A stretch of 64,000 nucleotides of DNA from Octopus sinensis (lineage: Eukaryota). Both the position numbers and the translations under genes were made by a program. This document shows positions 1 through 64,000 of this stretch, one piece after another (the stretch's first letter is position 1; every line of letters begins with the position of its first letter). The notes under the pieces were generated by a model. The model was given only the letters and a program-made list of their open reading frames with translations. It ran no database searches and was not told where the DNA came from. Where the stretch lies: the NCBI RefSeq assembly GCF_006345805.1, contig NW_021832385.1, positions 2,444-66,443 on the forward strand, read 5' to 3'.

Positions 1-640
1 CCGAAGCATTAATCAGAGGGAGATTAATTATAATTTCAACAATTGAGGGCAAAATTAATTAATTATTAATCAATTTCACCAAGTGTTCAGTATGCAAAGG
101 GACCATTCAAGGCGAATTCAAATTATTACATTATATAAAAGGGCTTAGTAAAATAAATTACTTTGCCGCATACTGAACTCATTAGAAATAGCAGCTAAAA
201 AACTTTTTTAAAGCTATTTCTAATACTTAAAGAAAATCTCTCTCATATATAGTGTTTGCTTAATTCAACTCACAAAAGTTTGGGGGTAAGGACATCGAAA
301 AATCAAATGCTAAGGTTATTGAGAACGTACGTTTCAAGATTAGTCAAAAACAACACTTCTATCATCAGCTCAGAAATTCCTTGGTTTGGATTTGGAAACA
401 CTGAAAATAAGAACATACCCTTCGAAGATCTGCTCGTAACTAACAGTGTCAACAAATTCAAATAAGCAAGCGAAGAATCTCTGTTCTCCCCTTTCCACCA
501 GCGTGGGTTAAAATCATCAAACACTATGCTTATTTCGGTAAAATCCGAAGCATTAATCAGAGGGAGATTAATTATAATTTCAACAATTGAGGGCAAAATT
601 AATTAATTATTAATCAATTTCACCAAGTGTTCAGTATGCA
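1..640 (-). repeat. HHR-bearing ~544 bp tandem repeat (family F544), left arm, ~1.2 units
   Basis: ccgaagcattaatcagaggg at 1 recurs at 545; HHR motif on the minus strand; inverted relative to 671-1697. Confidence 0.9.
320..372 (-). ncRNA. Type I hammerhead ribozyme (F544)
   Basis: Reverse complement reads tgag CTGATGA [26 nt] GAAA cgtacg TT ctca; palindromic stem III, GUU triplet. Confidence 0.75.
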
Positions 641-913
641 TAATTAATGTATTAATTAATTAATTAATTAATGTATTAATTAATTAATTTTGCCCTCAAT
701 TGTTGAAATTATAATTAATCTCCCTCTGATTAATGCTTCGGATTTTACCGAAATAAGCATAGTGTTTGATGATTTTAACCCACGCTGGTGGAAAGGGGAG
801 GAGAGACAGATTCTTCGCTTGCTTATTTGAATTTGTGACACTGTTAGTTACGAGCAGATCTTCGAAAGGGTATGTTCTTATTCAGTGTTTCCAAATCCAA
901 ACCAAGGAATTTC

Positions 914-964
914 TGAGCTGATGATGAAGTGTTTGTTTTGACTAATCTTGAAACGTACGTCTCA
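914..964 (+). ncRNA. Hammerhead ribozyme (F544), variant copy
   Basis: tgag CTGATGA...GAAAcgtacgtctca; one T fewer at the cleavage site than the other two copies. Confidence 0.6.
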
Positions 965-1458
965 AATAACCTTAGCATTTGATTTTCGATGTTCCTTACC
1001 CCCAAACTTTTGTGAGTTGAATTAAGCAAACACTTATATGAGAGAGATTTTCTTTAAGTATTAGAAATAGCTTTAAAAAAGTTTTTTTTTTAGCTGCTAT
1101 TTCTAATGAGTTCAGTATGCGGCAAAGTAATTTATTTTACTAAGCCCTTTTTATAATGTAATAATTTGAATTCGCCTTGAATGGTCCCTTTGCATACTGA
1201 ACACTTGGTGTGAATTGATTAATAATTAATTAATTTTGCCCTCAATTGTTGAATTATAATTATCTCCCTCTGATTAATGCTTCGGATTTTACCGAAATAA
1301 GCATAGTGTTTGATGATTTTAACCCACGCTGGTGGAAAGGGGAGAACAGAGATTCTTCGCTTGCTTATTTGAATTTGTTGACACTGTTAGTTACGAGCAG
1401 ATCTTCGAAAGGGTATGTTCTTATTTTCAGTGTTTCCAAATCCAAACCAAGGAATTTC

Positions 1459-1511
1459 TGAGCTGATGATAGAAGTGTTGTTTTTGACTAATCTTGAAAC
1501 GTACGTTCTCA
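1459..1511 (+). ncRNA. Type I hammerhead ribozyme (F544)
   Basis: tgag CTGATGA tagaagtgttgtttttgactaatctt GAAA cgtacg TT ctca. Confidence 0.8.
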
Positions 1512-1693
1512 AATAACCTTAGCATTTGATTTTTCGATGTCCTTACCCCCAAACTTTTGTGAGTTGAATTAAGCAAACACTATATATGAGAGAGATTTTC
1601 TTTAAGTATTAGAAATAGCTTTAAAAAAGTTTTTTAGCTGCTATTTCTAATGAGTTCAGTATGCGGCAAAGTAATTATTTTACTAAGCCCTTT

Positions 1694-1697
<4 letters not shown>

Positions 1698-1738
<41 letters not shown>

Positions 1739-1889
1739 TCAATATATACACATATATATAATATATATATATACACACACATACGCATACACACACATAT
1801 ACATATATATACACTACACGCACATACACATGTACATGCGTACCCATACACACACACACACACGCGCGCGCGCATCCATATATACACAT
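1698..1889. repeat. (TA)n/(CA)n compound microsatellite
   Basis: Visible dinucleotide runs. Confidence 0.95.
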
Positions 1890-3985
1890 AAGTACCAAAA
1901 AGCCCTCATTAGACGGACTGATGAGTTCATCAAAAGAATTCGATGGAGATCGTTCTTCTTCGACCATCCTGATGTAGCATCTACCAGTAATGATAAGTAC
2001 GGCTTCAAATCAAATAAGGCCCCTCCTACCAACAGCCTACTTGAACCGTTTGAAGAAGACCTCTTCCTCATGAAAAAAACATCAATTCAGGAGAGTCAAC
2101 CTACCTTTCCAAACGGAACTGAATGAGAAGCTTTCGAAAATGAAAAGCTCCCAGAACCTCCATGTCCCTTCGGACAAGACAAAAAATATTTACGCGGTGA
2201 CTCCGGATACCTACAACAGACTAGCCGATAACGCCATCACAGCTAAGTACAAGAAAGTAGACGACGCAGCGCTAACTGAAACCAATTTAGCCGGGAAAGA
2301 GATTTCCACCTCCCTTAAAATCGATGACCGAACCGAACCCCTGAGGGTGAAGTCCCCACACTTCACCCTGAAAGACCACAAAGACCATTTCGAAAATAAA
2401 CCGTCGGTCCGTTTGATTAACCCAACCAAGTCTGACATCGGATCCGTCAGCAAGAAGATCCTGGACAGGATTTTACCAAAAATGCGTGAAGCTTCACCCC
2501 TTCCACTCTGGAATAGGACCTCCGAGGCAATAACCTGGTTCGGGATTTACCTGATAAAAGCAACACCCGATTCCTACAACTGGATATCGAGGATTACTAC
2601 GCCTCCATATCGGAGAGCTTGCTGATCGACGCGATTAACTTCGCCAGGAGGTCTTCACCGAGGCCGAGCAAGATGTGATCCTCCACGCACGTAAGACTTT
2701 TCTTTTCTATGACGGATCCCACTGGATCAACAAAAAATCTGTGACCCCTTCGACGTCAGCATGGGTGCTAACGACTCTGCTGAAATAAGTGACTAGTGGG
2801 CCTTTTCATCCTCCATAGGCTGAAAACCTATTCACAGGCCTCTCCGGTAGTCTTTACCGCGATGACGGCCTTTTCGCCCTCCACAAATAAACCCCAGGAC
2901 CACGGATGGGTTCCGGAAAAATCTTTACACCTTCTTAAAAACTTAGGCCTTAGGATTACCTTAGAATCCAACTTAACTAAAGCTAACTTCCTTGATGTCA
3001 CCCTCGACTTAAAAACCTCACTTATTACCCGTACCACAAACCGAATGAATCCCTTAAATATATAGATATTAATCCAACCACCCCCAAAATATATTAGATA
3101 ACCTAGTAAAAAGTGTCTCAATTAGAATTTCTAGCCTGTCCGCCACGGAAGATATCTTTAAGGCCGCAGCCCCCTATTACAACGAGGCCCTGGCCCGCAG
3201 GCTTCAAAGATAAGATTACCTATACTAGTATAGCCCCACGCCAACCCAGGAAAAATAGACGAAGACACATTAGCTGGTACAACCGTGAGGTCGCTACACT
3301 GTAGAAAAATCTTCTTCACTCTCCTACAGAAACACTTCCCCACCCAACATAAGTACTACACTATCCTAAATAAGAACACTATTAGACTCTCCTACTCTAC
3401 CACGCCCAATCTAGCCAGGAACCTAGCCAACAACAATGTGAAAAACTTAACATATCTACTTTTTCCGAGCCCCATCCAACGTCCGATAGCAATTGCAACT
3501 GCCCTGATAAAACCACCTGCCCCCTCAACAACAACTGCCTACAGAGGGACCTAGTATATACATGCGAGGTAAGATCAGGCCCTGACGATAAAAGAAAATC
3601 CTACATCGAATGACGTCAAACAGCTTTAAGACCCGTTGGTACGCACACACACACTCGTTCCGGCGACAGGAAAATCCAACCAAACTACCCTCGCCGGCAC
3701 ATCTGGTACCTTAAAAGGAACTCCATCCCCTTCAAGACCAAGTGGAAACTACTACAGAAGGCGCGCTCGTACACAGGAGGCCATACTGCTGTGACCTCTG
3801 CATATCGGAGAGCCTAGAGATCTTGTTCGCCAAAGGCCCTCTCTTAACAAAATCTCAGAACACTCCCAAATTGTATGCATAAGAAGTATGCGAACTACAA
3901 GAACTATAGACCTACCCGGCAACCAGATTGATGACACCCCCCCCAAATCCCACCGTTCCCCTAGCACCCCCGATTACCTTTTCTC
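1890..3985 (+). mobile_element. Naiad-type PLE 1: RT + GIY-YIG, frameshifted, slightly 5'-truncated
   Basis: Fragments FIKRIRWRSFF, SDKTKNIY, TLKDHKDHF..RLINPTKSDIG, FDVSMGANDSAE, LYRDDG, CNCPDKTTCPLNNNCL, LVY..SYI, CDLC. Confidence 0.9.
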
Positions 3986-4787
<802 letters not shown>

Positions 4788-4796
4788 TATAGAAGG

Positions 4797-4846
4797 AGCT
4801 TCTACAGGACTAGAACTGTTTCATTCAAGAGAATCTTCAGGAAGCT
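4797..4846 (-). ncRNA. Type I hammerhead ribozyme (F200)
   Basis: Reverse complement of the 5133-5183 motif, with one T fewer in stem II. Confidence 0.65.
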
Positions 4847-5132
4847 AGTTAACAAGAATTGTATTGGCATTTATACATTTAGGCAGGTTTAACGGGGTGT
4901 TGGTGGGGGACTTTTTTGGGGTAGGCATAGCGCAAAATATCATACTTGGGGGAGTGGTCAAGGAGTCAGTGTTAAATTAGATAGACGTCAAACTAATATC
5001 TAATTTAACACTGACTCCTTGACCACTCCCCCAAGTATGATATTTTGCGCTATGCCTACCCCCAAAAAGTCCCCCACAACACCCCGTTAAACCTGCCTAA
5101 ATGTATAAATGCCAATACAATTCTTGTTAACT

Positions 5133-5183
5133 AGCTTCCTGAAGATTTCTCTTGAATGAAACAGTTCTAGTCCTGTAGAAGCT
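5133..5183 (+). ncRNA. Type I hammerhead ribozyme (F200)
   Basis: agcttc CTGAAGA tttctcttgaat GAAA cag ttctagtc ctg TA gaagct; 6-bp stem I, GUA triplet. Confidence 0.8.
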
Positions 5184-5264
5184 CCTTCTATATAATAAAT
5201 TAATTTTACTCTGCTATGTATTGAGTACCTTATTTACTGTGCTTAACCCCGAATCAACCCGGGA

Positions 5265-5650
5265 CCTACATATATATATATATATGCATATATGTATGTG
5301 TGTGTATATGTGTATTATGTATGTGTATGTTTATATATATGTATGTATATGTATATGTATGTGTGTGTGTATATGTATATATGTGTATATATATGAGTGT
5401 ACGCGAGTATGTCGATGTATATGTAGGTATGTAGAGTTATGTATGTGCAGGTATGTGAGTGTAGATACAAATTGTAGATGTGTATATATATGTATGTGTA
5501 TATATACATGTATATAGGTATATGTATGTGTGTGTATATATATATATATATATATGTATATGCGAGTATGTAGAGATATAAGTATGTGCATGTGTATATG
5601 TATATGTGTGTATATATATGTATGGGTATGTGTATGTGTATGTATGTATG

Positions 5651-5685
<35 letters not shown>

Positions 5686-5842
5686 GTATGCATATACGTA
5701 TGTATGTATGTATGTATGTATATGTGTATGTATATATGTGTGTAAGTGTGTGTATATATGTAAATGTAAGTGTGTGTGCTTGTATGAGAATGTATGTATG
5801 TTTGCACACATGTATATATGTGTGTGTATGTGTATATGTATA

Positions 5843-5889
<47 letters not shown>

Positions 5890-6165
5890 ATGTGTATGTA
5901 TATATATATGTGTATGTGTGTGTGTATACATGTGTGTATGTGTATGTATGTATGTATATATATGCGTGTGTATGTGTATGTGTATATGTACATATACGCG
6001 TACGCTCGTGTGTTTATGTATATGTAGGTACGTAGAGTTATCTATGTGTGTATTTATATGTACATGTGTGTAAGTATGTATATATATGTATATATGTATG
6101 TGTATGTGTGTGTATATATATATGTATGTATATGTGTATGTGTATGTGATGTGTATGTGTAATAG

Positions 6166-6211
<46 letters not shown>

Positions 6212-6453
6212 ATATATATATGTGTGTAAGTTTAACGTATGTATCCGTCTATATATAGGTAACTGCACGTACATATATTAATATTTATTATTTATTTTTT
6301 GAGTATGCATGTAAGTATGAATATAAGGAGGCGCGTGTGTGGGTGTGTGTATGCGTACGCATGTACATGTGTATGTGCGTGTAGTGTATATATATGTATA
6401 TGTGGGTGTATGCGTATGTGTGTATAATATGTATATATATGTGTATATATATG

Positions 6454-6499
<46 letters not shown>

Positions 6500-6903
6500 A
6501 TGTATGTAGGTGTATATGTATGTGTGTGTATTTATATTTATTGGTGTATATATATAGACTAGCCTTCTAAGAGTGTAGACATGAATTGTAGGTACGCGTA
6601 CGTATGTGTATATACGTGAATGTATGTAGATGTATGTATGTATGAATATAACGCGTGCGTGCGTGTATGTGTATGAGTGTACGAATGAGTGAGTGTACGT
6701 GCTAAAGAGTGTGCGTGAGTGAATGAGTGCTTGTTTTCCAGAGAAGAGATAAATGGACTGGCTGTCATAGCCAGATGTTTGTGACCAAGCGGCCAAGATA
6801 TAACAAAAGTAATAAACGAAGATAATAAAATTAAAATTAGGGAATGGGTCTGTATTTGTATGTGTATATATATGTGTGTATGTGTAGGTATGCATAGGTA
6901 CAC

Positions 6904-6943
<40 letters not shown>

Positions 6944-7305
6944 ATATGTATGTATGTGTGTGTATATGTGTGTGTAGTGTATATATGTGTATATAGGGAC
7001 TAGTGTGCTGTGTGTGCATGTGTGTGTGTGGATATGTGGTGTGTATGCGTGTATGTGAGTATGTGTGTGTAGTGTATATATATTTTTCTGTGCGTATATG
7101 TATGTGTGGTCGTGTGTGTATATATACATGTGTGTATACGTGTATGCATGTGAGTGTGTGTATGTATACATATATGTGTATGTGTAGATATGTATATGTA
7201 TGTGTATGTGTAAGTGTATATTATGTATATATATGTGGTGTATGTATGTGTGTATGATATGTATATATGTTTGTATGTGTGTGTATGTATGTATACATGT
7301 GTGCA
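5265..7305. repeat. Long compound (TA)/(TG)/(TATG) microsatellite
   Basis: Visible low-complexity sequence. Confidence 0.95.
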
Positions 7306-7414
7306 TAGGTATAAGTGAGAATCTCCTTATTTACCTAAAACTCTATTCCCCTTTTTTTTTTTATATATATAGATTTTTTAATTTTTTAATTTTTTAATTT
7401 TTTTATTTATTCTT

Positions 7415-7613
7415 CTATCTAATTTAACACTGACTCCTTGACCACTCCCCCAAGTATGATATTTTGCGCTATGCCTACCCCCAAAAAGTCCCCCACCAAC
7501 ACCCCTTTAAACCTGCCTAAATGTATAAATGCCAATACAATTCTTGTTAACTAGCTTCCTGAAGATTTCTCTTGAATGAAACAGTTCTAGTCCTGTAGAA
7601 GCTCCTTCTATAT
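7415..7613 (+). repeat. Third F200 copy
   Basis: Near-identical to 4997-5193. Confidence 0.92.
7553..7603 (+). ncRNA. Type I hammerhead ribozyme (F200)
   Basis: Same motif as 5133-5183. Confidence 0.8.
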
Positions 7614-7703
7614 AATAAATATATATATATATAAATAAATAAATATATATATATATACATATATATGATATATATATATATATATCATATATATATATAT
7701 ATG

Positions 7704-7739
<36 letters not shown>

Positions 7740-7776
7740 TATATATATATATGATATATATATATATATATATAGT

Positions 7777-7786
<10 letters not shown>

Positions 7787-7812
<26 letters not shown>

Positions 7813-8790
7813 ATTTGGCTCAAAAGCAACTAGCAAGGCCATGTCGGGGGACATGGAGCTAAGCACAGGGTGGTGTTCATGTAAAGAGTTCAGGCCACTT
7901 GAGGTCCAGGGAGGCTTTGAACAAAGCGGTCGTCGGCATCTTCACCATCTCGTCTGGCAGCTTGTTCCACGGATTCGCAACCCGGACGGAGAAAGCTCCT
8001 CTCCTTCGATTGAGATGAAATCGTCGCAGGTAGAGCTTTTCGGAATGACCCCGCAGCCGATGCTCTGGAGCAGGAGTGAAGAACAGCTCTTTCGAGAGGT
8101 TACACTTTCCGCTTATGATGTTGTGGGCGAGAATGAGATCACCACGGCGGCGGCGTTTTTCAAGAGAATAAAGGTTGAGCGTCCTCAGCCTTTCTTCGTA
8201 GGACAAATTTTTGAGACCGTGAACCATGCGGGTAGCCAGCTTCTGGACTCTTTCGAGATGCTGTATGTCTTTGAGGAGATAAGGAGAAGAGGCTTGAATC
8301 CCATACTCAATATGGGTCTCACCAGCGTGACATAGAGTGGTAGGAATATGGCTGCTGTGAGCATTCCGAATGACCGCGAATCAAGACAGAATTCCGCGTG
8401 CTTGTTGGCAGCATGGACGCACTGAGCCGAAGGCGAAAAGGAGGAATCCACCAACATACCCAGGTCCTTTACCTGATCGGTCTCTCCAGCAGCAGACGAC
8501 CGGCCCGAAATCAAGTTGAGTTGCAGGAGTAGAGCCGACAGGCAGATGACAGCACTTTGACACGTTCAGACACAGGTCCCAATCGTTAGACCACTTCCAA
8601 ATTTGTGGAGGCATCGACGAAGATCCTCTATATTACCGCGAGGAGCGACCAGTTTGATATCGTCGGCAAATAGAAGGGTGTGTTGTGTGAGGTCGTCGGG
8701 CAAGTCATTTATGAAGACTAAGAACAACAAGGGCCCAAGCACTGAACCTTGAGGCACGCCACTGCTCGCACTGGAGATGTCGGACCGCGA
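7787..8790 (-). mobile_element. 5'-truncated CR1-like LINE (RT C-terminal part and 3' tail)
   Basis: [51 protein letters not shown]; (TAAC)n tail at ~7787-7812. Confidence 0.9.
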
Positions 8791-8810
8791 ATAATATATA
8801 TATATAGATA

Positions 8811-8878
<68 letters not shown>

Positions 8879-9023
8879 TATAATATATAATAATATATAT
8901 TGATATATATATATGTATACATATATGATATATAATATATATATACATATATGAGATATATATATATATATATGATATAATATATGTATATTGATATATA
9001 TATATATATTATATATATATTAT

Positions 9024-9066
<43 letters not shown>

Positions 9067-9360
9067 ATAGTTATCCGTAATAATGAAGGGTGAAATTAAT
9101 TAATTTGAAAAATTATCAATTACACCAAGTAGTCTTCGGCATGTAAAAGCCTCATTCGAGGAAAATTTAAGTAATACTAAGCAATAAGGGTTTAGCAACG
9201 AGTTGCCTTACCACATACCGAATTTAGAAATAGCAGTCAAAGGTTATAGCTATTTCTTCCACTAAAAAGGGAGATCTCAGTAAAAACAGCATTTGGAAGG
9301 CAGACACAACAGGTAAGAGAGAATGAATTGACTGCAATCTATCATACATTTTTTTAGTTA

Positions 9361-9467
9361 TCCACGGACGTACGTTTCGAAATCAAGTTTTAAGGAAAGC
9401 ATAAGAATTAAATATTAAATATTAAATAATTCTATCTTACCGAAACTTCTTTTCTCTTCAGCGTAGA
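9361..9467 (-). ncRNA. Hammerhead ribozyme with extended stem II (F597)
   Basis: Reverse complement of the 10554-10660 motif. Confidence 0.75.
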
Positions 9468-9956
9468 ATATATAATCATAAATGATTATATATTGAATTT
9501 TGAGATACCAGAAGGCACCAACTCAACTCAGTATCAGAGCGAGCTAGAATCCGCAACTGGTATCACCGAATTCAATTTGTGAATGAAACGATTGTGTCAA
9601 CAGCCCCTTCCACCCGCGTGTAGCCAAAACAAGATGCTGTGGTCATCTACTGAGATAAAATATGGTTATCCGTAATAATGAAGGGTGAAATTAATTAATT
9701 TGGAAAAATTATCAATTACACCAAGTAGTCTTCGCATGTAAAAGCCTCATTCGAGGAAAATTAAGTAATACTAAGCAATAAGGGTTTAGCAACGAGTTGC
9801 CTTACCACATACCGAATTTAGAAATAGCAGTCAAAGGGTTATAGCTATTTCTTCCACTAAAAAGGGAGATCTCAGTAAAAACAGCATTTGGAAGGCAGAC
9901 AAAAACAGGTAAGAGAGAATGAATTGACTGCAATCTATCATACATTTTTTTAGTTA

Positions 9957-10062
9957 TCCACGGACGTACGTTTCGAAATCAAGTTTTAAGGAAGCATAAG
10001 AATTAAATATTAAATATTAAATAATTCTATCTTACCGAAACTTCTTTTCTCTTCAGCGTAGA
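9957..10062 (-). ncRNA. Hammerhead ribozyme with extended stem II (F597)
   Basis: Reverse complement of the 10554-10660 motif. Confidence 0.75.
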
Positions 10063-10553
10063 ATACTATAATCATAAATGATTATATATTGAATTTTGAG
10101 ATACCAGAAGGCACCAACTCAACTCAGTATCAGAGCGAGCTAGAATCCGCAACTGGTATCACCGAATTCAATTTGTGAATGAAACGATTGTGTCAACAGC
10201 CCCTTCCCACCCGCGTGTAAGGCAACTCGTTGCTAAACCCTTATTGCTTAGTATTACTTAAATTTTCCTCGAATGAGGCTTTTACATGCCGAAGACTACT
10301 TGGTGTAATTGATAATTTTTCCAAATTAATTAATTTCACCCTTCATTATTACGGATAACCATATTTTATCTCAGTAGATGACCACAGCATCTTGTTTTGG
10401 CTACACGCGGTGGGAAGGGGCTGTTGACACAATCGTTTCATTCACAAATTGATTCGGTGATACCAGTTGCGGATTCTAGCTCGCTCTGATACTGAGTTGA
10501 GTTGGTGCCTTCTGGTATCTCAAAATTCAATAATATATTTTAGATTATAGTAT

Positions 10554-10660
10554 TCTACGCTGAAGAGAAAAGAAGTTTCGGTAAGATAGAATTATTTAAT
10601 ATTTAATATTTAATTCTTATGCTTTCCTTAAAACTTGATTTCGAAACGTACGTCCGTGGA
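10554..10660 (+). ncRNA. Hammerhead ribozyme with 76-nt stem II (F597)
   Basis: tctacg CTGAAGA gaaa...tttc GAAA cgtacg TC cgtgga; GUC triplet, palindromic stem III. Confidence 0.8.
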
Positions 10661-11146
10661 TAACTAAAAATGTATATAGATTGCAGTCAATTCATTCTCT
10701 TTACCTGTTTGTGTCTGCCTTCCAAATGCTTTTTTTACTGAGATCTCCCTTTTTAGTGGAAGAAATAGCTATAACCCTTTGACTGCTATTTCTAAATTCG
10801 GTATGTGGTAAGGCAACTCGTTGCTAAACCTTATTGCTTAGTATTACTTAAATTTTCCTCGAATGAGGCTTTTACATGCCGAAGACTACTTGGTGTAATT
10901 GATAATTTTTCCAAATTATTAATTTCACCCTTCATTATTACGGATAACCATATTTTATCTCAGTAGATGACCACAGCATCTTGTTTTGGCTACACGCGGG
11001 TGGGAAGGGGCTGTGACACAATCGTTTCATTCACAAATTGAATTCGGTGATACCAGTTGCGGATTCTAGCTCGCTCTGATACTGAGTTGAGTTGGTGCCT
11101 TCTGGTATCTCAAAATTCAATATATAATCATTTATGATTATAGTAT

Positions 11147-11252
11147 TCTACGCTGAAGAGAAAAGAAGTTTCGGTAAGATAGAATTATTTAATATTTAAT
11201 ATTTAATTCTTATGCTTCCTTAAAACTTGATTTCGAAACGTACGTCCGTGTG
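11147..11252 (+). ncRNA. Hammerhead ribozyme with extended stem II (F597)
   Basis: Same motif as 10554-10660. Confidence 0.75.
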
Positions 11253-12539
11253 ATAACTAAAAATGTATGATAGATTGCAGTCAATTCATTCTCTTACCTG
11301 TTTGTGTCTGCCTTCCAAATGCTGTTTTTACTGAGATCTCCCTTTTTAGTGGAAGAAATAGCTATAACCCTTTGACTGCTATTTCTAAATTCGGTATGTG
11401 GTAAGGCACTCGTTGCTAAACCCTATTGCTTAGTATTACTTAAATTTTCCTCGAATGAGGCTTTTACATGCCGAAGACTACTTGGTGTAATTGATAATTT
11501 TTCCAAAATAATTAATTTCACCCTTCATTATTACGGATAACCATATTTTATCTCAGTAGATGACCACAGCATCTTGTTGGCTACACGCGGGTGGGAAGGG
11601 GCTGTTGACACAATCGTTTCATTCACAAATTGAATTCGGTGATACCAGTTGCGGATTCTAGCTCGCTCTGATACTGAGTTGAGTTGGTGCCTTCTGGTAT
11701 CTCAAAATTCAATATATAATCATTTATGATTTAGTTTCTACGAAGAGAAAAGAAGTTTCGGTAAGATAGAATTATTTAATATTTAATATTTATTCTTATG
11801 CTTTCCTTAAAACTTGATTTCGAAACCGTACGTCCGTGGATAACTAAAAAAATGTATGATAGATTGCAGTCAATTCATTCTCTCTTACCTGTGTTGTCTG
11901 CCTTCCAAATGCTGTTTTTACTGAGATCTCCCTTTTTAGTGGAAGAAGAATAGCTATAACCCTTTGACTGCTATTCTAAATTCGGTATGTGGTAGGCAAC
12001 TCGTTGCTAAACCCTTATTGCTTAGTATATATATATTATATATATATGTATTATATATATATATGATATTTATATATATGATATATCTATATTATGATAT
12101 ATATATATATCCGGTTCCGTTTTTCAACAGAGGGAGACGTATTGCCTCTTCTCTGTGAAAAAGTTTGCATAGATCGGCGAAATAACCCCTGTAGTTGCAA
12201 AACGTAAAACTCTAAGTCATAGAGATCACTACAACACTTTGGTTTTAAAAATATTTTAAATATATATATATAAATATATACATATACACAGTAATTTTCA
12301 TTTTCGCCGAAACGCACATGGTGCAAAAATAACTGAATCAAGTTATCTCCTGCAAGAAAGAAAAAAGAAGCATCTCTCTGAAAAAAATCCCGTAACCAAA
12401 AAAAAATCCAGACCACATTGTTGATTAAGTATCACTTTCATCTATTTCATATTTTATTTATTATTCTATTTTATCCTTCACTTAGGCCCACATCTTAGTT
12501 AAAGTTGCGATCGTCATTTTGTTTGTTTACATTTTCAAT

Positions 12540-14205
12540 ATCTGTTCTCGATATATAATTTTTCAGATACTCTATCTTCTAATTAGCCTTAGATTAAATT
12601 AAATAACGTTAATATTACCCACACTCTAATTAATTTTTGTTTGTTTACATTTTCAATATCTGTTCTCGATATAATAATTTCTCAGATACTCTATCTCTAA
12701 TTAGCCTTAAGATTAAATTAAATAACGTTTAATTATTGATAACGTCTAATTAGCCTTAAGATTAAATTAAATAACGTTAATATTGTTTTATATTGTTAAT
12801 AATTATTGTAATTAGCCTTAAGATTAATTAATAACGTTTAATATTGTTTTAATTGTTAATAATTTTTCAGATACTCTATCTTCTAATTAGCCTTAAGATT
12901 AAATTAAATAACGCTTAATACTACCCACACTCTAATATAATTTTTGTTGTTTACATTTTCATATCTGTTCTCGATATAATAATTTTTCAGATACTCTATC
13001 TTCTAATTAGCCTTAAGATTAAATAAATAACGTTTAATATGATACCGTCAAATTAGCCTTAGGATTAAATTAATAACGTTTAATATTGTTTAATATTGTT
13101 AATAATTATGTTAATTAGCCTTAAGATTAAATTAAATAAAGTTTAATATTGTTTTAATATTGTTAATAATTTTTCAGATACTCTATCTTCTAATTAGCCT
13201 TACGATTAAATTAAATAACGTTTAATATTACCCAACCCTTAATATAATTTGTTTGTTTACATTTTCAATATCTGTCTCGATATAATTTTTCAGAAGATAC
13301 CCTATCTTCTAATAGCCTTAAGATTAAATAAATAACGTTTAATATTAATAACGTCTAATTAGCCTTAGGATTAAATTAAATAACGTTTATATTGTTTTAA
13401 TATTGTTAATAATTATTGTTAATTAGCCTTAGGATTAAATTAAATAACGTTTAATATTGTTTAATATTGTTAATAATTATTGTTAATTAGCCTTAAGATT
13501 AAATTAAATAACGTTTAATATTGTTTTAATATTGTTAATAATTCTTCAGATATTCTATCTTCTAATTAGCCTTAAGATTAAATTAAATAACGTTTAATAT
13601 TACCCACACTCTAATATAATATTAACATTGCTAATATATTTTCAGATACTCTATCTCCTAATTAGCCTTAAGATTAAATAACGTTTTTACCCACACTCTA
13701 ATATAATATTAATATTGCTAATATATTTTCAGATACTCTATCTTCTAATTAGCCTTAAGATTAAATTAAATAACGTTTAATATTACCCACACTCTAATAT
13801 AATATTAACATTGCTAATATATTTTCAGATACTCTATCTCCTAATTAGCCTTAAGATTAAATAACGTTTTTACCCACACTCTAATATAATTTAATATTGC
13901 TAATATTTTCAGATACTCCATCTCCCTTAGCCTTAAGATTAAATAACGTTTTTTTTTACCCACACTCTAATATAATATTAATATTGCTAATATATTTTCA
14001 GATACTCTATCTCCTAATTAGCCTTAAGATTAAACAACGTTTTTACCCACACTCTAATATAATATTAATATTGCTAATACATTTTCAGATACTCTATCCC
14101 CTAATTAGCCTTAAGATTAAATAACGTTTTTACGTTTTTTACCCACAAATTTAATATTGTTAATATTTCTTTTTCAAGTACTCTATCTTCTAATTAGCCT
14201 TAATA
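12540..14205. repeat. AT-rich minisatellite, about 20 variable units with core taattagccttaagattaaat
   Basis: Core recurs at variable spacing; the distal part settles to ~88-96 bp units. Confidence 0.9.
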
Positions 14206-14264
14206 TCTTCCTGTCTTCTCTCGAACATAATTAGATAGATAAACGGATAGACGGATTATCCAGC

Positions 14265-17200
14265 ATGTCCAGAGCATGGAGACCTGACGAGCTGGATTTA
14301 TTCGTACAAGCATGGGAGTGCGTCGGCGGAGATAGCCCAGCGAGGTGATTGCGGCTGCGCTGAAGAGCAGAGGCTACAAGAGGACAGCGGCTCAGATGGA
14401 GCGAAAGAGACGGGAATTCGTGCGCTCATATGCGCTTGTACGGTCGCACATTGGCGCACTTGATGCCATCTTTGAGAACGAGCGGGGCAAAGATGGCAAG
14501 AATGGAGACGATGAAAGAAGTCACCCCCACCTGGTGGACGCCCGGGAGGAGGTTTTGAATGAGAAACCTGCCCGGGAAGTGAACCAGGTGCAAGTTCTCC
14601 AACTGGCAGCAAGGCCATGGAGACGGAGAACCCGGAAAGAGGTAGAGAGAGGAAGAAGAACTAAAAGAAGGACTGGAAGAGCTAAAGGAAAGAAAAAGCT
14701 CAAGCGACCAAGGGTGAAACAACCAGGAATAGAAGTGGAACCGCAAAGGATGGAACCAAACAGCGCACACGGTGTGTATGTTCTACCTGAGAGTCCTGCT
14801 GTCATGGAAAGGAAGGTGCAGGCTGCCGCTTTGCACATCGGGGACCCTGCCACAGAGACACGAGGCAGATGGACAAACCATCAACACAAAGAAAAGAGAT
14901 GGACCGCGCACACACTGCCCAAAGCGGAGGTACGCAGATGTTGTGCGCGCCACAAACCGCCAACATGATGTTGTCGAAGAGCAGCTGCTGAGCACAACAT
15001 CTTTTTGTGCATGGCACAAAAGATATACAGCAGCTGACCTGGCTTCATCAACCCAAGCCCGCAGGTGGGACTACCCACTATATACCAGACCACCACAGCA
15101 AACAGACACAGGATGGACACCGCCGGCAACAACATCCACCTCACCTCGATGCTCCTACTGTACATCAGAGGACGCAAACACTCAGTAACAGGACAAAGAT
15201 CCCGTTCCTGAGAGACTTTGTTGCATGCCAATCAAGCCTTATGCATAGCACTTACAGAAACGCACCTGAAACCGGACATAGCAGATGCGGATTTACACAT
15301 ACCACAGTATGCTGTACTACGGACCGACAGGAAAGAAAGGAGTCATGGAGGTGTTGCTATGTACATCCGTGAGGACCTCACACCCCAGGTCCTCTTGTCA
15401 TACTCAAACTCGGTGTGTGACACACTAATTGTACATATTAGGCAACTTGATGTAGTTGTGTGTGCTACATATCGCACTCCAGATGCCCCAAGCCATGTGG
15501 GCAAGTTTGAAGACTGCCTTATAAAAATAGAAGAATTCTCTAACCACATTAGAACAACACTATAGGTGTGCTTCTTATGGGAGACTTCAATCTGCCCAAT
15601 GTCAGATGGCCCGAGGGCCTTTCTCTCCAGGAATGACAAGATGTGAACGAGGACAGGCGAGGTCCCTCCTGAACCTCATCACACCCTTGTACATGGAGCA
15701 GGTAATACTCCAACCACCAGGGCAGGTAACACACTGGATCTCTGCTTCACAAATGACATGGATCTCATCCATAATGTGAAAGTGACACCGACACTACTCT
15801 CGGATCACAACATGATAGAGCTGACCATGTACGGGCCAAAAGAGAGCACGGACATGCAGCCTACAAGAAACCCTCAAATCTTTCCAGCTTGAACTACCAT
15901 AAGGCAAACTGGAAACAAATTGAGAAAGAGATCCTCAAACAAAACTGGCCTAAATGTCTCTCCTCGCCAGACATCGACGTGAACTTCAACAATTCATGTC
16001 TGTAATGCAAGCCATATGCTACAAATGTGTCCCAGAGAGAAAGGCCACTGTACACAAGAACAAAATCCCCAGAGAGAGGAAAATTTTAATGAGACGGCGT
16101 ACGAAATTTTCAAATCGCCTAAACAAACAAATTGAAAGCAGTGAAAAGTCCCGCCTAAAATAAAACTGTTGGAAACGAAAAATGTCTGCAACTCTCCCAT
16201 GAAAAAGAAAGAGCAGACAAAGAAGCCTGGGCTATAGAAAACATAAAATCTAACCCCAGAGCTTTCTACAGGTATGCCAAAGAAACAGCTACAGTGCACT
16301 GTAGAATAGGGCCACTCCTCGAAAGGATGGCACACTTACAGGAAAACCAATGAGGGTAAGTGAAATACTGAATGAGCAATTCAAGAGTGTTTTCACTGCA
16401 CCCCTTGGGCATCTCCAAATCACCAATCCAACTGACTTTTTTACCACTGCAGATATAAAATCAGAGGCGGCGACGATAGATTACATCGATATAAAGGAGA
16501 CGATGTAACCAAGGCTATAGATGAAATGAAAACAGACTCAGCTACTGGCCCCGATGGATTCCCGGCAATCCTCCTAAAAGCATGTAAGAGAGTCCTAGCA
16601 AGACCACTGCAGTTCCTCTTTCAGAGCTTCCTTGCAGCTGGCAAACTTCCAGGAAACTGAAGGAAGGTAAAATATGCCCCATTCATAAAGGAGGTAGCAG
16701 AGCGGAAGCCAAGAACTATACCTATCTCTCTGACCTCACACATCAGCAAGGTCATGGAACGAATAGTCAGAAGGAAGCTGATCACCTCCTTGAAGAGAAT
16801 GACTTGCTGCCCGACACCCAACATGGTTTCCGACCAGGGAGAAGCTGTTTACCTCAGCTCCTACAACACTATGACTGGGTGCTGAAACGGCTGCTCAACC
16901 ACTCAAATGTGGAAGTGATATATCTCGACTTTGCAAAGGCCTTTGATAAAGTCGATCATGGAATGATAATGTCACAAACTGCGTGATCTCAACATAGTTG
17001 GAAAACTGGGAGAATGGCTTCATGACTTTCTGAAGGATAGAAGTCAATGGGGCCACTTCCATTAACACGCAAATAGTGAGCGGTGTTCCGCAGGGCACTG
17101 TTTTGGGACCACTACTGTTCATAATGGCCCTCTCAGACATGCCCTCAGCCACGCGGAGAGCCACGATCACAAGTTATGCAGATAATACAAAAGTTTCACA

Positions 17201-18172
17201 GGCAATACAGAACCCTGAGGACACTAAGCACCTGCAATGTGAGCTGGACGAATAATACAAGTGGGCTGAAAAGAATAGCATGCAGTTCAATGCTGAAAAG
17301 TTTCAAGCTTTATACTATCAGCATGCAAAACTGATGCAATACCCAATGAATACACTGGACCCGAGGTTGCAATCCCAGAGGCACAATCAGTGCGTGACCT
17401 GGGTATTCACATGAGTGATGACGCGACCTTTCATGTACATGTTGCTAACTGACAATGAAATGTAGACGCTGCCTGGATGGATTCTTAGAACCTTTAGAAC
17501 AAGAGAACAAGAAACCATGATGGTCCTCTGGAAGACACTTGTCCTAAGCCACTTTGACTATTGCTCTCAGATATGGTCACCATCCAGTGTCAAGTTGATC
17601 ACAGAACTTGAGGCGATCCAACGAAGCTACACGAAGAAGATAGCCTCTATGCAGAATGTAAGCTACTGGAAAAGACTCAAGAGATTAAAATTATATTCCC
17701 TGGAGCGTAGGCGGGAAAGATATGCCATAATATACATCTGGAAGATCCTGGAGGGAAGTGTCCTGAACTTTGGCATCGAGAGTTACGCAAATGCCAGAAC
17801 TGGGCGCCACTGCGTGGTGCCTAGGACTCCAAACCTGCCATCAAGATGTAGGACAAGATTCTGTGATAGCCTGGGCTTCCGAGGCCCACAGCTCTTCAAT
17901 ATCCTCCCGAAGAACCTGAGAGACCTGCATGGGGTGGATACAGATGTCTTTAAAATGAAGCTAGATCTCTTCCTGTCAGGTGTCCCAGATGAACCAACTT
18001 CACGGCAGGAGGGGCAGATGAGGGCAGCTACATCGAACTCTCTCATGCATCAAATAGCAGTTGCTAGAAAGCCCCCATGAAGTGAAACCAAGTAGCAACA
18101 CCAAATGGCGGTGCCCCAGCATGGCCACAGCTCATAAGCTGAAACTAGAATCAATCAATCAATCAATCAATC
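14265..18172 (+). mobile_element. Full-length LINE copy A (Myb/SANT-like, CCCH, APE, RT), frameshifted
   Basis: MSRAWRPDELDLFVQAW start; LTETHLKPD; RSHGGVAMY; QHGFRPGRSC; YLDFAKAFDKVDHG; YSLERRRERY; 3' UTR ggcggtgccccagcatggcc; (AATC)n tail. Confidence 0.93.
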
Positions 18173-18293
18173 ATATATATATATGATATTTTATATATAT
18201 ATGTTATATATATATGATATATATATATATATATATATTATAGATATATGATATTTATATATATATGATATATATATATATGATATATATATA

Positions 18294-18328
<35 letters not shown>

Positions 18329-18329
18329 A

Positions 18330-18360
<31 letters not shown>

Positions 18361-18565
18361 ATATATATATGATTATATATATATTTTATCTATATATTAT
18401 AAATGAATATATATATCTATATATATATATATATAGATATATATATATATATATGATATATATTATATGATTATATATATATAGGATATATATAATATAT
18501 ATATATATGATATATTATTATATATATATAGATATATGATATATATATATATAATGTATATATTG

Positions 18566-18597
<32 letters not shown>

Positions 18598-18667
18598 ATA
18601 TGTATAATATATATATATGATATATATATATATATATAATATATATATATGATATTTATATATATAG

Positions 18668-18707
<40 letters not shown>

Positions 18708-18888
18708 GATATATATATATATGATATATATATATATATATAATATATATACACATATGAATATATATATATAATATATATATATGTTATATATATATAT
18801 TATATATGATATATATATATATAATATATATATAATATATGATATTATATGATATATATATATATGATATATATATATGCTGATATAT

Positions 18889-18920
<32 letters not shown>

Positions 18921-19372
18921 ATATGATATATATATATGTATACATATATGATATATATATATATATATCAATATATGATATAATATATATATATGATATA
19001 TATATATATATATGATATATATATGTATATGATATATATATATATGATATATATATATATAATGATATATATAATGATATATATATATATATATGATTAA
19101 TATATTGATATATATATATATATGATATATAATATATATGAATATATATATTATATGAATATATATATATGATATATATTATATATATATATATGATTAT
19201 ATATATATATATATATATGATATCTATATATATGTATATAATATATGATATATAATATATATGATATATATATATATATATGATATATATATATGTATAT
19301 GATATATATTTATATATGATATATATATATATATGATATATATACATATATATTTATATTATATATATATAA

Positions 19373-19426
<54 letters not shown>

Positions 19427-19573
19427 ATATATATATGAAGATATATATATATAGATATATAATGATATATATATATATGATAATATTTATATATATATAT
19501 GATATATATATATATATGATATATATATATATATATATGATATATATATATGATATATTATATATATTATATG

Positions 19574-19604
<31 letters not shown>

Positions 19605-19847
19605 TATATTATATCATATGTATAACATATATATATGATATTATATATATAGATATATCATATATATATTTATATGATATATATATATGATATTATATAT
19701 ATATATATATATATATATGATATATATATATATATATGATATATATATATGATTATATATATATATGATATATATATATATATACATATATATATGATAT
19801 ATATATTTATATGATATATTTATATATATAATATATATATTTATATG

Positions 19848-19878
<31 letters not shown>

Positions 19879-19970
19879 ATATATATGATATAGTATATAT
19901 GATATATATATATGATATATATATATGTATATGATGTATATTTATATATGATATTATATGTAATGATATA

Positions 19971-20010
<40 letters not shown>
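18173..20010. repeat. ~1.8 kb (TA)n microsatellite with interspersed TGA
   Basis: Visible run. Confidence 0.95.
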
Positions 20011-20015
<5 letters not shown>

Positions 20016-21893
20016 GTTTAACACACTCATATATACTATATTAATATTTATTTACTTTTTTGAAAGAGTGTATTTTATAAATATGTGTATGGGATGATAT
20101 GTGTGAATGTATATTTTATATATATTTTATATATATATATATTTTTATGTTTGTATATGTATTTATTTAATCATTTATTGAGAGTCGGATTGAATATATT
20201 TGTGTATATATCGAGTTTTGTACGTATGTATATGTATGTGTGAGTGTGTATATGGTTATGTTTGTGGGTGTGTGTACATATGTGTGTGTATTTGTGTGTA
20301 TTGTGGATTTGGTAAGGTGGTTTATCTTTATATTTGTATGTATGGATTTCATTTATCATGATTTTTTATTACGAATTTTTTAGTATTTTGTTGTTCTTGG
20401 TAGTTTTTTTATTGGGTATTGTTTTGTAGCCATTGATACGTATATTTAGATGTCTAGGAGAGTGTCCGTGAATATGCATATTATGGGTGTGTGTGCATGT
20501 GTGCGCGTGTATAAGTGCATGTGTAGATGTGGGAGTGCATGATTGCTATGTAAAAGTGTGTGCTTGTGTATGCACTTGTATACATGCATGATTGATGTGC
20601 GTGAGATTGCACCCATTTTTTTAGGGATATTTATATTTATTTATTTGTATGGGTGTGGGAGTGAATATCTTGATGTATATATCGAGGTTTGTACGTATGT
20701 ATATGTATGTGTGAGTGGAGTGGGTATATGTATATGTAGTGGGTGTGTGTTTTACGTGTGTGTATTTGTGTGAGAATGTATAGATAGGGGGATTGCTATA
20801 TAGGTATGTTATAGTGTTTAGTAAAGGGAGATTTTATCGTTATATGTATATATGAGTTTTCGTTTATCAAGGTAGTTTTATTAAAGAATTTGTAGTAATT
20901 TCTGTCTGTTTAAGTGTTTAACATATTATTCCATTTATTCCATTCATAATTTTAAATAACGTTCGTTCTCCACGCGCAAAGAATTTTATAATTCCATTCT
21001 GTTCCATTCATAATTTTAAATGACGTTCGTTCACCGAGCTAAGAATTTTTATAAATATGTTCGGTTTCTATGGTAACGTAATTTTGTTTAAAGTTATAAC
21101 GGCTAGAGTTTGAATTCACTTCATAAATTAAAACAGATTAGGAGGTATGTATTTTTTTCTCCTTATGTTAATCTTGTTACTTATATGTTAATCTGGTTAC
21201 TTATGGAGTATTTTATATATCGTATTATGTGTAGATATGTTGTTTTTCTTTTGAGTGTTTATGTAGGTGTGAATGTGTCTGTGTGTGCGTATTTGGTTGT
21301 GTAATTTATTTATCTATATGGGTGTGGGTGTGAATATATTGTTGTATATATCGAGTTTAGTACGTATGTATATGTATATGTGAGGGGGTATATGTATATG
21401 TTATGGGTGTGTCTTTTACGTGTGTGTATTTTTGTGTGTGAATGTATTATGGGGATTGCTATATAGGTATTATTGTGTATGGTAAAGGGTGTTTTATCAT
21501 TATATGTATATATGGGTTTCATTATCATGATTGGTTTATTAATGATTTTGGAGTAAATTCTGTATATTTACGTTGATTAAGTATTATTCCATCCATTTTT
21601 CATTCATGATTTTAAAAAAACGTTCGATCCCACGCGCAAAGAATTGTTTATTTTTCTTTTGAGTGTTTATGTATGTGTGAGTGTGTGTGTGTGTGTGTGA
21701 TTGTTTGCGTAATTTATTTATCTGTATGGGTGTGGGTGTGAATATATTGGTGTATATATCGAGTTCTGTATGTATGTATATGTATGTGTGAGCGGGTATA
21801 TGTATATGTTTATGACTGTGGGTTTGTATGTGTGTGAGGGAGTATGAATAAGTAATGTGTTGAAGTATTGGCTATTTTTTAATTTATTCATTT
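20011..21893. repeat. Degenerate AT/TG-rich internally repeated region, possibly the 3' UTR of an upstream PLE copy
   Basis: tcgag(t/g)tt.gta.gtatgtatatgtat block at ~20211, 20682, 21351, 21759; acgttcg block at ~20958, 21021, 21619. Confidence 0.55.
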
Positions 21894-22387
21894 ATCGTTG
21901 CATAGACGTTTTTATGTGTATGTATAGATATATATATATATTGGTGTGTGAGTTAGTGTATGTATTTAGATATGGTTATATATATTTAGTTATATGTGTA
22001 TGAGCATGTGTGTATATATAGTTTATTTATTTATTTTTTTATTTAAAAAATTTTTTTTTTGTACATCTTTAAATATGAGAACTTTAATAATAAGTTTCTT
22101 TATATTCAATTGTTTATAGGGTTTATTTTAGATTATATATTGATTATATATAGATTATATATAGATTATATATATTTATATTTTTCATTGATAATTTTAT
22201 TATTTTAAACTTATATTTTAATATATTGATATTTTAGATCGAAAATCCACCTGACGAATGTCATTGAAGACATGAAACGATTGTAGTGGCGGTTTATTTC
22301 TTTATATTAAAAATTTTTATGTATTGATTAAGTCTTTCCTTGTTTGTTTTGCAAAGTAGTGGTTTTGTCTCGAATTAATATTATATA
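21894..22387 (+). repeat. Pseudo-LTR / direct repeat 1 of PLE 2
   Basis: atcgttgcatagacg...tcgaattaatattatata, near-identical to 24034-24527. Confidence 0.92.
22247..22289 (+). ncRNA. Minimal type I hammerhead ribozyme
   Basis: ccac CTGACGA atgtc attgaa gacat GAAA c gatt g TA gtgg. Confidence 0.88.
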
Positions 22388-22523
22388 ATATTTTACTATA
22401 AAATTGGATTTAATCCTAAATATGATTTTTCCCTGTAAATTTGGATTTATTCCCTAATATTTATTATTATTTAATATATTGATAATTTTGTATATTGAGT
22501 GTAATACCTCAATTTCGTAAATT

Positions 22524-24089
22524 ATGGAATTTACAGGTAAGATAGAACCGCTATTTTGGGATTCATCTTTGAAAGATATTCCTATACCTTCTAGAAAGGA
22601 ATTTATTTTGAAATTTATTAATAATGTTAAAGGTTTTATTTCTAGAATTAAATGGAAAGCTTATTACTATGATTTTTATTTATTTAATGATAATGATAGT
22701 AGGAATGATAATTTTACCTCTAAATTTAAATCTAGAAAGGAGCCTCCACTTAATAAAGATTTACAATTACTAGAAGATAATATATGGAAGGTAGTAAAAA
22801 ATATTGAATTCTATAAATACCCAAATAGAAATAATGAATATTTGAGAAACTTAGCAATTAAAATTAAAGATATGAGAAATATGGATGGTATTATAGTACA
22901 ATCTGATAAAACTAGGAATCTATATAAATTAGATGTTAAATTATATGATAAACTCTTAGGGAAAGAAATAATTAAAAAATATAAAATTGTTCCAGATTAT
23001 ATACTTTATAATATTAATAAGGCCTCTAAATTAGTAATGTTAAAATATGAATTGGATAATAAAACTGAACCTTATGTACCTTTGCACCTTAGAATTACTC
23101 TTAAAGACCATAAAGATAATTTTTATTCAGACCCTAAAGTTAGATTAATTTGCCCATGTAAATCTGACCTAGGTAAATTAAGTAAATTTATTTTAGATAA
23201 ATATATCAATAAATTAAATAAACTTAATTATTTAAAATTATGGTTTAGTAATAACAATACATTGAAATGGTTTAATAATATTAAAGATAAAAATCGTTAT
23301 AAATTTATTCAAATAGATATAGATAATTATTATTCTTCTATTAATGAAATTGTGTTTAATAAAGCACTTATTTTCGCAATGAATAAAGTGGGAATGTCAA
23401 TTGAAGAAGTTAATGTAATTAAAATGGCTAGGAAATCGCTCATTAAATATAAAAATAAATTATGGTCTAGGAATGATACTAGAGATTGTTTTGATATACC
23501 GATGGGAGCACCAGATTCTGCACAAGCTACTGATTTAGTAGGTATTTTTCTTTTATCTGAACTCCAATTAGAAAATCTTAAGATAGAGGGTGGCTTATAT
23601 AGAGATGATCTTCTACTAATTACAAAGAATTGTACTAATAGGAATCTAGAAGTATATAAGAAGAAACTATATAGTTTCTTTAAAAGATATGGTTTAAGTA
23701 TTACTATATATAAGGAGAATTATAATGTTAATTATTTAGATGTTAATTTTAATCTAATTACAGGTAAAACACAACCATATCATAAAATTAATGTGAACCT
23801 TAGATATATAAATGTTAATAGTAATCACCCACATTCTATAAAAAAATCGTTGATTAATAATATAAGTAAACGTATTTCATTACTCTCTTATGATATAGAG
23901 ATTTTTAATAAACATGCTACTTATTATAATGAGGCCCTTAGAGGGGCAGGTTATAATAGGAATATTAAATTTTATAATATTAAGGATACAGATTTAACTA
24001 ATAATTTTCAAGATAATTATAATAATATATATAATCGTTGCATAGACGTTTTTATGTGTATGTATAGAGATATATATATTGGTGTGTGA
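22524..24089 (+). CDS. Penelope-like (Naiad clade) reverse transcriptase, 521 aa, uninterrupted, no GIY-YIG
   Basis: SSLKDIPIPS N-terminus, SDKTRNLY, LKDHKDNF..RLICPCKSDLG, IQIDIDNYYSSI, PMGAPDSAQATDLVG, LYRDD, YLDVNFNL, SNHPHSIKK thumb. Confidence 0.92.
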   Translation: MEFTGKIEPLFWDSSLKDIPIPSRKEFILKFINNVKGFISRIKWKAYYYDFYLFNDNDSRNDNFTSKFKSRKEPPLNKDLQLLEDNIWKVVKNIEFYKYPNRNNEYLRNLAIKIKDMRNMDGIIVQSDKTRNLYKLDVKLYDKLLGKEIIKKYKIVPDYILYNINKASKLVMLKYELDNKTEPYVPLHLRITLKDHKDNFYSDPKVRLICPCKSDLGKLSKFILDKYINKLNKLNYLKLWFSNNNTLKWFNNIKDKNRYKFIQIDIDNYYSSINEIVFNKALIFAMNKVGMSIEEVNVIKMARKSLIKYKNKLWSRNDTRDCFDIPMGAPDSAQATDLVGIFLLSELQLENLKIEGGLYRDDLLLITKNCTNRNLEVYKKKLYSFFKRYGLSITIYKENYNVNYLDVNFNLITGKTQPYHKINVNLRYINVNSNHPHSIKKSLINNISKRISLLSYDIEIFNKHATYYNEALRGAGYNRNIKFYNIKDTDLTNNFQDNYNNIYNRCIDVFMCMYRDIYIGV

Positions 24090-24527
24090 GTTAGTGTATG
24101 TATTTAGATATGGTTATATATATTTAGTTATATGTGTATGAGCATGTGTGTATATATAGTTTATTTTTATTTTTATTTTTTTTTTTTGTACATCTTTAAA
24201 TATGAGAATTTTAATAATAGGTTTCTTTATATTCAATTGTTTATAGGGTTTATTTTAGATTATATATTGATTATATATAGATTATATATAGATTATATAT
24301 AGATTATATATATTTATATTTTTCATTGATAATTTTATATTTTAACTTATATTTTAATATATTGATATTTTAGATCGAAAATCCACCTGACGAATGTCAT
24401 TGAAGACATGAAACGATTGTGTGTGGCGGTTTATTTCTTTATATTAAAAATTTTTATGTATTGATTAAGTCTTTCCTTTCCTGTTTGTTTTGCAAAGTAG
24501 TGGTTTTGTCTCGAATTAATATTATAT
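24034..24527 (+). repeat. Pseudo-LTR / direct repeat 2 of PLE 2
   Basis: Copy of 21894-22387; overlaps the last ~18 codons of the ORF. Confidence 0.92.
24383..24426 (+). ncRNA. Hammerhead ribozyme copy with altered cleavage site (GUG plus an extra T)
   Basis: GAAAcgattgtgtgtgg here versus GAAAcgattgtagtgg in repeat 1. Confidence 0.6.
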
Positions 24528-24532
24528 ATATG

Positions 24533-24584
<52 letters not shown>

Positions 24585-24697
24585 ATATATATATATATAT
24601 GATATATATATATATACATATATATACATATATGATATATATATATTATATATATATATGATATATATATATATGATATTATATAATATATACATAT

Positions 24698-24748
<51 letters not shown>

Positions 24749-24751
24749 TGA

Positions 24752-24846
<95 letters not shown>

Positions 24847-24849
<3 letters not shown>

Positions 24850-25087
24850 AGTGGGCTGAAAAGAATAGCATGCAGTTCAATACTGAAAAGTTTCAAGCTT
24901 TATACTATCAGCATGCAAAACTAAATGCAATACCCAATGAATACACTGGACCCGGAGGTATTGCAATCCCAGAGGCACAATCAGTGCGTGACCTGGGTAT
25001 TCACATGAGTGATGACGCGACATTTCATATACATGTTGCCATACTGGCAATGAAATGTAGACGGCTGGCTGGATGGATTCTTAGAAA
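24847..25087 (+). mobile_element. Internal RT C-terminal fragment of the Myb-LINE family (B0)
   Basis: Closely matches ~28066-28307 of the downstream copy. Confidence 0.88.
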
Positions 25088-28000
25088 TCCATCCAGGCGT
25101 TGTTTGTACGAGCCTGGAAATGCGCCGACGGAGATAGCCCTAACAATGTGATTACGGCTGCGCTGAAGAGCGGCAGCTACAAAAGGACAATAGCTCAGAT
25201 AGAGCGAAAGAAACAGGAATTCATACGCTCCTATGCGCTTGTACGGTCGCACATTGGCACACTTGATGCCATTTTTGAGAACGAGCAGGGCAAAGATGGC
25301 AAGGATGGAGACGATGAAAGAAGTCACCCCCACCTGGTGGACACCCGGGAAGGGGTTTTGAACGAGAAACCTGCCCGGGAAGTGAACCCGAGTACAAGTG
25401 CTCCTACCGACAGCAAGGGCCATGGAGATGGAGAACCCAGGGAAGAAGTAGAGGGAGGAAGAACAAAAAGAAGGACTGAAAGAGATAAAGGAAAAGCTCA
25501 AGCAGGACCAAAGGGTGAAACAGCCAGGAATAGAAGCGGAACCGCAAGGGATGGAAACAAACAGCGCACACGGGTGTGTAGGTTCTACCTGAGAGGTACC
25601 TGCTGGCATGGAGAGGAAGGTGCAGGCTGCCGCTTTGCACATCGGGGACTCTGCCGCAGAGACACGAAACGAAAACAGATAAACAAACCATCAACACAAG
25701 GAAAAGGGATGGACCACGCACCACCTGCCCCAAAACGGAGGTACGCAGATGTGGTGCGTGCCACGAACCGCCAACATGATGTTGTTGAAAGGGCAGCTGC
25801 TGAGCAAGAATCCTTTTTGTGCATGGCACAAAAGATTGTACAGCAGCTGACCTGGCTTCATCAAACCCAAGCTCGCACAATATACAAGACCACCACAGCA
25901 AACAGACCCAAGATGGACACCGCCGGCAACAACATCCACCTCACCTCGATGCTCCTACTGAACATCAGAGGACTGCAAACACTCAGTAACAGGACAAAAA
26001 ACCGGTTCTTGAGAGACTTTGTCGCATGCAATCAAGCCTTATGCATAGCACTCACGGAAACGCACCTGAAACCGGACATAGCAGATGCGGAATTACACAT
26101 CCACAGTATGTTGTACTACGGACCGACAGAAAAGAAAGGAGTCATGGAGGAGTTGCTATGTACATCCGTGAGGACCTCACACCCCAGGTCCTTTTGTCAT
26201 ACTCAAACTCGGTGTGTGACACACTAATTGTACACATAAGGCAACTTGATGTAGTTGTGTGTGCTACATATCGCACTCCAGATGCCCCAAGCCATGTGGG
26301 CAAGTTTGAAGACTGCCTTATAAAAATAGAAGTTCTAATCACATTAGAACAACACATAAGTGTACTTCTCATGGGAGACTTCAATCAACACAATGTCAGA
26401 TGGCCTGAGGGCCTTTCTCTCCCAGGAATGACAAGATGTGAACGAGGACAGGCGAGGTCCCTCCTGAACCTCATCAACACCCTTTACATGGAGCAAGTAA
26501 TACTCCAACCAACAAGGGCAGGTAACACACTGGATCTCTGCTTCACAAATAATATGGATCTCATCCATAATGTGAAAGTGACACCGACACTACTCTCGGA
26601 TCACAACATGGTAGAGCTGACCATGTACGGGCCAAAGAGAGCATGCATGCAGCCTACAAGAAACCCTCAGAATCTTTCCAGCTTGAACTACCATGAGGCA
26701 CCTGGAAACAAATTGAGAAAGAGATCCTCAAACAAAACTGGCCTAAATGTCTCTCCTCGCCAGACATCGACGTGAAACTTCAACAATTCATGTCTGTAAC
26801 GCAAGCCATATGCTACAAATGTGTCCCAGAGAGAAAGGCCACTGTACACAAGAACAAAATCCCCAGAGAGAGGAAAATTTTAATGAGACGGCGTACAAAA
26901 ATTTCAAATCACCTAAACAAACAGATTGAAAGCAGTGAAAAGTCCCGCCTGAAAATTAAACTGTTGGAAATTGAAAAATGTCTGCAACTCTCCCATGAAA
27001 AGGAAAGAGCAGACAAAGAAGCCTGGGCTATAGAAAAATCTAACCCCAGAGCTTTCTACAAGTATGCCAAAGAAACAGCTACAGTGCACTGTAAGATAGG
27101 GCCACTCCTTGAAAAGGATGGCACACTTACAGGAAAACCAATGAGGGTAAGTGAAATACTGAATGAGCAATTCAAGAGTGTTTTCACTCCACACCTCGGG
27201 CATTTCCAAATCACAAATCCAACTGACTTTTTTACCACTGCAGATATAAAATCAGAGGCGGCGACGATAAATTACATCGATATAAAGGAAGACGATGTAA
27301 TAAAGGCTATAGATGAAATGAAAACAGACTCAGCTACTGGCCCCGATGGATTCCCGGCAATCCTCCTAAAAGTATGTAAGAGAGTCCTAGCAAGACCACT
27401 GCAGTTCCTCTTTCAGAGCTTCCTTGCAGCTGGCAAACTTCCAAGAAAACTGAAGGAAGGTAAAATATGACCCATTCATAAAGGAGGCAGCAGAGCGGAG
27501 GCCAAGAACTACAGACCTATCTCTCTGACCGCACACATCAGCAAGGTCATGGAACGAATAGTCAGAAGGAAACTGATCCCCTTCCTTGAAGAAAATGGCT
27601 TGCTGCCCGACACCCAACATGGTTTCCGACCGGGGAGAAGCTGTTTAACTCAGCTCCTACAACACTATGACTGGGTGCTGAAACAACTGCTCAACCACTC
27701 AAATGTGGAAGTGATATATCTCGACTTTGAAAAGGCCTTTGATAAAGTCGATCATGGAATGATATGTCACAAACTGCGTGATCTTGGCATAGTTGGAAAA
27801 TTGGGAGAATGGCTTCATGACTTTCTGAAGAATAGAAGTCAGGTGGTAGCAGCCAATGGGGCCACTTCCATTAACACGCAAATAGTGAGCGGTGTTCCGC
27901 AGGGCACTGTTTTGGGACCACTACAGTTCATAATGGCCCTCTCAGACATGCCCTCAGCCACGCAGAGAGCCACGATCACAAGTTATGCAGATGATACAAA

Positions 28001-28990
28001 AGTTTCACAGGCAATACAGAACCCTGAGGACACTAAGCACCTGCAATGTGAGCTGGACGAAATATACAAGTGGGCTGAAAAGAATAGCATGCAGTTCAAT
28101 GCTGAAAAGTTTCAAGCTTTATACTATCAGCATGCAAAACTAAATGCAATACCCAATGAATACACTGGTCCCAGAGGGATTGCAATCCCAGAGGCACAAT
28201 CAGTGCGTGACCTGGGTATTCACATGAGTGACGACGCAACCTTTCACGTACATGTTGCTAAACTGGCAATGAAATGTAGACGGCTGGCTGGATGGATTCT
28301 TAGAAACTTTAGAACAAGAGAACAAGAAACCATGATGTTCCTCCTGAAGACACTTGTCCTAAGCCACTTTGACTATTGCTCTCAGCTATGATCACCATCC
28401 AGTGTCAAGTTCATCACAGAACTTGAGGCGATCCAACGAAGCTACACGAAGAAGATAGCCTCTGTGCAGCATATGAGCTACTGGGAAAGACTCAAGAGAT
28501 TAAAGCTCTATTCCCTGGAGCGTAGGCGAGAAAGATATGCCATAATATATATCTGGAAGATCCTGAAAGGACTTGTCCCAGACTTTGGCATCGAGAGTCA
28601 CACAAATGCCAGAACAGGACGTCACTGCGTAGAACCAAGGACTCCAAATTTGCCATCAAGACGTAGGACAAGATATTGTGATAGCCTGGGCTTCAGAGGC
28701 CCACAGCTCTTCAATATCCTCCCGAAGAACCTGAGGGACCTGCATGGTGTAGATGCGGATGTCTTTAAAGTAGGACTAGATCTCTTCCTGTCAGGTGTCC
28801 CGGATGAACCAACTTCACGGCAGGAGGTGCAGATGAGGGCAGCTGCATCGAACTCTCTCATGCATCAGATGGCGTTTGCTAAAAAGCATCCGTGAGGTAA
28901 AATCGTGTAGCAAACCAAATGGCGGTGCCCCAGCATGGCCACAGCTCATTAGCTGAAACTGGAAAATCAAAATCAATCAAAATCAAAATC
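25088..28990 (+). mobile_element. Near full-length LINE copy B (Myb/SANT-like, CCCH, APE, RT)
   Basis: ORF 25100-26227 joins the Myb-like region, CRFYLRGTCWHGEEGAGCRFAH and LLLNIRGL..LTETHL; RT in 27549-28391 with YADD; (AAATC)n-like tail. Confidence 0.93.
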
Positions 28991-29018
28991 ATATGATATA
29001 TATATATATATATATATG

Positions 29019-29052
<34 letters not shown>

Positions 29053-29078
29053 ATGATATATATATATATATATATATG

Positions 29079-29113
<35 letters not shown>

Positions 29114-29121
29114 ATATATAT

Positions 29122-29170
<49 letters not shown>

Positions 29171-29181
29171 ATATTATATAT

Positions 29182-29275
<94 letters not shown>

Positions 29276-29440
29276 AGATGGCTAGCAGCAGGCTGTTTCG
29301 CCTCATACCGAAGGAATTAGAAACGGCAGTCAAAGACCGTTTTTTCCATTTTCTATAAGTGAGATTCCAAAAACGAAGCCCTTACGGCTCACATACACAA
29401 AACCGGAGTGGCAAATATACGAAAGCAATCACTTACCGTT

Positions 29441-29507
29441 ATAGCGAACACGTGTTTCTGGATCACAAACATAGAAAAAGTAGTTTGAATTCCGTCATCA
29501 GCGCTAT
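29441..29507 (-). ncRNA. Type I hammerhead ribozyme (F549)
   Basis: Reverse complement: atagcg CTGATGA cggaattcaaac...gtttgtgatcca GAAA cacgtg TT cgctat. Confidence 0.8.
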
Positions 29508-29990
29508 ATTCGATAGCTTTACCAAATGCCACCAGCCCTCACTTCTGACCCAGCGACATCAGATAGTGGGGGGAAGTGCGCAGATGTTAAAACTAAGTAA
29601 CGACTGGGAACGTAAATTTTCCCTCCAAAATCCTGCCATGCGCGCCTTCTGGGTAATCGTAATGGAATGAGGATCCCACATGGTAATGCAATAAAATGGT
29701 AAATAATTTTCCTGTGGTTTTTCATGTAACCAACAATTATTTACCGGTAAATTTCGGTATGTAAATACGACAAATTAATTGTCAGGACCTTTGTAAGGTT
29801 CAGTAAATAGTAAAGAAAATAAGATGGCTAGCAGCAGGCTATTTCGCCTCATACCGAAGGAATTAGAAATGGCAGTCAAAGACCGTTTTTTTCCATTTTC
29901 TATAAGTGGAGATTCCAAAAACGAAGGCCCTTACGGCTCACATACACAAAACCGGAGTGGCAAATATACGAAAGCAATCACTTACCGTTA

Positions 29991-30057
29991 ATAGCGAACA
30001 CGTGTTTCTGGATCACAAACATAGAAAAAGTAGTTTGAATTCCGTCATCAGCGCTAT
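29991..30057 (-). ncRNA. Type I hammerhead ribozyme (F549)
   Basis: Same motif as 29441-29507. Confidence 0.8.
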
Positions 30058-31254
30058 ATTCGATAGCTTTACCAAATGCCACCAGCCCTCACTTCTGACC
30101 CAGCGACATCAGATAGTGGGGGGAAGTGCGCAGATGTTAAAACTAAGTAACGACTGGGAACGTAAATTTTCCCTCCAAAATCCTGCCATGCGCGCCTTCT
30201 GGGTAATCGTAATGGAATGAGGAATCCACATGGTAATGCAATAAACATGGTAAATAATTTTCCTGTGGTTTTTCATGTAACCAACAATTATTTACCGATA
30301 AATTTCGGTATGTAAATACGACAAATTAATTGTCAGGACCTTTGTAAGGTTCAGTATATAGTAAAGAAAATAAGATGGCTAGCAGCAGGCTATTTCGCCT
30401 CATACCGAAGGAATTAGAAATGGCAGTCAAAGACCGTTTTTTCCATTTTCTATAAGTGGAGATTCCAAAAACGAAGACCCTTACGGCTCACATACACAAA
30501 ACCGGAGTGGCAAATATACGAAAGCAATCACTTACCGTTAATAGCGAACATTATTTCTGGATCACTAACATAGAAAAAGTAGTTTGAATTCCGTCATCAG
30601 CGCTATATTCGATAGCTTTACCAAATGCCACCAGCCCTCACTTCTGACCCAGCGACATCAGATAGTGGGGGGAAGTGCGCAGATGTTAAAACTAAGTAAC
30701 GACTGGGAACGTAAATTTTCCCTCCAAAATCCTGCCATGCGCGCCTTCTGGGTAATCGTAATGGAATGAGGAATCCACATGGTAATGCAATAAAAATGGT
30801 AAATAATTTTCCTGTGGTTTTTCATGTAACCAACAATTATTTACCGGTAAATTTCGGTATGTAAATACGACAAATTAATTGTCAGGACCTTTGTAAGGTT
30901 CAGTAAATAGTAAAGAAAATAAGATGGCTAGCAGCAGGCTATTTCGCCTCATACCGAAGGAATTAGAAATGGCAGTCAATGACCGTTTTTTCCATTTTCT
31001 ATAAGTGGAGATTCCAAAAACGAAGGCCCTTACGGCTCACATACACAAAACCGGAGTGGCAAATATACGAAAGCAATCACTTACCGTTAATAGCGAACAC
31101 GTGTTATATACGTATATACATATATATAATATATATATATATTATATATATATACATATATATACGTATATACATATATATATATATATTATGATATATA
31201 TGATATATATATATATATATTATATAATATATATATATATATATTATATATATA

Positions 31255-31299
<45 letters not shown>

Positions 31300-31319
31300 A
31301 TATACATATGATATATATT

Positions 31320-32348
31320 TCCGTCACCGTGTTGTATACTTTCGAGGTTTTCTTCCAAGGAATCTAATGCGATTGGCTTAGATTTCCCTTGGCGGGCTGC
31401 CCAGATTGGAGCAATCTCAAGATTAATCAGCCGAAATTGCGAAGATGATCTGGTTCTTGACTGATGACTGAGAGCTTCGATAGTCCCGTCTGTGTGTTTT
31501 TTGCCGTCTTCAAATTGTTTCACGTTCTTGTCCCAGTTTGTGTTTTTTTAACGTTTACCTATATACATGGCGGCTACGTACCCTACCCTTTAACCCTATA
31601 CTGTAAGTATATTACTCTCTAACATTGGTACGACTCGACTACTCTGTCTCTTTTTCCCCCCTCTCCTACTTTTCTCTGCCTTCACCCTTTTCACTCCCCT
31701 TGTTCCGTCTCTTTCCCTCTTTTTCTTCTCCTCCCTTGTTCCCCTTCTTTCTTTCTCTCTTCCTCCGTCCCTCCTCTCCCACATTTCTCTGCCTCTCAGA
31801 CCTTATACCCCACTTGACCTGTCCCTTTCCCTCTCCTGCTTCTCTCTTCATCTGTCCCTTCCTCCTTTTTGTGCTCACGTGACCAGCTAGCTACTACTGC
31901 CTTTCGCATCAAGTAGTTGGCGTGACCACACGTATGTGTTCGTGCTCCGTTTGCCTTCAGGCACTTATTCCACAGCCAGCCTATACCCTCCTCGTCCTGT
32001 CGAAAGACGCTTGTCCTGACGTCCTGGTTTTGTTATGATTGTTTTTACGTTATTTTGTATTTTTATCCGTGCTATCTTTATTGTTTTTACGTATTTTTGA
32101 ATTTTTTTCGAGTAACATCGTCCGTTTTCCCGTCACCGTGTTGTATACTTTCGAGGTTTTCTTCCAAGGAATCTAATGCGATTGGCTTATATTTCCCTTG
32201 GCGGGCTGCCCAGATTGGGGCAATCTCAAGATTAATCAGCCGAAATTGCGAAGATGATCTGGTTCTTGACTGATGACTGAGTGTTTTTTTGCCGTCTTCA
32301 AATTGTTTCACGTTCTTGTCCCAGTTTGTGTTTTTTTTAACGTTTACC
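31320..32348. repeat. Two ~230 bp direct repeats around a CT-rich segment; unclassified
   Basis: ccgtcaccgtgttgtatac...aacgtttaccta at 31320-31561 and ~32119-32350. Confidence 0.75.
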
Positions 32349-32423
32349 TATATATATATATATATATATATATCATATATATATATTATATATATATATA
32401 TATATATAGATATATATATATAT

Positions 32424-32474
<51 letters not shown>

Positions 32475-32877
32475 ATATATATATATATCATATATATATA
32501 TATGATATATATATATATATATATATATGATATATATTATGATATATATATGTATATATATGATATATATATATGATATATATATATATTGATATATACA
32601 TATATATATATTATATGATATATATAATATATATCATATATATATATATACGTATATACATATATATATATTATACATATATATATATATACGTATATAC
32701 ATATATATATATATATATATGATATACATGATATATATTATATATGACATATATATATGATATATATACATATGATATATATATATATATATGATTATAT
32801 ATGATATATACATATGATTTATATATATATATATGATATATATATATTTATATATATATATATGATATATATATATA

Positions 32878-32919
<42 letters not shown>

Positions 32920-32984
32920 TATATATATATATATATAATTATAATATATGAGATATATATATACTCTTTTACTCTTTTACTTGT

Positions 32985-33030
32985 TTCACCATCCGGCTGA
33001 GGCCATGCTGGGGCACCGCCCTTGTTGCTA
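32985..33030 (-). mobile_element. Remnant LINE 3' UTR motif
   Basis: ggccatgctggggcaccgcc is the reverse complement of the LINE 3' motif. Confidence 0.7.
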
Positions 33031-33140
33031 CCCTCTCTAAGTCCAATATTATATATATATTATATATATATATATATATAATATATATGAATAATATATA
33101 TATATATATATATATAATATATAAATATATATTATATATG

Positions 33141-33190
<50 letters not shown>

Positions 33191-33191
33191 T

Positions 33192-33228
<37 letters not shown>

Positions 33229-33336
33229 CTATATATATAATGATATATATATATATATGATATATATATGTATATATGATATATATATATATATATATAT
33301 GATTATATATATATGTTTATATGATATATATATATA

Positions 33337-33411
<75 letters not shown>

Positions 33412-33457
33412 ATATATATACTATATATGATATATATATATATATATATTTATATAT

Positions 33458-33820
33458 TGTGAAATAGAAAGATGAATAATCTTGTTGCAGATTAATCAAA
33501 AGTTTAACCGATACCTTGGTAGCAAAAATCACAGCAGAAGACAGCACGGTTGGAGGTACAACCATATGGTGTTGCAACCGTGCGTTGGTGCGGATAATTG
33601 AATTTTAATATTATTATTGAATTGAAGAAATTGAGTTGACGAAGATTGAACAGAAATCGTTTTATTTCATTCTACACGTGTTTCGAAAGGCACAATTTAC
33701 CAAATCCGATTGAATAATGAGACCATATTGTGTCTTTCTCTTCAGGAAGAAATAGGAAATCCGTTGGAAAAAACAAAAACAGAACAGAGCGGAGCAAAAA
33801 CCAAATCGAACTAGCCTAGT

Positions 33821-33822
<2 letters not shown>
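33458..33822 (-). repeat. HHR-bearing pLTR-like repeat (F390), copy 1
   Basis: Homologous to 50393-50697. Confidence 0.85.
33666..33751 (-). ncRNA. Hammerhead ribozyme with ~55-nt stem II (F390)
   Basis: Reverse complement: ttc CTGAAGA gaaag...ctttc GAAA cacgtg TA gaa. Confidence 0.78.
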
Positions 33823-33867
<45 letters not shown>

Positions 33868-33994
33868 ATATATATATATATTATATATATATATATATAT
33901 ATGATATATATATATATATAATATATATATATATGATATATATATATATATGATTTATATCATATAATATATATATATATATATATAATATATA

Positions 33995-34035
<41 letters not shown>

Positions 34036-34038
34036 GAT

Positions 34039-34082
<44 letters not shown>

Positions 34083-34273
34083 ATATATATATATATGATA
34101 TATATACATATATATAATATATATATAATATATATATATATGACATATATATATTTATATATATGATCTATATAATATATATATGATCTATATTATATAT
34201 ATATGATATATATATTATATATATGATATATGTATCTATATATAAATATCTATATATATATCTCATATATATA

Positions 34274-34342
<69 letters not shown>

Positions 34343-34343
<1 letters not shown>

Positions 34344-35264
34344 CAGCTGGACACAATATACAGGTGGGCTGAGGACAACAACATGCAGTTAATGCATGTA
34401 AATTCCAGGCCCTGCGCTACTGGCACACAAAGGTAAATGACGTGAAGACTGGATACACTGGCCCAGGAAGAATTGCAATCCCTGAGTCAAAATCAGTGCG
34501 TGACATGGGCATTGACATGAGCAATGATGCATCTTTCCAAGTGCTTAATGCTAATCTGGTGATAAAATGCAGACGGCTGGCTGGATGGATTCTCCGAACT
34601 TTCAGAACAAGATAGAAGGGGACACTGATGGTCCTCTGGAAAACATTCGTACTCAGCCGCTTGGACTACTGCTCCCAACTTTGGTCACCACACAATATAA
34701 AACTAACAGCAGAACTCGAAGCACTTCAGAGAAGCTACACAAAGAAGATCGTCTGAATGCAAAATATCAGCTACTGGGAAAGACTGAAAGTATTAAACCT
34801 CTTCTCCCTAGAGCGGAGGCGGGAGAGATATGCCGTGATATACATCTGGAAAATCCTGGAGGGTCTTGTCCCAAACTTTGGCATTCAAAGTTACTCCAAC
34901 CGCAGAACGGGGCGCCACTGCATGGTGCCAAGGATTCCAACATCACCATCAAAATACAGGTCCAGATACTGCAACAGCTTGGGTTTCAGAGGACCACAGC
35001 TCTTTAACTTCCTCCCTAAATGCCTGAGAGACTTACATGGTGTGGATGTGGGTTTCTTTAAAACTAAACTGGATCTCTTCTTGTTGGGAGTCCCAGATGA
35101 ACCTACCTCACAACAGGAGACGCGGATGCAGGCAGCAGCATCGAACTCCCTTGTTGATCAAGTGCCACGTATCAGAGGTGGATTCTCAAATTAGTGTAGC
35201 TCATTCAGCGGTGGTGCCCCAGCATGGCCGCGGCCTTCGGGCTAAAACATTTTTAAGGATTTAA

Positions 35265-35268
<4 letters not shown>
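34343..35268 (+). mobile_element. 5'-truncated Myb-LINE family copy C (3' end)
   Basis: LDTIYRWAEDNNMQ; FSLERRRERYAVIYIWK; gtgccccagcatggcc; closely resembles 62145-63056. Confidence 0.9.
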
Positions 35269-35306
<38 letters not shown>

Positions 35307-35308
<2 letters not shown>

Positions 35309-36215
35309 GGAATTTACAAAAAAAACTAGACGAAGATGGGTGTGTAAACAACAAACAGATGTTTTACACTCGGGAAATGAGAAAATCTTTTACATTTTGA
35401 ACCTACGCTCTTCGACAGAAAGGAACCCAAAAATAAACAGGGAGAGAAAATAGTTTAGTGGTTAATGATCTATCATGGCGAATGCTGGACAGAGGGGTCG
35501 CACAGGAGAGCTAGGATGAAGGGGGGATAATAAAGTAGTGCTGATCTCAAAACGAAGGTTCGTATGCATGTGTATGTGAGAGTATGTATGTGCCTGTGGA
35601 AGGGGGCTTGTTATATTGACGTGTGCATATGTAGGTGTGTGGATGATTGTATAGGTGCTGGGAAGTAGTCAGTGCTAGTGATGTGATGTAGTGTGGTGTG
35701 ATGGTGTGTGGTATGGTGTGGTGGAGGTGAGAGTGGGGGAAGCAAGGGTTGGTGTCTAACGGATGGGGTAGAGTGGGATGGGATGTATAATGATGGGGGG
35801 TTGGAATGTTTAGGGGTGGATAACGAGGCACAGGGTGATGATGAAGGGAGAGGGTGGAAGAGAGAAGGTTGGTAGGAGTGAAGAGAGTAAGTAGGTGCTA
35901 GAGCAAGAGAGGAGGGGTAGGTGTGAGGGGAAGAGAGGAGAGGAGGGTTAGAGGAAGCGAGAGGAGAGTTGAGCCCATGTGGTGCAAAGGAGCGAAGGGA
36001 GTAGATTAATCCCTGCTCATGGCAAAGACGGGAATCCGGATGGACCCTGTGCAAGGACAGTCCGAACACAGACAGGTGTTGTAAAGAGTGACCGGCAGAG
36101 CAGAAATGGCACGAGACCATCGTGTCGTTGCCGAGACGAATGTCTCGGAGGTATTCCAAGAACCAGTCAGCCAGGCGGCGTCCCGTTTCACTGATTATAG
36201 AGAAGAGAAGAGACA
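35307..36215 (-). mobile_element. Neptune-type PLE 3' end (GIY-YIG C-terminus, CT-rich 3' UTR, pLTR)
   Basis: Minus strand reads YISETGRRLADWFLEYLRDIR..HFCSAGHS..EQGLIYSLRSFAPHGLN at ~35960-36205. Confidence 0.8.
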
Positions 36216-36570
36216 GCAGGAGATGCAGCAGATGATGTTGTGAGAAGTTCAGATGAAGGAGTCAGTGATATGATAAGGTCGATGATGGGAGCCTGTGAGG
36301 AGGGTGATGCTGGAGAGGTAAGGGCAAGTACGGTAGCGTGGGCCGGAGCAGGGGAACGAGCCGGATTGGGAAGTTGGGTTAGGGAAGAAGCTGTGGACCA
36401 AGAGGTCTCGTTGTTACCACATCAGTCTGTTGCTACCATTCCTCCAGATCTTCCTCTCACTGAAGCAGGGTGCTCACTCCTCAATAGTGGTCTGCTCATC
36501 ATCCCACTCACTCTATCCAGCAATGAATTTCGTGCCGATACCCACAGTTTTGTGCGCCAGGTTAGGGAAA
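36216..36570 (+). mobile_element. PLE RT N-terminal fragment, opposite in orientation to the adjacent endonuclease
   Basis: VATIPPDLPLTEAGCSLLNSGL..EFRADTHSFVRQVR resembles the PLE pre-RT motif (LS..E..LL.KGL.F.P). Confidence 0.6.
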
Positions 36571-36779
36571 CAACAGTAGGAAAAAGCAGAAAGTACAAAA
36601 AAGTTTACAAAATTTCAAATTTCAAAAGCTTCAAACGTCATGGTGTAAAGCAACGAATATTTTCAAAAACTAACGAAGGAAATAAGTGGATATTTTACCG
36701 GTGAGTGTCTTAGTTTATAAGGCACCAAAAGAAAATGACTCTCCCCAGACACAACAGTATGTACCTATATGTATACATA

Positions 36780-36977
36780 GTGAGAATTTACCAAAAAAAA
36801 ACAACAAAAGACGAAGATGGGTGTGTAAACAATAAGCAGATGTATTAATTTAACGCTCGGCAAGTGAAAAAGTCTTTTACGTTTCAAGCCTACGCTCTTC
36901 GACAGAAAGGGACACAGAAATAAACAGGGAAAGAAAATAGAAAAAGGTGTAGTGGCTAGGGATCTATCATGGCGAAT
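36780..36977 (-). repeat. Second copy of the pLTR at 35307-35500, with an atypical HHR-like motif
   Basis: gacgaagatgggtgtgtaaac shared; reverse complement cttt CTGTCGA agagcgtaggctt GAAA cg TA aaag at 36874-36909. Confidence 0.7.
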
Positions 36978-36984
36978 GATATGT

Positions 36985-37028
<44 letters not shown>

Positions 37029-37029
37029 A

Positions 37030-37105
<76 letters not shown>

Positions 37106-37419
37106 TATATACATAAATATATATATATATAACTACCCTGAAACATGTCTGCAGATGTCTGACCCACAAGTGAAGCGGCTGACCTCCCCTGTTCGAAGGT
37201 TGTAATGGACGCAGGTTCGTGTGTCATATAGCTAGCTAGAGGCGATGGCCTCTTGGAGCTAATCAGCGACAGCTTTAATCTTATCTTTATGGACTGCCAT
37301 ATTAGTTTGGCGATAACTATTAATATATAAATATATATATACATATATGTATATATACATATATATATATGTAAATATATACATATATATATAATATCCT
37401 TAAATAATTCCAAGACTGA

Positions 37420-38250
37420 ACACTATCCCCCCCCCAGTTGTAATTGTAGGATTAGATCAAATTGTCCGGTATCTGGTCGTTGTTCGGTCCAAAATGTAAT
37501 TTATAAATGCACGATAACTTCTAACAATAGCTTTCTTTATTTCGGATGTTCAGTAGATTTTAAAAAACGTCTCAACAATCATTTTTCCTCTTTGAGACTA
37601 AAACATAAGGCAGGTCGCACTACACTATCTAGCAAAATTTGGGAACTAAAAACAAATAATATATGATTCAACCTAAAATGGGATATAGTTAGAAGGGCGA
37701 AACCTTATAGAAATAGTAGGGAAGGTTGTCAACTTTGTTCTATGGAAACTTATGAAATTTTAAAGCATCGAAGTAATAAAATCTGTTGAATAATCGTCTG
37801 GAGTTGGGAGCATCTTGCATACATTCCACAACTCGAACGTTTAAATACTTTAAATAAAAATTTCAACTTTTATTATAATAATATTAAGAAATATACTATA
37901 CTAGCCTTCAACTTAACTTTCATAGATGACTAGAATAACTTCACTGTAATCTTGAAATTGGAACTCTTCCTAAATCTAATCTAGTTTAAAATTTAAAGCT
38001 GTAGTTTTGGTCAGTTAGCGACTGAACTTCACAACCTCATATGTTCTTAAAATTTAAATCTACATCTTTATCTGTATATCTACCTTCTCTAAAATGTTAC
38101 TACTTGATTTGAAAGCTTTTATATTATTGGAAAACCTATATAATTGGCTGAAGAGCATTCAGCATCTTAAATCTGCTGTAATTCTTACAACTTTTAATAA
38201 AATGTTGTAGTACGAAACAATTGTACCAAATTACCGGAGTCATTCTTGTT
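37420..38250 (+). mobile_element. Naiad-type PLE 3' end: GIY-YIG remnant plus pLTR
   Basis: CNCRIRSNCPVSGRC..VIYKC..YFG..TTLSSKIWELK..CQLC..CIH at ~37430-37830. Confidence 0.85.
38144..38229 (+). ncRNA. Hammerhead ribozyme with branched 59-nt stem II
   Basis: ttgg CTGAAGA [59 nt] GAAA caattg TA ccaa. Confidence 0.75.
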
Positions 38251-38485
38251 GCTATTTTTGATTATATATACGTATATCTATATATACATATATATGTATA
38301 GATATATACATATATATATGTATATATACATATATATATATGTAAATATATATACATATTTATATATATACATATATATATGTATATGTATACATATATT
38401 TATATATATATATATGTGTGTATATGTACACATATATTTATATATATACATAAACAAGAAAAAAGCAACAAGAATGGATTTGTTG

Positions 38486-38574
38486 TTCAGTACAATTGTT
38501 TCATACGAAGAACAGTTTTATTAAAAGCTGCAAATATTGCAGCAAATACAAGTGTCCCGTATTCATCAGCCAAA
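38486..38574 (-). ncRNA. Hammerhead ribozyme with branched 60-nt stem II
   Basis: Reverse complement: tttgg CTGATGA atacg...cgtat GAAA caattg TA ctgaa. Confidence 0.75.
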
Positions 38575-40522
38575 ATACATATGAGTTTTCCAAACATCCT
38601 AGTGGGTGAGGCTACACTCATGAAGTTATCGAAGAGAGTTCTATAAAAAGCAAATTTAGATTGTAAGCAGACTTCAAAAGTTCTCTAATGATGCACAGAT
38701 TTATAAAAGGTTTTTAAAAAGTTTGTTAGTTTCACAGAAAAGGTAAATCCATCCATAATAATGTAGGTGTAATTTCCGGAGATATGAGGAGATATTTCAT
38801 ACTCAGAGACGATGAATTTATCCATAACAAAGTAGGTATAATTTCCTGATATATGAGAAGATGCTGATCACATTGTGAAATGAACAGAAATGTGATCAGC
38901 ATTGAAACTTTTGTATCATCTGCATAACTTGTGATCGTGGCTCTCTGCATGGCTGAGGGCATGTCTGAGAGGGCCATTACGAACAGCAGTGGTCCCAGAA
39001 CAGTGCCTTGCGGAACACCGCTCACTATTTGCATGTCATTGGAGGTGGCCCCATTGGCTACTACCACCTGACTTCTATCCTTCAGAAAGTCATGAAGCCA
39101 TTCTCCCAATTTTCCAACTATGCCAAGATCACGCTTTTTTTTGACATATCATTCCATGATCGACTTTATCAAAGGCCTTTGCAAAGGCGAGATATATCAC
39201 TTCCAAATTTAAGTGGTTGAGCAGCTGTTTCAGCACCCAGTCATAGCGTTGTAAGAGCTGTGTGAAGCAGCTTCTTCCTGATCGGAAACCATGTTGGGTG
39301 TCGGGCAGCAAGTCATTTTCTTCAAGGAAGGCGATTAGTTTTCTTCTGACTATTTGTTCCATGACCTTGCTGATGTGTGAGGTTAGAGAGATAGGTCTGT
39401 AGTTCTTGGCCTCCGCTCTGCTATCTCCATTATGAATAGGGCATATTTTACCCTCCTTCAGTTTTTTTGAAAATTTACCAGTTGCAACGAAGCTCTGAAA
39501 GAGGGGCTGCAGTGGTCTGGCTAGGACTCGCTTACATACTTTTAGAAGGATTGCTGGGAATCCATCGGGGCCAGTAGCTGAGTTTGGGTTCATTTCATCT
39601 ATAGCCTTTATTACATCGTCTTCCTTTATATCGATGTAATCAATCATCATTGCCTCTATTTTTATATCTGCAGTAAAGAAGTCAGTTGGATTACTGACTT
39701 GAAAATGCCCTAGGAGTGGAGTGAAAATACTTTTCAATTGCTCATTTATCCTCATCGGATTTCCTGTGAGTGTACCATCTTTTTCGAAGAGTGGCTCTAT
39801 CCTGCAGTGCACTGAAGCTGTTTATTTGGCAAACTTGTAGAAAAATCTGGGGTTAGATTTTATATTGTCTATAGCCCAGGCTTCTTTGTCTGCTCTTTCT
39901 TGTCCATGGGAGAGTTGCAGACTTTTTTCAATTTCCAGCAGTTGTATTTTCAGGCAGGACTTTTCACTGCTTTCAATGTGTTTGTTTAGGCGATTTGAAA
40001 CTTTTGTATCTGGGGATTTTGTTCTTGTGTACAATGGCCTTTCTCTCTGGGACACATTTGCAGCATATGGCTTGCATTACAGACATGAATTGTTAAAGTT
40101 TCATGTCAATGTCCGGTGAGGAGAAACATTTAGGCCAGTTTGTTTGAGGATCTCTTTCTCAATTTGTTTCCAGTTTGCCTTATGGAAGTTCAAGCTGGAA
40201 AGATTCTGAGAGTTTCTTGTAGGTTGCATGTCCATGCTTTCCTTTAGCCCGTACATGGTCAGCTCTACTATGTTGTAATCTGAGAGTAGTGTTGGTGTCA
40301 CTTTCACATTATGGATGAGATCCATATTATTTGTGAAGCAGAGATCCAGTATGTTACCTGCCCTCATTGGTTGGAGTACTATTTGCTCCATGTACAAAGT
40401 GTTGATGAGGTTCAGGAGGGACCTCACCTGTCCTTGTTTGCATCGTATCATTCCTGGGAGAGAAAGGCCTTCAGGCCATCTGACATTGGGCAGATTGGAG
40501 TCTTCCATAAGAAGTACACATA

Positions 40523-41818
40523 CGAGGGGCGTTCAATAAGTAATGCCTCTGACCCACTTGCAGTTGTTTGATCTAGCATTGTTTGAATTACATGTGCAAT
40601 TATTTATATCTCTATAGATTAAGTGGCAAATTACAGCTCTGAACTTTTTGTGGTTTCTGAAATACAGGTGTTTGAACTGAGTCAAGTGTGAAATGGAGCC
40701 TGTTGAGTGTCGAGCAGTTATCCGGTTTTTTGTATTTGAAAGGACGCTCACCACAGGAGACTTTTGATGAAATGAAAGTAACTTATGGTGATGATGCCCC
40801 ATCATATGACCTTGTAAAACGCTGGCATCGTGAATTCAAACATGGTTGGAACTCTGCGGAAACAGCTCCCAGATCTGGTCGCCCCCCTCCTGCCATTGAT
40901 GAGGCATCTGTCCATCAAGTTGAGGCTGCCATTTTGGAAGATCGACGCATAACTATTCGCCAAATAGCCCATGAGGTCAAGTTTAGTACCGGGTCTGTGG
41001 AAACTATCATTCATGACCATTTGCATATGCAAAAGGTGTCTGCCAGATGGATTCCCAGGTTGCTCACACCTTTCCAGAAGCAAGAACGCGTCGAGTGCTC
41101 GAGGATGAATTTGGAGATGTGCCAAGAAGATGAGTCAAAGTTTTTCAAAAGACTGATTACACAGGATGAAACCTGGATCCATCACTATGATCCAGACACC
41201 AAAGCCCAGTCAATGCAGTGGAAGCACCGTGACTCACCTCCTCCCAAGAAGGCAAGGGTGCAGCCCTCCGCTGGCAAGGTCATGCTCACAGTCTTCTGGG
41301 GCCAGGACGGAGTAGTGATGACAGATTTCCTGGCAAAGGGTACCACAATTACAGGAGCCTATTATGCTTCACTTTTGAGGAAATTAAGAGAAGCTATCAA
41401 AATGAAGAGGTGGGGAAAGATCAGCAAAGGCATCCTCCTCCTGCAGGACAACGCTCCGGTCTACAACTCGCGTGTTGCCAGATCAGAAGCACAGGCGTGC
41501 AGCTATTAACTCCTCCCCTATCCCCCTACTCTCCTGACCTTGCACCCTCCGATTTTCACCTCTTCCCAGCCATGAAGTTGTTTTTGAAAGGAAAGCGTTT
41601 CCCAGATGATGCAGCCTTGATTTCTGAAGTCACGTCGTGGTTGGAGGACCAAGCTGGGGTCTTCTACAAAAACGGTCTCCAGAGTTGCATCAAACGATGG
41701 GAGAAATGTGTAACTCTGAGTGGTTCCTATGTAGAAAAAGACTAATAACTGTGCCAAGTTTCGTTGCTCTACTGCTATGGGAATTGGGTCAGGAGCATTA
41801 CTTATTGAACGCCCCTCG
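40523..41818 (+). mobile_element. mariner DNA transposon (DD34D), ~1296 bp
   Basis: TIR cgaggggcgttcaataagtaatgc perfect over 24 bp; TA duplication at 40521-22 and 41819-20. Confidence 0.95.
40693..41745 (+). pseudogene. mariner transposase with frameshifts and one nonsense codon
   Basis: MEPVECRAVIRF start, WIPRLL, TQDETW, LQDNAP, YSPDLAPSDFHLF; 34 residues between D2 and D3 by my count. Confidence 0.92.
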
Positions 41819-42674
41819 TATGTATGGTTCTAATGTGACTAGAACTTCTATTTTTGCAAGGCAGTCTTCAAACTTGCCTACATGGCCTGGAGCATCTGGA
41901 GGGCTATATGTTGCACATATAACTACACCGAGTTGCCTTATATGTACAATTAGTGTGTCACATACTAAATTTGAGTGTGACAAAAGGATCTGAGGTGTGA
42001 GGTCTTCGTGGATGTACATAGCAACTCCACCATGACTTCTTTCTTTTCTGTCAGTCCTTAATACAACATACTGTGGTATGTGTATTTCTGCATTTGCTAT
42101 ATCTGGTTTCAGGTGTGCTATGCATAAGGCTTGATTGCATGCAACAAGGTCTCTTAAGAAAGGGATTTTTGTCCTGTTACTGAGTGTTAGCAGTCCTCTG
42201 ATGTTCAGTAGAAGCATCGGGGTGATGTGTGTGTTGTTACCAGTGGTGTTAACCTTGGGTCTATTTGCTGTGGTGGTCTTGTGTATTGTGGATAGTCCCA
42301 TCTGTGAGATTGATGGAGTCAGGTCAGCTGCTGTACAAACTTTTGTGCCATGCACAAAAAAAGATTGTTGTTCAGCAGCTGCCCTTTCAATAACATGTCG
42401 ATGGGTTTGGTTTGTAGCATGCACTACATCTGCGTACCTCCGTTTTGGGGCAGGTGGTGCGTAGTCCTTTCCTTTTGGCAGGTGGCTTCTGCCCTGCTTC
42501 ATGTTTATGTGGTGGGGTCGCGGGGTCTTTGGTGTGCTAAACAGAAGCCTGCACCTACCTCACCATGCCAGCAGACAACTTTCAAGTAGAATTTACACAT
42601 TCGTGTATGCTGTCTCTTTTTATCCTTTTTGTTATATGGATAGTCATGTTTACTTCTTTCCTTGGCTGTATATG

Positions 42675-42732
<58 letters not shown>

Positions 42733-42775
42733 TAGATATAAATATATATACATATATATATACATTATTTTTCTT

Positions 42776-43236
42776 CTGTAGTTTCAGCTCAGAGCTGCGG
42801 CCATGCCCATGCACAGCTGTTTTGCTACTCTTATATGTGGCATTTGGTGAAGAATGGATTTTGGTGTAGCTATCCTCATTTGCACCTCTTCCTGTGAGGT
42901 AGGTTAATCTGGGACTTGTCATTCAGTGTCTCACTGATCCCAGTTGAACTGTCCGTGAAGGAACCATTCTTTTGGAAGAAGGGTCCTATCTTGCAGCGTA
43001 CTTAGGCTGTGTCTTTCGTGTATTGAAAGAAGGCCTTTGAGTTTGACTTATTGTTTTTTTTATAATCTTGGCTTCTTTGTTTTCTCTCGCCCTCACATAG
43101 GATTGTTGCAGGTTTTTTAAAATCACTATCAGTATTGTTTTTAGGCGGGACATTTCGTTACTTTTGCGATGTTGGTTGAGTCGATTTGCAACCTTCGTCC
43201 GTCGTCTCTTCATCCCACTTGGAATCTTGTTCCTAT
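42776..43236 (-). mobile_element. Internally deleted Myb-LINE remnant E
   Basis: 3' motif ctagtttcagctcagagctgcggccatg joined to an RNKIP..RRRTKVANRLN linker fragment. Confidence 0.8.
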
Positions 43237-43301
43237 GTATATATATATATATATATTTATATATACACATACATATATATGTGTGTCTATATTTATACAT
43301 A

Positions 43302-43332
<31 letters not shown>

Positions 43333-43339
43333 TAAAAAT

Positions 43340-45235
43340 GAGTGAAAAAACTACAGAAGGCTTGTGTTATAAGGTTAAAGAATATATTTAAGTCGTTATG
43401 TTAGAAAAGTGTTATAAAAAGTTTTGTATAGTAACATAGTTTTTGGAGAAATAACCGGTTTCGTATTTTCTTTTCAAAGTTCTTTATCTACACCGTGTCA
43501 TGTCTTCGCTATGTAGTATGGGGTTCCATGCAGGGGAAGGTAATCAGGGATTTCTTCCGGTATAAGGGAGATAATCGCTTTATATTTTTTCAATGAGATG
43601 AGTTTCCTTGTTTAAAAATGTTAGAAATGGTTAAGTTTTGGCTTATATTTTTTAATGAAGAATGTTTCCTTGCTTAATCTAACTTGTGTTGGTGTTCCAA
43701 TAGCACATTGATAGAATGGAAAGATTAAAAATCGTGGTAGTAGTTGCTTTGCGCATTTCTCAATGTTTACTAAAGTGTATCATTCTGTATTCTGGGAATG
43801 CAATCTATTGTCGATGCAGAGTGCATCTGCGTCTGAGCGATAATACCATGGACCCTATGTAGTTTTGGTGGCAGCCCGAGTATCTTAGCTTTTCTGAAGC
43901 TCAAGTAAAATTAGATTTGATCTTGAATTTTTGTCCCTCTTTGAAGAGGAATTCTGATCCTTCTAGAAGGTTTGGGCATCTTGCGCAGTTTGGTCTACCA
44001 CATTTTTTGACTTTTGCATCCGTTATTTCAGAAAACAATTTTGCCTTTGTGAGGATCTTTTTTAGTGATTTAGGTTGTTTGTAGCTTTTAATGGTTTTAT
44101 GTATGTTTAAAATTTCCTTTAATTTGGGGTCCTTATGAAGCATTGGTAAATTCTGGGTGATGATGGTGAAGGCTTCTTTGTTTCTGGGGTTGTATGTGGA
44201 TATGTAAGGCAGTATTTTCGGGGAATGTGTGTTGCTGTGTTGCACTTTTTAAAGTTTCTATGTTGATCTCTGTTGCACGTCTGATTCCATCCTCTATGAG
44301 TTGAACTGGGTAGTGTCTGTCAATTAGGGTGTTTTTGAGTTCTTGTAGTCTAAAGTTTCTGGTATTTTGTTCTGACACTATTGTGCATATCCTTCTTGCA
44401 AGGTTGAAGGGGATGTTTGTTTTAATGTGTTTTGGGTGGCATGAATCAAAAAGTAGGTACTGTTTGGCATCTGTGGTTTTGTAAAATATGTCTGTTTCTA
44501 TTTTTAGGTTAATTTTTTAAGAATGGAAGCTCCTTTTGGTAGTATTTCATTGTGAACTGTATGTTTGGGTTGACGCCGTTCAATAGGTTTTTGAATTTTA
44601 AGAGTTTATCTGTGTTTTCATTCCAGAATATAAAACAGTCGTCTAGGAATCTTTTCCATTTCTCTTTTATGTATTGGGAAAGGGGGTTTCCAAAGGTCGA
44701 TAAAGATTCCTGGTATATTATTACCTTCAGGTAGCCCATTGTTAGGTTTGCAATGACTGGTGCTGCCCTTGTACCCATAGCAATTCCGGATTTTTTACGG
44801 TAAAACGTATTGTCAAACATGAAGTGGTTATTTTGTAGGATGAATGCAACCAATTTAGTAATGAATTCTTTACTGATCCTTTTTGATATTTCTTCCAGAA
44901 ATTGGTCCAGCCAGAACTGAATTGCCTCTAGTCCATAATTATGAGGTATACTGGTATATAAATTAACTACATCAAATGAAACCATGGTTGTTTCTTCCTT
45001 GACTTTTTTGGAAGGTGACATAACATATCCAAGTCATCTCTGATATGGCTATCGATGTGTTTAAGGAAGGGTTTCGGGAGGATGTCCATAAATAGACTTA
45101 GTCTGTGTGTTTCATAGGCTGGGCCAGCTACAATGGGTCGTAGTTTTAGGTTCCCCGGGTTTGGTGTATGTATGTACGTCTTTGGTGATTTTTTAATGGT
45201 TTCATTTATAATCTGGTTTATGTGTATGCATATTA
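43340..45235 (-). mobile_element. Neptune-type PLE, 5'-truncated (RT, thumb, GIY-YIG, pLTR), degraded
   Basis: SFDVVNLYTSIP, GIAMGTRAAPVIANL, WKRFLDDCF, ISTYNP, CGRPNCARC, CHQNYIG. Confidence 0.88.
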
Positions 45236-45393
45236 TTATGTATATACTTATATATATGTATATTTAGGTGTATATACACTTATATGTATATGTAAATATG
45301 TACATATGCATATTTTTGTATATGTGTACCTTGTTTAATATTCATATTTGCATTTTATATCTTCATTTTATATCTTTATAATTGTACTTTATA

Positions 45394-45519
45394 ATTTCTG
45401 ACGAGGCCTTGAGATATATATATAAGTAACTCATTTTTAATTGCATATTACCTCAATACATCTGACTAATATGGGCATAATGAGATACTCTTATCTACAG
45501 GCTGAAATAGCTGTAAGAT
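45394..45519 (+). ncRNA. Hammerhead ribozyme with 99-nt stem II
   Basis: attt CTGACGA ggcct...aggct GAAA tagctg TA agat. Confidence 0.7.
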
Positions 45520-45998
45520 CCATTTTATATGTATTATTCTTATGTTATTATCTTACTTATTGATGTATATTGTTATATTGTTTTATTCTGTCTTATTCTG
45601 CTGGATTTGTATGTTCCTATTTAATCTAAAAAATTAGTTAATAAATTATATGAATTGGTATTATCTGGAAATTGAGGACTGAAAGAAATCTATTCCTCCA
45701 TTTTCTTACTTTGTATAATGAATTTGAGGTAAAACATTTTACCTTCCCCATATAATACAATAAATCAATTAATTGCATTGCAATTCTTAGCATTTATGTA
45801 TTAGCCTTCTGGGTACTTTACTGGCAGTATATTGGATAAATGATATCCCATAGTGGGTTACACTCATAACCCCTATCTCACTTTGTACTTTTAAGTTATT
45901 TTTCTGAGGAATTTGAATTGCTAATACTTATGTACATGAAGTATCTACTCAGATGGTATAAGTGAATGCATCCAAGTATAGTACATCAATTCCACAGG

Positions 45999-48789
45999 AT
46001 GATTACTGCTGGTAAAACGGAGAAGATCCTGATCAATTCATCAATGAAAGATGTACCCATTCCAACTAAGGATCACTACACTAAAGAGCTTATTTAGAGA
46101 ATAAACGATTTTATACGCAGGATTAGATGGAAAGTATTCCACCATGAAAAAAATATTAGAAAAGTGAACCAGGAAGGAAGTAATGACCCCAACCGTAATG
46201 GAACAAGAAGTAACTATGAGGAAGCAATTAAACTAACGGGAAACACCTTCAAATCTAAGAAATCACCACCACCAAACAAACATCTGGAAAACTTCGAGCA
46301 GGAATTATGGGACACCATCAGAAATATTAAATTTAAAAACCACCCATTGAGGAACAATCCGTACCAAAGAAAATTAAAGGAATTAATAAGAACTCTTAAG
46401 GGTAAGAATGGTATATTAACCCATTCTGACAAAACTAGTAACATTTACAATATTGACATTCTTACATACCACGAATTATTGCATAAAGAAATTACGAAGA
46501 AGTATAAGATTGTACCCTTTGATACACTCAGAAAATTAAACTTAGAGGCTAAGGAAATCATGTTTGGTTACTATCTAGAAGATAAAACTGAACCCTATAC
46601 TCCCATTAGACCGAGAATTATAATTAAGGATCACAAGGATAATTTCCTTGGTAATACACAGGTTAGACTGATTTGTCCTACCAAGTCTGACTTAGGTAAA
46701 TTAAGCAAACTAATCCTTGACAAATACTTACCAACTATACGAAACAAAATTAAGCTGTCTTTGGAAAAATATACAGGGTACACTGGATTGGTTCTCTAGC
46801 ATTAAGGTTAGTAATGATAGTAACAATAAATTTATCCAACTAGATATACAGAACTATTACTCTTCTATAAACCCTATTATACTGAACCAGGCTTTAATTT
46901 TTGCTAGGAGACACACTATCATAAGTATGAGGGAAATCAAGGTTATTTTAACGGCTAGAAAAACAGTAATAGAATTTGATAAATTATGGGCTAGGAAGGA
47001 CACACCCAACTTATTTGACATCACTATGGGATCGCCGGATTCAGCGGAAGTGACAGATTTAGTAGGGATGTATTTACTAGATAATTTAAATAAGGAATTC
47101 CCTGAATTGAAGGGCGGCCTATATAGAGACTATGCTTTGTTTTTAGTTAAGAATAAATCTAATAGAAGACTAGATTTACTGAAAAAACGACTGCACAAAT
47201 TTTTAAAGAGTTTTGGTTTATCTATAATTATTGAAAATGAAAATTACTCTGTCAATTATTTATATGTTAATTGCAACCTTACAAATGGGATACATGAACC
47301 TTATTTTAAACCTAATTCTAATTATAAACTACTCTAGCAATCACCCCCCTCAAATTAAAAGGTCACTTTTGCTTAGCATTAGTCAGAGAATCTCTTATCT
47401 ATCCTCGAACGCGGATATATTTAATAGACATAGTGAAAAATATAACTCTGCATTACATAAGGCAGGTTATACGGGTAAAATTAAGTATATACCTAGTAAC
47501 AACCTTAGGAATAGAAGTAGATCTACTACTACAATACAAATGGATTGGGCAGGGATAATGGCAACTCTAGGGTAACGAGCAATAAGGTATATAATATTGT
47601 GAATGGTAATAATACAAGTAACGGTGTAAACAGAGCTAATGATCTTATATTAAATAACTTAGCACATAACATTAATATTAATAATAATAATATTAATAAT
47701 AATAAACATAAAAATAATATTAATAATATTTACGGAAATTGAAAAACTTGTTTACACCATAGTAACAATACCAATTATGACAAGGATTTTAGTCATAATT
47801 TTGGTAATATAAATCATAGAAAGTGTAGGGGAAGTAAGAGGAATAGGGTATTTGTTAATAATAGGAATTTGATAGGTAACCCACATAGTGGAAATGATGC
47901 ACTATGGCTGATAATTCCATATGCTATGCAAATTAAAACTGACATAGTTGGAATTATCCATAGTTTATTGTACAAGCATTTTGAGAAGGGAAAGAATAAA
48001 TATTGTAACATAATTAATAATAATTAAACTATTAGAATAGGATACAGCCTTACTCATAATTTAGCCACCATTATATCCTCCTTTGATAATAGAAAATTAG
48101 ACCATTTCTATAGTGATAGAAAGATAAACATGGGTAGCAGTAATGTGCCTCACTACAACTTGAGATTTAATAATTTTAACATTGCGAGTGTGAGTAGCCC
48201 GTACGGAGGTAATAATAGCGCTATTTCTGTAGCGATGAATAGCAACTTGGTTGATGATATTGGTATTTGTAGTAGTAGTTCTAACGATTTGAATAATATT
48301 AATAATGTTAAATATAGACCACCGTTGAATATAGGAATAAGTATTGAGAATGATGTTAACATTATCAATAATAATATTGATGCCGAGAATCGTAATAAGG
48401 TTAAACTTTTTCAATCAGATAACAGCTGCAATTTCAGAATTAAAGACAACTGTGTGTTCAATAATGAATGCTTGAAAAAAGAGGTGGTTTACCAATGTAT
48501 TGTGAGTACACAATATGATAGTAGGGTATATATTGGTGCTACTAAAAATAGTAGGAATAGAAATAGGATTAATTCTACAGGGTTAAGTACATATATTTGG
48601 GAGCTTAAGAGCAAGAGTATAGATTGGAAAATACTTACTTCTGCATCAGCGTATAATAATAGAACTAGAAAATGCTCTTTATGCATCAATGAAATTTTCT
48701 TTATTATCAAAGCTAATTTACCTATTATTAAGGAGCGTAATGGGTCTTGCCTTCATAGGCTAGCGTATACTTTCTCTAGATTTAAATAG
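45999..48789 (+). pseudogene. Naiad RT-GIY-YIG polyprotein with stops, frameshifts and YRDY at the catalytic motif
   Basis: MITAGKTEKILINSSMKDVPIP, RLICPTKSDLG, TMGSPDSAEVTDLVG, LYRDY, CVFNNEC..VVYQC..VYIG..CSLC..CLH. Confidence 0.9.
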
Positions 48790-49984
48790 CACTTAGTTTT
48801 AAATCAGTAATTTTAAATGACCTAAATAGCTGTTATAGACTTATTACTGTTTTATCTAGGAATACTAATTCTGCCATTAATCATGGGCATTCTAATTTTA
48901 TATTTCTATGTATAAGTGTTTTGTTTTATTTTGTTTTTGAATATATCTGTATATTTTGATATATATATATATATTTTTATCCACATCGAATTTTCTACTG
49001 GTCTCGCACATATACGTACACCATATCATATGCATTTAGTTTGGGACTTCGGTGTATTGATCTGTACTTAGTTTGGGTCTATATATTAAACACATGGTGT
49101 TCACCTTTAGATGCGTACATGTGTATACATACATATGTAAGTGTGTACGTATATCTAAATTTCATGTAGGTCTTTGTATGAATCCACTTGGTGGTCTTCA
49201 ATATTAAGTTTTTTTTATGTATATTTGTACTTATTTGTACTTTTTTGTTTTTGTACTTTTTTTATTTACTGACACTCGATAATTTATAATTTATAATTTA
49301 TTATAACATATATATGTATATGTGTACATTTGTGTATGTGTATGCCTGAGTGTATGTGTATGTGCATGTGTAGGCGTGCATGTATATCTGTATTTATGAT
49401 TGTGCATGTAAGTATGTCTGCGTATGTTTGTATGTATGTGGATATATAGGTATGTCTATTCTAGTAGGGTGTATGTATGTATTTGAATGTATGTATAAAT
49501 GTATATATGTATAGGTGTGTGTGTATGCATAAATATATTTTTATATATATGTATGTAGCTATGTATATGTTTATATATATGTATGTATATATATGTTACT
49601 TATATGTATGTATATTTATGTGTGGGTATATAAGCACATATGTATGTGTGTATGTATGAACGTTCTTGTCTGTGTATACATGCTTATTTGTTTGTATATT
49701 GTATATGTATAGTATGCATATATGGGGATGTTTGTAGGTCTGTATGCACGCGTGCATGAGGATCTTTATATACATATATGAGTGTATATATGTATGTGCA
49801 TATATATATTTACTTATGTTCCTCTACCTATATTGGATTCAGACTTTTGTTGCATTTTACAGGTTTATTGGTATTGGGTGGACTGTATATTTATTTGTTT
49901 AGTTTTAACTAAGTAAGTACCTTGTTTAATATTCATATTTGCATTTTATATCTTCATTTTATATCTTTATAATTGTACTTTATA

Positions 49985-50110
49985 ATCTCTGACGAGGCCT
50001 TGAGATATATATATAAGTAAATCATTTTTAACTGCATATTACCTCAATACATCTGACTAATATGGGCATAATGAGATACTCTTATCTACAGGCTGAAATA
50101 GCTGTAAGAT
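49985..50110 (+). ncRNA. Hammerhead ribozyme with 99-nt stem II (second pLTR)
   Basis: atct CTGACGA ggcct...aggct GAAA tagctg TA agat. Confidence 0.72.
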
Positions 50111-50320
50111 CCATTTTATATGTATTATTCTTATGGTATTATCTTACTTATTGATGTATATTGTTATATTGTTTTATTCTGTCTTATTCTGTTGGATTTG
50201 TATGTTCCTATTTAATCTAAAAAATTAGTTAATAAATTATATAAATTGGTATTATCTGGAAGTTGAGGATTGAAAGAAATCTATTCCTCCATTTTCTTAT
50301 TTTATATATACATATATATA

Positions 50321-50393
<73 letters not shown>

Positions 50394-50602
50394 GTGAAAT
50401 AGAAAGATGAATAATCTTGTAGTAGATTAATCAACAGTTTAACCGATACCTTAGTAGCAAAAATCACAGCAGTAAACAGCACGGTTGGAGGTACAACCAT
50501 CTGGCGTTGCAACCGTGCGTTGGTGCGGATAATTGAAATTAAAACATTATTGGTGAATTGAAGAAATGGAGCTGAACGCAGATTGAACAGAAATCGTTTT
50601 AT

Positions 50603-50689
50603 TTCATTCTACACGTGTTTCGAAAGGCACAAATTACCAAAATCCGATTGAATAATGGGACCATATTGTGTCTTTCTCTTCAGGAAGAA
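50603..50689 (-). ncRNA. Hammerhead ribozyme (F390)
   Basis: Reverse complement of the 50706-50792 motif. Confidence 0.75.
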
Positions 50690-50705
50690 AAAAGGATTTC
50701 CTTTT

Positions 50706-50792
50706 TTCTTCCTGAAGAGAAAGACACAATATGGTCCCATTATTCAATCGGATTTTGGTAATTTGTGCCTTTCGAAACACGTGTAGAATGAA
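50706..50792 (+). ncRNA. Hammerhead ribozyme with 55-nt stem II (F390)
   Basis: ttcttc CTGAAGA gaaagacacaat...tttgtgcctttc GAAA cacgtg TA gaatgaa. Confidence 0.8.
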
Positions 50793-50875
50793 ATAAAACG
50801 ATTTCTGTTCAATCTGCGTTCAGCTCCATTTCTTCAATTCACCAATAATGTTATATATATATATATTATATATAT

Positions 50876-50927
<52 letters not shown>

Positions 50928-50946
50928 CATATATTATATATAATAC

Positions 50947-50979
<33 letters not shown>

Positions 50980-51123
50980 CACATATATATATACATATAT
51001 ATATATACATATATATATACATATATATATATACATATATATATACATACATATATATACATATATACATATATATATATTATACATATATATATATATA
51101 CAAACATATATATATATATACAT

Positions 51124-51158
<35 letters not shown>

Positions 51159-51229
51159 ACAAACACACACACATATATATATAAATATAGAAACATATAT
51201 ATATATATATGTATATATATATACAAACA

Positions 51230-51261
<32 letters not shown>

Positions 51262-51340
51262 CACATATATATATATACACATATATATATATACATATAT
51301 ATATACACACATATATATATACACATATATAAATATATAT

Positions 51341-51478
51341 TAGAGGGAATGAGACACTCAGAAATCAGGATGGTTTTATATTTACAGTATTTTATATTTA
51401 TTAGTATGTTACATGTTTATATAAATCATATATCATATATTAGTGATTTCGTCCACTCTAATAGAGTTTTCAATTTTT
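51341..51478. repeat. ~135 bp repeat, inverted partner of 53914-54048
   Basis: ctcagaaatcaggatggttttatatttacag versus ctgtaaatataaaaccatcctgatttctgag. Confidence 0.8.
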
Positions 51479-51483
51479 TTTCT

Positions 51484-53893
51484 CTAGTTTCAGCCCAGAG
51501 CTGCGGCCATGCTGATGCACCGCCGTTTTGTGCTACACAGTTACTTCGAAGAACCTCGTCTAATATGTGGCACTTGGTGAAGAATGGAGTTTGATATAGC
51601 TACTCTCATTTGCACCTCTTGCCGTGAGGTAGGTTCATCTGGGACTCTCGAGAGGAAGATGTCCAGCTTTAATTTAAAAACTGCTACATCTACTTTGTGC
51701 AAGTTCCTCTGACTCTTTGGGAGAATATTAAAAAGCTGTGGGCCCTTGAAACCCAGGCTGTTGCAGAAGCTGGTCCTGAAGCGTAATGGCATTGCTGGGA
51801 TCTTTGGTGTAGCTTACAATGCCAAAATTTGGCACAATTCCTTCCAGGATCTTCCAGACATATATTACTGCATACCTCTCCCGTCTTCTCTCCAGGGAGT
51901 AGAGTCTTAGCAGTTTCAACCTTTTCCAGTAGCTGAGCTGTTGCAAAGATACGATCTTCTTTGTGAATCTTCTCTGGATTGCTTCAAGGTTCGCTGTTAA
52001 TTTTACACTGGTGGGTGACCATAGCTGTGAGCAGTAATCCAGGCGGCTGAGGACGAATGTCCGCCAGAGAACTATCATGGTTTCCTTATCTCTGGTTCTG
52101 AATGTTCTTAGGATCCACCTAGCCAGTCGTCTGCACTTTGTCGCCATCCTGGTAATGTGCACTTGGAAAGAGGTATCATCACTCATGTCGATACCCAGGT
52201 CCCTCACAGACTTAGGCTCTGGGATTGAAATTCCCTGTGGACCGGTGTATCCTGTAAGTTTAATATTCAGTTTTGGATGCTGGTAGCACAGGGCCTGGAA
52301 TTTTTCAGCATTAAACTGCATATTATTATCCTCAGCCCATCTGTAGATTGAGTCCAACTCCCGCTGCAGGTGTGCAACATCGCTGGGGTTCTGCATTTTC
52401 TGCGAGACTTTCGTATCGTCTGCATAGCTGGCCAGAGTGGCTATCCGGGCATTTGAGGGCATATCTAAGAGGGCCACTATAAAAAGCAGTGGTCCCAAGA
52501 CAGTGCCCTGTGGAACACCGCTCACTATTTGTGCGTATTTCCATTAACCACTACTGCCTCACTCCTATCTTTCAGGAAGTCATGTAACCACACTCCAAGT
52601 TTTCCATCTATGCTGAGGTCACGCAGTTTGTGGCATATCATACCATGATCCACCTTGTCAAAAGCTTTTGCAAAATCAAGGTAGATTACGTCCACATTTG
52701 ATTTGTTGAGTAACTGCCACAACACCCAGTCATAATGTTGTAAGAGCTGGGTCAGGCAGCTCCTACCTGGTCGAAAACCATGCTGGGTATCACTCAGCAA
52801 GAAATTTTCCTCAAGGAATACGATTAGTTTCTTTCTGACTATCCGTCCCATGACTTTGCTGATGTGTGAAGTCAGAGAGATAGGCCTATAGTTTTTGGCA
52901 TCTGCTCTACTTACCCCTTAATGTATTGGGCATATTATTCCCTCCTTCAACTTGCTTGGCAGTTTGCCATTCGCAAGAAAGCTCTGGAAGAGAATCTTGA
53001 GGGGTTTTGCCAGGGCATGCTTACACGCTTTGAGGAGGATGGCTGGGAAACCGTCTGGACCAGCAGCTGAGTTTGTGTCCACTTCATCTATGGCTAGTAG
53101 GACATCTTTTTCGCTAATGTCGATACATCCTATTGTAACCGCCTCGCTGGTTGTAGGTGAAGCGGCAAAGAAGTCCACTGGTTCGTTCACTTGTCTGTGT
53201 TCCAACGGGGTGGTAAAGACACTTTTGAACTGGTCATTCAGCATCTCATTGATCTTAGTTGGACTGTCTGTGAGGGAGCCATCCTTTTGGAGGAGGAGTC
53301 CTATCTTGTAGTGCACTGAGACTGTTTCTTTCGCGTAATGAAAGAAGGCCTTTGGGTTTGATTTAATATTTTTTATAACCCAGGTTTCTTTGTCTGCTTC
53401 TCCTTGCAGCCTTTTTTCGATCTCCATCAGTGTTGTTTTTAGGCGGGACATTTCGCTACTTTTGGGATGTTGGTTGAGACGATTTGTAACCTTCGTCCGT
53501 CGTCTCATGAGGATCTTCCTGTCTCTTGGAATCTTGCTCCTATTTGTTTTGGCCCTGTGCTCTCGGACATATTTCTGGCATACGGCTTGTACAGAAGACA
53601 TGAAACATTCTAGTTTCATGTCAATGTCTGGTGTGGAGAGACATTCCGGCCAGTCCTCTCTGAGGATCTCCTTTTGTATCGATTTCCAATCTGCTTTGTG
53701 GAAGTTCAGATTGGAGAGATTTCGGGTGCTTCCTTTAGGCTATATGTCTCTGGTTACTTTTGGCCCAAACATAGACAGCTCTATTCTGTTGTGATCCGAA
53801 ACTGATGTTGGTGTCACTTTCACATCATGAATGATGTCCATATTGTTCGTCAAGCAGAGATCCAGAATGTTATTCGCCCTAGTTGGCTTGAGT
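51484..53893 (-). mobile_element. 5'-truncated Myb-LINE family copy F
   Basis: KIPRDRKILMRRRTK, QHGFRPGRSC, VPQGTVLGP, SYADDTKVS, YSLERRRERY, 3' motif. Confidence 0.92.
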
Positions 53894-53913
53894 ATGAATA
53901 AGTCATTGAAGAG

Positions 53914-54048
53914 TTCAATTTGAAGACTCCACTAGAGTGGACGAAAGCGATATTATATGATATATGATTTATAAAAACATGTAACATAATAATAAATATC
54001 TGTAAATATAAAACCATCCTGATTTCTGAGTACCTCATTTCTTCTAAT
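53914..54048. repeat. ~135 bp repeat, inverted partner of 51341-51478
   Basis: See partner entry. Confidence 0.8.
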
Positions 54049-54092
54049 ATATAAAACCTGTACATCATCTCCAAAATTTCGAATATAAATAA

Positions 54093-54145
<53 letters not shown>

Positions 54146-54174
54146 ATATATATATAATATATATATATATAATC

Positions 54175-55446
54175 TATAACTACAAAATTAGAGAATGGAG
54201 AAACATACTTAAATCAATAAAACATCACTATCCGATGATACCCAATCAATACTTTAATACACCATACATATGAGTAAAGGCATTATACAAAATGAGATAT
54301 ACAGTAATAGAAAAAGATAAAGAGATATAAGGTAAAAAATTTCAAATATAATATGCAATTAAATCAAAACTGACAGCTGTTTCGGCAGTGAGGGCAGTCA
54401 TACCTCATTTAACCTCTAAGCCATAAAGGCAGGTATAAATGAGGCATTAACAAGGATGCCCCACGGCCTCTTCAAGAATTAAATTAAATTTGTTATAATT
54501 GTGAAAAATATTATATAACCATATACATATAAATATAAAATTATAAAAATGTAAAATATAAAAACTTATACATCATAAGCTACACTTATATAATATAATA
54601 CTCATTGGTACAATAAAGAAGGTAAACAGAACAAAATAACAAAATATATATCAGTGTATATATTAATATTAATAAGTACCGATATATTACATATTTGGCT
54701 AATAGTTTTTTTAAAAACCTAACACATAGGAGATGAAAAATAATATTAAAACTGTTCAGTCATAAAATTCTAAAGCTATGAAAGTTAATAAAAATTACTA
54801 TTAATATTAATAATAATAATAATAATAAAAATAATAATAATAATAATAGATACAGTTAAGTTTGCACCAAGTCCATCCTTTCAAGATCGAAATAACTATG
54901 AGTTTAGAAATGCTGATCACTAGGTAAAGAAAATTTGATCAGCATTTCTAAACTCATAGTTATTTCGATCTTGAAAGGATGGACTTGGTGCAACTTAACT
55001 GTATCTATTATTATTATTATTATTTTTATTATTATTATTATTATTAATATTAATAGTAATTTTTATTAACTTTCATAGCTTTAGAATTTTATGAACTGAA
55101 CCATGGTTTTATTATTTATTTTTCATCTCCCTATGTGTTAGTTTTTTTAAAAAAACTAACACATAGGGAGATGAAAAATAATTAAAACCATGGTTCAGTT
55201 CATAAATTCTAAAGCTATGAAAGTTAATAAAAATTACTATTAATATTAATAATAATAATAATAATAAAAATAAAAATAATATAATATAGATACAGTTAAG
55301 TTTGCACCAAGTCCATCCTTTCAAGATCGAAATAACTATGAGTTTAGAAATGCTGATCACTAGTAAGAAAATTTTGATCAGCATTTCTAAACTCATAGTT
55401 ATTTCGATCTTGAAAGGATGGACTTGGTGCAAACTTAACTGTATCT

Positions 55447-55477
<31 letters not shown>

Positions 55478-56298
55478 TTATTATTATTAATATTAATAGT
55501 AATTTTTATTAACTTTCATAGCTTTAGAATTTTATGAACTGAACCATGGTTTTAATTATTATTTTTCATCTCCCTATGTGTTAGTTTTTTTAAAAAAACT
55601 ATTAGCCAAATATGTATAATATCGGTACTTATTAATATTAATATATACACTGATATATATTTTGTTTTATTTTGTTCTGTTTACCTTCCTTTATTGTACA
55701 ATGAGTATTATATTATATAAGTGTAGCATTATGATGTATAAGTTTTATATTTTACATTTTTATATTTTTTATTTATATGTATATGGTTTATATATATTTT
55801 TCACAATTATAACAAATTTAATTTAATTCTCTGAAGAGGCCGTGGGGCATCCTTGTTAATGCCTCATTTATACCTGCCTTTATGGCTTAGAGGTTAAATG
55901 AGGTATGACTGCCCTCACTGCCGAAACAGCTGTCAGTTTTGATTTATTGCATATTATATTTGAAATTTTTTATTATATCTCTTATCTTTTTACTATTACT
56001 GTATATCTCATTTTGTATAATGCCTTTACTCATATGTAATGGTGTATTAAAGTATTGATTGGGTATCATCGGATAGTTGATGTTTTATTGATTTAAGTAT
56101 GTTTCTCCATTCTCTAATTTTGTAGTATTAATTTACGGTAATATTATTACCTTTACCCATATAAATACAATAGATGAACTGATTGTTTGACAATTTTAAC
56201 ATCTATGTATTAATCTTGTTGGGTACCTATCTGGCAGTATATTGGATATATATTATCCCATGGTGGGTTGAATTTTCAACCCCTATCTCATTTTATAA

Positions 56299-56300
<2 letters not shown>
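54175..56300. repeat. Large fold-back of an HHR-bearing pLTR-like sequence, with a fourfold alternating inner segment
   Basis: ~54180-54700 is the reverse complement of ~55600-56130; inner ~220 bp runs F-R-F-R over ~54700-55590. Confidence 0.85.
55827..55938 (+). ncRNA. Hammerhead ribozyme with 85-nt stem II
   Basis: CTGAAGA ggccgtggggca...tgccctcactgcc GAAA cagctg TC ag; stem I is weak; the minus copy at ~54367-54478 lacks C3. Confidence 0.65.
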
Positions 56301-56344
<44 letters not shown>

Positions 56345-56389
56345 CATAAATATGTACATATATATATATATTTATATTTTATATTTCAT

Positions 56390-56603
56390 CTAGTTTCAGC
56401 TCAGCCATTCAGTGTTGCTACATGATTTTACTTCACGAATGCTTTTTAGCAATTGCCATTTGGTGCATGAGAGAGTTCGATGCAGCTGCCCTCATCTGCA
56501 CCTCCTGCCATGAAGTTGGTTCATCTGGGACACCTGACAGGAAGAGATCCAGTTTTATTTTAAAGACATCTGCATCCACCCCATGCAGGTCTCTCAGGTC
56601 CTT
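56390..56603 (-). mobile_element. Myb-LINE 3' end fragment G
   Basis: DLRDLHGVDADVFKIKLDLFLSGVPDEPT. Confidence 0.88.
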
Positions 56604-56629
56604 CATACATATATATCTATACATAAATA

Positions 56630-56667
<38 letters not shown>

Positions 56668-56769
56668 AATATGTACATATATATATATATATACACAAAT
56701 AAGTACATAATATAATATACTATATATATATATATATATATACACACACAAATATGTACATATATCTAA

Positions 56770-56808
<39 letters not shown>

Positions 56809-56888
56809 TATATATATACTTAAACTATATATATATATAAATATATATTACTTAAACTATATATATATATAAATATATATATATACTT

Positions 56889-57432
56889 AATCACCCCAGA
56901 GGGCACTCACTAAACGAATTGAAGGCATGGCTGTTCTCAATTATTGGGACCGCCTTAAATCCTTGAAACTCTACTCTCTCCAGCGTCGCCGCGAGCGGTA
57001 CATCATTTGTACGATTTGGAGAACATACCACCAACTTTGCCCAAATGACCAGAACATTAGCTTCAAGGTTCATCCAAGACTGGGACCACGGGCCATATGT
57101 TCCCTGCCCAATTCAGGATCACAGCATACATGTACACTGCAACATAATTTCTTTTCCTCAACAGGTCCTGCCCTATTTAACATTGTCCCGAAAGAGATCA
57201 AAGAGGAAAAGGATCCCATCAACTTTAAACAGAGTCTGGATAGATTCCTTCAAGGAATGCCAGATAAGCCACCCATAATTGGATACAACTCACCCAACAA
57301 GAACTCACTACTTGAATGGACCATAAACAAAACTTGACTTAAACAGGATTTAGATAATCCTATCAGGTGGTGCTATTAAGTTAGACATGGCCTGGACCAA
57401 TCTTTGGTCGAAACATATCTAACTTTTATCTA
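56889..57432 (+). mobile_element. 3' end of a related but distinct LINE (H)
   Basis: LNYWDRLKSLKLYSLQRRRERYII; gtggtgctattaag..catggcctgg 3' motif; short ctaacttttat repeat tail. Confidence 0.85.
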
Positions 57433-57441
57433 ACTTTTATG

Positions 57442-57473
<32 letters not shown>

Positions 57474-57587
57474 TATACATATATATAGATAGATATAGAG
57501 ATATATGTACATCCATATATATGCATACATATATATATACGTATATATACATACATATATATATATGCATATGTATATATCAATATA

Positions 57588-57706
57588 TGGCCTGCTCGCT
57601 TAGCCAGCGGGGTGGCGTCATTCGATGGCTAAAACAATGCGAACGCATTGTGACCAGCGATGTGTAACAACATCTGATGGTCTGGTCGGTCACGTGATCA
57701 CGTGAT
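57588..57706 (+). mobile_element. Short SINE-like or retroposon-tail repeat
   Basis: tggcctgctcgcttagccagcgggg...ggtcacgtgatcacgtgat; recognised from memory as an abundant octopus repeat, unverified. Confidence 0.55.
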
Positions 57707-58239
57707 ATATCAATATATATATACATATATATAAATATATATACACAGAGATATATACATATAAGTATTTATATATATATATATATATACATGGATATAT
57801 ACGTATATATACGTAAATAAATTATTTGTAATAATACAAATAAATACAGAATATTTTCGCTTTTGATGTAGTATATGCAACTAAAACATATCTCACGAAC
57901 AACCGAGCACATGTGCTAAAGCCACGTTTTTTGAAAACCCCTAAAAAGCTACTACCTGATATCGGAATCGCTCAAATATTAAATTCGCAAGCGGATCAAA
58001 GCATAAAAAACAAACCATAAAATATTGCATCTACGAACATTGGAACTCTATTCTTTTCTTTTGTTTACAAAATGCAAGTAAAGAAAAAATATTATTTATT
58101 ATTATTAATAATCGACGATCTTACTGTTCTAAGATCGCCTAATAATACATCGATATAATCGCATTATAGATATAAAAAATATACGCTAATTTTATTTTTA
58201 AACGCGCGTCTGTTTGTATATAAATTCGTCCATGATACA

Positions 58240-59150
58240 GTGTGTTTCCTTCTCTCAATCCTGACTATCTGTGTAACCTGCCTTACTCTTTCTATCTTTT
58301 TCTTACAATTCTCCCCTCCTTATCTGTCTCTCCATCCCTCAGATCCTCTTTTCCGCTCTCTGTCTTTCTCTCTCCCTCTCTCTGCCATCGTTTCTCTTTC
58401 TGCATCTCTCCCCCCCCCCCTGCTCTCTCTCAGATCAACTTTCTCACATCTCATCCTCCCTCTCTGTTCCTCTACTTCACTCATTCTCTCTTGTATCTCT
58501 ATCCCGCCCTCTCTCTCTCCCTCTCTCTTTTTCTCTCTCTCACTCTCTCTCTCTGTTACTCTCTCTGCCTATCTTCTCTCCGCTCCTTCTCAGGTTAAAC
58601 CTCTTTCTCTCTTTTCCTCCTTCTGTCCCCTTATTTCTTTCTCTAAACCACCCTCCCTGTCCCTTTACTACACTCTCTTGCACCTCTATCTCGCCCCCTC
58701 TTTCCCTCTCCCCTTTTTCTTCCTACCTTTCCTCTCCCTGCTCCCTCTAAGGTTCACCCCCTTGTCTCTTTTTTCCTCTCTCTCTATCTCCTTCTTTCTC
58801 CACACCACCCTCTCTGTTCCTTTACTTCACTCTCTGGTACATCTATCCCGCCCTCTCTCTTCCTCTCCATTTTTCTCTCTGCCTTTCTTCTCCCTGCTAC
58901 CCCTAAGGTCCATCCCCTTGTCTCTCTTTTCCTCCCTGTCCCTTTACTTCCTTTCTACCACACATCTATCCCACTCACTCTCTCCCTGCTGACCTGCCAT
59001 TCTTTCTCTCTTCTCTCAGGTCAATCCCCTTGTCTCTCTCTCTATCCCCCCTGGCTTATCTGCCACCAGCTTTTCTCTTCTCTCCTCTCCCTCTCAGGTC
59101 AACCATCTTATCTTTCCTTCTCTCTCTGTTCCTATATTTCACTCTCAGGA
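58240..59150 (+). repeat. CT-rich degenerate repeat immediately 5' of LINE copy I
   Basis: Pyrimidine-rich blocks, several ending in ctcag. Confidence 0.75.
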
Positions 59151-59154
59151 AAAA

Positions 59155-62100
59155 ATGTCAAAGAACTGGTCTGCGAGGGAGTTGCAATTGTTCGTCCACG
59201 ACTGGAAGATTGCCGAGGGTGACTCGCCAAACAATATCATTGCAGCGGCGCTAAAGAGCAATGATTTTTCGAGGACCACAACCCAGATAAAGCGAAAGAA
59301 ACGAGAATTCCTCCGTTCATACGCTCTAATCAGGCAACACATGGACACTCCTAGGGGTGACTTCACCAAGGAAGACCAAAAGAATGGAGAAAACATCCAG
59401 GACCCAACAAAAGACACAACCGAGAAACCTAGAACAAAGGGAAACAATGGCATATGTCCAGTTCCCAACACAACTGAAGACCAAAGAGGTGCGATGGCCG
59501 CAAAAAGGAAAGCACCCTAAAATTGATGGAAAACAAGAAGTAAAAGACAAGAAATCTAAAACAAACACTGTTCAGAAAAAACAGAAGAACCCCAGCAAGA
59601 ACTATGAGGGCAAAACCAGAAACATCTGCAAATTTTACCTGACGGGAGACTGCTGGCATGGCGTCGAAGGTGCACACTGTCGTTTTGCTCATGAGAGGCC
59701 TTGCCAAAACCGCATGGACACAAGACAAAAATCCCTCCCACGGGGAGAACAAAAAGATAAAGAAAAATATAGAGGAAGGAAAATGGCGCACTGACCACTC
59801 CTGAAAGACGATATGCGGGTGTATTGCGCGGTAGCCCAACAAATGGCCAGCTTCACCCAGATGTGTGAAGGTCAGCAGCTGAACAGCAATCTTTTTTGTG
59901 CATGGCACAAAAAAATGTTCAGCAGCTGACCTGGCTACAAGCACAAAGCTGGAACTACCACCACATAAGGCACCACCAACAGATGCAGGATTGCCACCAC
60001 AGACACCAACACACACACCACAAAAATATTTCTACTGAACGTAAGAGGGCTGCTTCACGGCAACTGTAAAAGGAAAATCTCATTCCTGAGAGACCTTGTG
60101 ACATGCAATCAAGCTATATGCATGGCACTCACAGATACGTATCTTGGACCCGATATGGGGGATGCAGAAATACACATTCGGCAATATGCAGTCATACACT
60201 CAGATAGAAAAGGGAGGAGCCATGGTGGAGTTGCAATGTACATCCGAGATGATCTCACGCCCCAGGTCCTGCTGTCATATTCAAACTCAGTGTGTGAAAC
60301 TCAAATTGTACACATAAGACAACTGAATATCGTCATATGTACTACATATCGCCCACCAGATGCCCCAAATCACTCAGGCATGTTTGAAGACTGCCTAACA
60401 AAGATATGAGAAGTCTTCACCAACCTTGAACAACACAACAGTGTATTCTTCATGGGTGACTTTAACTTCCCCAATGTGGAATGGCCTGGGAGGGGGCAGA
60501 TGCTCCCAGGGATGACACACCATCAGCAGAAACAGGCAGAGTCCCAGCTTCATCTCACAAATGCCTCTTTCATGGAGCAAATAGTTCTGCAACCAACAAG
60601 GGCAGATAATATACTGGATCTCTGCTCCACAAACAATATGGATATTATCCATAATGTTAAAGTGATGCCGATAATGATCTCGGATCACAACATAATAGAG
60701 CTGTCTATATATGGATCAAAAGCCCCCGCAGACACACAGCCTATACGAAGCATCCACCATCTCTCCAACTTAAACTTTCATAAAGCAAACTGGAAGTTGA
60801 TTTAGAAAGAGATCCTCAAACAGGATTGGCCTAAATGTCTCTCCACACCGGACATTAACATGAAACACAAACATTTCATGTCTATAATACACGCCATATG
60901 TGACAAATATGTCCCTGTGTGCAGGGCCAGCACACACAAAAACAAAAACAGGATCCCTAGAGAAAGGAAGATTCTTATGAAACGACGGACAAGGATTGCG
61001 AAGCACACCAAAAGTGGTGAGAAGTCTCGGCTCGAGAGAATGCAAGTGGAAATTGAGAAAAGTCTGCATCAGTCTCATGAAAAGGAGAGAGCAGATAAAG
61101 AAGCTTGGGTAATAGAATATATATATAGAATAAACCCTAAAGATTTCTTTAAGTTTGCCAAAGAGACAGTCACAGTGCACCAGAGAATAGGACCCCTCTT
61201 CCAAAAAGATGATTCTCTCACAGAAAATCCCACGAGGATAAGTGAAATACTGAACGAACAGTTCCAAAGTGCGTTCACTACACCTCTAGGACACAGGCAA
61301 GTAAACAACCCAGAAGAATTCTTTGCCACTTTACCTCCGGCCAAAGAGGCAAAAATTGAGTACACCAACATTGAAGATGATGGTATCACACTGACCATAG
61401 ATGAGATTGACACAAACTCAGCTGCTGGACCTGATGGATTCCAGCGATCCTTCTAAAACCGTGCAAGCGAGCCCTTGCAAAACCGCTACAGTTTCATTTT
61501 CAGAGCTTTCTTGCAAGTGGTAAGCTCCCAGTCAAATTGAAAGAGGGGGTAATATGCCCTATCCATAAGGAAGGTAGCAGAGCAGATGCTAAAAATTATA
61601 GGCTTATCTCTCTGACCTCATACATCAGCAAAGTCATGGAACGAATAGTCCGCAAGAAAATTATCATGTTCCTTGAAGAAGATGACTTGCTGACTGACAC
61701 TCAGCATGGATTTCGACCAGGTAGAAGCTGCCTAACACAGCTCCTGCAACACTATGACTGGGTGTTAAAACAGCTATTAAATGGCTCAAATGTGGATGTG
61801 ATATATCTCGACTTTGCAAAAGCCTTTGATAAAGTCGACCACAGTATGATTTGTTACAAACTGCGTGGTCTCGGCATAGGCGGAAAACTTGGAGAGTGGC
61901 TGCACAACTTCATAAAACATAGAAGGCAGGCAGTTTTGACCAATGGAGCCACCTCCAAGGAAACACAAATAACAAGCGGTGTTCCACAGGGCACTGTCTT
62001 GGGGCCACTGCTGTTCATAGTGGCCCTTTCAAACATGCCCTCAGTTGCTAAGATGGCCACCCTTGCTAGCTATGCAGATGACACAAAAGTCTCCCACACA

Positions 62101-63056
62101 ATACTAAACCCTGGAAATATTGCACATCTGCAACAGGAGTTGGATACAATATACAGGTGGGCTGAGGACAACAATATGTAGTTTAATGCAGGTAAGTTCC
62201 AGGCCCTGAGCTACTGGCACACAAAGGTAAACGGCATGTAGACTGAATACACTGGCCCAGGAAGAATTGCAATCCCTGAGTCAAAATCAGTGCGTGACCT
62301 GGGCATTGACATGAGCAATGATGCATCTTTCCAAATGCATATTGCTAATCTGGTGATAAAATGCAGACGGCTAGCTGGATGGATTCTCCGAACTTTCAGA
62401 ACAAGAGAGAAGGAGACACTGATGGTCCTATGGAAAACATTCGTCCTCAGCCGCTTGGACTACTGCTCCCAACTTTGGTCACCACGCAATATAAAGCAAA
62501 CAGCAGAACTCGAAGCAATTCAGAGTAGCTACACAAAGAAAATCGTCTCAATGCAAAATATCAGCAACTGGGAAAGACTGAAGGTATTAAACCTCTTCTC
62601 CCTAGAGCGGAGACGGGAGAGATGTGCGGTGATATACATCTGGAAAATCCTGGAGGGTCTTGTCCCAAACTTTGGCATTCAAAGTTACTCCAACCGCAGA
62701 ACGGGGCGCTACTACATGGTGCCAAGGATTCCAACATCACCATCAAAATACAGGTCCAGATACTGCAACAGCTTGGGTTTCAGAGGACCACAGCTCTTTA
62801 ACATCCTCCCTAAATGCCTGAGAGACTTGCATGGTGTGGATGTGGGTTTCTTTAAAACTGAAATGGATCTTTTCTTGTCGAGGGTCCCAGATGAACCTAC
62901 CTCACGACAGGAGACACAGATGCAGGCAGCGGCATCGAACTCCCTTGTTGACCAAGTGCCACGTATCAGAGGTGGATTCACATATTAGTGTAGCTCATTC
63001 AGCAGTGGTGCCCCAGCATGGCCGCAGCCTTCGGACTGAAACATTTTTAAGGATTT
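59155..63056 (+). mobile_element. Full-length Myb-LINE copy I (divergent subfamily), frameshifted
   Basis: MSKNWSARELQLFVHDW, CKFYLTGDCWHGVEGAHCRFAH, LTDTYL, MGDFNFP, RT 61537-62181 with YADD, 3' motif. Confidence 0.93.
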
Positions 63057-63087
63057 TATATATAAAACATTATAAAATATCTATAAA

Positions 63088-63136
<49 letters not shown>

Positions 63137-63223
63137 TTATATATATATATTTATATATATGTATAGAAATGTATATATGTATATATATTTATACATATGC
63201 ATAGATGTATACATATATATTCA

Positions 63224-63268
<45 letters not shown>

Positions 63269-63481
63269 TATATATATATACGTATGTATAGAAATGTATA
63301 TATGTAATATATTTATACATATGCATAGATGTATACATATATATTCATATATTTATAAAATATATATATATATAATATATATATATATCTATATATATAT
63401 ATATAATTATATATATACATCTTTTGTCAAAAATTGGGTTAAAAAGTATTGGGTTTCCTATATATGGATAGTATTATAATA

Positions 63482-63573
63482 GGGCTGCAAGCTGGCAGAA
63501 ATGTTTGCATGCCGGTTGAAATGCTTAGCTGTATTTCGTCTACCATTATGTTCTGAATTCAAATCCTGCCGAG
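63482..63573 (+). mobile_element. tRNA-derived SINE head, truncated
   Basis: gctggcagaaatgtt (A-box-like) and gaattcaaatcc (B-box-like); resembles an octopus SINE 5' end as I recall it. Confidence 0.55.
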
Positions 63574-63771
63574 AAATTTTCTTTAAGTAGTAGAAACGGC
63601 TAAAAAAATTTTTTTTTGGCTGCTATTTCTACTAAGTTCAGTATGTGGCAAAGTAATTTATTTTACTAAGCCCTAATTATATAATGTAATATTTTGAATT
63701 CGCCTTCAATGGTCTTTTTACATACTGAACACTTGGTGAAATTGATTAATTAATTTTACCCTCAATTGTTG
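63574..63771 (+). repeat. F544-related structured domain without HHR
   Basis: ttctttaagta.tagaaa..gctatttcta..gttcagtatgtggcaaagtaatttattttactaagccc...acatactgaacacttggtg. Confidence 0.85.
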
Positions 63772-63837
63772 ATATATATATATATATACTACATATATAT
63801 ATATACATATATATATACATATATATATATATAAAAT

Positions 63838-63869
<32 letters not shown>

Positions 63870-64000
63870 CATATATATATAAATACATATATATATATAT
63901 ATATAACATAAATATAAGAGGGTGGTCACTATATTGCTCACTCTAGCACCAGTTAATCCAAAAGGTTTCAACCACGAAAATACATGTGTTTTAGGAAAGG

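Follow-up and report, generated by a model that had tools for sequence, protein, structure and literature searches.

The locus described here is read, at a probability of about 0.7, as a Hydra-clade Penelope-like element (PLE) inserted as a partial tandem of 1.23 units into a (TA)n microsatellite of what is probably an octopod cephalopod genome, the element being an endonuclease-deletion derivative of an endonuclease-bearing (EN+) one. This one copy is an EN-deletion variant of a retroelement kind already known, and no new element type. A sequence-only reading of the window (the whole 64,000-nucleotide stretch of DNA that was analysed) had proposed a Naiad reverse transcriptase (RT) without endonuclease (EN), bracketed by hammerhead repeats and possibly forming an autonomous retrozyme. 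Our analysis upheld an intact RT ORF without linker or EN between hammerhead repeats, corrected the Naiad family and gave no support to the retrozyme interpretation.

Organization of the locus

The following features were delineated (positions are those of the window).

21894..22387, + strand: upstream pseudo-LTR (pLTR), remnant (final 494 nt) of a tandem element copy truncated on its 5' side, 93% identical to 24034-24528
22247..22289, + strand: hammerhead 1, type I, helix I CCAC/GUGG, core CUGACGA...GAAA, fitting the full type-I descriptor scan
22388-24528, + strand: full-length unit, 2141 bp, starting where the upstream repeat stops (22387)
22388..22523, + strand: 5' untranslated region of the full-length unit, from the repeat end at 22387 to the ATG at 22524
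22524..24089, + strand: RT ORF, 521 aa, with N-terminal region (KWK, DKT), RT fingers/palm (IDIDNYY, MGAPDS, YRDD) and thumb
23973..24086, + strand: non-homologous C-terminal tail, aa 484-521, replacing the ~240-aa linker/CxCx5C/GIY-YIG module of relatives
24034..24528, + strand: downstream pLTR, 3'-terminal part of the full-length unit with ORF tail and 3' UTR, terminus ...AATATTATATA
24383..24426, + strand: hammerhead 2, core and helices as in hammerhead 1, cleavage triplet GUG with an extra U (G at position 17)
24529..24846, no strand: (TA)n-rich microsatellite directly following the element's 3' end, presumably the target of insertion

An alignment of 510 columns gives 93% identity between the two repeats, which differ by about 7 substitutions and about 7 indels. 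The downstream repeat begins 56 nt ahead of the ORF stop codon, so that the ORF runs into a direct repeat of ~494 bp as previously noticed, and the first 56 nt of the upstream repeat match the ORF tail and stop codon. Such a partial-tandem pLTR layout has been described for PLEs, and Hydra-clade elements target (TA)n for insertion (PMC8557442). Consistent with this, the unit terminates in TATATA and adjoins (TA)n, which is also found at the 3' ends of Argonauta relatives. The region is 78% A+T. A scan for bacterial-type promoters and terminators, irrelevant for such DNA, stayed below shuffle expectation.

An intact ORF for a telomerase-like RT

The RT ORF corresponds to the longest stop-free stretch of the window (522 codons, followed by stretches of 380 and of 350 codons, the latter low-complexity junk). 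With an in-frame TAA immediately 5' of its ATG, a complete N-terminus, RT motifs and thumb, the 521-codon frame is intact as originally claimed. The N-terminus, ME...SLK(D/N)IPIP, is conserved and common to relatives, and in an alignment of these the motifs FIQIDIDNYYSSI, MGAPDSAQ and GLYRDD occupy columns conserved family-wide, IDIDNYY and MGAPDS lying about 60 aa apart in the target. Across aa 1-483, 86 of the 98 columns conserved in the family are kept by the target; among its 12 changes, 4 are conservative.

Pfam returned almost nothing for the ORF and 66 family members (RVT_1 and GIY-YIG in 2 of 66 each, both weak), and a family profile searched against PDB sequences returned no RT. The RT call was therefore made from structure prediction and Foldseek. 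The AlphaFold2 model of the 521-aa ORF reached a pLDDT of 90.0 and a pTM of 0.87, with residues 494-521 below 50. Its best Foldseek matches were telomerase RTs (E 2.5e-10 to 1e-8), followed by DRT2, LINE-1 ORF2p, retron and group II intron RTs. A telomerase RT as best structural match to the model is expected for the Penelope-like class, and the ORF is predicted to encode a structurally complete, telomerase-like RT.

A rough neutrality estimate, scaled to slippage-prone tracts, gave 3-5 expected indels in the ORF against 0 seen (P about 0.01-0.04). An indel-free ORF beside indel-bearing pLTRs is a hint, and no more, of constraint or of recent activity, since the pLTRs were not necessarily identical at insertion.

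Probable membership of the Hydra clade

Judged by its sequence features, the element is assigned to the Hydra clade of PLEs and not to Naiad. This assignment was made because of the KWK/RWK motif, DKT, the hammerhead, the (TA)n, a unit below 3 kb and the C-terminal CxCx5C and GIY-YIG of its relatives. The target's RIKWKAY stands in the same column as R(M/I)RWKA of relatives, the R-to-K exchange being conservative, and the DKG-to-DKT change is represented by SDKTRNLY at aa 127-134, whose D, K and T do not vary across the alignment. The pLTR contains a canonical hammerhead (hammerhead 1, fitting the type-I descriptor, below the Rfam threshold), and the 2141-bp unit sits at (TA)n (24529-24846). 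Naiads, on the other hand, have an N-terminal GIY-YIG with a CxC motif, DKA and no canonical hammerheads (Craig et al. 2021, PMC8557442). The present ORF opens at the RT N-terminal region, the EN of its relatives is C-terminal, and DKT is combined with a canonical hammerhead. DKT, KWK, hammerhead and (TA)n end together match the description of the Hydra clade; the Naiad assignment was wrong.

In an NJ tree whose database sequences were all relatives sharing the Hydra motifs, the sister of the target was the EN+ copy C (46020-48786, same window; 96% bootstrap). Copy C is the nearest full-length EN+ relative, on a long branch and at about 50% aa identity, a distance at which synonymous sites are saturated. 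Because this closest relative bears EN, the loss of EN is derived. The best database protein relative has 43% identity to the target ORF. An Octopus bimaculoides protein aligns at 62% identity over 106 aa, a 74-aa stretch being visibly more similar, and from this match the family appears to be present in that species and hence to be no private sequence.

All nearest database relatives examined have linker or EN in the protein or, in one case (Argonauta P0006), downstream of a premature stop. P0006 (482 aa) had been considered as an RT-only relative and was rejected, since its locus holds linker and EN beyond that stop. Some other short relatives stop within the linker motif or immediately behind it.

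Loss of the linker and endonuclease module

The missing module measures roughly 0.7 kb and in all examined relatives consists of linker (IIWFNPPFS), CxCx5C knuckle and GIY-YIG EN. Searching 23900-24600 by tblastn with six full-length relatives gave no linker, Cys knuckle or EN match, and a 43-sequence linker and EN profile (--max, E<=10) gave none either, in agreement with the absence reported earlier. Elsewhere in the window the same searches detected the modules at 3306-3907, 37409-37851 and 47896-48783. The thumb motif is followed by 235-251 residues in relatives versus 44 in the target, and homology of all relatives to the target ends at aa 483; the alignment thus places the loss site within or just 3' of the tail at 23973..24086. 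The C-terminal CxCx5C and GIY-YIG are present in copy C, P0001, P0002 and most other relatives. Their absence from the target identifies it as a derivative, and an atypical member, of the Hydra clade.

The loss is clean, in that one functional module is gone while the thumb and the 3' UTR are spared; a propagating variant would look alike. The spacer that follows the thumb is AT-rich and Asn-coding, and together with a 3' UTR that is also AT-rich it may have favoured deletion, or a template switch of the RT, at the module boundary. An EN-less copy would have no DNA nicking of its own; to move, it would need EN provided in trans or a 3' end already present in (TA)n on which to prime. The one copy is compatible both with a deletion that preceded insertion, as in a transposing variant, and with one that took place later at the locus. 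Deletion from a known element is the most likely reading, and the internal deletion that had been named as the simpler alternative remains the leading explanation.

Hammerhead motifs in the pseudo-LTRs

Cores of the form CTGACGA-ATGTCATTGAAGACAT-GAAA occur at 22251-22277 and 24387-24413. They are 2136 nt apart and enclose the ORF, as the sequence-only reading had it. A loose hammerhead core pattern matched 12 times in the whole window (1.85 expected). Helix II of hammerhead 1 has 5 bp (AUGUC/GACAU) and a 6-nt loop, helix III (ACGAUUGU) is self-complementary with G-U pairs, and cleavage is predicted at GUA|G, 22285/22286 (after A22285). RNAcofold predicted a dimer with an 8-bp intermolecular helix III at -22.4 versus 2 x -8.9 kcal/mol, and minimum-free-energy folding of the monomer hammerheads gave z about 0. 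Rfam detected no hammerhead at the gathering score in the whole window or at E<=10 on 3.5 kb. On an isolated 86-nt stretch the sole match was Hammerhead_1 (RF00163), in the register of hammerhead 1, at 10.8 bits against a gathering score of 34 (E 6.8); PLE hammerheads are described in the literature as minimal variants.

Hammerhead 2 fits the type-I descriptor only in a poor alternative register. Hammerheads do not tolerate G17. With this base at its cleavage position, hammerhead 2 is predicted to be impaired and is probably crippled. One of the two hammerheads being mutated at the cleavage site, precise excision of a 2.1-kb monomer from the genomic copy is unlikely.

Hammerheads in pLTRs belong to the general architecture of PLEs (literature), and we also saw them in the pLTRs of an Argonauta hians relative and of copy C, as well as upstream of the ORF in an ENA contig. 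The flanking 494-bp hammerhead repeats are ordinary pLTRs produced by partial tandem insertion, not a special mark of a retrozyme. This general architecture and the G17 of hammerhead 2 speak against an autonomous retrozyme. The further suggestion that the RT serves the ORF-less hammerhead arrays of the window found no footing, as those arrays are two unrelated hammerhead families and nothing links them to the target RT.

A propagating EN-less lineage and other explanations

We consider it unlikely that the copy represents a propagating EN-less Hydra lineage, which is what the proposed autonomous retrozyme would amount to. In such a lineage transcription would start in the pLTR, and the RNA of the RT-only unit would be cut by the hammerheads to a monomer of ~2.14 kb, perhaps circularised, and translated. 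Insertion would proceed by reverse transcription at (TA)n 3' ends pairing with the UAUAUA terminus, or with EN from EN+ relatives in trans, and more than one round of reverse transcription on a circle would yield the 1.23-unit tandem. An intact ORF with conserved residues despite indel-rich pLTRs counts in its favour, as do the clean removal of one module, the TATATA end beside (TA)n and a canonical hammerhead 1 predicted to dimerise. EN-less families within EN+ clades have precedent, and a descent of animal retrozymes from PLE pLTRs has been proposed (literature). The long branch to copy C would suit an EN-less lineage that is old. Against propagation stands the single known copy: exact look-up of the target ORF retrieved no record, no second copy was found among database proteins, where the best relative is the 43% one, and protein-pattern scans of the JGI metagenomes and IMG/VR had no match. 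The exact hammerhead pattern had no match in the JGI metagenomes either. G17 in hammerhead 2 also weighs against propagation, as does the outcome for P0006, the sole RT-only candidate examined at its locus, which is an EN+ element with a premature stop. The other hammerhead arrays of the window are unrelated in sequence to the element.

Quite improbable is the far-reaching form of this idea, a cephalopod Hydra-clade lineage without GIY-YIG that still spreads as a 2.1-kb, hammerhead-delimited, RT-coding RNA and, via UAUAUA, primes on 3' ends laid bare in fragile (TA)n tracts or else borrows EN in trans. Such a lineage would stand, as a coding intermediate, between the autonomous PLEs and the non-coding retrozymes of animals. 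On the evidence of one copy, an isolated deletion looks the same as a lineage that propagates without EN.

It is very unlikely that the element is a recombinant in which the RT-coding 5' part of a Hydra element was template-switched onto the 3' region of a non-coding, retrozyme-like hammerhead element. The first ~130 nt of the pLTR do resemble (70-76%) the GT/TA-rich sequence inside the ORF-less hammerhead repeats at 4100-7300, as well as comparable tracts elsewhere, but the resemblance is one of low-complexity GT/TA sequence. Nothing else in the window matches the hammerhead or the remainder of the pLTR, and outside the core the hammerhead families are different. An assembly artefact, with the EN region deleted by collapse of repeated AT-rich sequence, is hardly credible: PLE tandems are known to trouble assemblies (literature) and the A+T content is high, but the ORF reads through cleanly, the edges of the missing stretch are not mutual repeats in the assembled sequence, and the pLTR pair is diverged rather than collapsed.

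As a mere deletion copy, the locus would be of little importance. With it, a Hydra-clade element that has hammerhead pLTRs is documented from a cephalopod-like genome, and the Naiad misassignment is corrected. Should the EN-less form turn out to exist in many copies, it would illustrate from nature how an autonomous PLE sheds modules towards non-coding hammerhead retrozymes, and would be a test case for EN-independent, microsatellite-primed retrotransposition outside telomeres.

Comparison with known systems

With the Hydra clade (Craig, Yushenova, Rodriguez & Arkhipova 2021, PMC8557442), whose reported hosts include molluscs and which has no insertion-in-fingers domain (IFD) between RT motifs A and B, the element shares a short single-ORF unit, an RWK-type motif and DKT, the pLTR hammerhead, (TA)n and partial-tandem pLTRs. 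It differs in having no linker and EN, and in the first residue of RWK, which is K in the target. EN losses inside EN+ PLE clades are 'not unusual' (PMC8557442), and EN-less derivatives cited there are the Neptune-like MjPLE01 of kuruma shrimp, Chlamys PLE-X and EN-/EN* Naiad families. These are described as families, whereas the target is a single documented copy and falls in the Hydra clade.

Athena and Coprina resemble the element in having an RT without EN and a hammerhead near the 3' end. In contrast to the target, whose nearest relatives are EN+, they are deep separate clades attached to telomeres via reverse-complement telomeric repeats. The 3' end of the target is TA-rich and lies at an internal microsatellite, and TTAGGG-type telomeric repeats are absent from the window.

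Metazoan non-LTR retrozymes (Cervera & de la Pena 2020, PMC7229834; Li et al. 2026 preprint) likewise carry a type-I hammerhead in direct repeats and have low G+C, and an evolutionary link between them and PLE pLTRs is likely. Circular RNA is the form in which such retrozymes are expressed. They are non-coding tandem units of about 170-400 nt, whereas the element described here is a 2.14-kb unit with an RT ORF of 521 aa, present as 1.23 units.

An uninterrupted reverse transcriptase ORF in a partial tandem

The element under study is a Penelope-like element (PLE) copy at 21894-24528, with the following parts.

21894-22387 and 24034-24528, + strand: direct repeats, the pseudo-LTRs (pLTRs), 93% identical over 510 aligned columns
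22388-24528, + strand: full unit of 2141 bp (136-nt 5' UTR, ORF, 439-nt 3' UTR)
22524-24089, + strand: uninterrupted ORF of 521 aa
24529-24846: (TA)n-rich microsatellite adjoining the 3' end (24528) of the downstream repeat

The sequence-only reading had described an uninterrupted 521-codon ORF running into a direct repeat of ~494 bp, and both features were confirmed: the ATG directly follows an in-frame TAA, and the start of the downstream repeat lies 56 nt ahead of the stop codon. This is the longest stop-free stretch of the 64 kb; the runners-up span 380 and 350 codons, the latter translating into HTYIH-type low-complexity junk. The pLTRs differ by ~7 substitutions and ~7 indels, mainly at slippage-prone tracts. 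Read as a PLE, the copy is a partial tandem in which an upstream, 5'-truncated copy provides the 494-bp pLTR. Just past the (TA)n tract, a non-LTR retrotransposon (24847-28388, + strand; apurinic-type endonuclease and RT) lies in several frames, and the best named relatives of its RT are from Octopus (67%) and Argonauta hians (61%), pointing to a probable octopod host.

Pfam found no domain in the ORF, and among 66 relatives it detected RVT_1 in two and GIY-YIG in two, both weakly; a family profile searched against PDB sequences found no RT. With 66 sequences as input, AlphaFold2 gave a confident model (mean pLDDT 90.0, pTM 0.87), with pLDDT below 50 only in residues 494-521. Foldseek against the PDB ranked telomerase RTs first (Candida, Tribolium, yeast and human; E 2.5e-10 to 1e-8), followed by DRT2, LINE-1 ORF2p, retron and group II intron RTs, an order expected from the sister-group relation of PLE RTs to telomerase RTs (PMC8557442). 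Within residues 1-483, the ORF retains 86 of the 98 columns with family conservation of 85% or more. Of the 12 changes, four are conservative, and a nine-sequence alignment shows at least three more (S127, C210, Q334) in the nearest relatives too.

The element matches the Hydra type

The copy had been taken for a Naiad, a clade thought to carry a C-terminal GIY-YIG. According to the published description, the Naiad GIY-YIG is N-terminal, with a CxC motif linking it to the RT, and Naiads show DKA and lack a canonical hammerhead (Craig et al. 2021, PMC8557442). Hydra-clade elements are short (<3 kb) and have one ORF, with RWK, and with DKT in place of DKG; their GIY-YIG lies at the C-terminus, has no CCHH and follows a CxCx5C linker. 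Their hammerheads are canonical, they insert into (TA)n, and molluscs are among their hosts (PMC8557442). Our element has KWK in the RWK column, DKT, a hammerhead, the (TA)n 3' flank and a 2.14-kb unit; its relatives carry ...IIWFNPPFS..., CNCRxKxxCP plus a GIY-YIG that lies C-terminally. Naiad identity was rejected on DKT and the hammerhead, and, matched to these published clade descriptions, the copy is a Hydra-type element. The linker motif IIWFNPPFS of this family (database relatives P0001-P0065) resembles motif IV (NPPF/Y) of N6-adenine DNA methyltransferases, a likeness too short to interpret; Pfam Dam matched three of 66 members weakly, and the EcoKI M protein also aligned weakly.

Three further Hydra-type sequences lie in the window.

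1890-3907, + strand: copy A, degraded; RT pieces in several frames (1890-3200), linker and GIY-YIG (3306-3907)
37409-37851, + strand: solitary GIY-YIG endonuclease fragment (profile score 103 bits), presumably a 5'-truncated copy
45326-50216, + strand: copy C; RT 46020-47548, linker 47896-48120, endonuclease 48361-48786

In a neighbour-joining tree of RT residues 239-429 from the element, copy C and database relatives, the element was sister to copy C with 96% bootstrap, the pair grouping among P0001 and P0002, P0019 and two Argonauta hians proteins. Copy C, P0001 and P0002 are EN+, that is, they possess linker and GIY-YIG endonuclease. Because its sister copy C and the neighbours P0001 and P0002 are EN+, endonuclease loss in the element is placed as derived within an EN+ group. 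Its branch is long (~50% amino-acid identity to copy C). In a chimeric Octopus bimaculoides gene model, a 74-aa stretch is visibly closer to the element than the 62% overall identity of the 106-aa alignment; judged from such sequences, the family is not private to the 21894-24528 locus.

The endonuclease module is absent

The linker motif, Cys knuckle and GIY-YIG had been reported as missing, and our searches bear this out. In relatives whose C-terminus is complete, the stretch after the thumb motif is strikingly constant at 235-251 residues, versus 44 here, and every alignment of relatives to the element stops at residue 483. Neither tblastn with six full-length relatives nor a linker+endonuclease profile of 43 relatives (filters off, E<=10) detected the module in 23900-24600; elsewhere in the window it was located at 3306-3907 (copy A), 37409-37851 (the solitary fragment) and 47896-48783 (copy C). 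By these searches, the module is absent, neither decayed nor frameshifted. The copy is ~0.7 kb short of EN+ relatives; with the module its unit would be ~2.8 kb.

Only the upstream hammerhead has an intact cleavage site

As previously noted, two hammerhead motifs lie 2136 nt apart: CTGACGA-ATGTCATTGAAGACAT-GAAA occurs once per repeat, at 22251 and 24387. A loose core pattern matched 12 times in the window versus 1.85 expected by chance. In a descriptor scan, the upstream motif satisfied the full type-I descriptor, with helix I CCAC/GUGG, a 5-bp helix II, helix III ACGAUUGU (self-complementary with G-U pairs allowed) and the cleavage triplet GUA, predicting a cut between 22285 and 22286. RNAcofold predicted a dimer with an intermolecular helix III of 8 bp at -22.4 kcal/mol, versus 2 x -8.9 for the monomers. 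Vertebrate retrozyme type-I hammerheads with weak helix III have been shown to act as dimers, and PLE hammerheads are described in the literature as minimal variants. Rfam called neither motif at gathering score, nor at E<=10 on 3.5 kb; for an isolated 86-nt stretch the single match was Hammerhead_1 in the descriptor's register, scoring 10.8 bits (gathering 34). The assignment of the motif therefore relies on the descriptor rather than on Rfam.

The downstream motif differs exactly at the cleavage site, where GUA-GUGG becomes GUGUGUGG, with G at position 17, and matches the descriptor solely in a poor alternative register. Hammerheads are not known to tolerate G at position 17. The genomic copy is therefore unlikely, on its sequence, to free a monomer with precise ends.

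The hammerhead-pLTR architecture is, by sequence comparison, not special. PLE hammerheads lie in pLTRs as a rule (literature including PMC8557442). Around P0003, the Argonauta element has a unit of 3217 bp with 255-bp, 100% identical pLTRs. The pLTR contains a hammerhead-like CCUGACGA...GAAACAAUUGU whose palindromic helix III is of the same kind; the 3' flank is (TA)n, and an endonuclease follows the broken ORF. In an ENA contig, a hammerhead lies 190 nt 5' of the ORF. Copy C has 300-bp pLTRs (45326-45625 and 49917-50216; 98% identical), an unusually long unit (4591 bp), (TA)n near its 3' end and, read by eye, a hammerhead-like CUGACGAGGCC...GGCUGAAAUAGCUGUA at ~45397-45510 in the pLTR with a ~95-nt helix II insertion.

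ORF-less hammerhead repeats belong to two other families.

4819-4840 (-), 5139-5161 (+), 7559-7581 (+): second hammerhead family
332-368 (-), 918-953 (+), 1463-1499 (+): third, hammerhead-like family

The second family reads AGCUUC-CUGAAGA-UUUCUCUUGAAU-GAAA-CAGUUCUAGUCCUGU-A|GAAGCU (helix I 6 bp, helix III 4 bp, U-U at the helix II base). Its repeats at 5059-5200 and 7479-7620 are direct, 2420 nt apart and 95% identical, adjoined by an inverted copy (4832-4996), and the interior that they enclose is of low complexity (GT/TA) and lacks any real ORF. The unit is ORF-less and hammerhead-flanked, and in sequence unrelated to the element's hammerhead. The third family, directly upstream of copy A, has the core CUGAUGA...GAAA and a perfectly palindromic helix III, ACGUACGU; its plus-strand copies are 545 nt apart inside nearly perfect inverted repeats (99-100%). 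We found no link between these arrays and the RT proposed to supply them. Upstream of the element lie ~2 kb of TA-rich microsatellite (18000-20010; G+C ~10%) and GT-rich repeats with units recurring at 408-669-nt spacing (20010-21893); similar GT/TA tracts follow copy C and occur within the ORF-less hammerhead unit.

Single deletion or endonuclease-less lineage

That the copy is an autonomous retrozyme is not supported, hammerheads in pLTRs being usual for PLEs and the downstream motif having G at position 17. A propagating EN-less lineage is improbable, with a chance of roughly one in five to one in seven. In its favour, the ORF is free of indels. The pLTR substitution divergence of ~1.2-2% predicts ~9-16 substitutions in the ORF, and the chance of no stop is an uninformative 0.4-0.6; 3-5 ORF indels would be expected and none with P ~0.01-0.04, by a rough slippage-tract scaling of the ~7 pLTR indels that assumes pLTRs identical at insertion. 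The pLTRs of PLEs may differ already at insertion. The absence of indels hints at constraint or recent activity. Copy C has a broken ORF (at least three frameshifts) although its pLTR similarity is about the same. No record of the exact ORF was found; the best-matching protein in a set of 5.8 billion clusters shares 43% identity, and no further copies emerged when JGI metagenomes and IMG/VR were scanned by pattern. Argonauta P0006 (482 aa), the single plausible RT-only relative inspected, was rejected, its linker and endonuclease lying downstream of a premature stop.

Beyond the architecture, the modelled RT fold, the missing endonuclease and the difference between the hammerheads, we infer the following course. 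An EN+ Hydra element would have lost its C-terminal module by deletion or RT template switching, joining the AT-rich spacer after the thumb to the AT-rich 3' region. The resulting copy could supply RT but not nick a target, and to move it would depend on an endonuclease acting in trans or on a 3' end already present. Base pairing between the ...UAUAUA terminus of the unit and whatever (TA)n end is exposed makes priming on such ends conceivable. The 1.23-unit tandem would be the expected product of template jumping or of more than one round of reverse transcription on a circular template.

Loss of the endonuclease inside EN+ PLE clades is on record from earlier work (PMC8557442), so that even a lineage would vary a familiar theme.
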